DNA of 64,000 nucleotides from a virus, in IMG/VR virus record IMGVR_UViG_3300030616_000001, positions 1-64,000 of that record; one strand, given 5' to 3'. The translations under genes and the position numbers were made by a program. The notes under the pieces were generated by a model. That model saw nothing but the letters and a program-made list of their open reading frames with translations, did no database searches and was not told the DNA's origin. Shown piece by piece: positions 1 through 64,000 of the stretch. Position 1 is the stretch's first letter. Every line of letters starts with the position of its first letter.

Positions 1-1408
1 GATACGTGACTTGCGGCAGGTAGTTTCCGCCGAGCACACCGCTGACGTGAAGGCCGTTGTGGAGACAGAGCGGCTTGATGTCGTGGTACCACCGCTGGCT
101 GACCAGCTCGGACGATGCGCGCTCGGTGCGGTCGTTGAGGTGGCCGTAGATCGCGGTGAGAACCGCCATGACGTAAGACGCGCCGATGGACTCGGGGGAA
201 CCGGCGATCGGCTCGGTGCCGAGGTAGTTGGCGCCGGCCGTACCCGCGCCCTGCCCCATCAGGGTCTGGACGATGTTGTTCAGGGCACCGTACACGTCGC
301 CGACGGCGCCGACAGGCCACCCCGCGGCGGTCCATGCCGTGGTGAGGAAGCCGACCAGGGCGGCACCAAGGGTGGGCAACGCGCCGTTGGCCAGATCGTC
401 CACCACTTCCTGGAGGGCGGCCTGGACGTCCGTGGCCCCGATGAAGCCGTAGGGCGTGAACGTGATCGCCGACGCAGGGTGCTGTGGCGGCGCACCGCCG
501 ATGTGGTTGTCCAGATCGGTGGCGATGCTCATCAGCACAGACTGGAGATTGGCCGCGACCCACGGCGTGACGAACGGGAACGGACCGGAATCGGTGACCC
601 CGATCACATCCGACCCCGACGGCCCCGGGCCAGCCTGGGCCAGGTCGAACACGATCGCGTCGAGCGCGGTCTGGATCGTGGTCGGCGGCGGCGCTGGTCC
701 CAGGACTGGGGCGGCACCGAACCACGTCGAGGTGAACGTGAACGGCAACGCGCCGCCCCACGCATCGATCAGGGCCAGCATGTCCTCGGTCGCTTCCTTG
801 GAAGTGCCGTAGACCCGATCCCCGATGGTGGCGCCGGCGAACCGCACCCAGTCCTCGCGGCGCGAGAAGTCCATGTCCGTGTTGAGGATCGCCGTGAACC
901 CCTGCTGGACCAGGATGTCCACGAGGAGGACTGCGTCGTTCATCAGGGGCGGGGGGACCGCACCCGGTCCTGTCGCCGCCTCGGCGCCGATCCGCACGAA
1001 GAACTCCGCGTCCTCGAGCTGCTTGGTGTAGACCACCACGTTGTTGCCGTCGAGCGCCGGCTCAGTGAGATCCCGCTCGAACCGGACGAAGATCGAGATG
1101 TACCGCCACCAGCCCGCGGTCGGCGGGTCGGTGTTGGTGCCGAACTCGTCCTGGCTGCAATCCACGACCGACAACGTGTCGGCGACGTAGATCCGCTGCC
1201 CCTCCGGGTCGTAGGCGACGCCAGGGCCGACCACGTCCACGTTCTTGTCCGGGGTAGGCGCGTGCTGTTGCGGATCCAGGCCGTCCAGGATGCCGAGCAT
1301 GTCCGTGTCCAGGGAGATGCCGTGCATCGCGTTCTGGACGCGATCGAAGGCCCAGTCCATCTGGCTCTGGGTCACGATCTGCTTGAAGTACCAGTCAAAG
1401 ATGTCCAT
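1..1408 (-). CDS. Tail fibre protein, N-terminal part (ORF runs off left edge)
   Basis: Not in ORF track because it has no stop in the window. ATG at 1408 (MDIFDWYFKQIVTQSQMDWAF...), frame read open to position 2. Follows the baseplate wedge genes and has fibre-like ATDVQAALQEVVDDL segments. Confidence 0.7.
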   Translation of the reverse strand, partial: MDIFDWYFKQIVTQSQMDWAFDRVQNAMHGISLDTDMLGILDGLDPQQHAPTPDKNVDVVGPGVAYDPEGQRIYVADTLSVVDCSQDEFGTNTDPPTAGWWRYISIFVRFERDLTEPALDGNNVVVYTKQLEDAEFFVRIGAEAATGPGAVPPPLMNDAVLLVDILVQQGFTAILNTDMDFSRREDWVRFAGATIGDRVYGTSKEATEDMLALIDAWGGALPFTFTSTWFGAAPVLGPAPPPTTIQTALDAIVFDLAQAGPGPSGSDVIGVTDSGPFPFVTPWVAANLQSVLMSIATDLDNHIGGAPPQHPASAITFTPYGFIGATDVQAALQEVVDDLANGALPTLGAALVGFLTTAWTAAGWPVGAVGDVYGALNNIVQTLMGQGAGTAGANYLGTEPIAGSPESIGASYVMAVLTAIYGHLNDRTERASSELVSQRWYHDIKPLCLHNGLHVSGVLGGNYLPQVTY

Positions 1409-1411
1409 CGC

Positions 1412-3793
1412 CTACTCCCCAAGCTCGGCGGAAACGTCGAGCTCGTCGATGCCGAGCATCCAGGCATCGGGCCACGGCAGCGGGTCCGCGGTTCGGATGT
1501 CTATCAGGTGCGTGTGAGCGGGTTTCATGTACTCCGCGACGCGCCGCACGATTGCCTGTTGCTCCGAGGTTAGCATGTTCTCTGTCTCTATGTCGAATGA
1601 GTAGAGGGTGTAGCTGTCCGACGGCGCCAGGACCGCGCCACCGGTCGAGCCGACCTCGGCCGTGTCGAACAGCAGGGCCGCGTTGACGGACCCTCCCGTG
1701 ACCTGAACCGACGCCTCCACTCCTGCCTTGTTGCTGTACACCGCGACCTGTCCGTGGTCCGTTCCGGTGGCCAACGTGATAGGAAGTCCCAAGATCCCCT
1801 GGACCACGCCTGCGCTTACCTGCAGGGAACCCAGGGCACCACGGACCACCGTCTCCATCGCCAACGCGCCACCGTCGTCGTACCCCACGACCTCTCCGGC
1901 CAGATCCTCGGTGACCCTCGCCGCGATCTCCGCCGCCGTGGCCGCGCCCGGTGTGGCGATGTCCTCTGTAGCGAACGTGATCGTGACCAACGGGCCGCCG
2001 TTGACCGACAGATCGAGTGTGTCCCCGGGAGAGATGGCGAACGGCTCCAGGTTGGTGCCCTCCACCACTGCTGGCTGGCCCGGGAACGTGGGATACGCGC
2101 CGACCTTGACCCCCTGGGCGACGATCACCGCCGCGACCTCGGCAGCGGTGACTGCGGTCGGATCAGCGAAGTCTCCAGGGACGAACGTGATCGTCTCCGG
2201 CGCGGTGCCGTCGGGCACGATCTCCAGCTGCCACGGCGCCCCGATCAGGGTGAAGTCCCACGTGTCCCAGGCCGCGCTCATGACCTCGGCGATGGCGCCG
2301 CTGCCCAACGCGTCCACTCCCAGAATCCAGCCGCCCGCGGCGTACTCGACGCACGTCACCACCTCGCCGAGCAGGAAGAACACGGTTTGCTCGATGCCCC
2401 ACGCCGTCCCCTTGGATTTGTAAATCTCGATCAGGATCCGCAGGAGCTTGCGCTGTTCAGTGGGCGTGAGGTCCAGCTCCGTCCACTCTGCGAACGGGTT
2501 GCCCATGTCGTACAGCATCGCCGCGATCTGCTCGTCCGTTGCCTTGTCCGGGTCCCACTGGTCCGTGAACCTGTCCACGTAGTACAGCATCCACCCCAGG
2601 ACCTCCTCGATGCAGTTGGAGGTGCGCTCGAGATCGCGCGTCGCATCCTCGATCCTGTTCTTGAGGGGCACCATGTGGCGCCAGTGGGAGAAGGCGCGGC
2701 CCTCAACAGGCTCGGGGGTGAAGCCGTCGAAGTCGGTGGTGTTGAACACCGGGTCCATCGCGTTGCCGTTGTCGTCCTCGATCGCGGCGCCGGCGGTGAT
2801 CTGGTAGCGGCAGCCAGGCGTCTGCTCCCAGTTGACGGTGATGTCCCACTGGGTCGCCGGGGTGACCTGGCGCCACGCGGGACCGGTGATCGTCGGCGTG
2901 TGGCCGTACAGGAAGTGGCCGTACAAGCTGCCACCGTACCCGCCGCTGAGGACGGCAGCGATATCGATCAGCTGCCAGTACGTGGAGTCGCTCTCCTGGA
3001 ACGCGATCTGGCCGATTTCCTCGGAGGTGAACCCGGTCGCGGCGAGACGAGCCGCCTCGTCCGCGTAGGTCCACTCCACGGGGATCGTCAGGGCCGGCGC
3101 GTCGGCGGCCGCTATGGCGACGGCCTCCAGGGTTACCCCAGGCAGAGGATCCACGTTCCACCGCTGGAACGCGGCGGTCCAGTTGGCCAGATCCAGCACG
3201 GACCCGGCGCCGGTCGTGGCCATGTCGTCGTCGAAGGTGACCCGCACCGTGTGCGGATCGATCCCCTCCGCCGCGATCAGGGACGGCGGCGTCAGGTCCT
3301 CGATGTAGAACACATACTGGAACGACGTGACCACCGGTCCGGGCGGTGAGTGCCCCCACGGGAAGTGCCCCCACGGACCGTGGCCCCAGCCGCCTGTGGC
3401 GGTCAAGTCCACCTGGACGTTGACTTCCTGTTCCGACTCGAAAACCAGTGGCGCGTGGGACGCCGCGACCTTCCAGAACGCGAACGGCGAGGCGATTGTG
3501 TGTGTCGTGACCGTGCCCGACCACGGCGCGGTCCACGTGGGAACGCCGCCGCTGTAGGACAGGACCGGGTCCCCCTCGATGGTGACGTCGAAGTCCGGCG
3601 CGGGCAAGGTCGCGTCCGTGGGATCCCCGTCCAGGTCCACCAGGACGAACTCCACCTCGGTGTCGGCGCCGATCCCTTGCTCGGACGGCTGCGGATCCCG
3701 CTGGATCAGGACGTAGCGGCCAGTCGCCGACACCTCGACCGCGGCAAGGTCGATGCCGAGAGTCGCAAGCAGTTGTTCGACGGTCAGCGCCAT
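1412..3793 (-). CDS. Baseplate wedge / P2 gpI (T4 gp7)-like protein with Ig-like and inserted decoration domains
   Basis: WDPDKA...RKLLRILIEIYKSKGT and C-terminal YMKPAHTH are tail-protein-I-type motifs. N-terminal half is beta-rich (VRVTFDDDM). Confidence 0.75.
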   Translation of the reverse strand: MALTVEQLLATLGIDLAAVEVSATGRYVLIQRDPQPSEQGIGADTEVEFVLVDLDGDPTDATLPAPDFDVTIEGDPVLSYSGGVPTWTAPWSGTVTTHTIASPFAFWKVAASHAPLVFESEQEVNVQVDLTATGGWGHGPWGHFPWGHSPPGPVVTSFQYVFYIEDLTPPSLIAAEGIDPHTVRVTFDDDMATTGAGSVLDLANWTAAFQRWNVDPLPGVTLEAVAIAAADAPALTIPVEWTYADEAARLAATGFTSEEIGQIAFQESDSTYWQLIDIAAVLSGGYGGSLYGHFLYGHTPTITGPAWRQVTPATQWDITVNWEQTPGCRYQITAGAAIEDDNGNAMDPVFNTTDFDGFTPEPVEGRAFSHWRHMVPLKNRIEDATRDLERTSNCIEEVLGWMLYYVDRFTDQWDPDKATDEQIAAMLYDMGNPFAEWTELDLTPTEQRKLLRILIEIYKSKGTAWGIEQTVFFLLGEVVTCVEYAAGGWILGVDALGSGAIAEVMSAAWDTWDFTLIGAPWQLEIVPDGTAPETITFVPGDFADPTAVTAAEVAAVIVAQGVKVGAYPTFPGQPAVVEGTNLEPFAISPGDTLDLSVNGGPLVTITFATEDIATPGAATAAEIAARVTEDLAGEVVGYDDGGALAMETVVRGALGSLQVSAGVVQGILGLPITLATGTDHGQVAVYSNKAGVEASVQVTGGSVNAALLFDTAEVGSTGGAVLAPSDSYTLYSFDIETENMLTSEQQAIVRRVAEYMKPAHTHLIDIRTADPLPWPDAWMLGIDELDVSAELGE

Positions 3794-3802
3794 TCCCTAC
3801 TC

Positions 3803-5002
3803 CTACCTGGTGAAGTCGATCCACGCCTCGTCCACCACTGCCGTGGCGTGCGTGTTCTCCACCGAGATGTTGCCGTTGGCGACGAGGCGCCGCACCCGGA
3901 CCTGCGCCGGATCGAAGTCCTCCGTGTACTCGAATCCAGCGTCGGTGATCTTCAGGCCGTACGCGACAAGGCGCACCGTCGGTCCCAACTGGAGAACCGT
4001 ACCGTGCGCCAATGGACCGCTGACGTAGAGCCGCTCCACCGTGCCGAAGATCCCCCCGTGTTGCTCCGGCGACTTGTAGTGCAGTGCGTACGACGGCGTC
4101 TCCCAGCCGCCGTGCGTCATGTTCATCAGCTTGTCGTTGTTCGTCCAATCCCGATCCAGGCCGAACCACCACTGCTCGAACACCGCAGAGTCGTTCTGCA
4201 CGTGACCGTTGCCGGCCCAGATGATCCACCCCATGACCCCGGGGCTGATCTCGGCGCCGACCAGTGTGATCTGGCCAGGCATCCCGTAGACGCGCATCCG
4301 CCGCCACGGCGCGGGGAAGTCCACGAAGAACTGGCCGTAGATTTCCGCGCTGGTTATGGCGTAGTTGGTGTCCAGGATCAGGTATTGTGTGCCGGATCCG
4401 CTGCACGACACGTGGAACACGAGTCCCGGTGTCGGCGCGGGCAACGTCACCACGTCCCCGTTGGCCGCGATGATCGACTTGCCGTTGTCGGCGACCGCGA
4501 TTGCGCCACCACCGCTGAGATCCCTCGAACCAGTGGCCAGGAACCCGGGCATCGCAGTGGCCTCGCGGCACAACGGCATGAGCTCGGCGCCGTTGCGCCA
4601 AACGATGGGGAGGCCGCCAATCGGCATGTTCCACGGAGCGCCGCCGTGGAAGGACCCACCTGCGACGTGGCTGGACTGAATCGGCCGCGTCCACGCCCCG
4701 TCAATGGATATGCCCCACACACGACCGTCGGTGTACCCGCTCGAGTTGCCCGCCGCCACCGTGACCGTGCCGCCCATCAGCTCGAAGTAGATCGTGAAGT
4801 CGTTCCAGTACAGGACGTCCCCGACGAGGTGGAACGCGGCCGCTCTGTAGTCCACCGCGGCGCCGAGGGCGTCCACGACCAGCAACGCCTGCTCCAGGCT
4901 GTCGATGAAGTTGGTGTCCCAGTAAGTCCACCACGGATCGACGTTCTCCTTGGGATACTGGATCTCAAAGATCGGGCTGCTTTTGAGGTTCGGATCGGCC
5001 AT
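3803..5002 (-). CDS. Tail/baseplate-associated structural protein (399 aa)
   Basis: Start reassigned to ATG 5002 (MADPNLKSSPIFEIQYPKENVDPWW) after an AGGAG RBS. N-terminus is paralogous to the upstream 150-aa gene. Confidence 0.6.
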   Translation of the reverse strand: MADPNLKSSPIFEIQYPKENVDPWWTYWDTNFIDSLEQALLVVDALGAAVDYRAAAFHLVGDVLYWNDFTIYFELMGGTVTVAAGNSSGYTDGRVWGISIDGAWTRPIQSSHVAGGSFHGGAPWNMPIGGLPIVWRNGAELMPLCREATAMPGFLATGSRDLSGGGAIAVADNGKSIIAANGDVVTLPAPTPGLVFHVSCSGSGTQYLILDTNYAITSAEIYGQFFVDFPAPWRRMRVYGMPGQITLVGAEISPGVMGWIIWAGNGHVQNDSAVFEQWWFGLDRDWTNNDKLMNMTHGGWETPSYALHYKSPEQHGGIFGTVERLYVSGPLAHGTVLQLGPTVRLVAYGLKITDAGFEYTEDFDPAQVRVRRLVANGNISVENTHATAVVDEAWIDFTR

Positions 5003-5012
5003 CGGTGTTCTC

Positions 5013-5465
5013 CTATCCACGCATCGCGTCGTTGAGCCAGGCGAACTTGCCGCCGAGCACCCGCCCCAAGACAACCACGTCAGTGTCCGGGGAGAAAGAC
5101 GCGCCGGCCACGAGCGTCCCGGTCTGCGCACCATCGACGGGCCAGGCCGTGACCACGAACCACACGTAGTCCCCATCCGTCACCGGGACGGACTGGCCGT
5201 CGGCGAAGGTGATCGTGCCGCCGGAGGGCGAACTGACCACGACGTCTCCCATCATGACGTCGAACGAGTCGGCCCTGTCGTAGTCCCAGTAGCCTGCGCT
5301 CAGCAACGGATCCTTGTGCAGAGTGGGCCGCTCCAGGGCGGCGCACAGTGCCTTGTCCAGTGTCTCCATCCTGCCCGCGGCGCCGTCCTCGATTCCCCAC
5401 CAATCGTCGTCGTTCTCGTCGGGGTACGGGATGGCGAGGCGCGTCGTTGTCTTCGGTGTGCCCAT
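5013..5465 (-). CDS. Small tail-associated structural protein
   Basis: 150 aa with TTRLAIPYPDENDDDWW N-terminus, within the baseplate/fibre cluster. Confidence 0.6.
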   Translation of the reverse strand: MGTPKTTTRLAIPYPDENDDDWWGIEDGAAGRMETLDKALCAALERPTLHKDPLLSAGYWDYDRADSFDVMMGDVVVSSPSGGTITFADGQSVPVTDGDYVWFVVTAWPVDGAQTGTLVAGASFSPDTDVVVLGRVLGGKFAWLNDAMRG

Positions 5466-5466
5466 C

Positions 5467-6633
5467 TCAAGCCTCCTGGAGGGTCAGGCGGAACCCAACC
5501 TCGCACGCGCCCGCCAGGTGGCGGACCGGCGCCTTGAAGTCTGTCCATCGCCGCTGCTCGTCCGGGGCGATCACGCGCTCCGCGTACACCTCGGCGTTGA
5601 TGATGATCTGCATCAGCCACTCGTAGTCAGTTGGCGTCGGCATCGACGTGCACGCGGCGTAGGACGCGGCAATCTCGGCCGGCGTCAGGGTCGTGTCGAT
5701 CATCCGCATCTCGTCGATCGCGCCCCACAGCAACGGGGCCGCCGCGGTAATCGGTGTCGCCGGCGCAGGAGCCAACGGGGAGTTGCCCATCACGGCGAAC
5801 GGCGTATAGGGAACGGGGTTGTCGTTGATGTACATGAGCAAGCGATCCCAGGTGAACGCGAACCTGTTCCACGTGACCGTGATCAGGATCCACCCAGGGT
5901 TCGGCGTGTCGATGGTGTACCCCGGGAACACCGTCACCGAGGAACCGCCGAAGTGGTGGCCCACCATGAACTGCCACGAGTGTGCTCCTGGGCCGACCGC
6001 GCCGCTGAGTCCGAAGTGCCACCCCGCAGGCACCCCGTCCCTGCAATAGAACAGGTATGGATTGACTCCCCAGGACGTGGCGTGGGCCACCGCGTCGAAG
6101 TTGAGCCAGAACTGGGCCGTGTAGTTGTTCAGCGGCGAGGGCGCGAACCACTGGGGCGTGTTGACTGCGCCGAGTCCAGCCGTGACCGACCCGACCGGGA
6201 TCACGCGGCAACGCGTTCCCATCGGCGAGTAGGTTTCCACGCCGACCTCGATGTCCCCGACGTTGTCCAGGTCGAACGCGCCGGCGACGAGATTGCGAGC
6301 CGGGTCGAGTCCGATGTCGTAGTTGAAGTGCCAAAGCTCATCGCCGCTCGGCGGCGCCGGGAACCCAGGGGCGGGCTGTGCTTGCCCCATGATCGTGCCG
6401 ATGGTGTCCATCGTGGCCGCGACAAGATCCCAGTCGGACAGGTCCACGATCTGCTTGATCTCGGAGAAGTCGCCGGGGACAAGCAGCGTCGGGTTGCCGC
6501 CGGACAGCACTGCCGACTCGGGCACGTCCGCTCCGCCGAGAATGAAGACGTGCGCCCCGTCGGGCGGATCGAATCCCTGGGGCTGGCACCGCCCCTGCGC
6601 CGATCCGCGCAGCCTGTCGAACCACGTCGTCAT
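5467..6633 (-). CDS. LamG/concanavalin-like jelly-roll tail protein
   Basis: YTAQFWLNF...WILITVTW...LLMYIND...GAIDEMRMIDTTLTPAEI is the LamG-like pattern. Confidence 0.7.
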   Translation of the reverse strand: MTTWFDRLRGSAQGRCQPQGFDPPDGAHVFILGGADVPESAVLSGGNPTLLVPGDFSEIKQIVDLSDWDLVAATMDTIGTIMGQAQPAPGFPAPPSGDELWHFNYDIGLDPARNLVAGAFDLDNVGDIEVGVETYSPMGTRCRVIPVGSVTAGLGAVNTPQWFAPSPLNNYTAQFWLNFDAVAHATSWGVNPYLFYCRDGVPAGWHFGLSGAVGPGAHSWQFMVGHHFGGSSVTVFPGYTIDTPNPGWILITVTWNRFAFTWDRLLMYINDNPVPYTPFAVMGNSPLAPAPATPITAAAPLLWGAIDEMRMIDTTLTPAEIAASYAACTSMPTPTDYEWLMQIIINAEVYAERVIAPDEQRRWTDFKAPVRHLAGACEVGFRLTLQEA

Positions 6634-7382
6634 CAGGTCACCCGGTATGCCTCGATCGCGTCGAACGCGCCGCGGCGGTTCAACGATTCAGTCACCTGGA
6701 ACGCGAAGCCCGCGTACCCACCCCACAGGGGCGGCGACCCGGTGAGGATCTGGAGCACGTCGTCCACGACGCCGCCGCTTGGGAACCCGGGGATGTTCTG
6801 CCAGTACGGGGTGTCCCCGACCGGATGGGCCGCGAGATCGTTCTCGGACGCCTTGAGCAGCACGTCCCCGTTCGGCTCCACGATGGCGTCCAGGCGCAGG
6901 TGGTGCCACAACCCGTCGCCCATCGCGTACTGGGACGCGGATCGGGCCAGGATCGTGACGTTCTCCTCGTCCGGGACCAGGCCGCTCACCAGCTGCGCCT
7001 TGGCCAGCACGATCTCGTATGGATCGGCGTCGGACAGGCCCAGGATGTACGCGTAGTCGTTGACCGACACCGGCGCACCCTGGCCGCAGAAGAACAGCAT
7101 CGGGGACATGCCCGTGTTGTTCGGCGAGCTCACCCGCTTGACGCAGCCGCGGATCGAACCGCCGCCGTCGGGATCGGACAGGAGGCCGCCCGTGGGAGTG
7201 AACCCAGTCAGGTCGACGTACTTGCCGGCGGCGCCGGTCACCGTCGCATCGAGGGAGTTGAACCCGTACACGAAGTCGTTGGTGATGCTGCTGTTGGGCC
7301 GGTCGATCCCGTTGGTCACGCCGCGTGCAAGCGTGGCCGTGCTCAGCGCCCCACCGATGTCTTTCCAGTCAAGCTGACCCAT
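6633..7382 (-). CDS. Virion structural protein, probable lectin-like beta sandwich
   Basis: 249 aa, beta-rich, WHHLRLDAIV motif. TGATG overlap with the next gene. Confidence 0.55.
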   Translation of the reverse strand: MGQLDWKDIGGALSTATLARGVTNGIDRPNSSITNDFVYGFNSLDATVTGAAGKYVDLTGFTPTGGLLSDPDGGGSIRGCVKRVSSPNNTGMSPMLFFCGQGAPVSVNDYAYILGLSDADPYEIVLAKAQLVSGLVPDEENVTILARSASQYAMGDGLWHHLRLDAIVEPNGDVLLKASENDLAAHPVGDTPYWQNIPGFPSGGVVDDVLQILTGSPPLWGGYAGFAFQVTESLNRRGAFDAIEAYRVT

Positions 7383-7391
7383 CTGGTCCTC

Positions 7392-10300
7392 CTACGTCGG
7401 GAACGGCTCGTCGGGCCATTCCGCGGCCTCAAACTGCTCCAGCGGTTCGGTGCCGCCGTCGAACAGGGCTTGCGTCAGGGACACCGATCCCAGATCGGGA
7501 ATCCACACAGCGGTCGGCGCGACCCAGCCCCGCAGGGTGAATCGCTCCAGGATCGTCGGATCCGGCACCGCCGTGTCGAAGGTGGCCTGGTTCATGTCGT
7601 TCTCCTTGATCCACAACCCCACCACAGGATCAAGAAGCACGGCGAAAGAGTTGGCGCTCCACGAGTCGATCAGGAATCGGTCCGTGGTGGCGACACCGGC
7701 CGGGAGCGCCGCCGGCGGATACAGCCACGCCGGGATCCCGACTCCCGTCGCGTAACCGTTGGGGCTGAACGACCGCAGACCGATCGACTCGCGCATGTCG
7801 CGGAACCTGTCGGACTCGAGCGCGGCGAAGGCCCACCAAATGCCGACCAGGGACACCCCGTCCCACCCGAACGTCAGCCCCTCCTCGGCGCCTTCCGACC
7901 ACGACCCGAACTGCAACCCCAGTCCGCTCATGTGGAGCGCGACCGCGGCGTTGAGGTCCGCGACCAGGGTGGCGACGTCCGGGTAGTCGTTGCTCGGCAG
8001 CGAGAACATCGCCGGGCCGGCGGCGTCGGTGATGATCACGATCTGGTTCTCGTTGGGCGGGATCTCGAGCGGGAACGTGATCGGCGCACCCACCATGACA
8101 CCGTTTGGCGCGGTATCGGGACACCACCGCTGGCCGCCGCTGGTGGACAGTGGATCGTTGCCCCACGCCTCCTCAAAGTCCTCGGTGCAGATCGGATCCA
8201 GGTTGGTGCCGAAGACGTGGTCATACCACCCGTCGAACCCAGTCGGACCGCTGTAGGGGCCGAGCACGTCCTCGCACGGCCTGATCAGGTTGTACGAGTC
8301 GAACCACGGCAGGCCGGTGTAGGTCGGCGCGTCCCCGGGCGGGAAGCCCCACAGCGCGAAGATTTCCTGCGTCGTCTCGTAGGTGCCGACCCCCTCGTTG
8401 AACAGGGCCGCGGCAAGCAACGCGCCCGGGAGATCCGCGACGGCCCCCTGGTTCTCGCCCACCGCCGACTCGGTCCACGTGATCGGGCTGTGGTTGGTCA
8501 GGATGTAGTTTCTGTTGACATCGATCTGCCACGCGGCCTTGCCCACGTCGTCCGCCGTGAAGGGACCAGCGGCGAGCCGGGCCGTCTCGTCGGCGAACGC
8601 CCAGGAGTACGCCCGCAGCCATCCACCCTCGAACCCTTCTCGGCCGTACCGGTACGGTGCCAGATCGGCGCGGTATGCGCAGAAATCGGCCCACCAGCCC
8701 ACGTCCTGGAACGACTGCCACTCCCACCCCTCGGCCTCACCGGGGCGGCCCGAGCTCGCGGCCGTCTCGAACGACGGGTTGTTGAACCCACCGTCCCCGT
8801 CCGTGTCGAACGCGTGGCGGATGTCCGTGTCGGTGGCCGGCTCGTAGAAGGTGGCGCCGCCGAACCAGTGGCCCAGGAACGACTTGCGGCCAGCCACCGG
8901 GTTGCCGGTTCCGATGGTGCCGACCCAGGTCGAGCCGATGAACAGGGCCGGGAACACCAGGGTGGCCACCGTCGCGCCATCCACGACGATCCGCAACTCC
9001 AGGTTGTCCCGGTTGATCAGGTAGCCGAAGTTCCCGGTCCAGCTGAACCCAAGGTCCACGACGCGCCCCTCGTACTCGTCGAACCGCAACGGCGCGACCA
9101 GCTCGAGGAAGGACCCGGCGGCGTTGTCCCAGTATTTGAGAACAAGCTCGCCGCCGTTGGCGTCCCGCCACGTCATGCCGATCCCGTTGTACGTGCCCGA
9201 CGGAGGGGCGGTGCGGAAGCCGGCGAACCCGAACGACACGAGGCACCTCTCGTCACCCCAGGTCGCCATGTCCTTGAGCTTATACCTGCCGACGTAGGTG
9301 AACGGCAGCTGGGAGCCGAAGGCCATGTCGTCGGCTAGGCAAACCGGCACGTGCTTGCCCAGGGTGGGCGTGATCGTGATGATCTTGCGGTCCTCGATGG
9401 CGCTCATCGCCAGGACGGTGTCCTGGTTGAACTCCACACCCCATCCGCCGTCATCGTCGAAGTCGCGCACCTTCTCCGGCGCGTAGTTGGACGTGCCCTC
9501 GGGATAGTGGACCAGATCGATCACCGGGGTCCGCGTATAGACGGGACCAAGGTATGACGGGATCGGCGCGAGTCCCATCTCCTCGAGACGCGCCAGGTAC
9601 TCCCTGGCGTTGACCTCGTTGAGATCCAGGACCCACGGCTCGAACTGGGACACCGACACCTGGCGGAAGTACGTGTCCTGATACGGCGGCGGCGTGGGCA
9701 TCGCCCCCGGGAACACCTTTGTGGCGCCGTGGAACAGCTGCCCGCTGAGAAGAAGAAGGTCCTCGAGTCCTGGTGCGGCGTGGCTTTGCAGGTCCACCAC
9801 GTCGGTGCGCAGATCAACCCAGTCCGGGATCCCAGGGTCCCACGCCTGGGTCGTGACGGTCCACGTCGGCGGACCGCCGGTGATCAGAAGCCGCACCCTG
9901 CCAGCGTCTACACCGTCCCACGGGGTCAGGTCGCCGCCGGACACGATGAACGCGCTCGCGGGATCGTCCACCCACGCGCCCCGGTACTTCCAGGAGAGGT
10001 CGCCGAGGCGCTTGCCGTGGAGCGCGTACATGAGGTGATCCGCGGCCTGGTTCTTGCCATCGAACAGGGTCGCCACCAGACCAGTCCACGCACCTCTCGT
10101 GTCTGCCGCGCCACGGGTCGCACCATCGCCCCACCGCACCTGGAAGTCCACGTTGAGCACGTCCTGGGCTACACTGGCGATCCAGCCGCGCAGCGCCATC
10201 CTGAACCCGGTGTTGACGTAGCGGTAGTTCTCGGCGTTGTACGTGTCCGCGGCGTCGTCGGGCAGTGGTTCACCGTTGGCGGGATCCGCCACGAAGAACT

Positions 10301-10550
10301 CCATGTTCTCCGGCATGTACTGGTAGCCGCGCACCTGGAGGCCGCGCAACGGGTCCACCCCGTCCGCGATCTCGAGCTCCGCCGAGTACCCGATACCACT
10401 GAGGGCGGCGTACAGGACGGGCTGGATCCACTCACGGCAGAACAGGGGCCACCGCTCGTCGGCGCCGTCGATGACCAGTGGGCCGTCCGCCGACTTGACG
10501 AACAGGTCCACGTTCACCGAGGGGTCCCACCTGTTAATCGGCCGCGCCAC
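7392..10550 (-). CDS. Large baseplate-associated protein (1052 aa), multidomain with LamG-like segment
   Basis: Directly downstream of baseplate J. Contains LELRIVVDGATV (LamG-like), FNNPSFE and repeated E-x-F-E-x-x-W motifs. Confidence 0.55.
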   Translation of the reverse strand: MARPINRWDPSVNVDLFVKSADGPLVIDGADERWPLFCREWIQPVLYAALSGIGYSAELEIADGVDPLRGLQVRGYQYMPENMEFFVADPANGEPLPDDAADTYNAENYRYVNTGFRMALRGWIASVAQDVLNVDFQVRWGDGATRGAADTRGAWTGLVATLFDGKNQAADHLMYALHGKRLGDLSWKYRGAWVDDPASAFIVSGGDLTPWDGVDAGRVRLLITGGPPTWTVTTQAWDPGIPDWVDLRTDVVDLQSHAAPGLEDLLLLSGQLFHGATKVFPGAMPTPPPYQDTYFRQVSVSQFEPWVLDLNEVNAREYLARLEEMGLAPIPSYLGPVYTRTPVIDLVHYPEGTSNYAPEKVRDFDDDGGWGVEFNQDTVLAMSAIEDRKIITITPTLGKHVPVCLADDMAFGSQLPFTYVGRYKLKDMATWGDERCLVSFGFAGFRTAPPSGTYNGIGMTWRDANGGELVLKYWDNAAGSFLELVAPLRFDEYEGRVVDLGFSWTGNFGYLINRDNLELRIVVDGATVATLVFPALFIGSTWVGTIGTGNPVAGRKSFLGHWFGGATFYEPATDTDIRHAFDTDGDGGFNNPSFETAASSGRPGEAEGWEWQSFQDVGWWADFCAYRADLAPYRYGREGFEGGWLRAYSWAFADETARLAAGPFTADDVGKAAWQIDVNRNYILTNHSPITWTESAVGENQGAVADLPGALLAAALFNEGVGTYETTQEIFALWGFPPGDAPTYTGLPWFDSYNLIRPCEDVLGPYSGPTGFDGWYDHVFGTNLDPICTEDFEEAWGNDPLSTSGGQRWCPDTAPNGVMVGAPITFPLEIPPNENQIVIITDAAGPAMFSLPSNDYPDVATLVADLNAAVALHMSGLGLQFGSWSEGAEEGLTFGWDGVSLVGIWWAFAALESDRFRDMRESIGLRSFSPNGYATGVGIPAWLYPPAALPAGVATTDRFLIDSWSANSFAVLLDPVVGLWIKENDMNQATFDTAVPDPTILERFTLRGWVAPTAVWIPDLGSVSLTQALFDGGTEPLEQFEAAEWPDEPFPT

Positions 10551-10559
10551 TTCGTCCTC

Positions 10560-12089
10560 CTAGATCGCCGTCGCGGTTTCGCCGTTGATCACGGTCAGAG
10601 CACCCATTCCAGGGAACTCCCAGTTGTAGATCGGCACGTCGTCCGTGACCCCGTTGAGTTGGAGCGTGTGCTCGAGCTTGCGCACGCCCTCGGTGTCGCG
10701 GATCACGTTGAAGATGTCCGACCACGGGATCGCGCCGGCCGGTGCGCCGGTGCTGTCCTTGTAGTAGTAGCCGAAGTCCACGTTGGGGTTCGGCTCGCCG
10801 CTGGCCAGCATCGGTTCGTAGTAGTCCTCCAGGTTGGCCTGGATCGCGGCCTTGACCGCGCTCGCCACGTACCCCTCCCGCAGCCAGATCGTGCAGTAGT
10901 GGTCGATCGCCTTGTACACCGGCGGCAGCACCTCCAACTGGAACGTGAGGGTGTGCGGGTAGCCGTCAGGAGGCGGCAGTGTGAGGATGTCCTCGACCTG
11001 CTGGAGCAGCAACGAGCTCGGCGTGCCACCCGTGGTGGGCACCACGAACAGCTTGCCCCGGTTCTCCCCGATCACCGAGTCCTCGTTGCTGGTGAGCATC
11101 AGGGCGCGGCCCACGCCGGCGACTCGTTTCGCGTTGATCTCGAAGTCCTCGCGGGCGACGGTGCGGTTCAGGACCCTGGTGGACTCGGGCGCGTTGACCC
11201 GCGCCGCATCCACTTCCTCCCGTGGTGTCCCACCCGTGGCCGCCGCGGCGTTGGTGGCCTCCAGGTAGGCGACGGTGCCGAGGCTGTCCGTGAACGTGCC
11301 CTTGACCTTGACCAGGGCGTTGGCCTCGACGTTGCCGTAGATCCCGCCGCCGGTCTTGTACGTGGTGGTGATGTTGCCCACCGGGATCGCGCCGTTCTTG
11401 CCGTCGCCGAAGATCACCGTTGCCCGGTCGTTCTGGTCGATCTGAACCCGGTAGTGCAGGTCGGTCGGCCCGGAGTTGTAGAACGAGTCCACGCGAGTGA
11501 ACGCGCCCTGGGTCGGCGTGGAGATCGCTTCCGACTCCCACAGGAACGGGCCGAACGGCAGGAGGATTTCCTGGTCGGCGCGGCCGTTCGAGGCCACGAT
11601 GTATGGGGTCTGCGTGGTGCTGTGCTGCCACGGGAACGTCTTGGACGTCTCGCCCAGGCCGAGGTCGAACGACACCGCGCCCTGGATCTCGCCCTTGATC
11701 GGGTCGGTGACCTCCTGGGTCTGCACCACGACCGGTGTCGCCGCAGGGGTCACCACCCCGGTGAGCGCGGTCGCGTTGGTGATCGTCAATGTGACGTCGG
11801 TGGACGCGGCGACTGCCGGCGAAAGCTCGTAGCCGAGGAGCTTGCACAGGGCGATCATGTTGCGGCGCAGCTGGACGAACGCGATCCTGCCCTCCCGCGC
11901 CTGCTGGTCCTGGTAGAAGGTGAGGACGTCCAGGATCCAGCTGAACGACTCGACCAGGATGTTGCCGAAGTTGGCCACGGCCTCGTCGCTCCAGTCCGGG
12001 AACACGGACCTGATCAGGTTGAACGTGCGGTCACGGATCGCCGCGAAGTCCTTGTCCGTGTAGTCGTAGCTCGGGGGCAGCAGGGTCAT
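10560..12089 (-). CDS. Baseplate J / gp47 / T4 gp6-like wedge protein
   Basis: DYTDKDFAAIR N-terminus, VIFGDGKNGAIP and RTVAREDFE motifs. Confidence 0.9.
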   Translation of the reverse strand: MTLLPPSYDYTDKDFAAIRDRTFNLIRSVFPDWSDEAVANFGNILVESFSWILDVLTFYQDQQAREGRIAFVQLRRNMIALCKLLGYELSPAVAASTDVTLTITNATALTGVVTPAATPVVVQTQEVTDPIKGEIQGAVSFDLGLGETSKTFPWQHSTTQTPYIVASNGRADQEILLPFGPFLWESEAISTPTQGAFTRVDSFYNSGPTDLHYRVQIDQNDRATVIFGDGKNGAIPVGNITTTYKTGGGIYGNVEANALVKVKGTFTDSLGTVAYLEATNAAAATGGTPREEVDAARVNAPESTRVLNRTVAREDFEINAKRVAGVGRALMLTSNEDSVIGENRGKLFVVPTTGGTPSSLLLQQVEDILTLPPPDGYPHTLTFQLEVLPPVYKAIDHYCTIWLREGYVASAVKAAIQANLEDYYEPMLASGEPNPNVDFGYYYKDSTGAPAGAIPWSDIFNVIRDTEGVRKLEHTLQLNGVTDDVPIYNWEFPGMGALTVINGETATAI

Positions 12090-12090
12090 G

Positions 12091-12507
12091 TCACGCCTCC
12101 TGTTCCACGTAGATCGGCAGCGTCTCGAGTTCGCCGACCTGCGCCGATTTCGGCGCGAAAGTCAGGTTGATCTGCAGGGTGCGGTCCTGGTCCCGCTTGA
12201 CCGTGACCGGTCCGACCCGCACGCGCCGTTCGTAGACTCGGATCGGCGTGGCCGTGTACTGCTCGGCCAAGGCCCTGGTCATCTCCAGGTGGAGGCGCCG
12301 GTGACGCAGCGAACGGATGCGGCTCCCACGGTCCGGGTCCCACGGCAACTCGCCTGGTTCGGTCGGGGTGGAGCCGATGATCCCGACCAACTCCTCGATG
12401 TCCGACCGCAGCAAACGGATCCCGGTGTCGTTGGCGAAGTCGCCCTTGCCGTCCCGCTGAAACGGGCACACGATTCCGCGGCCGAACTGTTCACGAAACT
12501 GCGTCAT
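12091..12507 (-). CDS. GPW/gp25-like baseplate wedge (sheath initiator)
   Basis: GELPWDPDRGSRIRSLRH and YERRVRV motifs, canonical position before baseplate J. Confidence 0.85.
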   Translation of the reverse strand: MTQFREQFGRGIVCPFQRDGKGDFANDTGIRLLRSDIEELVGIIGSTPTEPGELPWDPDRGSRIRSLRHRRLHLEMTRALAEQYTATPIRVYERRVRVGPVTVKRDQDRTLQINLTFAPKSAQVGELETLPIYVEQEA

Positions 12508-12517
12508 TTAGTCCACC

Positions 12518-13294
12518 TTAGCACCTCATGTCTCCTAGCGCGAGAGTCAACACGAGGTCCGGGTCGGGGATCGCGTCGGCGATCATCTCCAACACGTCCG
12601 CCAGGCCCGTCAACAGGTCCACGATCACATCGAATCCCTCGGCCAGGTTGTCGCTGATCAGGGTGCCGAAGCACGGGATCTCCTCGCCGCCGAACAGGCC
12701 GATCAGGATGTTGATCAGCAGGATGATGCGGCCGATCCCCTTCAGCGCCTCAGCCGTGGACATGACCGAACCCTCGACCGTGTCCTGGGCGCAGACCAGG
12801 AACCCGTTGAGCTTGACGTCGTTGAGATCGGCGGCCCGGTCGATCATGTCCGCGATCCGCTGGAGTTGGCTCTGGAGGTACAGGAAGTCGGCGGCGATGG
12901 CGCGTAGGAGCGCGGCCAGGTTCTTGATGGCCGCGATGATCATCTTCGGGATGGACAGCTGCGGGATCAGCTTGAGGATCTGGTCGATCAACTCCGCCAG
13001 CGCGGGGATGCAGTTCAGCAGTTCCGACGGGTCCAGTTCGGTGATCACCTTGGGGATCGCCTGGACGCACCTGAAGATCGCCAGAACCGTGTCGAGCAGG
13101 TTGAAGAACGGCTGGAGCGGCGCCATCGCCGGCCCGATCTGGGAGAAGAAGTCCAGGGAGATGTCCGCCAGGTGCGGGATCTGATCGATCGCGTCCCAGA
13201 TGTAGCTGAGGCAGAAGCCGCCTGGGAAGCAGATGTCCTCGAGATCGGGGATCTCGGGAAGGTCGAAGCACAGGTCCGCGGGTGGAAATGCCAT
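12518..13294 (-). CDS. Hypothetical all-helical amphipathic protein between spike and gp25
   Basis: 258 aa, Leu/Ile/Pro/Cys-rich helices, no recognisable motif. Confidence 0.6.
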   Translation of the reverse strand: MAFPPADLCFDLPEIPDLEDICFPGGFCLSYIWDAIDQIPHLADISLDFFSQIGPAMAPLQPFFNLLDTVLAIFRCVQAIPKVITELDPSELLNCIPALAELIDQILKLIPQLSIPKMIIAAIKNLAALLRAIAADFLYLQSQLQRIADMIDRAADLNDVKLNGFLVCAQDTVEGSVMSTAEALKGIGRIILLINILIGLFGGEEIPCFGTLISDNLAEGFDVIVDLLTGLADVLEMIADAIPDPDLVLTLALGDMRC

Positions 13295-13401
13295 CGTTCA
13301 CACCGAGGGGTCCAGGCCGTCCCTGGCTCCCCGTTCTCCCTTCCATGTGACCACGAGGTCACGTTGACCAGAACGTCCACTGAGGGGCGCCCTGGGGGTT
13401 C

Positions 13402-14010
13402 TCACCGTATCGGCCGCGACGCGGGCATGACCTTGCGCCGTCGGACCTGAATGTCACCGTCGCTGTCCAGGTCGGTGAGGCCGCCGCTGGTGACCTGCAC
13501 CGCCGCGTCGCCCCTGACCTGGATCGAGTTCTCGCCCAGGCGCACCCAGGCCGTGTCAGTCTCCGAACCGTCGCCCAGCTTGGCCACCTGCTTGATCACC
13601 AGACTGGGCGTGAGCTCCGCCGCCTCGTCCTCGCGCAGATCGATCACCAGACGGAACGGGCCGAACCCGGCCACGATCACGTCCGGGTCCTCGTGCTCGG
13701 GGAACACCTCCGGCTCCCCGTCGCGCACCCCGTAGTCGGCAGGCTCGTACACGGGCCGCTCGATGTCCCCGTTGATGAACTGGATCAGGACGTCGGCCTC
13801 GAGAGGCGGGACGGCCACGATGCCCCACAGCGGCGATCCGCCGCCCCTGGGCACGGCCCACGCCGACCTCCCGTCGATCATGCCCGGGATCTCCACCCTG
13901 ACGCGCCCACGATGGTCTGGATCGGCGCGGTCCACGACGCGCCCCATGTACAGGCCCTCGTACCTGGGTCCGCGGAATTCGTCGCCTTCGAAGCCGGTGT
14001 TGCCGCTCAT
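13402..14010 (-). CDS. Baseplate spike protein (gpV/gp5 OB-fold)
   Basis: GRVVDRADPDHRGRVRVEIPG...WA...VPPLEADVLIQFINGDIERPVY is the gp5/VgrG OB-fold pattern. Start set at ATG 14010. Confidence 0.88.
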   Translation of the reverse strand: MSGNTGFEGDEFRGPRYEGLYMGRVVDRADPDHRGRVRVEIPGMIDGRSAWAVPRGGGSPLWGIVAVPPLEADVLIQFINGDIERPVYEPADYGVRDGEPEVFPEHEDPDVIVAGFGPFRLVIDLREDEAAELTPSLVIKQVAKLGDGSETDTAWVRLGENSIQVRGDAAVQVTSGGLTDLDSDGDIQVRRRKVMPASRPIR

Positions 14011-14017
14011 ATCACAC

Positions 14018-15412
14018 CTACATCGCGCTGTCCGGCTCGGCGCTCTGGCCGCCAAGCTGGTACAGGGTGTCCAGGGTCTTGTCGTTCATGCTCAGGATCT
14101 GCTCCGGCGTCAGCTGGGAAAGCAGCCCCTGTGTCGTGTCGCCCTCCTCGGTGAACGTGAACGCCGGCACCACGTTGCCTGCCGGGTCCGTGGTGAGGGT
14201 CACGGTCTTCTTCAACGACGGGGTCTGCTCCACCGCCGTGGACTCGTCCATGTCCGTGGCGTTGGGGTTCTTCTTCTCCTTGGATCCGCGCCGGGCAGAT
14301 TTGGCTACCTTGAGGCGGTTCACCGCGTTCTTGCGGCACTTCAACCCGATGGTCCACTTGCCGCCCTCGATCATGTGCTCGGCCTCGGCGATGTACCACA
14401 GCCCGTCCAGCATCTCGCTGATCCCGGCGAAGCCGACCAGGAGCTTGGCGCCGACACGCGGGTCGCCGATGATCGGCACGCTCATTTTGTACCGCTTGCT
14501 TGCCGTCTCGTAGTACCTGGCGTTTGCCTCCCGCTGGGCCTCGTCCGCTGTCATGACGCCGCCGCACCGCACGTCCATCCTGGTCATCCGGTCGGCCCGG
14601 CGCCCCTGGTCGGAGTCGTCCGGGTTGCCCATCTCGGTTTCCTCGCCCAGGCTGTCCAGTTCCGTGTCGTCCGGGCCGCCGAAAACCTCGCCGTATTCCT
14701 TGGTGACTGGATCCCTGTAGGTGACGCGCACCTTGGAGATCCCCTTGGTCATGTTGATCTCAATCTGTGGTTCGCCAAGGATGTCCCCGCGCCCCTCGTC
14801 CTGGCGGTAGATGAACCACCGCACCGGCTCCTTCTTGAGGTCCCGCGTGTGCCAGTGGAGGCCTGTCGCGTCCTCGTAGAACACGAACCCGTTGCGGCGG
14901 GCCAGCTTGTTGAGCATCCGCGCATCGGTGATGTGGTTCTGTGTGATGTCCACGCGCTCCGACGTCTCCTCAACCCACTGGTACGTGCCGCTGTAGCCGT
15001 ACTCCTCGGCCACCATGCGGACGAACTCGCTGTGCGTCATCCCCTCCTCGAACCGCGACTTGCGCTCCTTGTCCAGCAGGGACAGGCGGCAGTGGGCCTT
15101 GACCGTGACCCGCTGCCCACCCTTGACCTTCTGGACGATGAACCGGCGCGGCGGCACCATCTCCCCGGGCCACCCCCACGTCACGAGCAGCTTCTGGCCG
15201 CGGGCGAACACCGGCGACTCCACCATCGCGTAGTCGTTGTTGCGAAAGGTCAGCTCGAGCACGTCCTTGCCGCGGTCCCGGTCCAGGACCTTGAACGAGA
15301 GGAGGCGCGTCTGGATGAACTCCACCATCTGGAGGTAGTCGCCATAATAGGTGTCGTCGCCCTGATCGAAGTCGATGGGCTGGATGATCACCTGTGCGCC
15401 TCCGAACGGCAT
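14018..15412 (-). CDS. Baseplate hub / late control D (gpD, Mu gp44)-like protein
   Basis: Q...TDARMLNKLARRNGFVFY and IIGDPRV...GLWYIAEAEH hub motifs. Confidence 0.85.
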   Translation of the reverse strand: MPFGGAQVIIQPIDFDQGDDTYYGDYLQMVEFIQTRLLSFKVLDRDRGKDVLELTFRNNDYAMVESPVFARGQKLLVTWGWPGEMVPPRRFIVQKVKGGQRVTVKAHCRLSLLDKERKSRFEEGMTHSEFVRMVAEEYGYSGTYQWVEETSERVDITQNHITDARMLNKLARRNGFVFYEDATGLHWHTRDLKKEPVRWFIYRQDEGRGDILGEPQIEINMTKGISKVRVTYRDPVTKEYGEVFGGPDDTELDSLGEETEMGNPDDSDQGRRADRMTRMDVRCGGVMTADEAQREANARYYETASKRYKMSVPIIGDPRVGAKLLVGFAGISEMLDGLWYIAEAEHMIEGGKWTIGLKCRKNAVNRLKVAKSARRGSKEKKNPNATDMDESTAVEQTPSLKKTVTLTTDPAGNVVPAFTFTEEGDTTQGLLSQLTPEQILSMNDKTLDTLYQLGGQSAEPDSAM

Positions 15413-15420
15413 CGGTCCTC

Positions 15421-15771
15421 CTAGTGGTGGTAGCGCCGCCGCTCGCGGCTGAACGCGTAGTTGCGCACGATCCGCTCAGCGGGGATCACCACCTGCTGGT
15501 TGCCGGTGATCGCGATCGTCGGGTCCACCACCGGCTCGGGCTGGAACTCGCACAGCAGGAACCACATCAGCGACGGGTTGCGGAACGACCGGAAGAACTT
15601 CCACGCCAGGCCCCACCACGTATCACCGGCGCGGGCCGTGTAGTACACGTTGTCCGCCTCGTCGCGGAACAGGAACGGCTCGCGCTCGTCCAGGAGCTTG
15701 ACACCTGACGTGCCGCCGATGTCTCCCCAGTCCATGACGGTGCAGTAGCGGTAGCGGCTGTTTTCCTGCAT
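15421..15771 (-). CDS. LysM-like baseplate protein (gpX/gp53-like)
   Basis: YTARAGDTWWGLAWKFF...VVDP...VVIP LysM-like pattern. Confidence 0.75.
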   Translation of the reverse strand: MQENSRYRYCTVMDWGDIGGTSGVKLLDEREPFLFRDEADNVYYTARAGDTWWGLAWKFFRSFRNPSLMWFLLCEFQPEPVVDPTIAITGNQQVVIPAERIVRNYAFSRERRRYHH

Positions 15772-15772
15772 C

Positions 15773-16408
15773 CTACTGCCCCCACGTGCGGAACATCCCG
15801 TTCATCAGGACGTCCTCCATTGTGACCCGGGCCATCGGCGCCTCGCTGAACTGGACGGACAGGCGCAGCGCGGTGATGTTGCCCTCGATGTCACAGTCCT
15901 CGATCACCTCGCCCATGCGCTTGAGCTTCGCCCGGATCGTGCAGATCCCGGGCAGGCACAGGATCACCGGCGCCTGCTGGTTGCCGATCACGCCAGGGGC
16001 GTTGTAGCCCGGATAGAACAGCGACTGGAGCCAGCGCCGGTGCTGCTCGATCTCCGCGCTCATCTGGTTGAGGAGGGACTTGCCGCCCTCCTTGAATCCT
16101 TCCGCCGTCGTCTCTTTGATTGCCATCAGCGCGTTGTAGTACAGGTCGAACGACACCGATGCGTTGGCGGTGTTCTGGTACACCTCGTACGAGTGGGACT
16201 GCCCCAGGACGGCCATGTCGTCGTCGTTGACGGAGTTGTCGATCTTCACCATCGCCGGGCGGAACGGGAACGTGATCAGATCGGGGTAGTCCGGGTTGCC
16301 CGTCTCCTCCAGGAGCAGGTTCTTGCAGTACCCACGCGCCGCCGTGTCTGGCCGCTGCCCGGCCATCGCGCCGAGGTTGGGAGTGGGGTCTGTGCTTGGC
16401 GCTGGCAT
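15773..16408 (-). CDS. Tail tube initiator (CIS tube-like) protein
   Basis: Located between tape measure and LysM gene. FPFRPAMV...YQNTANASVSFDLYY...LSVQFSE tube-initiator-like fold. Confidence 0.65.
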   Translation of the reverse strand: MPAPSTDPTPNLGAMAGQRPDTAARGYCKNLLLEETGNPDYPDLITFPFRPAMVKIDNSVNDDDMAVLGQSHSYEVYQNTANASVSFDLYYNALMAIKETTAEGFKEGGKSLLNQMSAEIEQHRRWLQSLFYPGYNAPGVIGNQQAPVILCLPGICTIRAKLKRMGEVIEDCDIEGNITALRLSVQFSEAPMARVTMEDVLMNGMFRTWGQ

Positions 16409-16417
16409 CGCGTTCTC

Positions 16418-19096
16418 CTAGAAGCCCGGGGCCACGGCGACCTCCTCGAGGGAGTCCTCACCGGTCATTGACGGCTGGCGGCCGACGATCTGGGCCAGCT
16501 TCTCACCGTCCAGCGAAACGTTGATCGGGGTGCCCGCCATCTTCTCCAGGCGCTTGTTGATCCCCGCGAGCTCGTTCATGAACTGGGCTTGCATCTCCTT
16601 GGACGCCGCAGAGAACGGGATGTTGCCCTCGGCGCCGGTTCCCTTGGTCATCGCCGCCCACTGTTCCGGTGTGGCGCCGACCCACTCCTCGATCTGGCGC
16701 TTGCGTTTGGTCAGACTGTTCAACTCCTTGGCCTGGCGCTCTCGTCGCGCATACTCAGCGTCCCTGTCCTCGTTCTGCTGCATCTTGTCGGCCATCTGCA
16801 TCTGCAGGTCGGCCAGGTCGCCGGCGGCTCCGGTGGTCCACGAGAACGCCTTGGACGGGTCCAGGATCCGCTGGTAGTAGTCCTGAACCTTCTTCTCGTC
16901 CTGCTTTGAGCCGAACAGCTTCGCCCACACCGAGTCGATCCCGTAGCCCAGGCCGTTGGCCAGGAACGTCAGCGCCTCCAGGATGGCGGAGATCACCATC
17001 TTGACGAAGTAGTACAGGGTGCCGATGCCGGTCTTGACCCCTTGGAGCACGGTGCCAATCGTGTTGAACGCGTCGACGATGCCCATGATCGCGTCGCGGA
17101 TGTCGTCCGCCTCGATGTCCTTGACGAACTCGTAGAACGACTTGCCGAAGCTGATCAGCTTGCCGGCGATGTCCGCCGCTGTTTCGCCGAGCCTGGCCAG
17201 GTAACGTCCCGCCTCCGCGCCGCGCTCCGCCCATTGCTCCAGAACCTTGGGGCTGTTCTCCGCGTCCGACCCGGTGAAGATGCGGATGATCCCCTCCAGC
17301 TTGTCGCGGAACGCCGCGAACGCGGACGACTTGGACAGCATCTCCACGCCCTGGTTGAACCCAGCGACGAGGCCCTTCCAGAACACCTTGACGCGATCGA
17401 CCCACCGCGAAAACGATTTGAGGAACTTGACGATCCCCTTGTTCTCGGCCTTGTCCAGGTTCTTCTGGAGGTCGTCGCTGAACTCCTCCCCGCTGAGGAT
17501 CGACATCATGCCCGACGCGGCGAGCCGCACCTTCTCCATGATCGTCTTGATGTCCATCCCGTCCTTGCCGAACAGGTTCATCGCCTTGGCCAGTGAGGTG
17601 AACCCCACGCCGAGGCCGGACAGGACCACCAGCAGCGGTGCGCCGATCAGAAGCAGCTTGCCGATGCTGAACACGAACCCCAGCAGAGATCCGCCGAGCA
17701 TGTTGGTGATGCCGGACAGGATCAGGAGGCCGCCGCCGGCAGCCGCCAACACGCCGAGGGCGACCGCGAACTTGAGGATCATCTGCTTCGCCTGTGGCGA
17801 CATAGATTTGATGAACAGGGTGACCGACGAGATCAGCTCGTACAGGGCCGCCGCAGCGGGCTTCATCGCCTTGGCGAAGTCCTCCCCGATCACAACCATC
17901 AGCGTCTGCCAGGCGCCGCTGACCAGCTGCTTCTGCCCCTCGTACGTCTCGAGGAGGGCGTCCTTGAACTGGCCCGCCACCCCGGTGGACGTCTTCAACA
18001 CCTTGGACAGATCCTCGATGCCAAGCGCGGCCTGGAGGGAGGCGAGGTGGTTCTTCTCCAACTCGATCCCATTGGCCGACAACTCCCACCGCATCGCGTT
18101 GATCGCGTTGATCCCAGTGAGGGTTTTCTTCGTGCCGTCCACCATGACCGCGTAGGTCGCGTTGGCGACGGAGTTGTACGCGGCCATGCCGCGCACACCG
18201 AACGCGATCGTGGTAAGGCGCATCCGTTCCCTGTCGGTGAGGTCCGCGGTCTTCTCGACCAGCTGGGTCATGACGCCCAGCATGTCCTTGATCTTGCCGT
18301 CCTTGTCCTTGAAGATTTTTACGCCCTTGGCCTCCACGGCCTGTTGCGCCCGCTGATCCGCGGCGAGTCGGCGCCACGCTTCGCGCAGGGACGTGGACGC
18401 GACAGTGGCCTCGATGTTCATGTTGCGCATCAGGCCCATCTGGATCATCGCGTCGTCCAGGCTCTGCCCGTACAGCTTGGCAGTGGACGCGACGCGCCCC
18501 ATCGACACCGAGAAATCACGCGCCTGGAAGTTGGTCATCTGCGTGATCTTGAGCAGCTTGTCCGTGACCTCGCCTGCTTGGCCGATCTCGTACCCCATCG
18601 CCTTGACCGTGCCGACAACGGCGTCCGCGGCGCCGGCGACACCGAGTTGGCCCAGTGAACCGGTGGCCAGGTTGAGGACAGGCAGGATCGACTCGATGGA
18701 CTCGCCGGCTTTGAGGCCCATCGCGGACAGGGTTTGCAACCCCTCGATGGTTTCGTCCGGTGAGAACTTAGTTCCCAGGGCAGCCTCGATCGCCTTGTCG
18801 TGCAACTGCTCGAGTTCCGACGCTGTGGCGCGGCTGACCTGGCCCACCGCGGCGAGACTCTGTTGGAACTTGCCCGCGGCGTCGGCGGTGGTCTTGGACA
18901 GCTTGACCAGGCCCAGGCCCGCCTGGAGCGCGGCGTACCCCATCGCCGTATTGGCCATGGAGTTGTTCATCCCCATCGACGCCTTCTTGACGGTGGACCG
19001 GAGGCGGCCGAAGTTGCGCCCGACACGGCGCAGCACGTGGGAGGCCTTGTCCCAGGCTTGGAGGACGAACCCGGCACCCATTTGGTTCAGAGCCAC
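16418..19096 (-). CDS. Tail tape measure protein (TP901 core type)
   Basis: 892 aa, helical. TKFSPDE..EGL..L..MG, PVLNLA and hydrophobic central segments. Confidence 0.92.
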   Translation of the reverse strand: MALNQMGAGFVLQAWDKASHVLRRVGRNFGRLRSTVKKASMGMNNSMANTAMGYAALQAGLGLVKLSKTTADAAGKFQQSLAAVGQVSRATASELEQLHDKAIEAALGTKFSPDETIEGLQTLSAMGLKAGESIESILPVLNLATGSLGQLGVAGAADAVVGTVKAMGYEIGQAGEVTDKLLKITQMTNFQARDFSVSMGRVASTAKLYGQSLDDAMIQMGLMRNMNIEATVASTSLREAWRRLAADQRAQQAVEAKGVKIFKDKDGKIKDMLGVMTQLVEKTADLTDRERMRLTTIAFGVRGMAAYNSVANATYAVMVDGTKKTLTGINAINAMRWELSANGIELEKNHLASLQAALGIEDLSKVLKTSTGVAGQFKDALLETYEGQKQLVSGAWQTLMVVIGEDFAKAMKPAAAALYELISSVTLFIKSMSPQAKQMILKFAVALGVLAAAGGGLLILSGITNMLGGSLLGFVFSIGKLLLIGAPLLVVLSGLGVGFTSLAKAMNLFGKDGMDIKTIMEKVRLAASGMMSILSGEEFSDDLQKNLDKAENKGIVKFLKSFSRWVDRVKVFWKGLVAGFNQGVEMLSKSSAFAAFRDKLEGIIRIFTGSDAENSPKVLEQWAERGAEAGRYLARLGETAADIAGKLISFGKSFYEFVKDIEADDIRDAIMGIVDAFNTIGTVLQGVKTGIGTLYYFVKMVISAILEALTFLANGLGYGIDSVWAKLFGSKQDEKKVQDYYQRILDPSKAFSWTTGAAGDLADLQMQMADKMQQNEDRDAEYARRERQAKELNSLTKRKRQIEEWVGATPEQWAAMTKGTGAEGNIPFSAASKEMQAQFMNELAGINKRLEKMAGTPINVSLDGEKLAQIVGRQPSMTGEDSLEEVAVAPGF

Positions 19097-19287
19097 GTTC
19101 CCTCACCCTTTCCGCCAAAGGCGTTGCGCGCCTCGCTCTCGCGCTCGTCCAGAACCCGCTTGAGCAGGTCCACGGCTTCGTCCATCTCCAGGTCCAGCGT
19201 CTCCATGTATCCGATCCGAAGGCCGGCGCCGAACAGTGGAAGCCAGGAGAGGTGAAACCGCAGGGTGCGGATCTCGTCTTCTGTCAA
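19087..19287 (-). CDS. Second tail-assembly-chaperone ORF (gpT-like)
   Basis: LTEDEIRTLRFHLSW...LDLEMDEAVDLLKRV, in the -1 frame relative to the upstream chaperone. Made either from a TTG start overlapping the upstream TGA or by frameshift. Confidence 0.6.
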   Translation of the reverse strand: MTEDEIRTLRFHLSWLPLFGAGLRIGYMETLDLEMDEAVDLLKRVLDERESEARNAFGGKGEGTWL

Positions 19288-20159
19288 CCCTCCGATGGGC
19301 GCTCGGATCCCTCCGAAGCCTCCTCTCTCATCGCGGCCCGCTCTCGCCGCGCCACGCGCTGCTTGTCGGCGCGGGCCGGGGTGAAGATGCGGTCGAAAGG
19401 GAGGTCGATTGTGAAGAACTCGCGGCAGGCCGACCGCGTGCACTCCACCTCCACTTCCGTGTCAACGCCGCAGTCGACGCGCTCGAACATCGCCTTGATG
19501 TCGTCCACGTCGTCGCTGCACAGGCCCTCGAACTTGGTGGACTCGCGGCCGTTGCGGTCCAAACCGTCCAGCCACATGAGGATGTCCTTGCCGTCCACCC
19601 CCTCCACCGACTTGATCCTGGTGCGGAACAGGCACGCCATCTCGCGCTCGGGGTATCGCTTCTCCCACTTCTCCTGGGCCGCGGCGTCCTTGACAAAGCT
19701 CAGGTTGAACTCCACCTTGCGCCCGTCCACCTCCATCGTCAGCGGCCGGCCCTCGTGCAACGCCTCCGCGCTTTCCTCGGGCAGGGTCTTGACGAACAGG
19801 TCGTTGTCCAGATCCACCTTCCAGCCGAACCGGTTGTTGCAGGCGCGGCTCGGGCACTTGACCTGGATCTCGTACTTGGCGCCCTCGCGGTAGCTCAACT
19901 TGCGGAGCTCGATCATCGCGCCGAACCAGTCGCCGCTCAGCATCTCGTTCCAGTCCACCTTGCCGCCTTCCTCGCCCCACGGGTAGGGGCCGGGATCGAC
20001 GAACCCCACGGTGCAGCGCGACACAACATCGACGAGGGTTTGCTCCTGGGCGGCACGCCGCGACCGGGCCTGGCTGGCGATGAAGTTCTCCTCGCGCAGC
20101 GTGAGCTTCCGCATCTCGATCACGGCACCTGACGGTAGATTGACGTTCGTGGTCTTCAT
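19284..20159 (-). CDS. Tail assembly chaperone / baseplate hub assembly-like protein
   Basis: Between tube and tape measure. VNLPSG...MRKLTLREE, two CxxxxC Zn pairs, GVDTEVEVEC...IDLPF. Confidence 0.75.
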   Translation of the reverse strand: MKTTNVNLPSGAVIEMRKLTLREENFIASQARSRRAAQEQTLVDVVSRCTVGFVDPGPYPWGEEGGKVDWNEMLSGDWFGAMIELRKLSYREGAKYEIQVKCPSRACNNRFGWKVDLDNDLFVKTLPEESAEALHEGRPLTMEVDGRKVEFNLSFVKDAAAQEKWEKRYPEREMACLFRTRIKSVEGVDGKDILMWLDGLDRNGRESTKFEGLCSDDVDDIKAMFERVDCGVDTEVEVECTRSACREFFTIDLPFDRIFTPARADKQRVARRERAAMREEASEGSERPSEG

Positions 20160-20279
20160 GACCCCTCCTTTGCCTGTTTCTGTTTCCTATCCCCGAAGGG
20201 ACCGGCCGACGGGGACCGCGCATTCACGGTCCCGCGCCGGCGTTGCCTATTCCCTACCAGCCGCGGCGCGGCTCACCGA

Positions 20280-20735
20280 TCAGCTCGGCACCTTCTCCGG
20301 GTAGTCGTAGCGGATCACCACCGACTCCATCAGGGCCTCGCTCGCGTTGTTGTCCCAGTCTCCCGAGGACCACCGCTTGCAGTAGGCCTTGTACAGTCGG
20401 TAGCGGCGCAACTCCTCGCCCTCCTCGTCCAGCTGGATCACGTCCACGGTGCGGTACAGGTCCGGGGGCGCTTGCCCCGTGCCCGCCGCCGCGTCGTAGC
20501 ACTCCTTGAACCAGTTGTAGAGGTCGAAGTCCTCCGTGCTGCCGCGTGTCAGCGTGACGTCGGGGAAGTCCACCAGCCCCGGCGCCTTGTGAGGGTGTCG
20601 CCGCCCGCCCTCGCGGTGGTTCACGTCCTCGAACTCTCCCGCGATCTCGGAGCAGGTGGTGAACCCGGCCCAGCCCACGCCATCGATCTCCACGATGAAC
20701 GCGAACTTCTTGTCGTAGTAAACCGGCTCTCCCAT
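20280..20735 (-). CDS. Tail tube protein (T4 gp19-like)
   Basis: FIVEIDG...GFTTCS...HREGG...PGLVDFPDVTLTRG...LYNWF. Confidence 0.92.
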   Translation of the reverse strand: MGEPVYYDKKFAFIVEIDGVGWAGFTTCSEIAGEFEDVNHREGGRRHPHKAPGLVDFPDVTLTRGSTEDFDLYNWFKECYDAAAGTGQAPPDLYRTVDVIQLDEEGEELRRYRLYKAYCKRWSSGDWDNNASEALMESVVIRYDYPEKVPS

Positions 20736-20748
20736 CGTTCAGCCCTCC

Positions 20749-23016
20749 CTAGGCGGCGAGGCTCTCCTCGAGCGCCCTGGTGTCCTGCGTGATCAGCAGG
20801 ATGATCCAGTCGGTGGGCTTGTTCGTGGCCAGCCCGATCCGACCCGTCATGATCCCCGCGAACTCGTTGGCCACCGGGTTCAGCGCGTCCGAGAAGTCGA
20901 CGAAGAAGGCCCGGGCCGGGTCCGTGCTGCGGAACGCGCCCTTGTTCATCTCGGCTTCCAGGAACACACGGGACGCTCGCTCGGCCCTCATGCGGTTGGT
21001 GCGGTTGTTGAAGCGGTGGCGGAAAATCTGCAGCCCGTTCTTGATCGACTCCGCGATGAAGATCACGCCGCGCCGCTCACCGATGCTGGGGAAGTTGCCC
21101 GTGGACTTGAGGGTGCGCGACCCGTCGATGTACCACAGGCCCCCCGTGGTGCGGTTGAAGGGGTTGATCCGGTACGGGTAGACGTAGTCCCGCGTCTTCT
21201 CGTCCAGGACCTCGTGTTCGGTCTGGCCCGATGGGTCGTCCTCCACGTCGGTCATGCCCCGGATCACGCCCCACCCCTCGCCGAATCCGGCCGGCGCCTC
21301 GTACACGCCACCGCGCCGCTGGTCGTTGGCCGCGCACTTGCCGGCGATCCAGCCCGACGGCGGGATCGTGATCTCGTCCCCGGTGCCGAACACGCTCGGC
21401 TGCGGGTTGCCGACCTTGATCCACGGCCAGTGGATGGCGCCGAACTCGCTGTACTCGAGCAGGCCCGCGCTGGTCAGGTACGTCACCACCTGGGTGCGGG
21501 TGTTCTGGGGCGGGCAGTCCAGGAGGCAGAACATGGACCCGTTGCGGTCGATCTCCGCGTAGTCCAGCATCCCCTTGTGGACCACCTCGGTGTACAGGCC
21601 CGGGATGATCAGGATCCGACCGGTCTGGATCCTGTCGAACGTGTAGAGGCCGGTCGGCCCCGCCACGTTGCCCACGTAGTCCGCGTCCGCGATCCCCAAG
21701 AGGCCGTCGTCGCCGCCGGTCATCGTCGCCGATGTGCCGTTGGCGGGCCGCTTGATCCCGACAGGGGTGAGGCCCTGGTCCGTGACCGCGATCAGGCGCG
21801 AGCCGAGGTTGATGTTGTTGATCAGCGTCTCCACGTAGTCCGTGGACGAGTCGTCCATCGAGCAGTTGGGCCACGTCTCCTTGACCACGCCGGACACCTC
21901 CACCTTGAGGTTGAAGTACGCGGCGTTGCCGTTGGTGGCGTCCTCGATGATGATGCGGATGTCGTCCGTGTAGGCGCCGGGCGTCTTGCCCTCCACTTCC
22001 AGGGTGGGCTGGACCGCGGCGTCCGCGCCGTTGTGGAGCAGGTTGTCCAGGCCGAAGTCCACCGTGGAAGCGGGCATGACCTGGATCTGGGCCGCGATGC
22101 CGGTCGCCACCGTCTCGATGGAGATGTCGCCGGGGACTCCGGCGCCGACCACCACGTCGACGAGGCCGAGCAGCCCGAGAGCCGCCTCGATGCGAGCCTC
22201 GACCTCGAGCGCGGTCACCGCCGCGATGTCACCGACGTTGCTTGGGCCAGCGACGGGTGCGAAGGCGAGGATCGGAGCTGCTGTCCCACCGGCTACAGCC
22301 ATCGTGTAGTCGGAACCCGCCCCGTCCGTGTAAATCTCGAGCGAGAACGGCGCGGGACCTGCGGAGAGTCCGCAGTGGGCAGCGGTGATGTCCGTGTTGA
22401 TCCTGGCCGCCACCTCGAGCGCCGTTGCCGCGCCGGGCACCGCGAAGTCAGTGGGCTGGAACGTGACCGTCTGAAGGCCTCCGTTGATCACCAGATCCAG
22501 GGTTTCGCCGCCTAGCAGAGCGTACGGCTCCGGGGTCGCGGGATTGATGAGTCCAGCGGGCTGGCCGTTGAACGCCACGACCACCGGACCGGCGCCGATG
22601 TCGATGTCGATGTGCATCCCGTCCGTCATGACGAACGGGGACACACCGGTGCCGGGGCCGACCACGGCTGGTGTGGCGAGCGAGCCGTCGTTGTTCAGCA
22701 TGATGCTGCCCTTCGCGGCCGTCGCGGTGTTGGGGTCGGTCAGGTCCGTGAAGTGGCACGTGCGGCTGACCCACATGAACGTGCCGCCCTGGCGGAAGAA
22801 TCCGTACGCGGCCACGGCCACGTCGCTGTCCAGGGTGAACCCGCCGAACATTCGGCTGTAATCCTCGAACGAGGTGAGGAGCTGCGGATCGGCGATGGGA
22901 CCGCGCTCCGTGATCCCGAGACACAAGGTGACCGCGCTGGGCAGCGCGGCGATGGTCGGGATCGACGGCTCCTCCTCGAGGATCACGACTTTGCTGGCAA
23001 GGAGTTCTGCTGCCAT
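20749..23016 (-). CDS. Contractile tail sheath protein
   Basis: GITERGP, FFRQGG, HWPWI, IPPSG, GVYEAPAG, INPF, GSRTL, ERR and N...NR sheath motifs. Confidence 0.95.
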   Translation of the reverse strand: MAAELLASKVVILEEEPSIPTIAALPSAVTLCLGITERGPIADPQLLTSFEDYSRMFGGFTLDSDVAVAAYGFFRQGGTFMWVSRTCHFTDLTDPNTATAAKGSIMLNNDGSLATPAVVGPGTGVSPFVMTDGMHIDIDIGAGPVVVAFNGQPAGLINPATPEPYALLGGETLDLVINGGLQTVTFQPTDFAVPGAATALEVAARINTDITAAHCGLSAGPAPFSLEIYTDGAGSDYTMAVAGGTAAPILAFAPVAGPSNVGDIAAVTALEVEARIEAALGLLGLVDVVVGAGVPGDISIETVATGIAAQIQVMPASTVDFGLDNLLHNGADAAVQPTLEVEGKTPGAYTDDIRIIIEDATNGNAAYFNLKVEVSGVVKETWPNCSMDDSSTDYVETLINNINLGSRLIAVTDQGLTPVGIKRPANGTSATMTGGDDGLLGIADADYVGNVAGPTGLYTFDRIQTGRILIIPGLYTEVVHKGMLDYAEIDRNGSMFCLLDCPPQNTRTQVVTYLTSAGLLEYSEFGAIHWPWIKVGNPQPSVFGTGDEITIPPSGWIAGKCAANDQRRGGVYEAPAGFGEGWGVIRGMTDVEDDPSGQTEHEVLDEKTRDYVYPYRINPFNRTTGGLWYIDGSRTLKSTGNFPSIGERRGVIFIAESIKNGLQIFRHRFNNRTNRMRAERASRVFLEAEMNKGAFRSTDPARAFFVDFSDALNPVANEFAGIMTGRIGLATNKPTDWIILLITQDTRALEESLAA

Positions 23017-23060
23017 CGTCTTCCTCCTGCTCCCCTACGGGAACGGTGATTGGTCGTGTC

Positions 23061-23426
23061 CTACTTCTGCCCCTTCTTGCCGCCGCCGCCCTTCTTCTCG
23101 TCGGGCTTCGACTGCTCGTCTTCCTTCGCCTTGGCCTTCGCCGCCTTCTTCACGGCTTCCTCGCTGGGCGCGGCGCCCACGATCTTCACCTTGGGCCGCT
23201 TGCCCGCCAGGTCGCGCTTGAGCTCCGGGATCAGCACGACCCCGGGGTGGAGCGGCGCGGACCGCTTACCCTTCCCGCCGGGCACGTGGATCGAGGCCGC
23301 GACCAGGCTCCGCCGCCCCTGGCGACAGAAGCACTTGCCGGCCTTCACGCACACGGTCTGGTGATCGATGCGGTACTGGATGTGCCGCCCGGTCTGGTTC
23401 TCGATGACAATGTGTCCGGTTTCCAT
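23061..23426 (-). CDS. Hypothetical basic protein upstream of sheath
   Basis: 121 aa, GGAGG RBS, Lys-rich C-terminus. Confidence 0.6.
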   Translation of the reverse strand: METGHIVIENQTGRHIQYRIDHQTVCVKAGKCFCRQGRRSLVAASIHVPGGKGKRSAPLHPGVVLIPELKRDLAGKRPKVKIVGAAPSEEAVKKAAKAKAKEDEQSKPDEKKGGGGKKGQK

Positions 23427-23435
23427 GTCGTCCTC

Positions 23436-24407
23436 CTAGATCGACTGGATCTGCAAAACGGGATCCCCGTTGTTCTGCGTGATGCTCCAGCCGCGCTCGA
23501 CTATCGTACCAACATCCTCGTCAAGATGCACGCCCCGAACGAAGAACGTGGTGGCGGCGTACATCAGATCGTCCGTGGTCGGGTCGCTGTTGACCTCTGG
23601 GTATGCGTCCCAGGCCATGCGGATCTCGTAGTCCTTGGTGCCCGCGGCGGGGTCCGTGGGATCACGCGGAACCTTGACCAGCTTTATGTCGCGTTGAAAC
23701 AGCAGCAGCGCCTGAACCAGGCCTTCCATGTGGAAGACGCTGTTCGCCCACGCCGTCACCAGGAAGTCCACGTCCACAGTCACCGGCGGCTTGCGCCGCA
23801 TCATGCCGTTGACGCCTCCCAGTGGGTCCGCCTCCGGTTCCTCGCGCTCGATGGAGTGGAACCTGTTGAGGATCAGGCGCGGTCCACCAAGCTGCACCAG
23901 CGGCCCCTGGGCGCGGATCGTCTCCTGGGTTGCGGGCGCCAGGGAGAAGTCCCTGGAGGTTGTGTGGTGCGTGTTCTGGAGGACGTGGCGCCGGAACAGG
24001 CGGATCACCTCGCGCACAGTCCGTTGCAGGTACGACTCGGCGGCCAGTGAGGGACGGTCCACCTCGTAGCCGTCGACAAGGGTCACGTTCTCCACTGGGA
24101 TCTCGACGCCGCTCGCGTCCAGGTTGGCCACCCGCACGTCCAGGCCGGCCGGGAACGGCACGTCGTATGGTCCCTCGTACACCGGGACCCGTGCCAGGAT
24201 CAGTTCGTCGGTGGCGGCGTACGCCCACGGCGACTCCTGGCCCTGAAACTGGACCGACACGGTCTTCTCCTGGTCGGTGCCGATGTAGCCCGTCGCCGGG
24301 ATCGGATCCGGCAGGCGGAAGTTGGTCCCCTCGATCCGCACCATGTTCTTGCCGCGGGTCGGGCCGCTCGACGGGGTGACGGAGGTGATGGTCGGGACAG
24401 CCATCAA
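23436..24407 (-). CDS. IPT/TIG-domain tail terminator-like protein
   Basis: PTITSVTPSSGPTRG...VRIEGTNF (IPT/TIG) fused to a C-terminal domain in the tail-terminator position. Confidence 0.7.
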   Translation of the reverse strand: MMAVPTITSVTPSSGPTRGKNMVRIEGTNFRLPDPIPATGYIGTDQEKTVSVQFQGQESPWAYAATDELILARVPVYEGPYDVPFPAGLDVRVANLDASGVEIPVENVTLVDGYEVDRPSLAAESYLQRTVREVIRLFRRHVLQNTHHTTSRDFSLAPATQETIRAQGPLVQLGGPRLILNRFHSIEREEPEADPLGGVNGMMRRKPPVTVDVDFLVTAWANSVFHMEGLVQALLLFQRDIKLVKVPRDPTDPAAGTKDYEIRMAWDAYPEVNSDPTTDDLMYAATTFFVRGVHLDEDVGTIVERGWSITQNNGDPVLQIQSI

Positions 24408-24955
24408 TTACCTCCGAACGAGACGCCGCCCATCGCGCCGCCGATCCGGCCGCGGGCAGAGCCGAGCATGGGCACACCGATGTCCTTCGCCACCATCTCC
24501 GCGAACCGCTTGTTGGCGTCGTACTTCCAGGCGTTGTACGAGGGACGGAGAAACGGTCGCGCCGGCGGCCGGTTCGTGACCTTCTTCGAACCGAACTCGT
24601 GGATCTCCGCGATGTTCCACATCGGCTTGCCGTTGCGCCCCTTGACCGAGCGGTGGATGCCGACGAAGTACGACAGGGCGTCGATCTTGGTGACGTTGAC
24701 CGACCGCAGCATGTCCCCGTGGTCGATCAGTGCCTTGGAGGATCCCTTCTGGGCCTTGGTTGACTCGGCCAACGGGCGGAACTGCAACCCACCCGGCGCC
24801 TGCTGCTTGATCCCCGTCACGATCTCCCGGCGAAGCTCGTGGGCCAGCTTGCCCGTTGTCCGCGCCACCGCCCCCTCGGACCGTCGCGCCCACCGCTGCA
24901 CCGAACCGAAGATCCGGTCCAGTCCTCGCTGGGTCACGGTGAGGCGGATCGACAC
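24404..24955 (-). CDS. Virion morphogenesis / tail completion protein (Mu gpG / HK97 gp10-like)
   Basis: PLAESTKAQKGSSKALIDHG...IAEIHEFG...PARPFLRP. Confidence 0.85.
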   Translation of the reverse strand: MSIRLTVTQRGLDRIFGSVQRWARRSEGAVARTTGKLAHELRREIVTGIKQQAPGGLQFRPLAESTKAQKGSSKALIDHGDMLRSVNVTKIDALSYFVGIHRSVKGRNGKPMWNIAEIHEFGSKKVTNRPPARPFLRPSYNAWKYDANKRFAEMVAKDIGVPMLGSARGRIGGAMGGVSFGGN

Positions 24956-25485
24956 TACGCACCTCCCACTGCCGCGCCGGCGACGCGGTCATACGAGCAG
25001 TAAGTGTAGAGGAGATTCGTGCGCGGGTTGCCGAACGGCGCCTGTCCGTGACCGGCCCGCTCAAACCCGGTGATGAACATGCCCGGGGGGTTGTCGAAGG
25101 TGGCCTCGACGTCGCCCTTGCGCGTCTCGATGTGGTCGATCCGGTCGCCCTTCTTGAGGACAGGTTCCCCATCGGCGCCGATCAGGCCCATGTTCTCCAG
25201 GTCCGGCCAGTGGAACACCAGCACGATGTCCGCGACGATCTGCTTGCCGCCACGGGCCATGTTCTGTTCGCCCCAGCTGGTGCGGTCCAACTGGCAGTTG
25301 AGGCGCAACTCGGGCATCTCGCGCCGGGACGATGCGCCAAGCTGTGTGCCGTCGTCCACAGGGATCGGGGAGTCGAACTCCGGGTCGTAGCCGCCGCCGG
25401 TGACCAGGGACGTCTCCTCGGTGTCGAGGCGCCGGATCACGGCAACGAACTTGTTGATCAGCCTGCCGCGTGTGACGATGCTCAT
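24955..25485 (-). CDS. Head closure (stopper)-like protein
   Basis: Position after the adaptor, beta-rich, LKKGDRI motif. Confidence 0.55.
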   Translation of the reverse strand: MSIVTRGRLINKFVAVIRRLDTEETSLVTGGGYDPEFDSPIPVDDGTQLGASSRREMPELRLNCQLDRTSWGEQNMARGGKQIVADIVLVFHWPDLENMGLIGADGEPVLKKGDRIDHIETRKGDVEATFDNPPGMFITGFERAGHGQAPFGNPRTNLLYTYCSYDRVAGAAVGGA

Positions 25486-26537
25486 CTGCCAGCCGCCCCC
25501 ATTCGGAGGGGACCGGTGTAGCGCATCAGGATGTTGTCCACCTCGATGTTGCCGGTCAACCCGTAGGAGGCGTCCGGGTTGGCGCCGCCGCCGCCCGGAT
25601 CGGAGAACTGGATCTCCTGGTCCCTGGTCTTGATCTTGGTGACACGGGACTGGAGCGCGGCCTCCTGTTGCTCATCTGCCGGCAGCATGTAGGTGAGGGC
25701 CAGGAGCAGACACGCTCGCTTGATCTCGGCCGGTGTCTGCCCGTAGCTGATCGGCACCTGGGAACCGTCCACCGTCTCGGCCGCTATGTCACCCGCGCCG
25801 AGCTCCGTGTAGCCGAACACCCCCTTGAGAAGGACGTTCTTCCGACCAGCGCCGAACAGGGCCGCGTCCGCGTAGATCCTGCGGCGGCGACCCCGGTAGC
25901 CCGGGAAGAAGTCCAGGGCGTAGGTCACCTTTGGATTGGCGCGGTCGTCCGGGTTCAGCTGGCCCCTGGTGAGGTGGCGGTTGAATACCTCCACGTCGTC
26001 CAGTTCCACCACCACGTCGTCCTGGTTCAGGGCGTGGAGGGCGCAGATCGGCAGGTCCAGCCACATCTGGTCGTGATCTGTGCCGTCGAACGTGAACTGC
26101 GCGTACCGCGGCTCGAACCACTGGCGGCACAACGCGTCGATGGTCGCGCAGGCCCGGTCGATCCCGCGCCACACCTTGTCCGGCGTCCACGGTGGGTTGA
26201 CGTACCCCTCGGCCCACACGTCATCAGGCGTGATATAGCACCGCCTCGCCTTGTCCGCGTGCACCGGTGTCCCCGTGGCCCCGTCGCTCGTTCGGTACGG
26301 TGTCGCCCGATAGCTGCCGTTCGCCTCGCCGCTGACAGCGTCGACAGGTCCAGAGGGATCGGTGTAGCGGTAGCTGAAAACCGTGGCCACCAGTGGTGGG
26401 CGCGTCGTCGGGTAGGAGATTTCGATCCAGCTGCCGCCGCCGTTGTCGCGCTCCGCGAGCCATGCGTCGTAACCGGCGGCAACCAGTCCGGCCAGTGTGA
26501 CCTCGTCCACGGTCCATTTGAGGTTCACAATCGCCAC
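25482..26537 (-). CDS. Head-tail adaptor/connector with N-terminal extension
   Basis: YITPDDV...IDRACATIDALCRQWF...FDG...TPAEIKRACLLLA adaptor pattern. Confidence 0.75.
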   Translation of the reverse strand: MAIVNLKWTVDEVTLAGLVAAGYDAWLAERDNGGGSWIEISYPTTRPPLVATVFSYRYTDPSGPVDAVSGEANGSYRATPYRTSDGATGTPVHADKARRCYITPDDVWAEGYVNPPWTPDKVWRGIDRACATIDALCRQWFEPRYAQFTFDGTDHDQMWLDLPICALHALNQDDVVVELDDVEVFNRHLTRGQLNPDDRANPKVTYALDFFPGYRGRRRRIYADAALFGAGRKNVLLKGVFGYTELGAGDIAAETVDGSQVPISYGQTPAEIKRACLLLALTYMLPADEQQEAALQSRVTKIKTRDQEIQFSDPGGGGANPDASYGLTGNIEVDNILMRYTGPLRMGAAGR

Positions 26538-26540
26538 GTC

Positions 26541-26816
26541 TCACCTCCCGCCGTTGCGGGTCGTCCGTTTGCAAAGGCGCTTCAACATCCGCACCGACGC
26601 GTCGTGTCGCTGCGCCTCGGAGTTGGCGAAGTCAAGGCAGAGAGTTTCCCACCGCTCATCCGGGTCCTCGATCGTGAACCTGTACTCGGTGATGCGGCCA
26701 CGTTTCATCTCCTCCGCCTTGACGACGCGGAAGCCGTTCATGTGGGCGTAGGCCGCCAAGGCCAGGTCGCCCGTGTCTCGGATCGGCGCGTGTCTCGGCG
26801 CCGGTGCATTCCCCAT
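26541..26816 (-). CDS. Small conserved phage protein (DUF5659-like)
   Basis: TGDLALAAY...GF...YRF pattern. Confidence 0.55.
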   Translation of the reverse strand: MGNAPAPRHAPIRDTGDLALAAYAHMNGFRVVKAEEMKRGRITEYRFTIEDPDERWETLCLDFANSEAQRHDASVRMLKRLCKRTTRNGGR

Positions 26817-26833
26817 GTCGCCCTCCTTGACGG

Positions 26834-27448
26834 CTACTCGTCGTCAGCAGGGCGGACAGACCGACCGCGCGCCGGGGCGCCGTCGATGGCCTCCCGGATC
26901 TGCGCCTTGGTCATCTTGACCCCGACCTCCACGCCGCGCTCCTCGGCCTCGGCGATCAGTTCGCGCTTGGTCATGGCGTCCAGATCCACGTCCTGACCAT
27001 TCTCCCCGTCGTCCTTGGTTCCCTTCTCGGACCCCTGCGTGGACGGCTGCCGTCCCTTGCCGGTGGTGTTGGGGTCGGTAACCGGACCGGATGCGGCGGG
27101 GGGCAGGCGGTCGCTCACGGACGGTCGCACGTGCTTGGTGGCACCGGACCGGCCCGAGGGGCCGCCCATGATCGGAGCGCGTACCGCCGGCAGACCCTGC
27201 CTGGCGCGGGACTCCATCTCGGACTGGACGACCTCCCGGAGGTGGTCCATGTCGTCGAACTCCAGGATCTCGAACTGCGGGAACTCGGAAAGCTCGCGGA
27301 GCTCGGTCTTGTTGCGCACCACGCGGAACGCTGACGGACTCATGGCCGTCCCCGCCGTGTACTTGGTGCCCGTCGCCGCGGACGTGTAGGTCCGCATCCT
27401 GTGGCCCTTGCGCCTGTCGTACGCTCTCAGTCGAACTGCGGTGATCAT
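26834..27448 (-). CDS. Head-associated protein with C-terminal HeH/Rho-N-like motif
   Basis: DLDAMTKRELIAEAEERGVEVGVKMTKAQIREAI. Confidence 0.65.
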   Translation of the reverse strand: MITAVRLRAYDRRKGHRMRTYTSAATGTKYTAGTAMSPSAFRVVRNKTELRELSEFPQFEILEFDDMDHLREVVQSEMESRARQGLPAVRAPIMGGPSGRSGATKHVRPSVSDRLPPAASGPVTDPNTTGKGRQPSTQGSEKGTKDDGENGQDVDLDAMTKRELIAEAEERGVEVGVKMTKAQIREAIDGAPARGRSVRPADDE

Positions 27449-27564
27449 GTCGGTTCTCCTTCCTCTACTACCCCTGCACGGTTCGACGGCGGCCCCCCGC
27501 TAGATGTGGGGGGGGCATCCGGGGACGAGGGACCGCCGTCTCCCCTTGCTGAAAAGCGCGGCTG

Positions 27565-27918
27565 CTACTTGCAGACCGCGACGAACTCGAACGTGGTGCC
27601 GCTCATGTTGGCGACGACCGACTCCGCGTCGGTGCTGTTGTCGTAGACGAACAGCTTGTCGTTGGCGAAGTCGTAGCTCGGCACGTACACGCCGGCCCGG
27701 ACGGGCACGACGTACATGCACTCCACGCTCTCGTGGCCGCGCACGTTGGCGTCGGCCTTGGCGTCGTTGTACGCCTTCACCGCGGCCTGGAGCGTCGCGT
27801 TGAAGTCGGCGGTGCCGCCGGCGACGTACGCGCCGTCACCCGGGCAGCTGAGCAGGATCTCCTGGCCGCCCGCCTTGGTTTCGCGGACTGCCTGAATCGT
27901 GATGGTTCCGAGGGCCAT
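27565..27918 (-). CDS. Probable capsid decoration protein
   Basis: 117 aa, beta-rich, immediately after the major capsid gene, strong RBS. Confidence 0.55.
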   Translation of the reverse strand: MALGTITIQAVRETKAGGQEILLSCPGDGAYVAGGTADFNATLQAAVKAYNDAKADANVRGHESVECMYVVPVRAGVYVPSYDFANDKLFVYDNSTDAESVVANMSGTTFEFVAVCK

Positions 27919-28015
27919 GTTTTCCTCCCTGGTCAGGCGGCTCGTGCCGCCGTTTCGTTCCTGGTTACGCGCGGTCCAGTCGCCTCACGGCTCCCGCGCA
28001 CCTCCGTCGACGGCG

Positions 28016-28954
28016 CTACTGGGTCTTGACGCCGATGACCTTGACGACCGCGTCCTCCTCCTTGTACTGGAAGCCGCCGCGGAGCGAGGTGACCATGATC
28101 CACTCGCCGGTGCGGATGTCCCGGTCCGTCTCGACCCGGATCTTGCGCCAGAAGCCCCAGATCGCGACCTTGGGGTCCAGGAGCAGGATCACGGTCTGGT
28201 CCGAGCCGATCCCCAGGTCGTCCGGGAACACCGGCACGCCCAGGATGGCGCGGTTGCCGTACCGGTCCGGGGAGTCGTCCTGGACCTTGGAGTCGCCCAG
28301 GGCGGTGGCCCGGTCGGCCAGGTAATCGTGGTAGTCGATCTGCGCGTCCTCGGACGTCAGGAACCGCTGGTTCCGCTTCATCCGGTTGTACTGGGACGGC
28401 ATCGCCTTGATCGCGTCCTTGAGCATCGACTTGGCGATGGGGACGCCGCCGGCGTTGACGATGTGGCTCGTCGCCGACGCGATCATGCCGTCGAACAGCG
28501 CGAGCAGCGGATCGGCCGAGGTGGTGTCGCCGTTGGCGAGCAGGTCGTCCAGGTCCAGGGCCGTGTGGTCGGCCATCATGGCCATGACCGTGGACTTGAA
28601 GTTGCCGCCCTCGATGTTGTCCTCGAGCACCTCGTCGTTGAGGTTGATCTCGGACTTCATCAGGTGCGTGTGGAGCGTCTCCTGGTCGGTGGTGGGCTTG
28701 ACCCGATCCGCCGCCGCGAGCGCGTGTCCGCTGGTGCCCGGGCGCAGGACCCGGCCGCTGATCCCGACCTTGTCGATCAGCTTGGTGTGGGACTTGGTCG
28801 TCTGGACGTTGACCATGCCCATCAGCACCGAAGCCTTGATCATGTCCACGACGAACTTCTCGGCCTGCTCGTCCTGCAGGTATCCGCCGTCGGCGATCAG
28901 GTCGGCGACCTCCATGTCGGCCTTGGCCATGATGGTCTGGTTACGAGTTGCCAT
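28016..28954 (-). CDS. Major capsid protein (HK97 fold, PBSX XkdG-like)
   Basis: GGYLQDEQAEKF, EVLEDNIEG, DLDDLLANGDT, IRVETDRD, EEDAVV. Confidence 0.92.
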   Translation of the reverse strand: MATRNQTIMAKADMEVADLIADGGYLQDEQAEKFVVDMIKASVLMGMVNVQTTKSHTKLIDKVGISGRVLRPGTSGHALAAADRVKPTTDQETLHTHLMKSEINLNDEVLEDNIEGGNFKSTVMAMMADHTALDLDDLLANGDTTSADPLLALFDGMIASATSHIVNAGGVPIAKSMLKDAIKAMPSQYNRMKRNQRFLTSEDAQIDYHDYLADRATALGDSKVQDDSPDRYGNRAILGVPVFPDDLGIGSDQTVILLLDPKVAIWGFWRKIRVETDRDIRTGEWIMVTSLRGGFQYKEEDAVVKVIGVKTQ

Positions 28955-28983
28955 TGCTATCCTCCCTGTGGTTCGTGTCGGTG

Positions 28984-30033
28984 TCAGTCCTTCGCTACCG
29001 CCGCCGCGATGTCTCCACCGGTGGCGAACGTACCGCGCGAGGGGCTGGTTTTCTCGGCATGGGCAGGCTGTCCGTCCGTCGCGCCGACCTCACCGGTCTG
29101 GATCACGCTGGACTTGCCCACGCCCTTGGACAGACGCGCCACCTTCGCCTTCATCGCGGTGATTTCTCGCCGCGCCTTTTTGAGCTCGGCCTCGAGCTTG
29201 GCGATCTTGGCGTCGCGCACGTCCGGCACATCATTCCCTGCCTCTTCCCCGACCTTCTCCACGGGAGGCGCCGCCGTGGGTTCGATCTCTTGCGCCTCTT
29301 TGGATGCCGCGTCGTCGTCGGCGTCTCCGTCGGCTTGGGCGTCGAGCGCGTTCTGGACAGCGATGTCCAGGGAAAGCGTCTCGACGTGTTCACCCGCGTC
29401 ATTGAGCCAGGACGAGAGATCGTCGCCCTCCGGGGTGGTCCCGTTGCCGTCGGCGTTGTCGTCGCCGCCGTCCTTGTCGGCCTCCGCCTTTTCCTTGATG
29501 CGCTCCTTCAGATCGGCTGGGAGCGCCTCGTACACGTCGTCGTCCTCCTGGTACGTGACGGAGATGTCCTCGGCCAGCGCCGCCTCGATGATCCGCGACA
29601 GCACGGCCACCTTGGACTTCATCTCCTCGTACTCGTCCGCCGCGCCGCTGAACCGTGCCAGTGCGTTGCGGATCCGGCCGGCATCCCGCTCGTTGTCGGT
29701 GCCGCCCAGGGGGTATTTGAGGTTGACCGGATCCCCGTACAGGGACTCGGTGGTGGGGTCGTCCGCTGGGTACGTCAGACTGGCGTCGTTCCGCAGTTCG
29801 ATCCCGTAATGCGAGGCCCTGGCCTGCGCCGCCTCGCGCTTGGTTTCGTTGTCCGCGTCCGCGTCGGGGACGGCCTTGGCGGCGTCGTCCTCCTTCACCA
29901 CCTGGAACTCCTTCTGGCGGTTGGCACCCGCGCCCACCAGCGACACGAACTCCACGTCCATGTCGGTGAGGCGGTGGACCTTCTTCTCGCCGCCCGGAGC
30001 GGCCTTGCTGATCGTGGTGCGTGAACGCTTCAT
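28984..30033 (-). CDS. Scaffold-like protein with DUF6582-like insert
   Basis: RLTDMDVEFVSLVGAGAN N-terminal motif, LYGDPVNLKYPL...RIRNALARF insert, acidic linker and C-terminal coiled coil. Confidence 0.65.
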   Translation of the reverse strand: MKRSRTTISKAAPGGEKKVHRLTDMDVEFVSLVGAGANRQKEFQVVKEDDAAKAVPDADADNETKREAAQARASHYGIELRNDASLTYPADDPTTESLYGDPVNLKYPLGGTDNERDAGRIRNALARFSGAADEYEEMKSKVAVLSRIIEAALAEDISVTYQEDDDVYEALPADLKERIKEKAEADKDGGDDNADGNGTTPEGDDLSSWLNDAGEHVETLSLDIAVQNALDAQADGDADDDAASKEAQEIEPTAAPPVEKVGEEAGNDVPDVRDAKIAKLEAELKKARREITAMKAKVARLSKGVGKSSVIQTGEVGATDGQPAHAEKTSPSRGTFATGGDIAAAVAKD

Positions 30034-30044
30034 GGTGGTGCCTC

Positions 30045-31076
30045 CTAGTCCACTTCCTCGCGGATCGCGGTGCCGCCGATGCTGTAGGCGCCGAGTTCAC
30101 CGGCCTTGACGTCGGCCCACAGGTCGTCGTCGGCGACGCGGACGCCCAGCATCCACGTTCCTTTGATGATGTCGTACGCTTTGTCCCCCTCACCCAGCGA
30201 GAAGGCGACCGGTGCGATGTAGCACTCCAGGACGCGGACCTTGTCCTTGCCCAGTGCCTTCCACGAGTGGTGGAGATCGATCGCGCCGTAGTTCTCCATC
30301 CAGGCGTGTGCCGCCCTACGGATGTCCTCGGCGCTGTAGATGTCTCCCTGCGTGTCCGGCTTGAGCGGGGCGTCGCCTTCGCCGTCGTTGGGTTCCAGGA
30401 CCAGGGACATGACGAACCGTTCCTCGGCGCCGTCCTCGGCCTTGTTGACCGTCGCCGTCTCGGTCAGGATCCGCAGCCCAGCGGCCATGATCCCCTTGTT
30501 GACCGCGTGGACGGCCTCCCACCGCTTGATCGAGTCGGTCAGCGACTTCTGCCCATCGTCGGTGCTGCGCTCCGTGTCCTTGTCGATCTTGCCGTAGGCC
30601 GCGCTGATCCCCGTGTCCACGGTGATCGTGCGGTACTCCGAGAAGAACTGCGGGTCGTACTGGCGGAACCGGTACGACGTCTCCGTCTCGTCCACCCCGT
30701 AGTCCCCGAACCCGTCGTGATCTGTGACCCACTTCCGCGCCTCCTCCAGGGTGAACTCGTCCTTGGAGAAGATCAGGGTCTGGATCGCCCACGTGCCATT
30801 GGAGCCGGGGGGCACGCGCCCGCCCTCCGGCTTGGCGGCTTCGTCGTCCGCCTGGATCACGTACACCGACTCGTCGTCCACACCGGCCACCGTGACGGCG
30901 CCGACCTTGCGCACCTTCATTCCGGCCGGTGGATCGAAGCAGTCCATCCCCGGTCCGGCGATGGCCACGGCCGCCTTGTACAGTGCGTCCAGGATCTGCG
31001 CGTCGCTCATCCCGAAGAACGAGATCGGCACGCCGTCGTCGTTCTCCTGGCTCGATGTGAAGATTCCGATTTCCAC
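30045..31076 (-). CDS. Prohead maturation protease (XkdF-like serine protease)
   Basis: VLEP...DTQGDIYSAEDIRRAAH...H...ECYIAP...GTW...DLWADVKAGELGAYSIGG. Confidence 0.85.
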   Translation of the reverse strand: MEIGIFTSSQENDDGVPISFFGMSDAQILDALYKAAVAIAGPGMDCFDPPAGMKVRKVGAVTVAGVDDESVYVIQADDEAAKPEGGRVPPGSNGTWAIQTLIFSKDEFTLEEARKWVTDHDGFGDYGVDETETSYRFRQYDPQFFSEYRTITVDTGISAAYGKIDKDTERSTDDGQKSLTDSIKRWEAVHAVNKGIMAAGLRILTETATVNKAEDGAEERFVMSLVLEPNDGEGDAPLKPDTQGDIYSAEDIRRAAHAWMENYGAIDLHHSWKALGKDKVRVLECYIAPVAFSLGEGDKAYDIIKGTWMLGVRVADDDLWADVKAGELGAYSIGGTAIREEVD

Positions 31077-31102
31077 GGTGTACCTCCCAGGGGATCAGCG
31101 GG

Positions 31103-32026
31103 CTAGTCGCGGCCGCGCTCCTTCGCCTTGCGGATCTGCGAGGCCTGCTCCTCGGGTGTCTGGTTCTTGGCCGCCAGGTCGCGCCCGCCGAGCCACGCGC
31201 TCGAGGCCTTGCTGACGTCGCCGTCGCCGTCCCCCTCGTCGCCGTCGCCGTCGCCGTCGCCACCCTCGTCGCCCTCGTCACCGTCGCCGTCGTCCAGCTT
31301 CTCCAGCTCGGGCAACACCGCCTCGGCCGCGGCCTTGAGCTCGTCGCACTTGGCCATGATCGCGGCGCTGGTGCGGATCGCGTCCTTGAGGGGCCAGTCG
31401 TCCCACAGGGAGTCCAGCTGGTCCTTGGTCAGTTCCCCGGACTCGATCGCGGCCTTGATCTTGCCGTACTTCTCCAGGAGGGTGTCGATGGCCTCCATGG
31501 CGAGGGCCTGGGCCGTTGGCTTGTCGCCCTGCTTGCCCGCCGCCGGTTCGACCGAACCGTCCCCGTCGCCGCTGTCACCGGTCCCCTCGTCCCCCGCGCC
31601 CTCGTCACCTTCGCCGGCGCCGTCCATGTCGTCCTGCTTGGCGGCCTCCAGGGCAGCGATCCGATCCTCCAGTGCGGCGATCACGTCGGCCTCGGACTTC
31701 TCCACGGGGAGTTCCACCGCGACCAGGCCCTCGGAGTCGGTGACCCCCTGGGCCTTGACCGCGGCCAGGTTCTTCTTGACCAGTGGCAGCAGGTCCATGT
31801 CGCCGTCCTCGATCTTCTGGACCGCGTCCTCGTGCCACGCCTTGAACTCGGCCAGGGTCATGGTCTTGAGGGTGGTCGCGGCCTCCTCGTCGGCCTCGGT
31901 CGCGGCCTTGATCGCCGCGCTGATCTTCGCCAACTCGGCGGCCTCCTCCTTGGACAGCTTGTCCTTGGCGCTCTTGGCCGCGAGAACGGCCTGACGCTTC
32001 ACCAGCTCGAGAAATTTCTTGTTCAT
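31103..32026 (-). CDS. Acidic helical scaffold/internal head protein
   Basis: 307 aa of coiled coils separated by Gly/Asp/Glu linkers (GDGDEGDEGGDGDGDG). Confidence 0.55.
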   Translation of the reverse strand: MNKKFLELVKRQAVLAAKSAKDKLSKEEAAELAKISAAIKAATEADEEAATTLKTMTLAEFKAWHEDAVQKIEDGDMDLLPLVKKNLAAVKAQGVTDSEGLVAVELPVEKSEADVIAALEDRIAALEAAKQDDMDGAGEGDEGAGDEGTGDSGDGDGSVEPAAGKQGDKPTAQALAMEAIDTLLEKYGKIKAAIESGELTKDQLDSLWDDWPLKDAIRTSAAIMAKCDELKAAAEAVLPELEKLDDGDGDEGDEGGDGDGDGDEGDGDGDVSKASSAWLGGRDLAAKNQTPEEQASQIRKAKERGRD

Positions 32027-32391
32027 TGGGTGTCTCCTTCCGGCACGCCGTAGGAACCCCTCGCAGGAGCCGGCGTGTAGATTCCTCCGTCCAGTTCACA
32101 GCGCAACGCGCGTCCCATCTCGGCCTCGATCCTGGAGATGGAGTATCCAAGATCGCCGCGGAACACGCGGAACCAACGCGCCATCTTCTCGGCGCGTCTC
32201 TTCATCTCTGACCCGGTCTGAACCCGTTCCCGGAAGGCCTTGCCCATGACCTTCTCGTCGTGGTCGAACGACTCGCGGAGGACCCTCTCGAACATGGCCA
32301 TCGCTCGCTTCGCCTGGTGCGGTTGCAGCATCAGGTCCGCGAATGGACCGCCCGTCGCCGAGCCAATGGGCTTTGGGATTAGCACTTCCAT
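32023..32391 (-). CDS. Hypothetical protein, first gene of the capsid operon
   Basis: 122 aa, ATGA overlap with the next gene, preceded by a promoter-like element. Confidence 0.55.
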   Translation of the reverse strand: MEVLIPKPIGSATGGPFADLMLQPHQAKRAMAMFERVLRESFDHDEKVMGKAFRERVQTGSEMKRRAEKMARWFRVFRGDLGYSISRIEAEMGRALRCELDGGIYTPAPARGSYGVPEGDTQ

Positions 32392-32398
32392 TTTCTAC

Positions 32399-32443
32399 AG
32401 CCTACTCCTTTCTGCTGGATCTCGTCAACTCTATCGTCAACTC
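32399..32443 (-). promoter_or_regulatory. Sigma70-like promoter with tandem 10-bp direct repeat
   Basis: Minus strand TTGACG(32428-32423)-N18-TAGGCT(32404-32399). TCGTCAACTC repeated at 32422-32431 and 32434-32443. Confidence 0.5.
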
Positions 32444-32739
32444 GGCCAGTCGACGTGTTCGTCGTCAACGTCCAGCCCGATGCTGGGCAGCGCCAAGCAG
32501 AGCGCCTGGTAGTTGCCCGAGAAACCCTTCCACCCCTTGACCACGCCGGCGTCCATGCTCATGTCCGAGAACGTCACCGCTCCCAGATCGGCGCGGACCT
32601 CGAGCAGCCTCGTGATCGCCTTCTCCGTCTCCTTGGTGGCGTACCACCACTCACCCTTGCCTGTTCTGTCCCCGCCCTTCCAGCGCAGGATCGCCGCCAC
32701 GTTGCCGTTGCGGTCCGTGATCGGAATCTGACCCGTCAT
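32437..32739 (-). CDS. Small protein translationally coupled to MuF (candidate immunity/partner)
   Basis: 100 aa, ATGA overlap with the MuF stop, last gene before a promoter. Confidence 0.6.
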   Translation of the reverse strand: MTGQIPITDRNGNVAAILRWKGGDRTGKGEWWYATKETEKAITRLLEVRADLGAVTFSDMSMDAGVVKGWKGFSGNYQALCLALPSIGLDVDDEHVDWPS

Positions 32740-35700
32740 GGAATGAAGCTCCCCTTGGCCTGGGCCATGTAGTAGCCGACGTGATCCGGGTTGGCCTCGT
32801 ACATCACGTTGAGCTTGGGGTTAACGGCGGTGTCGGCGGCGAACGACTCCGACATCACCGAGTTGGTTTCCGCGCCACGGTGGCTGTAGACGCGGCCGCA
32901 GTACGAGTCACCCCACTTCCCGCGCTTGTACCGGTAGGAGTAGCCGCTGGAGTACGTCTTGGTGAACACCTTGCCACCGTGCGTGGCGTATGTATCGCGG
33001 AACGCCAGTGCCGCATCGAGTCCCTTGCCCAACGTGTCCACGTAGTGCCCGAACTCGTGGCGGAAGATCGCGGACAACCGGGTCGCGCTCGCATCGGCGG
33101 GCAGCACGATCACGTTCAGGCTCTGCATGTAGTAGGCGCCGTCGTAGGCGTGCGTGGCCTTGAAGATCCTGGGCAGTCCCCTTTTCAGCGCCTCGTCCAT
33201 AACCCGCTGGGACAGGTGCTCGAACGCCTCGTTGTACAGCTTGGCGGCGGCGTCGTGGGACACCTTGCGCAGCCCCACCTTGGACGGGGCGACGAACGCT
33301 CCCATCGACCCCTCCTTGACCGACCGCTGCGTGGCCTTGCGCACAACGTCCGTCTCGACCTGGAACACCTTGTCCGTGTGCTTGCTGACGATCCCCTTGT
33401 TGAACCGCCTCACCTTGCCCGTCTCGGCCTGGACGAAGTCGCGGATCCTGGCGGCACGTTCGTGCTTATGGAGGTTGCGGCCGAACCGCCGCTGCATCTT
33501 GGCCGTCTCGGTGGCCAGGTAGTCGGACAGCCGTGCGCTCTCCCGCTTGATCCGCTCCTTCAGCTGCTTCTTCACAGACACCCCATCGAGGAGGCCATAC
33601 TCGCTGTAGTCGGCAGCCTTCCCGGCGCCGGGCTGTTGCGGCTTGGGTGGCGCAGGCGGCTTCTTCTTCGGCTTCTTCTTTTTCGGCCCCTCGATCTTGG
33701 GCTTGGGCTTCGGCCTGACCGTGGGATCGGTGGGCTTCTTTTTCGGCTTCTTCTTGGGCGGCGTGGTGGGACGCTTGGGACCTGGGCCGGACTTGGGCGC
33801 CATCTTGGGCGCGGGTTTGCCGAACGTGACCTTGGAGGGATCGGTGGTGCGCTGAATGTATCCACGCTTCTCCATCCTGCCCAGGACCGTCTCGATCCGC
33901 TCGTCGGTGGCGGCCTTCCTCAGCGCCTTGATGTCGTGGCGTGCCGCGACCCGCAGATCGCTGTTGAACTTGATGTACTGGAGGTCCCCGGTGGTGCTGC
34001 TGCGCAGGGTGTAGACCCGGTGGGCCGCGGGTTGTGCCGTCTCGGCGAGCACCACCTCGCGCGTGGTCGCGCTGCCCAACCTCTCGATGTGCATCACCAC
34101 GCCGTTGGTGTCTGCGGACAGGTTGAGCTTCTTGGACAGGTCGGACAGCACGTCCTTGACCGGGTCCTTCGCCTTGGCCACCTGGGCCGGTTTCGCCATG
34201 CCGCGGATCACCCGGTACTCCGGGTCGTACTGGTATCGCTGATAGACCGCCGCCGGTTTCATCTCGCCCGTTGCCGGGTTGGAGAACCACCGCTTGTGCA
34301 GCCGTCCCGGCGCCACGAAGTCCTCGGTGAACGGATACCGTTCGATCAGGTCGGGATCGCCCACCGACACGGGCTTGTCCTGGGACGGAACGGGGTGACC
34401 GATCTGCGGCCGCGGCCCGACCCCGCTCGGCACCTTGCCGCCCTTGGGCACGATCTTCGGCGCCACTGGAGCTCCGCCGCCTGCACGGGGCATCTGGTTG
34501 CGCGGCACCGACACCGTGGTGGTGACCGGGATCGTCCACGACCTGCAGAGGTGGTGGTACGGTGGCGGCCCGATGTTGGCGTCGGCCAGTTGGTTGCCGG
34601 CCTTGTAGTATTTGAAGATCCCTCTGTCATCGAGGCGCCCCATGCCGCTGCGGACCACGTCCGCGATCTTGGTGCCGTTGTTGGCCGTGACGATGGACTT
34701 GACCCCGGTCTTCTGGTCCACACGCTCACGGAGGAACGGCGATGCGTCTCGGATGTCCTCGGGACGTGCCACGTTCATCGCGCCTATGATCTGCTGGCTC
34801 ACAACGTGCGTCTCGATGATCTGGCCGTCCAGGCACCGGCAGATTTCTGTGGTGCGTTCGTCCAGAACCGCCTGGACCTCGAGCGCCTCTATGCCCACCT
34901 CGATGTAGCCGCTGACCTCGGCGTAGGAACGGGCGCGGTTGATCGCCGCCGACGCCACCGCTGTGAAGTACCTGGCCCCCATCGCCTGCCACGCCTGGGG
35001 GATCGCCTTCTGGAGCGCGGCACCGATCTCGGTGCGGCCCAACCCGTCCCGCAATCCCTGTTGCACCACGTTCCGCGCACGTGCGGTCAACCTGTCCGAC
35101 CGGACACCGGCGGCGTCCCGCATCCACCACCCGTTCTGATCCGCGATGGTCTGGATCGCCACGAGGTCGGGCTGGCGCAGGGACATGCCCACCGACGGCA
35201 GGAAGTTGGACCGCACCACCTTGCGTGCGTTGGTGAACACACCCTGGAGCTTGGTTTCCACCTTGGTGCGCCACGTCGGCATCACGTCCTTCGCAGCTGC
35301 CCCCAGCATCTTGCGGAGATCGCCACGGATCATCGCCAGCTTCTTCGCGCTGTCCTGGGCGGACAGGTTGGGCCAGTCGATGTTGAGGCGCCGAACGTAC
35401 TTCTCCAGCTTGGGCGCCAGGATCTCCCGCTCGGCGAATCGCAGCTGCCCGGCGAGTCGTTGGGCGATCAGGCGCGAGTCCACTGGATCCTGCGGGGACA
35501 GGGCCTTCTCCACCAGCACACCACTCGGCCCAACCATCGACGCCGCGGCGTTGAGCTCGGCCTCGGCGGGTCGCATCGGGGTGATCGTCTCCACCCTCTC
35601 AAACACCGTGCGCCGTCCCCTGAACCGGGAACGGAGGATCGTGACCTCCCCCATAGGGAGACACTTCACGGCCTCCTGGCGGACATGCTGCATGGTGCGT

Positions 35701-35888
35701 GCGTCGACGTGGACCGGGACCACCCCGGCCCCGCCCATAACGACCATCGCGTACCCTTCGGCCTTGACCAGTGGCGCCTTGCCCCGCACGCCCACCTTCC
35801 ACAGCGCCACAACGGGGTCGGTCCCCAGGTCAGCGACCGGATCCAAGGTCATGAACCCGCTCGCGGGCGTGGAGTACGCGCCGAGCAT
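32736..35888 (-). CDS. MuF/SPP1 gp7-like minor head protein with C-terminal zincin metallopeptidase (1050 aa)
   Basis: DERTTEICRCLDG and PPYHHLCRS MuF motifs, Lys/Pro linker, C-terminal RHEFGHYVD. Start reassigned to ATG 35888 (TAATG overlap). Confidence 0.85.
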   Translation of the reverse strand: MLGAYSTPASGFMTLDPVADLGTDPVVALWKVGVRGKAPLVKAEGYAMVVMGGAGVVPVHVDARTMQHVRQEAVKCLPMGEVTILRSRFRGRRTVFERVETITPMRPAEAELNAAASMVGPSGVLVEKALSPQDPVDSRLIAQRLAGQLRFAEREILAPKLEKYVRRLNIDWPNLSAQDSAKKLAMIRGDLRKMLGAAAKDVMPTWRTKVETKLQGVFTNARKVVRSNFLPSVGMSLRQPDLVAIQTIADQNGWWMRDAAGVRSDRLTARARNVVQQGLRDGLGRTEIGAALQKAIPQAWQAMGARYFTAVASAAINRARSYAEVSGYIEVGIEALEVQAVLDERTTEICRCLDGQIIETHVVSQQIIGAMNVARPEDIRDASPFLRERVDQKTGVKSIVTANNGTKIADVVRSGMGRLDDRGIFKYYKAGNQLADANIGPPPYHHLCRSWTIPVTTTVSVPRNQMPRAGGGAPVAPKIVPKGGKVPSGVGPRPQIGHPVPSQDKPVSVGDPDLIERYPFTEDFVAPGRLHKRWFSNPATGEMKPAAVYQRYQYDPEYRVIRGMAKPAQVAKAKDPVKDVLSDLSKKLNLSADTNGVVMHIERLGSATTREVVLAETAQPAAHRVYTLRSSTTGDLQYIKFNSDLRVAARHDIKALRKAATDERIETVLGRMEKRGYIQRTTDPSKVTFGKPAPKMAPKSGPGPKRPTTPPKKKPKKKPTDPTVRPKPKPKIEGPKKKKPKKKPPAPPKPQQPGAGKAADYSEYGLLDGVSVKKQLKERIKRESARLSDYLATETAKMQRRFGRNLHKHERAARIRDFVQAETGKVRRFNKGIVSKHTDKVFQVETDVVRKATQRSVKEGSMGAFVAPSKVGLRKVSHDAAAKLYNEAFEHLSQRVMDEALKRGLPRIFKATHAYDGAYYMQSLNVIVLPADASATRLSAIFRHEFGHYVDTLGKGLDAALAFRDTYATHGGKVFTKTYSSGYSYRYKRGKWGDSYCGRVYSHRGAETNSVMSESFAADTAVNPKLNVMYEANPDHVGYYMAQAKGSFIP

Positions 35889-36265
35889 TAGGACTCCGAG
35901 GGTTCGATCTCGAGCTTGGGCGGCGGCTTGACGCCTGCCTTGGCCAGCTTCTTCGGGATGGGCCTGGACGGGCGCACCGGAGGTTCGCACTCGGTGGCTC
36001 GCCCGTTCTTGATCGTGAACCAGATCCCGCACTTCTTGCAGTGGCCGCTGCCGCAGTGGATCGGGCGGTCCAGGGTGGGCGAGGACTTGGCGTTGTACAC
36101 CTCGGCCCTGGTGAACTGCATCGCGTGGCACTTGGGACACCGGAGGATCACGGCGCCGCTACGGTGGGCCATGATGTCACCGAGGGCGGGGTGGGGACGG
36201 CGCCCAAGGGTGTCCACGCCGTCGATCACCTTGTACGGTCCGTCGTACCATTCCCGCTCGGTCAT
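35888..36265 (-). CDS. Zn-binding protein (DUF6527-like)
   Basis: LRCPKC...SPTLDRPIHC...CKKC...FTIKNG. Start at ATG 36265 (ATGA overlap). Confidence 0.5.
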   Translation of the reverse strand: MTEREWYDGPYKVIDGVDTLGRRPHPALGDIMAHRSGAVILRCPKCHAMQFTRAEVYNAKSSPTLDRPIHCGSGHCKKCGIWFTIKNGRATECEPPVRPSRPIPKKLAKAGVKPPPKLEIEPSES

Positions 36266-36786
36266 CTGTCCCCTCCAGGTGGGCGCCCCTTGGCCCACAG
36301 CGGCCCGAACTGGACGTCCACGGTGCCGACCGCGTCCGGGTCCAGTGAGTGGACGCCGGCGCAGAACCCACGGAACGCGGCGGTGCCGTCGAGCACGGTC
36401 AGGACCTCGGTGGAGAACGGGGTGAACGCCCCGGGGTTGGCCGGGACGGGCTGCGGCGGCTCCTGCTTGGTGTACGCCAGATAGAACGCCGCGTACTTCG
36501 CAGCCGCGTTGGCGATCATGGCCAGGGCGCCTTCCAGCTTGCCGGTCTTCTGGTTGACGACCAGACCGAACGAGTTGGCAGCGACCTCACACGCCCAGTC
36601 GTACCTGGCGGCGGCCATCGACTCGCCGAGTTCACCGCCGCCGTACTGGCGCTCCAGTCCCTTGGTGAATGTGAACTTGAGCTCCACGAGGTCGTCCTCG
36701 CGCGGCCGAGGGATCGGGATCGGCAACGGAACCGTGATCGGGTCCAGTTCGTCGGGGAATGTGTCCCCACCACCACCGCTTGCCAT
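36262..36786 (-). CDS. Hypothetical protein
   Basis: 174 aa, RBS, co-oriented and coupled to the next gene. Confidence 0.6.
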   Translation of the reverse strand: MASGGGGDTFPDELDPITVPLPIPIPRPREDDLVELKFTFTKGLERQYGGGELGESMAAARYDWACEVAANSFGLVVNQKTGKLEGALAMIANAAAKYAAFYLAYTKQEPPQPVPANPGAFTPFSTEVLTVLDGTAAFRGFCAGVHSLDPDAVGTVDVQFGPLWAKGRPPGGDR

Positions 36787-36855
36787 CTAGTCCTCGTCCT
36801 TCGGCGGCCAGTCCTTGGGTACTGGGCGCGGTTTCGGTTTGTCGTCGGATCGCAT
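36787..36855 (-). CDS. 22-aa micro-ORF MRSDDKPKPRPVPKDWPPKDED
   Basis: Read by hand. GGAAAGGA RBS 6 nt before ATG, fills the intergenic gap exactly, and its TAG is followed immediately by the in-frame ATG of the next gene. Confidence 0.45.
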   Translation of the reverse strand: MRSDDKPKPRPVPKDWPPKDED

Positions 36856-36874
36856 GTCGTGTCCTTTCCGCCGT

Positions 36875-37993
36875 CTACGCGGGTGCGCCTGTCGCGTCTA
36901 CCCAACCGGCGCCGGCCCACCAGATAGGCATGCCGAGTGTCGTGTCGAAATACTGCTTGCCGGTGTCTGTCGCTCCCAGGGCACCGGGCCTGTCGCCCGT
37001 GACGCCGTAACCCAGGTGCATCGACACCGCGCCCTTGTCCACGTACTTCGTCTCCTTGGTGGCGGGGTCGCGTGCCAGGATGTGTGTCAGGACGTCGTCC
37101 TGGGCCGGGTCGTCCCAGATGTTGAGGTTGCGCTGGTACACCTTGTCGGGGTCGGTGATCGTGACGCCGTTCAGTCCGATGGCCACCGACCTGTCGGCGG
37201 TCGCTTCCATCACCACCGTCCGGCCGCCGATGATCTGCGCCTCGGTGGCGCCGGCCTTGATCTCGTGGTTGAGGCCACCCCAGATCCCGCACCGTGTCGC
37301 CGCCGCGCCGGTCTGGGTCGCACCGTAGGACCCGTTGACCGTGGAGAAGTTGTACGAACCCTGCCCGCGTGCCTGGAGGTAGCGGATCGTGGCGCCGCTC
37401 CAGTATCCGTTGCCGATCGCGACGGCCGTGGCGGCGGTCGCCTTGCAGAATCCGCCGATCGCCACCGCGCTCCAGTACGTCGCCTCACACTCCATGCCGA
37501 TGGCGAGCGCGTACCCCTCGTTGGCCTTGGACTTGTAGCCGAGGGCGGTGGCTCCCCACCCCTTGGCCTCGTTCTCCTCGCCTCGGGTCATCGCGTAGGA
37601 TCCAGACGCTTCGGACTGGCCGGCCAACGCGGCCGCGGCGTACCCCGACACGTCGTTGAGGAATCCGGCCGCGAACGAGGACGGCCCAAGGGTGGCGCCT
37701 GGATCCCGTGGCGGGTATGCCGGGCCGTACGCGTCGATGCTCGAGATGTCGAACGCCCCGTGGACCGTTCCGAGTCCCGCGATCAGGTCGAGCGCGTTGA
37801 GTGCGCCGATGTCGATGTCCAGTGGCATGGACATGACCGCCGAACTGCCCACGTCCAGGACGCTCTGGAGATCCTGCATGATCCCGCCGGCGTTCACGAG
37901 GTCCACAAGCTCGTTGATCTTCTCCACCACGGGATGGTCCATCCCGTTGAGGATCCCTTGGATGTCGTCACTGGTGAGTTTCTCCGCTGTCAT
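36875..37993 (-). CDS. Trimeric fibre/adhesin-like protein with YadA-head-type repeats
   Basis: 14-residue repeats (AKGWGATALG, ANEGYALAIG, ATYWSAVAIG, ATAATAVAIG) and C-terminal RP...GKQYFDTTLGMPIWW...WVDATG fibre module. Confidence 0.7.
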   Translation of the reverse strand: MTAEKLTSDDIQGILNGMDHPVVEKINELVDLVNAGGIMQDLQSVLDVGSSAVMSMPLDIDIGALNALDLIAGLGTVHGAFDISSIDAYGPAYPPRDPGATLGPSSFAAGFLNDVSGYAAAALAGQSEASGSYAMTRGEENEAKGWGATALGYKSKANEGYALAIGMECEATYWSAVAIGGFCKATAATAVAIGNGYWSGATIRYLQARGQGSYNFSTVNGSYGATQTGAAATRCGIWGGLNHEIKAGATEAQIIGGRTVVMEATADRSVAIGLNGVTITDPDKVYQRNLNIWDDPAQDDVLTHILARDPATKETKYVDKGAVSMHLGYGVTGDRPGALGATDTGKQYFDTTLGMPIWWAGAGWVDATGAPA

Positions 37994-38220
37994 TGATCTC
38001 TCCTGTATTCGCGGCCCAGCGTGGCGGGAGAGACGACCCGCTCCATACCGCCGAGGCCAGAGATGGCGGACGTGAGGCGGATCATGCCTGTGTCGTCCAC
38101 CTCGGCGACACGGACGCGGCGCATCGGGTGCGGTTCGCCGGCCTCGTCGATCGCCAGGTTGATGAAGTAGTCCCCGACGTGGACTGACGGATCCTTTGCG
38201 GCGTCGAACAGGCTACCCAT
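37990..38220 (-). CDS. Hypothetical protein
   Basis: 76 aa, overlaps the portal stop and the next start. Confidence 0.55.
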   Translation of the reverse strand: MGSLFDAAKDPSVHVGDYFINLAIDEAGEPHPMRRVRVAEVDDTGMIRLTSAISGLGGMERVVSPATLGREYRRDQ

Positions 38221-40171
38221 CGTCCTCCTCCGCCTCCAGGTCGTCCACGTCCCGGAACTCCGCGGACAGGTCCATGTCGAACCCGGCCTGGCGCAACTCG
38301 TCGGTGAGGATCGCCTCGACCCGCTTCGCCAACTGGTTCAGCTGGTTGGTCAGCTGCGCCATCGTCGCCACCTGCTCCTCGTCCCCCTCCTCGGGTACGA
38401 CCTGGCCGCCCTCGCCGATCCCAGCGAGGGTCATCGGCATCGGCCACCGGCTCCACTCCTCCTCGACCTTGGCCAGGCCGCGGTTGAGCGCGTCGCCGAG
38501 CAACGTGCGGATCTCGTAGGGCAAGAGGCCGCCGTGGGGCGCCGCCACCTTGATCAGATCAGCGATCTCCTCGGGGCTACGGGTCGGCGGGGAGTTGGAC
38601 CGGAACTTGTGCAGGCCGACGCCGATCCTGGGCAGGATGTACTTGTTCACAACCCAGTCGATGTCCTCGCGCTCAGGCTCGAAAACCTGTTCCTCCGCGA
38701 ACGACAACGCCGCGATGGCCGTGGCACGGTTGAGGTTCTTCGGGGTGTAGCCCCGCAGCATCGGTGGCAACCGGAACGAGGCGCCGATCCGATCCGCGCT
38801 GCGCTCGTCGTAGTTGGTGAAGGTGGCGTCGTTCTGCTGGGCGGACCGAAGGGACTCGAACTCCATCGTGGGCATCAGGGTGCGCTCCTCACCCTTCTGC
38901 TTCATGGGGTGCGCCTCCACGACCAGGATCTTGTGGCGGTTCTCGGACCCGCCGAACTCCTGGGTCATCCGCTGCTCGAGGCGGTCCTTCATGTCCCGGG
39001 GCACCTTGCCGCCGCCGACGAACAGGATCCCAGGCGGGATCGCGCTGCTGTCCAGGTAGAAGTAGTTCGTCTCGTCGGCCTCGCGCACTCCCAGAACGGC
39101 CAGGAGGTTGCCGATCCAGCGTGGCGGCGGACACGGGCTACGCGGGTCGTGGAGCGGGATGTAGATCAGCTCGTTGGCTTCCTTCGCGTCCTTGCCCTCG
39201 CCGCCGTCTTCCTCTGGGCGCCGCATCTCCTGGACCGACTTGTAGATCGTGCCCGTGGTGGCGCTGATCACCCGTGGATCCCCGGGGGACTTGTAGTAGG
39301 ACTTGCGGTCGCCGACGATCTGGACGTACCTGCGGAACCGACGGTGCACCAGGACCTCGCGTCCTTCGGACAGCGGTGTGACAGGATCCGGCTCGGTGAC
39401 CTCGACCAGTTCGCCCTCGTCCCGTAGCGGCCGCACCGTGTAGCCCGGGATGTAGTTGAGGCGCTTCAACCGGTCGTAGCCGTCGGTCAGCATCTCCCAC
39501 GCGCCCCACCCGTGCGCCTCGATGTCGTACCTGGTGACCCGGCGGAGTTTGATGAACGACATCGCGCTGCAGCACGTCTTGAAGAACGCCTCGAACAGGA
39601 ACTGCTCTCGGCGCAACGCAACGCGCAACTGCTCGCGGACGTCGTCGATCTCCTGGTCGGTGATCTCCCCGTCGTCGTCCTCGTCCACCGGCTCGCCGGC
39701 GTCGGGATCCAGTTCAGGATCCGGCTCGTCCTCGTCGGCCTTCTCCGCGGCGTCCAGGGCGGCTTCCTCCTCCTCGACCCACCGCTCGATCTGGAGCGCG
39801 TTGCGGATCGCCTCGGTGGCCTCCTCGCTGTCCAGGTCCTCCATCCACGACTCGCACACCACGGCCTGGAAACCATATCCCTCGATGTTGGTCTGATAGG
39901 CGGCGATGTTGGGCGCGACGTGGGGCGTCAGCTCGATGTAGTTGAGAAGGGACTCGGGGTCGTAGGGTGGTTCCACCGCGCCGGCGTCACCGTACACCTC
40001 GCGCCGACGGTCCAGGGCGCCGATCGCCTGACTCTCGTCGACGGAACGGCCGGTCATCACCGCTGCCTTGGCCAGGACCTCCCGGATGTCCACCACGAAC
40101 CCGGTGTCGTCCGTCTTGCCCTTGGTGGTGTGCCCGCCCTTGGCCCCGCCTCTTTTCGCGGGACCCCCCAT
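38213..40171 (-). CDS. Portal protein (PBSX-type)
   Basis: VEPPYDP, DIEAHGWGAWE, ANELIY, PRW, IPPGILFVGG, SFRLPP...G...NRATA...EEQVFEPE. Start at ATG 40171 (TGATG overlap). Confidence 0.92.
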   Translation of the reverse strand: MGGPAKRGGAKGGHTTKGKTDDTGFVVDIREVLAKAAVMTGRSVDESQAIGALDRRREVYGDAGAVEPPYDPESLLNYIELTPHVAPNIAAYQTNIEGYGFQAVVCESWMEDLDSEEATEAIRNALQIERWVEEEEAALDAAEKADEDEPDPELDPDAGEPVDEDDDGEITDQEIDDVREQLRVALRREQFLFEAFFKTCCSAMSFIKLRRVTRYDIEAHGWGAWEMLTDGYDRLKRLNYIPGYTVRPLRDEGELVEVTEPDPVTPLSEGREVLVHRRFRRYVQIVGDRKSYYKSPGDPRVISATTGTIYKSVQEMRRPEEDGGEGKDAKEANELIYIPLHDPRSPCPPPRWIGNLLAVLGVREADETNYFYLDSSAIPPGILFVGGGKVPRDMKDRLEQRMTQEFGGSENRHKILVVEAHPMKQKGEERTLMPTMEFESLRSAQQNDATFTNYDERSADRIGASFRLPPMLRGYTPKNLNRATAIAALSFAEEQVFEPEREDIDWVVNKYILPRIGVGLHKFRSNSPPTRSPEEIADLIKVAAPHGGLLPYEIRTLLGDALNRGLAKVEEEWSRWPMPMTLAGIGEGGQVVPEEGDEEQVATMAQLTNQLNQLAKRVEAILTDELRQAGFDMDLSAEFRDVDDLEAEEDDG

Positions 40172-40488
40172 CACAGAACCTTGCCGGCGATCTTGAGCTC
40201 GGCGCTGTTGAGGACCCCGGCGTTGGTGCCGTTGACCCGCACGTAGTTGTACTGCGCGGGGATCACCCCCTGTGCGTCCGCCGGTCCCAGGCCCGCCTGG
40301 ATCGCGGTCCACACGTCGCCGGCCACCGAACCCTCCAGGGTGAACACAGCCACCACCCCCACGTCGGTCTGGTACTCGTACCCCTTGTCCGACATCTGGC
40401 GCACGTCGTGCTCGTGGCCGGCGCCCAGGGGCAGCGAACCTACCGGGTTCTCGTCGAACGGATACACTCTGATCTCTGGCATCGCCAT
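40171..40488 (-). CDS. Small beta-sandwich protein (possible virion decoration)
   Basis: FTLEGSVAGDVW...YNYVRV jelly-roll-like pattern. Confidence 0.5.
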   Translation of the reverse strand: MAMPEIRVYPFDENPVGSLPLGAGHEHDVRQMSDKGYEYQTDVGVVAVFTLEGSVAGDVWTAIQAGLGPADAQGVIPAQYNYVRVNGTNAGVLNSAELKIAGKVL

Positions 40489-40498
40489 GTGGTCCTCC

Positions 40499-41038
40499 TC
40501 AGTTCATCGAAGCTCGGGACGCGGCCATCGCCTTTTGCGCCAGGTCCCGCGCGTCTTGGTCGGCCAGTGGGTCGGCGGCCTGTCGCATCAGGATCCGCGT
40601 CGCCGCCACCCGAAGGTCGTTCCAGTCCTTGCGTCGGTGCATCAGTTCCAGGACCTTGTTGACCGCGTCCTTGGACGCCTTGGCCTTGCGGTCGTCCACC
40701 ACGTCCCGGAAGAACGCGGCCAGGATCCGGGGCTTCTGCTCGTCCGGTGCCGCGTGAAAGTCCGCGAGGAGGTGCTCATGGAACACCCCGTCGTCGATCT
40801 GCTGCGCCGCCTCTTTCATGATCCGGTCGAACTCGTCGGGCTGGACACCACCGTCGGCTCGGCTCACGCACCGGCAGATGATCGGGATCTGCTGCGGCCC
40901 GTTGCCGTCGCCCAGGTCGGCGTTCTTGTACCCCACGATCCCGCGGCCGTTGCACCGCTTGCACCCGGGCTTGGCCTTGGCCAGGTCCACGTGCTTGGCA
41001 AGCCGCACACGAGGCGGCGCCTGATCACGCTTGGTCAT
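40499..41038 (-). CDS. Zn-finger protein
   Basis: CKRCNGRG...CRC. Start set at ATG 41038. Confidence 0.6.
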   Translation of the reverse strand: MTKRDQAPPRVRLAKHVDLAKAKPGCKRCNGRGIVGYKNADLGDGNGPQQIPIICRCVSRADGGVQPDEFDRIMKEAAQQIDDGVFHEHLLADFHAAPDEQKPRILAAFFRDVVDDRKAKASKDAVNKVLELMHRRKDWNDLRVAATRILMRQAADPLADQDARDLAQKAMAASRASMN

Positions 41039-41618
41039 CGTCCCCCTCCAGTTCCTTGACCCGTCCCTGCCACCACCGCCGCAGACAGCCGCGGCACTTG
41101 GTCTTGCCGAAGTCCTTGGGGTGGTGACGGCACTTCGTCTCCCTGTCCACGTGCGTCCCTGTGCCTGGTTCTGCCCGTTGGAAGTGGTCACGTAGGGTTC
41201 CGGTCGGGACCAGGACGCGGACAGGCGGCAGGTCCCCGTCTCGGACCACGCACGGCACCAGGAGTTCCATGTGGTCGGGGCCGCCAGTGAACAGGTCCGG
41301 TCGGATCTCCACCGCCTCCTCCCACACCTCGTCGCACTCCTCGATGTCCTCGAGGGCGCGTTCGAGCTCGGCGTCGTCCACGTCCACCTCGGTGCCCCCG
41401 GGAAGGCCCAGGCGCAGACCCAGGACCCGCTCCCACTGGTCGTCGTTGACCGCGGCGATCACGGTGTCGTTCAGGGTAACGAACGCCTTGCCCGCGAGGG
41501 CGCGGTATGGGTGCTGTGCAATCTCGGTGGTCACGGTCACGTCTCCGTTGTCGTAGCGGCTGTACTCCGCGCCGGTTTCCACATCGCGCATGGTCGTGGA
41601 TTTAGAACGGGTACTCAT
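41025..41618 (-). CDS. Hypothetical protein with C-terminal Cys/His cluster
   Basis: CRHH...CRGC. Overlaps the terL stop, start uncertain. Confidence 0.55.
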   Translation of the reverse strand: MSTRSKSTTMRDVETGAEYSRYDNGDVTVTTEIAQHPYRALAGKAFVTLNDTVIAAVNDDQWERVLGLRLGLPGGTEVDVDDAELERALEDIEECDEVWEEAVEIRPDLFTGGPDHMELLVPCVVRDGDLPPVRVLVPTGTLRDHFQRAEPGTGTHVDRETKCRHHPKDFGKTKCRGCLRRWWQGRVKELEGDDDQA

Positions 41619-43191
41619 GCTCGTCCTCGTCACCGATGTGGATCTCCATTACATCTTCCCCCCCGTCGGCGTCCACGTCAAGGAAGTGCGTCCGTGCAGC
41701 ACCGACCAGCTGCGAAAAGGCGTCCACCATGTCGTCGTGCTTGCCGAACGGGAACTCGATCAGTTCGTCCACGAGGCTGCCGCGGCTGCCGTCGAACAGG
41801 TCGCCGTTCGGGTCCAGGTGGGCCGAGAACACCACCTTGCCCTTTTCCAGCAACGGAGTGGCGCCGAGGAGGCGCATCTGCTTGCTGATCTTGGGCTTGG
41901 TGACCTTGATGTGGCCCTCCATCTCGGGGTGTTCGTTAATGACCCACTCGTCCACGGTGGACAGGCCGATCTTCTCGATCAGGACCAGCCACGGATCGTA
42001 TGTCTGCGCCTCGGCGTGGATCACGTCGGCCAGGGTCTTGACCGACATCCGCTGGTGCCAGGCGTCCACGATGTACAGGACCCCGCGCTCCTGGTCGATC
42101 GCGCCGACGCAGCACCCAGTGTAGTCCTGCTGCTTGCTGGTCTTGGACCGTGGGTTGGGCGTGCCGGCGGGGTCGTAGCTGGTGAAGAACACCAACCGAT
42201 CCTGCTCCACCAACTCGGCGAACCGTTGGTCCTGGCGCAGGTCGCTGAACTCGAACCAGTCCGGTCGGATCAGCGCGGACTCTATGTCGATCGCCTGGTT
42301 GCGGAAGGCCCGGTTGAACTCGATGCTCTGGATCTCGTCGAACCGCATCCGCAGCGCGGCCTCACTCCACTTGTCCGGCCAGATCGCGCCGAAGTTGGCG
42401 TCGATGTCGTACCGCAGCACCTTGTACGTGGTGCCGCCCATGATCTCGTGGGACAGGTCCCCGGGGTGCCACAACGTGCAGATGTACCAGACGCGGCTGT
42501 CCGGCTCGAGGAGGTTGGTCCAGTCCGCCTTCCACGCCTGCTTGATCTGCTCGCGGAGGGCCGGGAAGGTGAGGGCGTTGCGGCGGTCCACCACGTCGTC
42601 GGCGATCAGCAGGTCGGCGCGGCCGCCCGTCGCCGTGGAGGTGATGCCCAGTGCCTCCACCGACGCGTCCCTGTGTCTCGCGGATCGCATCAGGACCAGA
42701 CGGTGCGCGTTCCATGGCGCGTCAGGGTTCGGCCGTAGGTCGGGGAACACCTCCCGGACACGCGGGTTCGTGGTGATGTGCTGGTCGATCTCGAACAGGC
42801 GTTCCTTGGCCCGCCCGTCGCTCGCGCACACCACCTTGGTCCGCAGGTTCGGGTTGTTGCCCAGTTCCCAGATCACGCGGCCCACCACGTTGCTGGTCTT
42901 GGCGTGGTCACGAGGCGCGATCACCATGACCCGCTGATACCGATCCCAGGCCTTATGCCACTCGTCGTGGAACCACTGCTGGGCGTAGGGAAGGCGGCTC
43001 GACTCGTCCAGGAACGCATACTCCATGAACGCCGACGCCGACTTGCGAGCGAGGGCGACGTGGTGGTTGCGAATCGCCACGGCACGCTTGACCAGGCGCT
43101 CCCGGGACGGTGGTCGGATGAACTTGTCCGCGACCAGCCGCGGGAGGTGGCCCACCGGAGGGCGGAAGTCCTTGTGGATCGCGCCGTCCAC
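41602..43191 (-). CDS. terL: Terminase large subunit
   Basis: Walker A APRDHAKT, Walker B LLIADDVV, RNase-H nuclease SYDPA...HDDMVDA. Confidence 0.95.
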   Translation of the reverse strand: MDGAIHKDFRPPVGHLPRLVADKFIRPPSRERLVKRAVAIRNHHVALARKSASAFMEYAFLDESSRLPYAQQWFHDEWHKAWDRYQRVMVIAPRDHAKTSNVVGRVIWELGNNPNLRTKVVCASDGRAKERLFEIDQHITTNPRVREVFPDLRPNPDAPWNAHRLVLMRSARHRDASVEALGITSTATGGRADLLIADDVVDRRNALTFPALREQIKQAWKADWTNLLEPDSRVWYICTLWHPGDLSHEIMGGTTYKVLRYDIDANFGAIWPDKWSEAALRMRFDEIQSIEFNRAFRNQAIDIESALIRPDWFEFSDLRQDQRFAELVEQDRLVFFTSYDPAGTPNPRSKTSKQQDYTGCCVGAIDQERGVLYIVDAWHQRMSVKTLADVIHAEAQTYDPWLVLIEKIGLSTVDEWVINEHPEMEGHIKVTKPKISKQMRLLGATPLLEKGKVVFSAHLDPNGDLFDGSRGSLVDELIEFPFGKHDDMVDAFSQLVGAARTHFLDVDADGGEDVMEIHIGDEDEHEYPF

Positions 43192-43192
43192 G

Positions 43193-43789
43193 CTACTTCT
43201 TCTTGCCGCTCACCTGGAACTTGTGGCCGCACTCGGGACACGTCGCCTCCACGGTGATCGTCACGTTGGACTTCGCGTCCTTCTTCTCCTGGAGGGCCTT
43301 CAGCTGCTCGTCGTTGGCCTTCTTGAACGCGTTCCAGTCGAAGTCGACCATCTGGGAGAACCCCTCCAGGGTTTCCCGGTCGAACGGCATCGTGGTGTTG
43401 AGGTCGGCCACGTTGAACTCGGCGCCGCTGCCGCTGGTCATCTCCTTGATCAGGACCGCCAGCTTGGCGTCGTCGCGCTTGAACTTCGTCTCGTTCGTCT
43501 CGATGGCGATCCGCCACGCCTGGGAGTCGGTGATCGGGCCAAAGTTGAAGCACACCGCTTTCTTGATCCCCAGGTGGTTGAACGCGGCGAGGCGGTGGTT
43601 CCCGTTGATCACCTCGAAGAACCCCGTGTCCAACTCGCGCACTAGGATGTTCTCCACCTGACCGTTGCGCTTGATGTTGGCGATCAGCTTCTCGGCCTGG
43701 TCCGGGTCCTCCACCTTGTAGTTCCAATCGGCGCCTACGAGCTTGCCCACGGGCAACTCGATCCATCGCGGGTCATTGAGCTTGGCCAT
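43193..43789 (-). CDS. ParB/Srx N-terminal-domain protein with C-terminal Zn ribbon
   Basis: NIKRNGQVENILVR...EVINGNHRL and C-terminal CPECGHKF. Confidence 0.85.
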   Translation of the reverse strand: MAKLNDPRWIELPVGKLVGADWNYKVEDPDQAEKLIANIKRNGQVENILVRELDTGFFEVINGNHRLAAFNHLGIKKAVCFNFGPITDSQAWRIAIETNETKFKRDDAKLAVLIKEMTSGSGAEFNVADLNTTMPFDRETLEGFSQMVDFDWNAFKKANDEQLKALQEKKDAKSNVTITVEATCPECGHKFQVSGKKK

Positions 43790-44636
43790 CGCGCATCTCC
43801 TGTTGCGCCGTGTCGGCGCGTGTCTGGTCGTTCCACTCGATCCCGCGCTCGCGCCACATCGACGTGACGGACTCCTGGAGGCGGTGTCGTTTCATCAGCC
43901 ACCGCGTGAACCGCACCTTGCACTTCTCGGCGCCAGCCAGGTCCTCGCGTTGTTCAACTTGGGCGGCGAGCACGGCCTCGACGGTGTTGAGTCCCTTCTC
44001 GGCCAGGTCCCGCAGCTTGTAGGTGCGCCCGTCCTGCATGTGCCACGTCTTGTTGCCCGCCTGGAGGGATCCGGCCGACGAGTCCGCGGAGTAGAACGGG
44101 TAGCGGCGCAGGATCTTCTCGCTGCCCACGCCGAACATATGGATCTTGCGGGTGTCCCGGTACTTGGCCAGGACGCGGGCGTATAGGTCGTCGAGCCAGA
44201 TGATCTTCGCCGCGTCGCTCTTGCCCACCACGCCGCCCAGGCAGAAGAACTCGTACCGCTCGGCCAGTTCCTCGAGCACCGCGATCGGCTCCCCGAAGTG
44301 GTAGGTGGGCAACGGCGCGAACCCCGCCTCCTCCATGACCCGCTGGTTCTCCGCGCTGGCCACCGGGTCGCCGATCACGTCCAGCCCGGCGTACACGTCG
44401 ATCAGGTGGGACCGGTCGGCGATGAACTTCATGTACTCGTCGATGTCGATCTCGATGCCCAGGGTGTTGGCGCTGTGGGCGCCGCTGTCCAGGAAGAAGT
44501 GGAACCTGTCGTCGAGCAGGTCCACGGTGGGCAGGAACCGCTGGGCGTAGACGTAGCTGATCAGGACGTTGGGATACAGCGTCTCGATCACCGCCTCGAG
44601 ATCCTGGCGCTTGATCACGACCTCGAACACCCTCAT
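43773..44636 (-). CDS. dpdA: DpdA-like DNA 7-deazaguanine transglycosylase (TGT fold)
   Basis: FFLDSGAHS, LDVIGD, PTYH, CLGG, IHMFG, SADSS TGT-barrel motifs with no tRNA-TGT C-terminal CxCxxC Zn site. Start at ATG 44636 (ATGA overlap). Confidence 0.85.
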   Translation of the reverse strand: MRVFEVVIKRQDLEAVIETLYPNVLISYVYAQRFLPTVDLLDDRFHFFLDSGAHSANTLGIEIDIDEYMKFIADRSHLIDVYAGLDVIGDPVASAENQRVMEEAGFAPLPTYHFGEPIAVLEELAERYEFFCLGGVVGKSDAAKIIWLDDLYARVLAKYRDTRKIHMFGVGSEKILRRYPFYSADSSAGSLQAGNKTWHMQDGRTYKLRDLAEKGLNTVEAVLAAQVEQREDLAGAEKCKVRFTRWLMKRHRLQESVTSMWRERGIEWNDQTRADTAQQEMRDGQAQ

Positions 44637-45223
44637 GACAGCCCCCATGCCTTGTGCGCCTGGACGTTGAGCCGCCAGGGAATCTCGCTGGTGTTCTCCT
44701 CGATCAGGTGGACCGCCCACCGCACGTTCTCGGGAACCAGGCGGTCCCCGTCGTACGCGGGGGACAGGAAGTAGTTGTCCGCGGCGATCAGTGGCACCGG
44801 GATCTTGCACCCGGCCTCCACGATGTACTTCAACTCGGCGACGGGGCGGCTGAAGTTCTCGATCAGGCGCGACGGGCCGACCTTGGGACTGACCACCACG
44901 TAGTCTATCCCCTCGGGCACGGCAAGCGTGCCGTTGGTTTCGATTGTGAGCATGGCGCCGAGCGCGTGGAGTGCGCGGACCAGAACGTTGTCGACCTGGA
45001 GCGCGGGTTCGCCGCCGCACAGGGACACAACGTCGGCCCCCAACTCCTCGACCTCGTCCAGGATCATCTGGAGGGACATCTCCCTGGCGTTGACGTGCTC
45101 CTTGGTGTCGCAGAACGGGCAGTTGAGGTTGCACCCGCTGAACCGCAGGAACGTGGTTGGGATGCCGATCCTGGCGCCCTCGCCCTGGATCGACCGCACG
45201 ATCTCGTGGACCTTGTACAGCAT
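44633..45223 (-). CDS. queE: 7-carboxy-7-deazaguanine synthase (radical SAM)
   Basis: SIQGEG...FLRFSGCNLNCPFCDT, GGEP, IETNG, SPK, QAHK. Start at ATG 45223. Confidence 0.95.
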   Translation of the reverse strand: MLYKVHEIVRSIQGEGARIGIPTTFLRFSGCNLNCPFCDTKEHVNAREMSLQMILDEVEELGADVVSLCGGEPALQVDNVLVRALHALGAMLTIETNGTLAVPEGIDYVVVSPKVGPSRLIENFSRPVAELKYIVEAGCKIPVPLIAADNYFLSPAYDGDRLVPENVRWAVHLIEENTSEIPWRLNVQAHKAWGLS

Positions 45224-45978
45224 CAGTTGTGCCCCCTCTCGTCCCGGTGCGCCCGGTCGTAGGCCAGTTGCTCCGGGGTCTTGACATTCTGCTCCCCGTC
45301 GTACCAGCCGCCGGCCCACAACGCTTCCTCCCGCTGGCGGCATGAGTCGCACTCGCCGCAGTGGGCGTCGCCGTCCAGGTAGCACGACCACGTGGCGTCG
45401 TAGTCCACGCCCAGCTTGCGCCCCAGGTCCACGATCCTTGCCTTGGGCCAGGTGGCGAACGGAGCACAGATCCGCGGGTGGAACGACGGGTCGGTGCCCT
45501 CCCGGGCCGCACGCTCCATCGCCTCCACGAACTCGAGACGGTCGTCCCAGTAGTTGCCGCTGTCCAGGCCGTTGGCGCCGAGGTAGATGCTGCTGATCCC
45601 GTGGGCCTCGGCGAACCCGACCGCGTAGGCCAGGAAGATCCCGTTGCGGAACGGGACGTAGCTGGCCGGCGTGCCGCCCTCCTCGATCTGGCCGCGACTG
45701 CGCCCCTTCGGAAGCCCCTGGACCGCGCTGGTGTTGGCCTTCAACAGGCCGCACTCCGGGGCCATCCACCCCATGTCCACCCGCACGATCTTGGTGGTGG
45801 CGCCGTACTTCTGCGCGTTGTCCACGGCAACGTCGAGCTCACGCCGCAGCGTCTGTCCGTAGTCGAAGATCAGTGCGACGATCTCCTCCGGGTTGAGCAG
45901 GTGCATGTTCTGCATCCGCGCCAGGCACGTGGTACTGTCGATCCCGCCTGACAGTAGGATCACCGCTCCTCGATTCAT
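45223..45978 (-). CDS. queC: 7-cyano-7-deazaguanine synthase
   Basis: LLSGGIDS PP-loop, YVPFRN, TWSCY...CGECDSC Zn site. Confidence 0.93.
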   Translation of the reverse strand: MNRGAVILLSGGIDSTTCLARMQNMHLLNPEEIVALIFDYGQTLRRELDVAVDNAQKYGATTKIVRVDMGWMAPECGLLKANTSAVQGLPKGRSRGQIEEGGTPASYVPFRNGIFLAYAVGFAEAHGISSIYLGANGLDSGNYWDDRLEFVEAMERAAREGTDPSFHPRICAPFATWPKARIVDLGRKLGVDYDATWSCYLDGDAHCGECDSCRQREEALWAGGWYDGEQNVKTPEQLAYDRAHRDERGHN

Positions 45979-45981
45979 CTC

Positions 45982-46560
45982 CTACCCCTCCCGGCCCGCG
46001 AAGGCCATGAACTCGGCCCTGGTGCGCGGGTCCTCGAGGAACCGTCCACGCAGGGCCGTTGTGGTCATCCATGCTTCCCGTTTCTCCACACCCCTCGCCA
46101 CCATGCACAGGTGACGACCACGGACCAGCACGCCCACGCCCAGAGCACCTGCGGTGGACTCCACTACGTCCGCGATCTGGTCGGTCATCCGCTCCTGGAT
46201 CTGGAGGCGGCGGGCGTACACCTCGACGGCACGCGCCAGCTTGGACACCCCCACCACCTTGCCGTTCTTGTCCGGCAGGTAGGCGACATAGACGTGGCCG
46301 TAGAACGGCAGGATGTGGTGCTCGCACGTGGACCAGTATTCGATGGGACCGAGGCACACCATCTGGTTGTAGCTGTCACTGGCGAACGCGGTCTGGAGGA
46401 TCCCCTGGGGCTCCTTGTCGTAGCCGCCGAACAGGTGCTTCCAGGACTTGACCACGCGCTTCGGCGTGTCCTTCAACCCCTCCCGGTCCGGGTCCTCACC
46501 GATGTACTCCAGCATGGTCCGAACCGCGGCGAGCGCGTCTGCTTCTGTCGGCCTGGTCAT
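45982..46560 (-). CDS. folE: GTP cyclohydrolase I
   Basis: [42 protein letters not shown]. Start at ATG 46560. Confidence 0.96.
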
Positions 46561-47045
46561 TGGATCGCCTCCTCGTAGTCCGCCTCCCACGTGGCGCACG
46601 ACTTCTCCGTCTCCCACACGTCCACCCTGATCACGTCCGCGCCGACCACCGGGATCTCGGCCAGGCCCCGGGCGATCATCGACGCGAGCAGGGTGGCCAT
46701 GTTCTCGGCGGTGGGCATGTTGATCATCACCACGACCCGCAGGTCCAGGTCCGCGGCACGGAGCACCTCCAGGAGCGGATCCTGCTCCCACAGGATCACG
46801 GCGTGGTCCCACGGCACCGTGTCCGCGCCGCACCACTTCCCCTCGTCCAGGATCCCGCGCACCACCGTGGACAGGTCCTTGAAGTCGGCGACCATGCCGG
46901 TGGAGGGACCGACGCGGCGCAACTCGGCCCCCTCGAGATGGGCGACGACGCGGTAGCTGTGGCCGTGCAGGTTGCGGCATCCACCCTCGTGGAGTGGCAG
47001 TCGGTGTGCCGCCTCGAATTTGAATTCCTTGCTGATACTGTGCAT
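46557..47045 (-). CDS. queD: 6-carboxytetrahydropterin synthase
   Basis: FEAAHRL...[22 protein letters not shown]. Confidence 0.95.
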
Positions 47046-47519
47046 CTAGTCCTCCACCTCGTCTGGTCCGTCGAACGCGACCGGGCCGACGTCATCGCCG
47101 CCGTCGAGCGGCAACTGTTCAAGATCCTCATGGGCCGCGCCGGTCAGGGCGAACTCCACCAGCTGACCCGGGACCAGTGGGCCGCCGCACCCCTTGCACT
47201 CCTCACCAACGCGCTGTCCCGTGTTGGCCCGGAGTCCGCACTTCTGACACGTCACATCGTAGATGGCCGCGATGGCGCCGACGCCCGTCTTGTCCTGTAC
47301 ACCGAACAGGCCGTTGAGCAAGCCCAACGTGCCCAGCAGGTACAGGGTGCGCCCGTCGTCCGCCTTGTGGAACAGCACCTGGACCGTGGGGTGGTGAGCC
47401 ACCGGCGGCTCCACCGCGATCCGCGTGTTGACCAGGACCCCCATGCCGTCCCGGTCACGCTCCACCAAGTCGTTGAGCAGTTCGATCACCTCGTGCACAC
47501 TGACATTCGCCTTGATCAT
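47046..47519 (-). CDS. Conserved phage hypothetical protein with Zn ribbon
   Basis: HPTVQV...LGLLNGLFG and CQKC...CKGC. Start at ATG 47519. Confidence 0.6.
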
Positions 47520-47536
47520 CGCGCCTCTCCCGTTGT

Positions 47537-47713
47537 TTATTCGGCCACCTGGGGCCGTTGATCGTCCGCCGCGGTGACCCGGATCCCCGGGGCTGCTTCT
47601 TGCCGCACCGAACACTGTTCGTTCCACGCCACCCGCAACAGCCGGTCCACGGTCCACGGCCACCGGCCGCGTTCCACTCGGATCGTGAATGTTCCCGCGT
47701 CCTTGGACGGCAT
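47537..47713 (-). CDS. 58-aa hypothetical protein (below ORF-track cutoff)
   Basis: Read by hand as MPSKDAGTFTIRVERGRWPW...PQVAE*. GGAGG RBS, fills the gap. Confidence 0.45.
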   Translation of the reverse strand: MPSKDAGTFTIRVERGRWPWTVDRLLRVAWNEQCSVRQEAAPGIRVTAADDQRPQVAE

Positions 47714-47716
47714 CAC

Positions 47717-48205
47717 CTATCCCTCCTGAACCTCGCGCTTGAGGTCGACCAGGACACGACGCAACGCGTCCCGTTCGTCACGGACATCGCACAGGTAGGT
47801 CACGATCTCCTTGAGGCGTCCGAGCATCTCCTGGCGCTCGACCCGCTGTTCCTCGATCCTGTTCACCGCCTCGGCCCGACGCGCCCTGGTCTGGCCCAGC
47901 TCCTCCTCGAGCGCGGCCACGCGGCGGCACAGGTAGTCCACCACCGCCGTGGGCGGCACCTCGTTGTCGGTGGCGCACGTCTCCGGGGTGGTGAACACGA
48001 CGCGCTCGTCCAGGTTGCGGACGGTGGCGTGGTCCGGGATCCCCAGGAACCGCCGCAACCGGCCCCGTTCGGCGCTGTCCTCGATCAGTGCACCAAACCG
48101 CCGCGCGATCTCTGGGTGCTTGGTGGTCAGGATCTGCGCGTCCTTGGCGCCCATGACCTCCCACAGCATCTCCAGGGCCACGTTCTTGCCTGGTCCCTCG
48201 CCCAT
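47717..48205 (-). CDS. Hypothetical coiled-coil protein
   Basis: Start set at ATG 48205. C-terminal heptad repeats. Confidence 0.55.
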   Translation of the reverse strand: MGEGPGKNVALEMLWEVMGAKDAQILTTKHPEIARRFGALIEDSAERGRLRRFLGIPDHATVRNLDERVVFTTPETCATDNEVPPTAVVDYLCRRVAALEEELGQTRARRAEAVNRIEEQRVERQEMLGRLKEIVTYLCDVRDERDALRRVLVDLKREVQEG

Positions 48206-48206
48206 C

Positions 48207-48689
48207 TTACTGCTCCACCCTGGCGCACCGGAGGAGCATCCGCACCGTGAACATCCGCACCTCGCCGGCGACGCCCACGTCGGTGGCGCCGCACTCCCCG
48301 GCGGTGACCACCCCGATCTTGATCGGCACCTTGGACGCGATGCACGGCCGCCCGCCCTCGGGACCGGGCAACTCGTTGGGGTATTCCAGCATGTCCGCCG
48401 CCGCACCGCCTAGCAGCATGTCGATCATCGACTTGGCCGCCACCTCGGGCATGCCCATCGCGGCCTCCACGGTTAGGTTGGCCTCGGCGATGAAGTCCCT
48501 GCCGTCCTCGAGCTCCGCGACGACGCCCATCCCCACGTCGCCGGCCACGTCCTGGTCGCCGTCGATGGGGTGGATCAGGTCCTCCATCGCGTAGCCGCTG
48601 CACTGCACGTCCACGGGGCACCAGTGGACCTCGCCGTCGAACACGTTGGCGCCGTCCACAAACTTCTTGAGTAGTTCCCTTGGCTCCAT
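48207..48689 (-). CDS. Hypothetical protein
   Basis: 160 aa, GGAGG RBS. Confidence 0.55.
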   Translation of the reverse strand: MEPRELLKKFVDGANVFDGEVHWCPVDVQCSGYAMEDLIHPIDGDQDVAGDVGMGVVAELEDGRDFIAEANLTVEAAMGMPEVAAKSMIDMLLGGAAADMLEYPNELPGPEGGRPCIASKVPIKIGVVTAGECGATDVGVAGEVRMFTVRMLLRCARVEQ

Positions 48690-48703
48690 CTCGGCCTCCT
48701 GCC

Positions 48704-49348
48704 CTATCGGGCGTGATCGGGCATCTTGCCCGTCGTCATGAACTCCACCACCTCGTCCTCGGTCCAGTCCCGGAACGGGTCGTCGCCGCGGTGCTCGTGG
48801 ATCTGGTCCGGTCCGCCCAGGAACCGCTCCATCAGCCGCGCCCCGCGCTCGTAGGTCGCCAGGGCCGACGCCAGCGACGCGCCGGTCTTGATCTTCTTGC
48901 CGTCGCTGTCCTGGTACTCCTTGACCCGCACCAGGATCTCCGCCTTGATCAGCCGCAACTCGGCCAGGCTCACCTGGATGATCTCGTCCAACTCCTCGGC
49001 CTGTTCCTCGTGGAACCTGATCAGGGACAGCTGCTTCCGCTCCTGCGCCTCGGCCTGGACGTCCAGGAACGCCTTCCGAATCGGCGCCATGCCCTCGTTC
49101 GGCCGCCCCGCACCGTCGATGTAGAATTTCGCCGTGGACCAGCCGACGCCCGCCGCCTTCGCCGCCTTCTCGATGTTCTGGTCCTTGAAGAACGCGTCCT
49201 GGAGCTTATTGAAGGTGGCGACGTTGATCCGCGGTGCCCGGACTTTCCCCGGCTTCTTCGGTGGCTTGCCCTGGCCGGGCGACTTGCCCCTACTAGCCTT
49301 TGCCGGCGGTTTGGCCGAACCACCACTGCCCTTGCCCTTCGCTGTCAT
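48704..49348 (-). CDS. Probable terminase small subunit
   Basis: Basic N-terminal tail, HTH (NIEKAAKAAGVGWSTAKFY), helical oligomerisation region and C-terminal DWTEDEV. Second gene of the packaging operon. Confidence 0.6.
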   Translation of the reverse strand: MTAKGKGSGGSAKPPAKASRGKSPGQGKPPKKPGKVRAPRINVATFNKLQDAFFKDQNIEKAAKAAGVGWSTAKFYIDGAGRPNEGMAPIRKAFLDVQAEAQERKQLSLIRFHEEQAEELDEIIQVSLAELRLIKAEILVRVKEYQDSDGKKIKTGASLASALATYERGARLMERFLGGPDQIHEHRGDDPFRDWTEDEVVEFMTTGKMPDHAR

Positions 49349-49551
49349 GAGCCGTGCTCCTGGAGGAGACGCCGGAGCGTCCCCTTGAACTGGGACCCGT
49401 CTTGACCATTGATCTTGTCAAGGGTGGCGCCCACCATCAACTCGGTCACGGTGACATCGAGCGCAGTCGCGGCGTTGCGGATCGCGGTCAGCTCCTCCGG
49501 TGTGAGTCGGAGGTTGACCTGGGCAGTGCGCCGTTTCTCGCGTATAGACAT
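49345..49551 (-). CDS. Ribbon-helix-helix DNA-binding protein
   Basis: RTAQVNLRLTPEELTAIRNAATALDVTVTELM. Start at ATG 49551, ATGA-coupled to the TerS candidate. Confidence 0.75.
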   Translation of the reverse strand: MSIREKRRTAQVNLRLTPEELTAIRNAATALDVTVTELMVGATLDKINGQDGSQFKGTLRRLLQEHGS

Positions 49552-49561
49552 CGTTGCCTCT

Positions 49562-49602
49562 GTATATACGGGATCGCGGCGGCGCCTGTCAAGTATATAT
49601 AC
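49562..49602 (-). promoter_or_regulatory. Promoter of the packaging/modification operon with GTATATAC palindromic boxes
   Basis: TTGACA(49592-49587)-N18-TATATA(49568-49563). Palindromes GTATATAC 49562-49569 and GTATATATAC 49593-49602 in a GC-rich background. Confidence 0.6.
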
Positions 49603-49610
49603 GCCTGGGA

Positions 49611-49847
49611 TTACTGAGGCCCGAAGTCGTCGCGCTGAAGGATCCGCACCTTGCCCTGGCAGAACATGGGGTGAGCGTTCTCCAGCATCGCGTCCGCCCA
49701 GGTGTAGCCGGGAGGTTCCCCGGGGTACTGGTGAGACTTCTCCTCGCGGAACGCGGCCAGTTCGGCGTCGGTGAGCTCGCGGCACTCGGTGCCGGCGGGG
49801 ATCGTGAACCCGTAGAAGCGCAGATCCCTGGTGAGTTGATGGGTCAT
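49611..49847 (-). CDS. Hypothetical protein
   Basis: 78 aa, ATGA-coupled. Confidence 0.5.
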   Translation of the reverse strand: MTHQLTRDLRFYGFTIPAGTECRELTDAELAAFREEKSHQYPGEPPGYTWADAMLENAHPMFCQGKVRILQRDDFGPQ

Positions 49848-50182
49848 CGGTCGCCTATCCTCTCCGGGCGCAGATTAACGGATTGCGCCACACAGCTGCG
49901 CCGACCACGGGGCGGATCCCCGAACCCTCCCAGGACCAGTGGGTTGATCAGGCGCATGTACCTCCCGTCCTCGTTGCGGATCTCCATGTCGGGCAGTCGC
50001 CGCCGCACCACGTCGGTCAGCGCGTAGAACAGGTCCCGGTCCCTGGTGCGGACGCACCGGATCGACACGTCCCCGGGGCGGGCCGTGAACCGCTCGCACT
50101 TGATCGTGGTGGTGTGGACCAGGGGCGGCGTGACCGTCCCAACCTCCTTGCCGTCGATCAGCAGCTGGCTCTTGTACGACAT
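49844..50182 (-). CDS. Hypothetical protein
   Basis: 112 aa, RBS GGAGGAG. Confidence 0.5.
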   Translation of the reverse strand: MSYKSQLLIDGKEVGTVTPPLVHTTTIKCERFTARPGDVSIRCVRTRDRDLFYALTDVVRRRLPDMEIRNEDGRYMRLINPLVLGGFGDPPRGRRSCVAQSVNLRPERIGDR

Positions 50183-50185
50183 CGC

Positions 50186-50464
50186 CTACTCCTCCACCGC
50201 CTCGACCCGGAGGCCGTTGAGCGCCATGTGGGTGAACCCGGCCGGGTCGTCGTGGGCCTTGTCGCCGGCGCCACGCAACAGGACCTTGACCACCCCGGGG
50301 ATCGGCTCGGGGAACCGGGTACGGAACCGCATCGTGCCGGCCTCGACACGCCGCACCTCGTCCCGGATCGCCTCGATGGGAACGGCCGTGCCGCCGCTGC
50401 CCTGGAGGTAGCCCACCGCCTCGGCGCCGGTGAGGACGTTGGTGAACTTGTACAGGTACGCCAT
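50186..50464 (-). CDS. Hypothetical protein
   Basis: Start set at ATG 50464 (TGATG overlap). Confidence 0.5.
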   Translation of the reverse strand: MAYLYKFTNVLTGAEAVGYLQGSGGTAVPIEAIRDEVRRVEAGTMRFRTRFPEPIPGVVKVLLRGAGDKAHDDPAGFTHMALNGLRVEAVEE

Positions 50465-51033
50465 CACCTGTCCTCCGTGGCGTCGTGGACCGGGTTCTGG
50501 CAGTCGTCGCACCTGTACCGTCCCGGCTCGAGTTCGGCGCCGCACGTGCAACGACTGGGTGGCGCGTCGTCCCGCTCGTGGGCGACGATGTGGCTCAGGG
50601 CCATCTCGGTCAGGACTTGGCCCAGGGAGATCCCGGTGGCCTCCGTGATCGTGCCCACCTCCGTGGCCAGGATCTCCAGGAGGTCGTCCTGGTTGAGCGG
50701 ATCGCTGCCCTGCTCAAGCTCCACCGTGGACTCGGTGATCATCGACACCCCTTCCTCGGGGGACTTGTTCCGCTCGAACTGGATCACGACGCGCCCCTTC
50801 TGGCGCTGCCGCTCCGGTGGCACCTGGACGAGGTCCACCGCGAACCGCATCGTCCACTCGTTCTCGCAGTGGCCGCAGTACACGTCGATCTCCCAGTACC
50901 CCTCCTCCGGGTTCGGTTCGCCGCACTCCACGTCGAACTGGTCGGCCAGTGTTGGTGTCGCCGCACCGCACCTGGGGCACTCCAGGATCTTCGGCAGGCC
51001 GAGCATCTTGTTGAGGTCCAAGTTGTTGCCCAT
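50464..51033 (-). CDS. Double Zn-ribbon protein
   Basis: CPRC...CGHC and CTC...CDDC. Confidence 0.6.
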   Translation of the reverse strand: MGNNLDLNKMLGLPKILECPRCGAATPTLADQFDVECGEPNPEEGYWEIDVYCGHCENEWTMRFAVDLVQVPPERQRQKGRVVIQFERNKSPEEGVSMITESTVELEQGSDPLNQDDLLEILATEVGTITEATGISLGQVLTEMALSHIVAHERDDAPPSRCTCGAELEPGRYRCDDCQNPVHDATEDR

Positions 51034-51049
51034 CGGATTACCCTTTCCT

Positions 51050-51232
51050 CTAAAACATCACCACGGTGACCACGGTGATGAACCCGGCGATCCCGGCGCC
51101 CAGGGCGAGCGAGATCAAGACCAGGCGCCTGTTCCAGCGCACGTTGCGCTCCACCGACCGCTTCCACTCCATCTCCGGCTCGTACCACGGGGACTCGTTC
51201 TGGCCGGGGTGTCGTGCGAACTTCATGGTCAC
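51050..51232 (-). CDS. Small membrane protein
   Basis: C-terminal hydrophobic helix LVLISLALGAGIAGFITVVTVVMF. Confidence 0.5.
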   Translation of the reverse strand: MTMKFARHPGQNESPWYEPEMEWKRSVERNVRWNRRLVLISLALGAGIAGFITVVTVVMF

Positions 51233-51528
51233 CCCCTTCTCTGCGGCACGATGCCCATCATGGACTCGACCGCGTCCTGTTCTTCTTGCGCCTCAATCCA
51301 CTGCTCCACGTCCGGGAGTTCGCGCTGTGCACGGTACAAGGCGTCGGCGGTCTGACGCATCAGGTCCAGCTTGGCCGCTCCCCGTCGGTAGAGGCTCGGA
51401 TCGAAGATCGGCGCGACCGTCTGGCTGCGCTGGATCGCGTTCAGGAAGCCCGCGAGATCCAGATCGCGCAACACCGCGGCGATGGCGGTGATCTTTGTCT
51501 GGGTCGCCGTATATTCGGAAGGATCCAT
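51229..51528 (-). CDS. Hypothetical protein
   Basis: 99 aa, coupled to its neighbours. Confidence 0.55.
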   Translation of the reverse strand: MDPSEYTATQTKITAIAAVLRDLDLAGFLNAIQRSQTVAPIFDPSLYRRGAAKLDLMRQTADALYRAQRELPDVEQWIEAQEEQDAVESMMGIVPQRRG

Positions 51529-51531
51529 CGG

Positions 51532-51774
51532 TCACCCCCTCCCTGTCAGAACCCGGTCCAGGCGTCGGGCCACGCGCAACATGCCCACGCCGATCCCGTG
51601 GGCGAAGATCGCCGGGACGGAACTGGGCTGCCGTTCCTGGAGTTGGACCATCGCCGTGCCCGGGACGACCGTGTCCAGGACGTTGACTTGGATTGTGAAC
51701 GGCAGGTCACCACGGTGCTGGTCCAGGAACTCCTCGACGGCCCGCTTCAAGTCGCTGTTGGTGATGATCCTCAC
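51532..51774 (-). CDS. Hypothetical protein
   Basis: 80 aa, GTGA overlap. Confidence 0.5.
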   Translation of the reverse strand: MRIITNSDLKRAVEEFLDQHRGDLPFTIQVNVLDTVVPGTAMVQLQERQPSSVPAIFAHGIGVGMLRVARRLDRVLTGRG

Positions 51775-52196
51775 GGCTCACCTCCTTGGCGCGTCTCCGC
51801 CGCGATCTGCTTGTACCGCTGGAGGAGGTGGTCAAGCTCGTTGACCTTGCCCCGGATCGCGTCCAGCGCCTTCTCGGTGGCCATGACTGGATCTGCGAAG
51901 ACCCGGTCCACCGGCCAGTTCACCACGTGGCCGAGATGGGTGGCCAGGCGCATCCCCTTGATCGGAGGGGACTCGCCGCCGCGCTCCGACGGGGGGTACT
52001 TGACCTCGGACAGGAACACGAGCCGCTGAACGCGGATCCGCTCGTTGTACACGGCGTCGTCGTGGCGCGACGTGATTCCGCACCACTCGGGCCACGGGTC
52101 CACGATCCACACCTCCTGGCCGAACTTGAACTGGGGAACTTTCTGTGCCTCTTCCATCCGCTTACCCTTTCTGCGCCTGGCTGCGGCGCGTTTCAA
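51771..52196 (-). CDS. Hypothetical protein (SH3-like start PQFKFGQEVW)
   Basis: Start is either TTG 52196 or ATG 52157. Confidence 0.5.
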   Translation of the reverse strand: MKRAAARRRKGKRMEEAQKVPQFKFGQEVWIVDPWPEWCGITSRHDDAVYNERIRVQRLVFLSEVKYPPSERGGESPPIKGMRLATHLGHVVNWPVDRVFADPVMATEKALDAIRGKVNELDHLLQRYKQIAAETRQGGEP

Positions 52197-52567
52197 ATCG
52201 ACAACTCCCCGTCGTCGGACACGGCCCGGCGCATATCGGGAAGTAGTTTCCTGTCCAGCGTCGCCCACAAGTGGCGACAGAACTCGTGGTGGTTGACGTG
52301 CTCGTCCTTTGGCGCGTGGATCTCCACCGCGGTCGCTTCCGCGCCGAACCAGTGCCGCTTGAGGTAGCAAAGCTCGTCGTAGGTCGGGAGGCGCCGAGGA
52401 TGGGACAGGGACACGTGGAGCCACCGCTCGCCCTCGATCTCGTCCACCGACGCCAGGACCCGCAGCTTCTTCTTGCGGTTGTACCAGGCGACGGCGTTGC
52501 CCCACGTGCCCACCACCTTCCAACCTGGCGGCTTGTCCCTCCAGCACTGGTCCTCGATCTTGGTCAC
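52193..52567 (-). CDS. Conserved phage protein with His-rich motif
   Basis: WLHVSLSHPRRLPTYDEL..LKRHWFG...HVNHHEFCRHLW, a motif widespread in phages. Confidence 0.7.
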   Translation of the reverse strand: MTKIEDQCWRDKPPGWKVVGTWGNAVAWYNRKKKLRVLASVDEIEGERWLHVSLSHPRRLPTYDELCYLKRHWFGAEATAVEIHAPKDEHVNHHEFCRHLWATLDRKLLPDMRRAVSDDGELSI

Positions 52568-53079
52568 TTCTCGCCCTCCGCCTCCGCGATGGCCCGCGCC
52601 GCCTCCTCGTGCGTCGCTCCCCAGTACAGAGGTTCACCACGCACCTTGGCGACGACGTGACCCGCGCCGATCACAGCCGGGAACGCGCCGAACCACACCA
52701 GCGATCCGATCCACGCGCCGACCTCGAGCGTACCGACTGCGGCGAACCCGATGAACACGATTAGGCCCAGGACCGCGCCGGCCAGGGCCATCGCCTCGTA
52801 CTGCTCCACGTGGACACCCTCGTGCCGCTCGGTGCGTGTGGTGTCCTGTCGCGTACCGAACGCCTCGGCGGTCAACACGCCGCCGTGCCCCAGGGTGACT
52901 CCAAGCCACACGCCCAGGTCGTGCCGCCGGTACTGTCGCCCCGGGAGGACGGCCCAGACCCCCATGTCCTGCCAGGCCAGCTTGCCGCGGGTCACGAGCG
53001 CGACCACCACGGCCGCGAGCCACACCAGCAGATCCCACGGCAGGGTCCACAGGTAGGTGAAGATTCTTGTCCATCTCAT
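52564..53079 (-). CDS. Membrane protein with HExxH (possible metallopeptidase)
   Basis: GVTLGH...RHEGVHVEQYE...HEEAA plus hydrophobic helices. Start at ATG 53079. Confidence 0.6.
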   Translation of the reverse strand: MRWTRIFTYLWTLPWDLLVWLAAVVVALVTRGKLAWQDMGVWAVLPGRQYRRHDLGVWLGVTLGHGGVLTAEAFGTRQDTTRTERHEGVHVEQYEAMALAGAVLGLIVFIGFAAVGTLEVGAWIGSLVWFGAFPAVIGAGHVVAKVRGEPLYWGATHEEAARAIAEAEGEK

Positions 53080-53095
53080 CGGAGAGTCCTTTCTG

Positions 53096-53503
53096 CTACT
53101 TGGCCCACGGGGAGTCCCCGGTGGGCCACGTCTTCGGAATCCAGATCCTTCCTTCCAGGACACCCCAACCTCCCAGGACGCGCTGTCCATGGCGCACCAG
53201 GGTTTCGCCCCAACCATCGTTCTCCTCCGCGACCGCGAACCCGGCCGGATCCTCCTCCAGGCAGCACGGCCCGGGCAGATCCCCGAACGTGCCATTCATC
53301 CCCACCATGTACCCGTCCTCGTCGGCCGTGTCGTACCGGTAGAAGTACGCGTACAGCCTGGCCAGGTAGCGAGCGCCGCACTTCCCGCACCGCAGTCGCT
53401 GAGCGCAACAATCGCACCCGGTGTGATCCTCGTCGTCCATGACCGGCCCCTTGTGGACCGTGCCCGCCGCCGCCGCCGCCTTGAGCTCGAGCGCGAGTTG
53501 CAT
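53096..53503 (-). CDS. Cys-rich hypothetical protein
   Basis: Start reassigned to ATG 53503 (TGATG overlap with the RMF-like ORF). CDCC...CGKC. Confidence 0.5.
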   Translation of the reverse strand: MQLALELKAAAAAGTVHKGPVMDDEDHTGCDCCAQRLRCGKCGARYLARLYAYFYRYDTADEDGYMVGMNGTFGDLPGPCCLEEDPAGFAVAEENDGWGETLVRHGQRVLGGWGVLEGRIWIPKTWPTGDSPWAK

Positions 53504-53682
53504 CACCTGCTCCACGCTGGGTTCCAGAACGCGTTCCAGCCGCGGTTCCACCACTGCCACTGGCTCCGCTCGTTCACCACGTGGTACGGATTACGCACCA
53601 TCGCCGGATCCCCGTCTGCCGCGCGGCACGCGTCCCGTCCCTCCCTGAATGCGCGTAGGTGCTGTTCTGTGGTCGGTTGCAT
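53503..53682 (-). CDS. 59-aa RMF/CrpP-fold-like protein (not in ORF track)
   Basis: Read by hand as MQPTTEQHLRAFREGRDACRAADGDPAMVRNPYHVVNERSQWQWWNRGWNAFWNPAWSR. GGAGGA RBS 8 nt upstream. Confidence 0.6.
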   Translation of the reverse strand: MQPTTEQHLRAFREGRDACRAADGDPAMVRNPYHVVNERSQWQWWNRGWNAFWNPAWSR

Positions 53683-54043
53683 CGATCATATCCTCCGTCT
53701 CGGCGAGCCGTTTCTGTGCCCGCCGCAATCTCGCCTTGACTCGTCGTTCCTCGCGCTTCAACTCCTGGACCTGGCCTTCGTACCGCCGCACCTCCTTGCG
53801 CGAGTAGTAGAGGTTGCGCTCCTTGTGGGCCAGTTCGAGCAGCACGGCGATCGGATCAAGCTCCACGTCACATTCGCCGCAGTAGCACCGCCGATCCTCC
53901 GCGCTCACCACGACCTGCAGGTGGTGGCACTTCTCCCGCTTATGGTACTCCCTGCGCAGCCACGGTTGCTCGGGCCTGTCGCGCCCTGGGTCGAACGGGA
54001 TCACGTTGTTCGGTTCGTCCGGTTTTGGTCCGTCGATCTTCAT
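53591..54043 (-). CDS. Zn-finger/coiled-coil protein
   Basis: CHH...CYCGEC...LDPIAVL followed by a coiled coil. Confidence 0.6.
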   Translation of the reverse strand: MKIDGPKPDEPNNVIPFDPGRDRPEQPWLRREYHKREKCHHLQVVVSAEDRRCYCGECDVELDPIAVLLELAHKERNLYYSRKEVRRYEGQVQELKREERRVKARLRRAQKRLAETEDMIDATDHRTAPTRIQGGTGRVPRGRRGSGDGA

Positions 54044-54429
54044 TCACCTCTCCTGGAGCACACCTCCACGACGCGCCGACACTGGTCCACGTCGAACATG
54101 CCGATGTGGCAGCGGTGTTCCTCGATTCCCAACGTGTCGGCGAGCCACCGATACCCAAGCCTGCGGGCGATCCCCTTCGAGTATCCGGTCGCCATCTTGG
54201 CCTTCCACAACACGTCGAACGCGTCGTGTGCCCGCCGCTTCCACTGGCGCAGTTCGGCGTCGGCGAGTCGGCCCAACGGTTCCCACTTGAGGGGTCCGGC
54301 CTTGTGGACACCGACCCAGGCCTGGCACGGGCGGCACAGATAGATCGGGCCGTAGCTGCGCCCGTCGTACACCTCGGCGCTATCGACAAGCTCGGCGTCG
54401 CCGCCGCAGTAGGGGCACGTCACGGTCAT
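54040..54429 (-). CDS. DUF3268-type zinc-finger protein
   Basis: CPYCG...YLCRPCQAWVGVH...PLGRLADAELR...AH..FD.LW...CHIGMF...C. Confidence 0.8.
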   Translation of the reverse strand: MTVTCPYCGGDAELVDSAEVYDGRSYGPIYLCRPCQAWVGVHKAGPLKWEPLGRLADAELRQWKRRAHDAFDVLWKAKMATGYSKGIARRLGYRWLADTLGIEEHRCHIGMFDVDQCRRVVEVCSRRGE

Positions 54430-55391
54430 GGCCTGTCCCTCCGTCGCCGCTCCCACTTGTCGATCCACCGCTTGGAGTCGTACTTCGCCGCCATCTCGGA
54501 CAGTTCGGCCTTCATGATCTTCTCGTCGTTGACCGCCTCGTCCCACAGGTCCTCGTCGCGCAGATCGATGATCTTGCGCTTCACCATGTCGGCGAGGACG
54601 CGCGGCTCCAGTGCGTCGAGCTCCCACGACTCGTCACCGTGCTTCTTGCGGTAGTCGGCGAACCTGCTGTCCGTGACCTTGGCCGGGTTCGGCGGCGGTC
54701 CGTAGTTGTTGATCTGGGTCATGGTGAGGGCGACGCGCCGCACGTCCACGTCGCGCACGTCCGTTGCCGCGAACATCCACAGCCGCTCCTGGACGTCCCG
54801 GTCCATGTCCAGGCCGGACGGGTCGTGATCGCCCAGGTAGAGCACCACCACCTTCTTCCCGTCCCGGATCGCGCCGTCGATCTCCTTGCCCTTGCGGTAC
54901 ATGAACGACTGGGACGCGTACCCCTTGTTGCTGGTGAACGGCACGTCCAAACCAAGGCACACCGGCACCAGCACGCCCTCGAGCGCCTGTTTTTCGCACA
55001 TGACCTCGACGTGGATCGGCTGGTCCTTCCACTTGTCGATTGTGAACCACCTCGATGCGGCGAACAGGATCCCCCCGGGGTGGGACCAGTGGGAATTGGC
55101 CTCGGTTTCGCGGCCGCGATCCACGATCACGTCCCAGTCCAGCAGACCAGCTAGCCGGGCGTCGTTCACAATGTTGCCAAGGCGGGTGTAGTTCTTCTGG
55201 CGGTTCTTCGTGCCCGTCTTCGGATCCGCCCACGACGCTGGGAACAGATCCCGCGCCACCAGTTGGTAGTACAGCTGCCGCAGCGTCAGGTCGTACCCCT
55301 CGGCCGCATACTCGTCCAGGATCTCCTCGCAGATTTCGATCACCGCCAACGTCTCGGGTCTGAACCCCTTCTCCTTGAAACGCTCCTTCAT
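54426..55391 (-). CDS. DNA topoisomerase VI subunit A / Spo11-like (WHD + TOPRIM) protein
   Basis: LTLRQLYYQL winged helix, EVMCEK, KGY, YLGDHDPSG, RVALT, WELDAL. Start at ATG 55391. Confidence 0.8.
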   Translation of the reverse strand: MKERFKEKGFRPETLAVIEICEEILDEYAAEGYDLTLRQLYYQLVARDLFPASWADPKTGTKNRQKNYTRLGNIVNDARLAGLLDWDVIVDRGRETEANSHWSHPGGILFAASRWFTIDKWKDQPIHVEVMCEKQALEGVLVPVCLGLDVPFTSNKGYASQSFMYRKGKEIDGAIRDGKKVVVLYLGDHDPSGLDMDRDVQERLWMFAATDVRDVDVRRVALTMTQINNYGPPPNPAKVTDSRFADYRKKHGDESWELDALEPRVLADMVKRKIIDLRDEDLWDEAVNDEKIMKAELSEMAAKYDSKRWIDKWERRRRDRP

Positions 55392-56137
55392 TGTGCCTCT
55401 CCCTGGGGCGCCCGTCCGCGCCCGCGTACCCTGGGTGGGTCCTTCTTCGGCCACAGGGTCCACGCCCTGCCGTCCCGCCGTGCCTCGATCCCGGGCACCA
55501 CGCCGCGCTCGATCAGGTTGATCATGCTCGACTTGGCCCCCTTGTCCGACGCGTAGTGGTGGTCCACCGCCGCGACGATCTCCTTGAGCGTGCATCCTGG
55601 GTGGGCCTCGACGTGTCGCCGCCACGCCTCGCACGTTCCCTTGAACGGCGTCCAGTACCGGTTGTGCGCGTTCCCGGCCTCGCCCCACTCCTTATGCTCC
55701 TCGCGCAGCGATGACCGGAGGTGGTCACCGACGCGCCGACGCAACCGTGCCCCCTCTGTTTCGGTGACCCGGATCCCTGCCTGGTACTCGCCGGCGATGT
55801 ACTTATGCGCCTCGTCGACACCGTACACGCCGATCCCCTGCTCGCGGCAGAAGTGCTTGAGAATGGAACGGCCGCGGACGCGGGACGAAGTCTTCTCGGT
55901 CGGAACGGCGACGTGGACGAGGTTGGCGTAGTTGGTCCAGAACCAGGCCTGCTCGAGGAGCGCCGCGGTGAACGACGTCTTGACCTCGATGACGCGCACC
56001 ACCGGTCCCTGGACGGCCACGATGTCCGCACGGTTGCCGCCACAGTTGACCTGCACCTCCTGGTACACGTCCCACCCCAGCTGCTGGAGGTACGTGACGA
56101 CAACGCCCGCGATGTGCTGTTCGCTGACATTGGCCAC
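55388..56137 (-). CDS. PD-(D/E)xK restriction-like nuclease with C-terminal HTH
   Basis: VYQEV...RADIVAV...VIEVKTS...LLEQA. GTG start at 56137 after AGGAGGAG. Confidence 0.75.
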   Translation of the reverse strand: MANVSEQHIAGVVVTYLQQLGWDVYQEVQVNCGGNRADIVAVQGPVVRVIEVKTSFTAALLEQAWFWTNYANLVHVAVPTEKTSSRVRGRSILKHFCREQGIGVYGVDEAHKYIAGEYQAGIRVTETEGARLRRRVGDHLRSSLREEHKEWGEAGNAHNRYWTPFKGTCEAWRRHVEAHPGCTLKEIVAAVDHHYASDKGAKSSMINLIERGVVPGIEARRDGRAWTLWPKKDPPRVRGRGRAPQGEAQ

Positions 56138-56145
56138 GTCTCCTC

Positions 56146-57051
56146 CTACTCCCCTATGCAGATCGCACGTGCGCTGTAGGTGAGGAAGTTGATCCCCACC
56201 GGCGCCCCAGTGTCGAAATTCATGCCGATGGTCTGGTGCAGCGGATCCTCCGGGTCGTATGGTGCGGTCCAGAAGATCATCGGCGAGCACGTCGTCCCGA
56301 ACACCGACTCCTGCCAGTGGCAGCCCGACGCACCCTCCGGTTCGATCAGGGTGTTGAGTTCCCCGTAGTAGGCGGGGATCCGCCAGGATAGGCCGCCGAT
56401 GGTGAGTGCGCCGCACCTGGCCTCGGTGACGTAGTAGCCCGCGTTCGGATAGGTCGGCCCGTCCACCTCCCACACCAAGCCGGACTCGGGATCGCACCAC
56501 AACCCAGGATCCGCCGGGGCCGTGGCGCACAGGTCCGGCCCAGCGTCTACGTCCGATAGGGTGTCCGTCTCCGTGTCGGTGTCCGTCTCGCTGCCCGTGT
56601 CCGTATCGGCATCGGCGTCGGTGTCGGTGTCGGCGTCGGTGTCCGTGTCGGTATCGGTGTCCGCGTCCGTGTCGGTGTCCGCGTCGGTGTCTTGGCCGCC
56701 ATCCGGCCAATCATCTGTTTCAGTGTCGGTGTCGGCCACGGTGTCAGTGTCGGCATCCGCGTCGGTGTCCGTATCTGCATCGCCGCCTCCCCCATCTGGC
56801 GCACCGCTGTCTTCATCATCTCCAGCGTCAGTGCCGCTGCCCGTCCCAGTCTCGGTATCAGTGTCCGCGTCGGTGTCGCTATCGCAGTCGCTATCGCCGT
56901 CGCCATCCGCGTCCGTGTCTGCGTCCGTGTCGGTGTCCCCATCGGCATCGCCCCCTCCATCCATCTGGTCGTCCTGGTCCTGGCCGTAGTTGACCTGCGC
57001 CGACTCGCACCCTGCGAGCGCGACTAGTATCAGTGCGATGACTCTAACCAT
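56146..57051 (-). CDS. Lipoprotein with Asp/Thr/Ala repeat stalk and C-terminal DUF1566 (Lcl-like) domain
   Basis: Signal peptide with LAGC lipobox, DTDADTD low-complexity region, DPESGLVWE...C..L..GG..WRIP...EL.TL...FWT...RAIC. Confidence 0.75.
   Translation of the reverse strand: MVRVIALILVALAGCESAQVNYGQDQDDQMDGGGDADGDTDTDADTDADGDGDSDCDSDTDADTDTETGTGSGTDAGDDEDSGAPDGGGGDADTDTDADADTDTVADTDTETDDWPDGGQDTDADTDTDADTDTDTDTDADTDTDADADTDTGSETDTDTETDTLSDVDAGPDLCATAPADPGLWCDPESGLVWEVDGPTYPNAGYYVTEARCGALTIGGLSWRIPAYYGELNTLIEPEGASGCHWQESVFGTTCSPMIFWTAPYDPEDPLHQTIGMNFDTGAPVGINFLTYSARAICIGE
56560..56960. repeat. Degenerate 6-bp coding microsatellite (GTGTCG/GTGTCC/GCGTCG) encoding D-T/D-A repeats
   Basis: Directly visible tandem hexamer-like repeats inside the lipoprotein gene. 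Confidence 0.85.
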
Positions 57052-57406
57052 TGCGTCTCCTGTACACCTTGGCCTTGATGTCGATCTTGCTCCCAGGCTC
57101 GCGCTTGATCTGGTTCGACGTGTGCACGTAGCCGTAGGCCGCCAGGATCTCCTCGGCCCGCTTGCGCTTCACCCACCGATCCAACCCTGGATCGCGGGAC
57201 GAGTGGGACCTGGCGTTGCAGATGTGCGGATTCGCGCCCCACAGGAAGATCAGGCACTCCTCCTGATCGCACCACTCCTCCAGAACGACGTGGGGATCGC
57301 GGCCGTCTGGTTTCGGCGCGACCTTGGGCGCGTTGGCCGGCGCCGGTGACCTGCCGCGGCCTGTCGTAGTCGGCGGCTCGAGGCCCAGTGAAAGCTGGCC
57401 GGTCAC
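57044..57406 (-). CDS. Hypothetical protein
   Basis: GTG start at 57406 (GTGA overlap), QLSLGL clamp-binding-like peptide. Confidence 0.45.
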   Translation of the reverse strand: MTGQLSLGLEPPTTTGRGRSPAPANAPKVAPKPDGRDPHVVLEEWCDQEECLIFLWGANPHICNARSHSSRDPGLDRWVKRKRAEEILAAYGYVHTSNQIKREPGSKIDIKAKVYRRRNG

Positions 57407-57621
57407 GCCGCCACCTTGCGGAAGTTGCACTCCGACTCCACGAGGACCAGGGCGCCGCACTTGGGGCAATCCGCGCTGTCCTTCCACCACCAGCCCCAGA
57501 CGTGGACTGGGGAAACCAACTCCTCCCCGTTCTCGTCCTCCTCGACGAACGGGGCAACGTAGTCCTCGCACACCACCTCCGACCACTGGCCGCAGTATGG
57601 GCACTGCCCTTCTTCTTTCAT
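57403..57621 (-). CDS. Zn-ribbon protein
   Basis: CPYCG...CPKCG. Confidence 0.6.
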   Translation of the reverse strand: MKEEGQCPYCGQWSEVVCEDYVAPFVEEDENGEELVSPVHVWGWWWKDSADCPKCGALVLVESECNFRKVAA

Positions 57622-57785
57622 CGATCACTCTCCCTCACCGATGCTCGCCGGCGCAACGCGCGTCGGCGCAGGTACTCGGACACGGTCAGTCCTTCGCGCT
57701 CCGCGAGCTCACGGAGCCGCTCCGCCTCCTCCTCGGTGACCCGCACCTTGACCATCTGATCCTTGTTGACCTTCTTCCCTGTCAC
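57618..57785 (-). CDS. Ribbon-helix-helix (CopG/MobC-like) protein
   Basis: KDQMVKVRVTEEEAERLRELAEREGLTVSEYLRRRAL. GTG start at 57785. Confidence 0.75.
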   Translation of the reverse strand: MTGKKVNKDQMVKVRVTEEEAERLRELAEREGLTVSEYLRRRALRRRASVRESDR

Positions 57786-58036
57786 CGTCGCCTCCGCCGG
57801 CCCCGCTCTGGCCGCACCTTGATCCGCCACTGGTCCGGGGTGGTCCCCTCACGCTTACGCAGCCGGTCCGTGAGGTCCCTTTCGGCTTCCTCCCTCCCCA
57901 CCCCTGCCGCGTCTATACGGACGTTGCAGTGGACGCACCGGGTGAGCAGGTACACAAGACCGGCCTCCCGTTGTTTCGCCGTGGTCGTCTCCCCCACCAC
58001 GATGGGCCGACCACAGAATGGACAGCGTGCGTTCAT
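57782..58036 (-). CDS. Zn-ribbon protein (Lar-like)
   Basis: MNARCPFCG...CVHC...REEA. Start at ATG 58036. Confidence 0.5.
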   Translation of the reverse strand: MNARCPFCGRPIVVGETTTAKQREAGLVYLLTRCVHCNVRIDAAGVGREEAERDLTDRLRKREGTTPDQWRIKVRPERGRRRRR

Positions 58037-58545
58037 CGTTTGCGGCGGAGGTTGCGATAGGCCTCCCGGATCGCGTGGTAGCGGCCGATCAGTGCCGCGT
58101 CCGCCGCGTCCTCCCCGACCTTCTGATCCCACAGGCCGCGCGTCTTCATGGCGCATCTGCGCTTGACCTCCTTGCTGTCGATCTTCGCGGTCCCAAGCTC
58201 CGCGGTCTGCCATGTCTGGGGGTTGATCCAGACCACCGGAATGCCGCGGCTGCGGAACGCCTCCTCCCACCGACCGCCGTTGCGGGCCAGCTTCTTGAGG
58301 GTGTTGACGTTGAGGCCCAGGAATTGGTCCTCGATGGCCGCACAAACGATGGTATGATCGAACCGACCGACGGACTCGATCACGTTGCCCACGACGGCGT
58401 GCGGCGTGTTGGCCGCCAGGTCCTTCTTCGTCCCAGGCTTGGGCCACTGCACCGCGTCGTGCAGCAGCAGCTTGGGGTTCGGATCCACCGTAACGACCGC
58501 CCACCCCGACCGCGATCCGGGGTCGATTCCCATGATGCAATCCAT
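58033..58545 (-). CDS. RuvC-like Holliday junction resolvase
   Basis: MGIDPGSRSGWAVV, AIED, INPQTWQ, DAADAALIG. Confidence 0.85.
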   Translation of the reverse strand: MDCIMGIDPGSRSGWAVVTVDPNPKLLLHDAVQWPKPGTKKDLAANTPHAVVGNVIESVGRFDHTIVCAAIEDQFLGLNVNTLKKLARNGGRWEEAFRSRGIPVVWINPQTWQTAELGTAKIDSKEVKRRCAMKTRGLWDQKVGEDAADAALIGRYHAIREAYRNLRRKR

Positions 58546-58552
58546 GTGGATC

Positions 58553-58581
58553 ACGGTAGCAAGTTGTGGCCACAAACACAA
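58553..58581 (-). promoter_or_regulatory. Promoter with palindromic operator TTGTGGCCACAA in the spacer
   Basis: TTGTGT(58581-58576)-N17-TACCGT(58558-58553), palindrome at 58564-58575, ATG 7 nt after the -10. Confidence 0.55.
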
Positions 58582-58599
58582 GCATCGAACGCGCCGAAA

Positions 58600-59127
58600 C
58601 TACGCGCCACCGAGACGCGTCACAACCGCGTCCCGGACGTCCTGGGGAAGTCGCCACAGCCGCTGTCTGCCGCGGCACATCACCCCGTTGGTCAGTGGTC
58701 GGATGTTGCGAAGGCGCCACCCGAACTGCTCCGGGACCCACCACGGCCACTCCCTGGGATCGTCCACCCCGGGCACGAGGAGGCTGTCGAACTCGGCCAC
58801 CGCGACCACGTACCCCTGATCGATCGCCAGCATCCGATCCTGGATCACCACTGGCGCCTCTACGGAGTAGGCCTTGATCATGTTGGACGCCACGTCGTAC
58901 CCGACGCGCCACCCCGCCCTGCGGGCCATCTGCGCCACCGGGTCGAACACCCTCTCCACGCTGAACTTGCCCTTGAGCTGGCCGCCGCCGAACGTCGCCC
59001 CGGCGTGGATCGCGATCCTGGTGCCCTCCACCACCGAGGACGGGGGGCGCCACGTGCGGTTCTCCACGTCCTTGCCGAGGCGCCGCACAGCCCAGGCCCA
59101 CTCGGGCCACAGGGTCAGGGCCTTCAT
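58600..59127 (-). CDS. ASCH-domain protein
   Basis: MKALTLWPEWAWAV...GKDVENRTW...RIAIHAG...W.L...RGRQRLW. Confidence 0.85.
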   Translation of the reverse strand: MKALTLWPEWAWAVRRLGKDVENRTWRPPSSVVEGTRIAIHAGATFGGGQLKGKFSVERVFDPVAQMARRAGWRVGYDVASNMIKAYSVEAPVVIQDRMLAIDQGYVVAVAEFDSLLVPGVDDPREWPWWVPEQFGWRLRNIRPLTNGVMCRGRQRLWRLPQDVRDAVVTRLGGA

Positions 59128-59531
59128 CTCGCCGCCTCCTGGCACGTGGACTCGTTGTCCAGGATCCACTGGTACGGGTTCTGGAGATAGGTCGGCGGCG
59201 CGTCGTCGGGGATCGCGGTCTTGACCACGCGCCATCCGAGACGCTCCACCACCTTCGTGGCGTCGTCGGCCTCCATCTCCACCTTGGCCACGATCCTGCC
59301 GCGTCCGGGCGCGGCCATCAGGATCTTGTCGGCGTGGGAGTTGTATCCCACCGTGACCAAGTCCCCGGTCTGGTACTTGCCGCCGGCGACGGCCTGGGCG
59401 ATCTTCGCCGCGGCGAACACCCGCTCCCGGTATCCATCGCACGTGCGGAGCCACTTGAAGATCACGATCTCCTTGTCCACGCACTGGGACTCGGCCTCGA
59501 TGATCGCCGCCACTGTCTCTGTTCTGGTCAT
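59124..59531 (-). CDS. Hypothetical protein
   Basis: Start at ATG 59531, coupled on both sides. Confidence 0.5.
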   Translation of the reverse strand: MTRTETVAAIIEAESQCVDKEIVIFKWLRTCDGYRERVFAAAKIAQAVAGGKYQTGDLVTVGYNSHADKILMAAPGRGRIVAKVEMEADDATKVVERLGWRVVKTAIPDDAPPTYLQNPYQWILDNESTCQEAAR

Positions 59532-60529
59532 CCTTCCTCCGTTGGTTTGCGGCGCCGCCCGGTGCGCTTGCACTGGGTGCACCTGTTGTCCATGTAGCCG
59601 TCCATGTGGTCCGCCAGGACCGTGGACAGGCGGTTCCTGAATCGCTTGTTGTCACCTGCCTTGTACATGAGATCGTCGCTGATCCTGAACGCGACGGGAC
59701 GGCCGCAGATCGGACACTCCCAGTTGAACAGGGTGCCGCCAGCGATCACGTCCCTAGTTGCGGATCGCAGTCGCACGTGACCGTAGGAACCGGGACGCCG
59801 CCGCGCTCGCCGCAGTTCCGCGTCCTCGATGAACCAGTCCACGTCTCGCTGGTTCGGCATCCTGGTCCTGTCGTACTCGGGACCGCCGCGAGCTCGAGCG
59901 CGACAACTCTCGCACCTGTTGTCCGACCTGCCGTCCCACATGGCGAACAGTCGATCCAGCAACGTCTCCATCGCGGCTGGTTCCTGGGCGGCGTAGCCCG
60001 CCTCCTTCCAGCTGATCGTGTACTGGACCCGGGTGCCGCAGTGGGGACACGGCCACGTGAACGTCGCCACGTCGTCGAACGGCCCCTTTGGGATCACGTG
60101 GGGCACCCGACCGAACGGTCCCGGAGGCGCGGAGTGGGCCGCCCACCGGCCCGCCACGTACGCCGCGAACTCGCTGAGCTTCCGTCCCCGGAACTTGGTG
60201 CCTGGGTCTATGGGATCGAACCCGCTCGCGGCCTCCCTGGTCCCCCTGTTGAAGTCCCTCCCAGCCTGGGCAGCACGCCAGAATGCGTCGGCGAAGTCAT
60301 CCATGACCGACGAGAAGTGGACCGACCAGCCGCCGAACCCGGTGGAACAGCCGGTGGAACGGTACGTGTGACCACTGGACGACCGTGTTGAAGATGGCCG
60401 CGGCGCCGCCCCGTACTTCTTCTCGTGTTCCGCGATCCGCCGACGGGCGTTCTCCCGCTCGGCCTCTGTGGCGCCTTGATCGGCGGCGAGTCGCCGCAAC
60501 GCGTCGATCCTGGCGCGAGGCGTGGTCAC
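59528..60529 (-). CDS. DUF2786-like N-terminus plus two tandem Zn-finger domains
   Basis: RIDALRRLAADQGATEAERENA N-terminus and duplicated WxCPxCG...DGxxDNRCxxC. GTG start at 60529. Confidence 0.6.
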   Translation of the reverse strand: MTTPRARIDALRRLAADQGATEAERENARRRIAEHEKKYGAAPRPSSTRSSSGHTYRSTGCSTGFGGWSVHFSSVMDDFADAFWRAAQAGRDFNRGTREAASGFDPIDPGTKFRGRKLSEFAAYVAGRWAAHSAPPGPFGRVPHVIPKGPFDDVATFTWPCPHCGTRVQYTISWKEAGYAAQEPAAMETLLDRLFAMWDGRSDNRCESCRARARGGPEYDRTRMPNQRDVDWFIEDAELRRARRRPGSYGHVRLRSATRDVIAGGTLFNWECPICGRPVAFRISDDLMYKAGDNKRFRNRLSTVLADHMDGYMDNRCTQCKRTGRRRKPTEEG

Positions 60530-60756
60530 TGCTCGATCCTCACCGTCCCAACGGTGTTGCCGTTGGTATCCAGGAGGGCGTCGCTGATCTGGCGCTTGGA
60601 CAGGACCCCCATGTGGTAGGCGACGTGCGCCGATGTCGTGTCCACGGCCCTGGCGAGCACGTGTCCCACCTCCTCGCGCACACCATCGACGCCGCCGAGA
60701 TGGGCCGCGTCGGTGAACGCCGCGTTGTCCACGCTGAATTCGATGATCACTTTCAT
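60526..60756 (-). CDS. Small conserved phage protein
   Basis: IEFSVDNAAF...LLDTNGNTVG. Confidence 0.6.
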   Translation of the reverse strand: MKVIIEFSVDNAAFTDAAHLGGVDGVREEVGHVLARAVDTTSAHVAYHMGVLSKRQISDALLDTNGNTVGTVRIEQ

Positions 60757-61193
60757 AGGCCAGTTGTCCTTTCAAACGACGCCATCGCGTGTTGGATCGT
60801 GGCGATCTCGTCCCGTGCGATCACGAGGACAGCGTTGATCGCGGCCTGTGGTGTCGGTCCGTCGGCGTGCCAGTTGCCCCTGGCCATCTGGATGTTTGGT
60901 GTCTTCGACCGTTCGAAGAACGCGGTGTAGCTTTTGCCGCCATGGACCGGCGGGTGGACGCTCATGGTGCCATCCTCCGACTCGGCCTTGAAGAACCACC
61001 CCAGGTTCTCCCACACCTCCGGGCGCCAACCATTCCCGAGGGACTCGGCCAACTCCTCAGCCCCCCTCAACGCGGCCTGGTACTCCTCCCACGTGCATCC
61101 TCGGCCGCACCCTGGTGAACAGTAGGTCACGCCGTCGCGCAACACCGGCTTCCAGCGGTTCCTGGACTCCGCGCTTGTTCCTGTGTCGTTCAT
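60753..61193 (-). CDS. Hypothetical protein
   Basis: YCSPGCGRGCT...WRPEVWENLGW. Confidence 0.6.
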   Translation of the reverse strand: MNDTGTSAESRNRWKPVLRDGVTYCSPGCGRGCTWEEYQAALRGAEELAESLGNGWRPEVWENLGWFFKAESEDGTMSVHPPVHGGKSYTAFFERSKTPNIQMARGNWHADGPTPQAAINAVLVIARDEIATIQHAMASFERTTGL

Positions 61194-61194
61194 C

Positions 61195-61623
61195 TCACAC
61201 CTCCGCGTCTGGGTCGTCCTGGCGCAGGACCACGACCAGCTTGCTTGCCGTGTACACCTTGCACGCGGGCTTCTGCTTGGGATGACACGCGATCGGCAGG
61301 AGCCGCTTCTCGTCTACCCACTCCTGGAGGTAGGCCTGGATCGCAGCGGCCTGATCCTCCACGGTCTGATCGGCGGCGGCGACGGCATTGTCCAGGCCCT
61401 CCCGGTACTCGTCCCGGTCGTCCTTGTCGCGCAGGGCCAACCGTGAGAGGATGTATTCCTCTCCCGACTCCCCATCAATCCTCGTCATCCGACGGCGGCG
61501 GGCCTGCTCCTGCAGGGTTCGGCGCGTCTGGTCCCGGTGCCACGCGTCCAGGTTCCGGTGCTGTCTGTGACCGCGCACCTTCTTCTTGTGGGCGCCCTTC
61601 TGCTTGATCTTGCGCCTACCCAT
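61195..61623 (-). CDS. Hypothetical basic protein
   Basis: 142 aa, co-oriented and overlapping its neighbour. Confidence 0.5.
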   Translation of the reverse strand: MGRRKIKQKGAHKKKVRGHRQHRNLDAWHRDQTRRTLQEQARRRRMTRIDGESGEEYILSRLALRDKDDRDEYREGLDNAVAAADQTVEDQAAAIQAYLQEWVDEKRLLPIACHPKQKPACKVYTASKLVVVLRQDDPDAEV

Positions 61624-61954
61624 TGTCGGCCTCGCTGGCGCGGAGATAGAAGAACCCCTCGAGGCGCGGCTCGTTGGCCATCAGCATCCGCGAGTAGAAC
61701 GGTTTGTGGTTGTTGTTGAGCTTGAACGGATCCGCGGAATCGGTGTCCATCGCACGGTGCCAGCGCAGAACCTCGAACAGGCCCGCGATCCCGTAGTGCT
61801 TGAACCCACGGTCCACGAGATCCAGGGCAAGGCGCCGCAGTTCCCGGTAGACCCACGGGTTGTCCCGGTGGAACTGGCGGAACGCCTTCCCCATGTCGGA
61901 CTCGTCGTCCCGTGTCGCCGCGTCGAGCTCGGGCAGCGTCATCTGGTCATCCAT
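61616..61954 (-). CDS. Conserved phage protein
   Basis: FRQFHRDNPWVY...EVLRW...FKLNNNHKPFYSR...GFF.LR motif, common in phages. Confidence 0.65.
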   Translation of the reverse strand: MDDQMTLPELDAATRDDESDMGKAFRQFHRDNPWVYRELRRLALDLVDRGFKHYGIAGLFEVLRWHRAMDTDSADPFKLNNNHKPFYSRMLMANEPRLEGFFYLRASEADNG

Positions 61955-62627
61955 CGGCGTCCTCCTTCTCGATCCGCACTCGCGGTTTCGCCTCCTCCTC
62001 TGTCATGAGTGGCTTGTTGTCGATCCAGTGGATCCTGGTCTGGCCCTCCCACTTGCGGCGCATCTCGTCCAACGCCGCACCGACCCAGAAGATGAAGCAG
62101 TATTCCTGGGCCATGTCTGTCTTGCCGTCCCCGGTGAACGAGGGCCGGGCCGTGAGGATCCACACCTCCGCCGGCGGCCGCTCCAGGTACAACTTGCTGC
62201 GATCCTGGGTGCCCAGGAACGCCATCTTGGTGAGGAACGCCGCCGCACCGTAGGGGCACAGAAGTTCCAGGGATCGCCGGATCACCGACTCGCCGATGCG
62301 GAACGGGGGGTTCGTTGCGATCACGTCGAACCGCGGCTGGTCCCACCACACCTCGTCGAACTCGGCGGCCGATGTCTCCCTGTAGAGGTGATCGGGATCC
62401 TGATCCCGCCACAGAGGCGGGTCCACGGGCCGCACGTCGTAGCCGTGTGGACGCAGGCCCATCTCACGACCGGCCGACGCGAAAGGCGCCGTGTCGCCGC
62501 AGCACGGTTCCAAGATCCTGGCCAGATGGTTGTCGCTGATCGCCGCCAACTCGATGGCGTGCCGTACCGCCCACCTGGCCAGGCCAGTGTGGGTGCCGTA
62601 GTTGTCGAAGTCTCGTCGCTTGCCCAT
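61947..62627 (-). CDS. DNA amino-(N6A/N4C) methyltransferase
   Basis: Motif I ILEPCCGD, motif IV VIATNPPF, RPSFTGDGKTD. Confidence 0.85.
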   Translation of the reverse strand: MGKRRDFDNYGTHTGLARWAVRHAIELAAISDNHLARILEPCCGDTAPFASAGREMGLRPHGYDVRPVDPPLWRDQDPDHLYRETSAAEFDEVWWDQPRFDVIATNPPFRIGESVIRRSLELLCPYGAAAFLTKMAFLGTQDRSKLYLERPPAEVWILTARPSFTGDGKTDMAQEYCFIFWVGAALDEMRRKWEGQTRIHWIDNKPLMTEEEAKPRVRIEKEDADG

Positions 62628-62636
62628 CGGTGCCTC

Positions 62637-63122
62637 CTAGAAGGGAATGTCGTCGTCGTCGGGACCGTAGCCGCCGCCCTGGTTACCACCACCGCCGCCG
62701 CCCTGGTCCCCGCCACCACTGGGTCCGCCGCCGCCCTGGTAACCGCCGCCGTCCTGGTTACCAGATCCCTGGCGACCCTGGCCGCCCTGGTTGCCGCCGC
62801 CCAGGAAGATCACGCGCATCGCCTTGATCTCGGTGATCCACTTCTTCTGACCGGTGTTCTGGTCCTCCCAGCTGCGCGTCTCGATCTTGCCCTCGACGCA
62901 CACCTCCCGACCTTTCTCCAGGTACTTCCCGGCGGACTCGGCCTGCTTGCCCCACACCACCACGTTGTGCCAGTCGGTCTTCTCCTGGCGCTCGTTGTTG
63001 CGGTCGAAGTACACCTCCGACGTGGCGACGGAGAACCGACACCGTGCGGTGCCGCTCTGCGTGTAGGACAGTTCGGGATCCTTCCCGAGCCGTCCGATGA
63101 TGATCGCCTTGTTCAGTGACAT
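62637..63122 (-). CDS. ssb: Single-stranded DNA-binding protein
   Basis: MSLNKAIIIGRLGKDPEL...TDWHNVVVWG...YLEKG...EGKI, Gly-rich tail and DDDIPF end. Confidence 0.97.
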   Translation of the reverse strand: MSLNKAIIIGRLGKDPELSYTQSGTARCRFSVATSEVYFDRNNERQEKTDWHNVVVWGKQAESAGKYLEKGREVCVEGKIETRSWEDQNTGQKKWITEIKAMRVIFLGGGNQGGQGRQGSGNQDGGGYQGGGGPSGGGDQGGGGGGNQGGGYGPDDDDIPF

Positions 63123-63253
63123 GCGGATCTCCTTCCCCGGATCACAGGTCCGGTGCTTGAGCCGTTCGGCCCGTAACTGCACTTCCTGGCGGGGGATCTG
63201 TCCGCGTCGGTGTTGGTCAATCCGCCCCGCCCAGGAACGGTGTCAACACTGAG

Positions 63254-63307
63254 ATCCTACCCCGACCCGCGGCGGATCTCAAGATAATTGTGGCCACAAA
63301 ATTTGTG
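63254..63307 (-). promoter_or_regulatory. ssb promoter with upstream palindromic operator
   Basis: TTGAGA(63282-63277)-N17-TAGGAT(63259-63254). TTGTGGCCACAA at 63288-63299 overlaps CACAAAATTTGTG at 63295-63307. Confidence 0.6.
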
Positions 63308-63321
63308 CGAAGTAGTCGCGC

Positions 63322-63651
63322 CTAGGACCGCGCGTCCTTGTTGTAGCCGAAGGCGCGGAGGGCATCGTCGCCGGTGAGGCGGATCGAGATCACGCCGGGC
63401 ACTTCAAGCTCGATGCACGGCGCATCCGTGGACTCTGGAGACAGTGGTGCATCGCCGCCAGCCTTGATCTTGGCGAGTTCGTTGCGCCAATTCTCGTGGG
63501 CGCGTTCGTATCGCTCGTTCGCCGCCGCGACCTGTGCCTGGAGCCGGTCGTTGGACTCCAGGGCAGCGTGGAGCTCGCGCTCGAGTCGGGCATTTTCCGC
63601 CTGGATTTCCTCGGAGGTCATGGTGTCCCCCTTGTTCTCCCCGACCGTCAT
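63322..63651 (-). CDS. Coiled-coil hypothetical protein
   Basis: 109 aa (or 99 aa from ATG 63621). Confidence 0.55.
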   Translation of the reverse strand: MTVGENKGDTMTSEEIQAENARLERELHAALESNDRLQAQVAAANERYERAHENWRNELAKIKAGGDAPLSPESTDAPCIELEVPGVISIRLTGDDALRAFGYNKDARS

Positions 63652-64000
63652 TCGGCCGCGATCCTGGTCTTGCCCAAGGTGATCGGCATCAGCCCCGGGT
63701 CAATCCCAGCCGTGGGCATGTGCACGTCCACGGGTCCTTCCTTCATCTGGTTCGCCGCGTCCAGGGCGCGTCGTCTCGCCGCCTCCCTGAGTCGCTCACC
63801 CTTGCCACCTCGTTGCTCCTCGACGGCTTCCGTCGCGGCCTTGGTCTGCCCGGAGATGCACAGCAACCCCTTGCACCTGGGGCACGTGAGGTTGTGTCCG
63901 TCCCCCTGCATCTTCTGGGGCAACCGGTACTCCTCCAGGAGCGGCCGGAACCCCGACCACACCGACCGGGACGAGAGGAGGAACCCCTTGTCCCCGACGT
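63648..64000 (-). CDS. Hypothetical protein, probably truncated by the right edge
   Basis: CPRC motif. True start is likely outside the window. Confidence 0.4.
   Translation of the reverse strand, partial: VGDKGFLLSSRSVWSGFRPLLEEYRLPQKMQGDGHNLTCPRCKGLLCISGQTKAATEAVEEQRGGKGERLREAARRRALDAANQMKEGPVDVHMPTAGIDPGLMPITLGKTRIAAE

What the first reader, a model, noticed from the sequence alone, without database searches (positions are those of the whole stretch)
41602..49602. Complete 7-deazaguanine DNA-modification pathway built into the packaging operon, between the TerS candidate and TerL
Seen: one promoter-like element (49563-49592) precedes a tightly coupled run of RHH, TerS-like, four unknowns, queD, folE, queC, queE, dpdA-like TGT, ParB-like and terL. 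Established: FolE/QueD/QueE/QueC convert GTP to preQ0, and phage DpdA transglycosylases exchange guanine in DNA for 7-deazaguanines as anti-restriction. ParB-domain genes next to terminases are known to co-occur with DNA-modifying enzymes. No queF, arcS or Gat-QueC is present here, so the default product is dPreQ0 (or dADG). Inference: the cassette is expressed with packaging rather than replication, so modification may be installed late, with the ParB-Zn-ribbon protein coupling DpdA to the terminase. A probable Myxococcota-type host would be an under-sampled setting for this chemistry.
Basis: partly seen in the sequence, partly recalled or inferred. Interest (0 to 1): 0.8.

Follow-up and report, generated by a model that had tools for sequence, protein, structure and literature searches.

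The report
Phage deazaguanine DNA-modification cassette beside terminase
An uncultured 95-kb phage carries, just before its DNA-packaging enzyme, a full gene set for making a guanine analogue and swapping it into its own DNA, plus a small ParB-like helper; the layout is already known from cultured phages, so this is a well-supported but ordinary example.

Summary
On the minus strand, a unique promoter-like site (49563-49592) precedes a tightly packed gene run. The run is RHH, a TerS-like protein, four unknowns, QueD, FolE, QueC, QueE, a DpdA-type DNA guanine transglycosylase, a small ParB-N protein and TerL.

The transglycosylase groups with phage DpdA (closest: CAjan), not with tRNA TGT models. 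Its model has the TGT barrel and three invariant aspartates. No QueF, DpdC or YhhQ is found in the genome. The expected product is therefore dPreQ0, as in phages Rosebush and CAjan. One caveat is a QueC with two motif substitutions seen in no other of 90 phage QueCs.

The layout is not new. Rosebush has ParB-DpdA-QueC-QueD-QueE-FolE-TerL. This scan already holds 34 similar notes from at least 31 genomes.

My survey shows dpdA-parB is a conserved overlapping pair (70 of 80 loci chosen by ParB alone). It usually lies upstream of terS-terL. In phage phiSM the pair sits among replication genes instead. The same ParB-N family is fused to DNA methyltransferases. ParB is therefore best read as a helper of the modifying enzyme, not a terminase coupler.

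Late timing is plausible but unshown, and the host is unknown.

The parts
49562..49602 (-). Promoter-like TTGACA-N18-TATATA (49563-49592), flanked by the palindromes GTATATATAC (49593-49602) and GTATATAC (49562-49569). Candidate operator for the RHH protein.
   Evidence: Read. It is the only match in the window against 0.06 expected, and holds the only TATATA in the 95-kb genome. The strict sigma-70 scan did not call it. The region has no special RNA fold.
49345..49551 (-). 68-aa ribbon-helix-helix protein (NikA/CopG-like). Its stop overlaps the start of the next gene (ATGA).
   Evidence: PF21983 at 3.2e-6 and 27.6 bits, cut-off 27. Coordinates.
48704..49348 (-). 214-aa TerS-like protein: a disordered Lys/Gly/Pro N-terminus, an HTH (residues 43-77), a 58-residue helix and a C-terminal helix.
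   Evidence: No HMM hit. It has 75 homologues. The AF2 model has pLDDT 87. There is no significant fold hit, but many weak BFVD hits are named small terminase. One of 43 homologues hits TerS phrog_4044. A homologue in L096 lies right after ParB.
47046..48689 (-). Four unknown ORFs: 160 aa (48207-48689), 162 aa (47717-48205), 58 aa (47537-47713) and 157 aa with CxxC...CxxC (47046-47519).
   Evidence: None has an informative family hit. Only the 157-aa protein is shared with the cassette-less relative L087.
46557..47045 (-). QueD (6-carboxytetrahydropterin synthase)
   Evidence: Pfam PTPS at 5.8e-26. TIGR03367 gives 72.6 bits, below its 89.25 cut-off.
45982..46560 (-). FolE (GTP cyclohydrolase I)
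   Evidence: NF006825 gives 235.8 bits, cut-off 174. Pfam match at 3.8e-65.
45223..45978 (-). QueC (7-cyano-7-deazaguanine synthase family). It has YWDDR in place of YPDCR and GQTL in place of GQ[RK]H.
   Evidence: Pfam QueC at 1.8e-49. TIGR00364 gives 142 bits against a 150.3 cut-off. The PP-loop and Cys cluster are kept. The motif variants are unique among 90 phage QueCs.
44633..45223 (-). QueE (radical-SAM 7-carboxy-7-deazaguanine synthase)
   Evidence: TIGR04508 at 6.4e-31 over the full length, below its cut-off. phrog_2076 at 9.2e-32. Start codon.
43773..44636 (-). DpdA-type DNA guanine transglycosylase, short form without the CAjan-type C-terminal extension.
   Evidence: phrog_887 at 1.1e-41. 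No Pfam or NCBIfam TGT hit. 39% identity to CAjan DpdA. AF2 pLDDT 90. TGT-barrel hits to 1iq8, bacterial TGT and bDpdA 7ui4. D50, D86 and D185 are invariant.
43193..43789 (-). 198-aa ParB-N protein with an NGNHR motif and a C-terminal CPxCG knuckle. It overlaps dpdA by 17 nt and lies 1 nt from terL.
   Evidence: phrog_723 at 9e-21. Its profile hits the Noc/ParB N-domain at 4.8e-6. It has 256 homologues. DpdA lies immediately upstream in 70 of 80 family loci. Long homologues are ParB-N fused to a DNA methyltransferase.
41602..43191 (-). Terminase large subunit
   Evidence: phrog_38 at 3.9e-72. Terminase_6C gives 33.1 bits, cut-off 22.6.

Best explanation
The block is a phage 7-deazaguanine DNA-modification module of the Rosebush/phiSM type.

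Proposed mechanism:
1. FolE, QueD, QueE and QueC convert GTP to preQ0.
2. The DpdA-type transglycosylase exchanges guanine in already replicated phage DNA for preQ0.
3. The resulting dPreQ0 shields the DNA from restriction in the next host.
4. The small ParB-N protein is translationally coupled to dpdA. It most likely acts as an activating or DNA-loading helper of DpdA. This would parallel bacterial DpdB with DpdA, and the ParB-like activators of phage thymine dioxygenases.
5. The position next to terL is a recurrent arrangement of ParB-linked modification genes. It fits late co-expression from the promoter at 49.59 kb, possibly auto-regulated by the RHH protein through the flanking palindromes.

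Shown here: gene identities, the fold, conserved residues, gene coupling and synteny statistics.
Inferred: the product, the ParB role, the timing and the RHH operator.
For: Pathway and DpdA:
- DpdA has the TGT fold and invariant aspartates D50, D86 and D185. These match the three invariant active-site aspartates described for DpdA and TGT (PMC10164549).
- Its best matches are experimentally proven phage DpdAs (PMC6884629).
- No QueF, DpdC or YhhQ is found in the genome.
- Rosebush has the same gene set beside TerL, and 28% of its G is dPreQ0 (PMC6884629).

ParB as a partner of the modifying enzyme:
- In 80 loci chosen only by ParB similarity, 70 have DpdA, usually overlapping it by 3-66 nt.
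- In 50 DpdA records, all 11 ParB_N hits lie directly downstream of dpdA.
- ParB linkage is clustered on the DpdA tree: 8 changes against 44 in shuffles.
- The pair also occurs in phiSM away from the terminase. phiSM DpdA1 expressed alone was inactive in E. coli (10.1101/2023.04.13.536721).
- The same ParB-N family is fused to N6/N4 and Dam methyltransferases.
- A phage ParB-like protein is required by its cognate DNA dioxygenase (PMC13229309).
Against: - No chemistry was measured.
- QueC carries unique substitutions (YWDDR, GQTL) of unknown effect. The base inserted could therefore be ADG, CDG or another derivative.
- The closest relative, L087 (TerL 80% and portal 85% amino-acid identity), keeps ParB abutting TerL but has no que or dpdA genes. 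ParB is therefore not strictly tied to DpdA.
- CAjan- and 9g-type DpdAs work without a ParB.
- The arginine of the GxxR motif is missing in the phiSM and Rosebush ParBs, so an NTP-dependent mechanism is doubtful.
- No ParB-DpdA fusion was found.
Confidence: 0.6

Rival explanations
1. First reader's model. ParB physically bridges DpdA to the terminase or the pac site. Modification is then laid down on the concatemer at or just before packaging.
For: - ParB lies 300-600 nt upstream of TerL, with terS between, in 61 of 80 loci. These span at least five TerL families.
- Here and in L087, ParB abuts TerL with a gap of 1 nt or less. L087 keeps ParB without DpdA.
- ParB-methyltransferase fusions also sit before terS-terL.
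- Terminases are frequent neighbours of ParB-linked dioxygenases (PMC13229309).
Against: - In phiSM the dpdA-parB pair lies among que and replication genes, next to the sliding clamp.
- Adjacency can be explained by late timing alone.
- Base exchange through a covalent enzyme-DNA intermediate is unlikely to keep pace with a packaging motor (general knowledge, not tested).
- No interaction was tested.
Confidence: 0.12
2. The module works as described, but the variant QueC does not make the nitrile. The DNA would then carry dADG, dCDG or an undescribed derivative rather than dPreQ0.
For: - YWDDR and GQTL replace motifs kept in nearly all 90 phage QueCs compared, including Rosebush.
- The TIGR00364 score is just under its cut-off.
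- Some DpdAs accept CDG and other bases (10.1101/2023.04.13.536721).
- Many ParB-linked loci have no detectable QueC at all.
Against: - The PP-loop, the Cys cluster and full-length alignment to solved QueC structures are intact.
- The roles of the two motifs were not established here.
Confidence: 0.15
3. ParB is a packaging or nuclease factor unrelated to DpdA (for example pac-site recognition or end processing), and its pairing with dpdA is positional.
For: - L087 keeps ParB-TerL without the cassette.
- Public records often annotate such genes as a ParB-like nuclease domain.
Against: - 70 of 80 family loci have dpdA overlapping parB.
- Most of the DpdA-less loci that could be judged carry a ParB-methyltransferase fusion instead.
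- phiSM keeps the pair away from the terminase.
Confidence: 0.12
4. The genes are an auxiliary metabolic set for queuosine in tRNA, not for DNA modification.
For: PHROG labels the family 'queuine tRNA-ribosyltransferase'.
Against: - There is no match to the tRNA TGT models of Pfam or NCBIfam.
- No QueF is present.
- The nearest characterised relatives modify DNA (PMC6884629).
Confidence: 0.03

Closest known systems
Mycobacterium phage Rosebush gp1-gp7 (subcluster B2)
   Same: ParB-like protein, DpdA, QueC, QueD, QueE and FolE lie directly upstream of TerL. dPreQ0 replaces about 28% of G (PMC6884629). The CRB2 paper already suggested that the ParB-like gene is a dpdB homologue (PMC6392294).
   Different: The gene order differs: ParB comes first there, and last here. 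Protein identities are only 31-39%. Rosebush gp1 matches this ParB family only weakly (3e-4). No TerS-like gene lies upstream of the Rosebush cassette.
Cellulophaga phage phiSM CEPG_00053/00052 (DpdA1 plus ParB-like)
   Same: It has the same short DpdA followed by an overlapping gene of the same ParB-N family (2.5e-21), together with que genes.
   Different: The phiSM pair sits next to the sliding clamp, not the terminase. Its ParB lacks the NGNHR arginine.
Escherichia phage CAjan / Queuovirinae DpdA1
   Same: Best BLAST relatives of this DpdA (39% identity). They have the same minimal FolE-QueD-QueE-QueC-DpdA set and make dPreQ0 (PMC6884629).
   Different: There is no ParB. The DpdA has an extra C-terminal extension. 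The cluster lies beside the DNA polymerase. These DpdAs form a separate clade with SH-aLRT support 96.
Bacterial Dpd system, DpdA with DpdB (Salmonella Montevideo)
   Same: A TGT-fold DNA transglycosylase needs a ParB-superfamily partner to insert preQ0 (PMC10164549).
   Different: DpdB is a larger, DndB-like ATPase with a helical C-domain and a DGQQR motif. Sequence similarity to bDpdA is not significant (E 0.62). There are no DpdC-K restriction genes here.
ParB-dependent phage thymine dioxygenases (5mYOX) (PMC13229309)
   Same: A small phage ParB-like protein (nucleotide-binding domain plus dimerisation end, no obvious DNA-binding domain) activates its cognate post-replicative DNA-modifying enzyme. 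Terminases are frequent neighbours.
   Different: The enzyme class and chemistry differ. That paper does not mention DpdA.

Membership tests
Phage DpdA (DpdA1-type DNA guanine transglycosylase) | TGT-like TIM-barrel fold | tested here: met
   AF2 model with pLDDT 90 and pTM 0.87. Foldseek hits: arcTGT 1iq8 at 1.8e-8, bacterial TGT, and bDpdA 7ui4 at 3.1e-6.
Phage DpdA (DpdA1-type DNA guanine transglycosylase) | Three invariant active-site aspartates (general acid/base, base recognition, nucleophile) | tested here: met
   D50 (FLDSGA), D86 and D185 (YSxDS) are invariant in 27 homologues. Their equivalence to Asp95, Asp130 and Asp256 of bDpdA is inferred from motif alignment (PMC10164549).
Phage DpdA (DpdA1-type DNA guanine transglycosylase) | Groups with phage DpdA rather than tRNA TGT | tested here: met
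   phrog_887 at 1.1e-41. No hit to Pfam or NCBIfam TGT models. Best relatives are CAjan-type DpdA. In the tree it is sister to the CAjan clade. No tRNA TGT sequences were included in the tree.
Phage DpdA (DpdA1-type DNA guanine transglycosylase) | 7-deazaguanine present in the phage DNA | not testable with these tools
   Requires LC-MS/MS or raw sequencing signal.
preQ0 pathway (FolE, QueD, QueE, QueC) | All four enzymes present and matching curated models | tested here: inconclusive
   FolE is above its NCBIfam cut-off. QueD, QueE and QueC match at full length and pass Pfam cut-offs, but fall below the NCBIfam equivalog cut-offs. QueC also has two unique motif substitutions.
ParB/Srx N-terminal domain (PF02195) | ParB-N fold with the GxxR box | tested here: met
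   The protein itself scores 22.9 bits, below the 26.3 cut-off. Its homologues carry PF02195. The family profile hits Noc/ParB structures at 4.8e-6, with NGNHR aligned to GERR.
Bacterial DpdB | DndB-like ParB ATPase with a DGQQR motif and a helical C-domain | not tested
   No DpdB sequence was at hand. The protein here is about half that size and ends in a CPxCG knuckle, so I treat it as an analogue, not a member.
Terminase small subunit | N-terminal HTH, oligomerisation helices, and a gene next to terL | tested here: inconclusive
   The architecture fits, and weak BFVD hits include many small terminases. There is no significant HMM or fold hit, and the gene lies 5.5 kb from terL.
Terminase large subunit | ATPase plus RNase-H-like nuclease domains | tested here: met
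   phrog_38 at 3.9e-72 over residues 29-501. Terminase_6C is above its cut-off.

The most novel reading that the evidence does not exclude
The ParB-N protein is both an obligatory activator of this DpdA subclass and a link to the packaging machinery. It would load near the pac or terminase entry site and carry the base-exchange enzyme (or, in other phages, a fused methyltransferase) along the concatemer ahead of packaging. This would explain why ParB-linked modification genes sit before terS-terL across unrelated terminase families.
Probability: 0.1. Interest if true: 0.7.

Novelty: new member of a known kind. Interest (0 to 1): 0.32.

Why it matters
As a single locus it adds one more, fairly divergent, example of a known anti-restriction strategy.

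The survey behind it has wider use. A large set of uncultured phages carries a short DpdA that is almost always translationally coupled to one ParB-N family. That same family is fused to DNA methyltransferases elsewhere.

This gives a directly testable idea: there may be a ParB-dependent subclass of phage DpdA. It could explain why phiSM DpdA1 was inactive when expressed alone. It would also extend the recently shown ParB dependence of phage thymine dioxygenases to base-exchange enzymes.

Tried and rejected
- phmmer of DpdA against PDB sequences found nothing. The profile search gave bDpdA only at E 0.62. Fold search was needed to place it.
- TerS candidate: no Pfam, PHROG or NCBIfam hit, no PDB sequence hit, no significant Foldseek hit in PDB or BFVD, and only HTH-type leads from the Atlas.
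- The strict sigma-70 scan did not call the promoter-like site, and terminator-like sites were at chance level.
- Host: there are no tRNAs. The portal search in species genomes hit only three short MAG contigs, so I rejected any host call.
- No DpdA-ParB fusion was found among the DpdA or ParB homologues.
- Pfam on the eight ORFs that replace the cassette in L087 gave nothing useful.
- The look-up of encoding contigs and complex prediction were closed, so no contig look-up or ParB-DpdA binding prediction was made.
- One mistaken call (17) and one over-limit call (39) returned errors.


Full report
**Context.** The window is the first 64 kb of a 94,958-bp IMG/VR virus record with a 117-bp terminal repeat, rated complete. 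GC content is 66%, and every credible gene lies on the minus strand. The replication genes (DnaB, DnaD-like/HNH, RecT, RecE) lie at 73-79 kb. The portal is at 38213-40312. The block under study therefore sits at the junction between the early/middle genes and the head genes.

**Observation.** HMM searches confirm the following:
- TerL: phrog_38 at 3.9e-72.
- A ParB-N protein: phrog_723 at 9e-21.
- A transglycosylase: phrog_887 at 1.1e-41.
- QueE, QueC, FolE (above its NCBIfam cut-off) and QueD.

Upstream lie four ORFs with no informative match, a 214-aa TerS-like protein and a 68-aa RHH protein. Start and stop codons give junctions between a 17-nt overlap and a 17-nt gap.

The only sizeable gap (49552-49610) holds TTGACA-N18-TATATA. 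This is the single match in the window, against 0.06 expected. It is bracketed by two AT palindromes that contain the only TATATA in the genome. No terminator or unusual RNA fold separates this site from the upstream genes.

**The transglycosylase.**
- It has no Pfam or NCBIfam TGT hit.
- Its best named relatives are phage DpdAs such as CAjan (39% identity). In CAjan, deleting dpdA abolishes dPreQ0 (PMC6884629).
- An alignment of 27 homologues has invariant D50, D86 and D185, plus the GG and HxFG motifs.
- The AF2 model (pLDDT 90) matches archaeosine TGT, bacterial TGT, bacterial DpdA 7ui4 and Cap10.
- The three aspartates fit the acid/base, base-recognition and nucleophile residues defined for DpdA and TGT (PMC10164549).

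**Product.** No QueF, DpdC (DUF328) or YhhQ is detectable in the whole genome. QueC is not fused to an amidotransferase. [quoted passage not shown]

This QueC has YWDDR where 90 other phage QueCs nearly always have YPDCR, and GQTL where they have GQ[RK]H. Only copies of the same phage share these changes. The effect is unknown.

**Is the layout new?** No. Rosebush has ParB-like, DpdA, QueC, QueD, QueE, FolE and TerL as gp1-gp7, and its DNA is 28% dPreQ0. The CRB2 paper already proposed that the ParB-like gene is a dpdB homologue (PMC6392294). This scan also holds 34 notes of ParB/DpdA cassettes near terminases, from at least 31 genomes.

**ParB.** The protein has 256 homologues at about 50% identity. 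Its profile matches the Noc/ParB N-domain, with NGNHR aligned to GERR. The C-terminus has one CPxCG knuckle in a subset of the family.

Survey results:
- Of 50 viral records with a DpdA relative, 11 have a ParB_N hit. In all 11 it lies directly downstream of dpdA.
- Of 80 loci chosen by ParB similarity alone, 70 have DpdA, usually overlapping by 3-66 nt. 61 have TerL, typically 300-600 nt downstream.
- The ORF in that gap is TerS in representative loci. The TerLs belong to several PHROG families.
- On a DpdA tree, ParB linkage needs 8 changes against 44 in shuffles. The ParB-less CAjan-type enzymes form one clade. Those enzymes lie beside the DNA polymerase.
- In the cultured phage phiSM, the same DpdA and ParB families overlap, but they sit beside the sliding clamp. 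phiSM DpdA1 alone was inactive in E. coli.
- Long homologues of this ParB-N domain are fusions to N6/N4 or Dam methyltransferases. Such fusions also precede terS-terL.
- A phage ParB-like protein has been shown to activate its cognate DNA dioxygenase (PMC13229309).

Taken together, ParB is best read as a helper of the DNA-modifying enzyme.

**Counter-evidence.** The closest relative is L087, a 97,966-bp contig with 50% GC. Its TerL is 80% and its portal 85% identical at the amino-acid level. It keeps ParB abutting TerL, but in place of que-dpdA it has eight small unknown ORFs. This leaves room for a packaging-linked role of ParB.

**TerS-like gene.** It has 75 homologues. The confident AF2 model shows a disordered basic N-terminus, an HTH and a 58-residue helix. 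There is no significant fold or HMM match. Weak BFVD hits are enriched in small terminases. A homologue in L096 follows ParB. I rate TerS as likely, at about 65%.

If that is right, this phage is unusual in having terS upstream of the cassette. The common order is que-dpdA-parB-terS-terL.

**Timing and host.** Late expression from the 49.59-kb promoter is plausible and biologically sensible, but it is not shown. The host is unknown.

**Verdict.** This is a real, complete and well-supported deazaguanine DNA-modification cassette, and a new member of a known kind. The proposed ParB-terminase coupling is not supported by the comparative evidence.

Noticed in passing
L087 (IMGVR_UViG_3300029258_003380, 32475-47071) against window 36000-52000: The closest relative shares TerL (80%) and portal (85%) at the protein level, yet has 50% GC against 66% here. 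Its slot between the 157-aa Zn-knuckle gene and ParB holds eight small unknown ORFs instead of que-dpdA.
   Followed up: partly
window 45223-45978: QueC has YWDDR in place of YPDCR and GQTL in place of GQ[RK]H. This is unique among the 90 phage QueCs compared.
   Followed up: partly
L090, L091, L100, L106, L108, L110, L114, L116 and others: Many ParB-linked DpdA loci carry QueD, QueE and FolE but no detectable QueC. In L005 the FolE-DpdA gap is too short for one. These phages may insert CDG or rely on the host QueC.
   Followed up: no
L138 6971-8302; L150 1140-2456; L153 483-1784; L164 1421-2722: ORFs of 433-443 aa matching this ParB family lie directly upstream of a ~200-aa ORF (TerS position), TerL and a portal-sized ORF, with no DpdA.
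   Followed up: partly
L093 5854-10096: Another relative has QueD and QueE immediately before ParB-TerL. No DpdA, FolE or QueC was detected within 7 kb upstream.
   Followed up: no
L170 3839-4303 (phiSM) and L002 1-792 (Rosebush gp1): The ParB-like partners of DpdA in these cultured phages lack the arginine of the GxxR box (VDGKVV and AGNHT). This argues against a conserved NTP-dependent mechanism.
   Followed up: partly
window 36875-38212: A protein in the head-gene region carries YadA-head repeats (PF05658, 4e-7), suggesting a fibre or adhesin.
   Followed up: no
L096 9950-11425: A 95-kb contig from the same sample as L085 has a DNA methyltransferase a short way downstream of its que-dpdA-parB-TerS-like block.
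   Followed up: no
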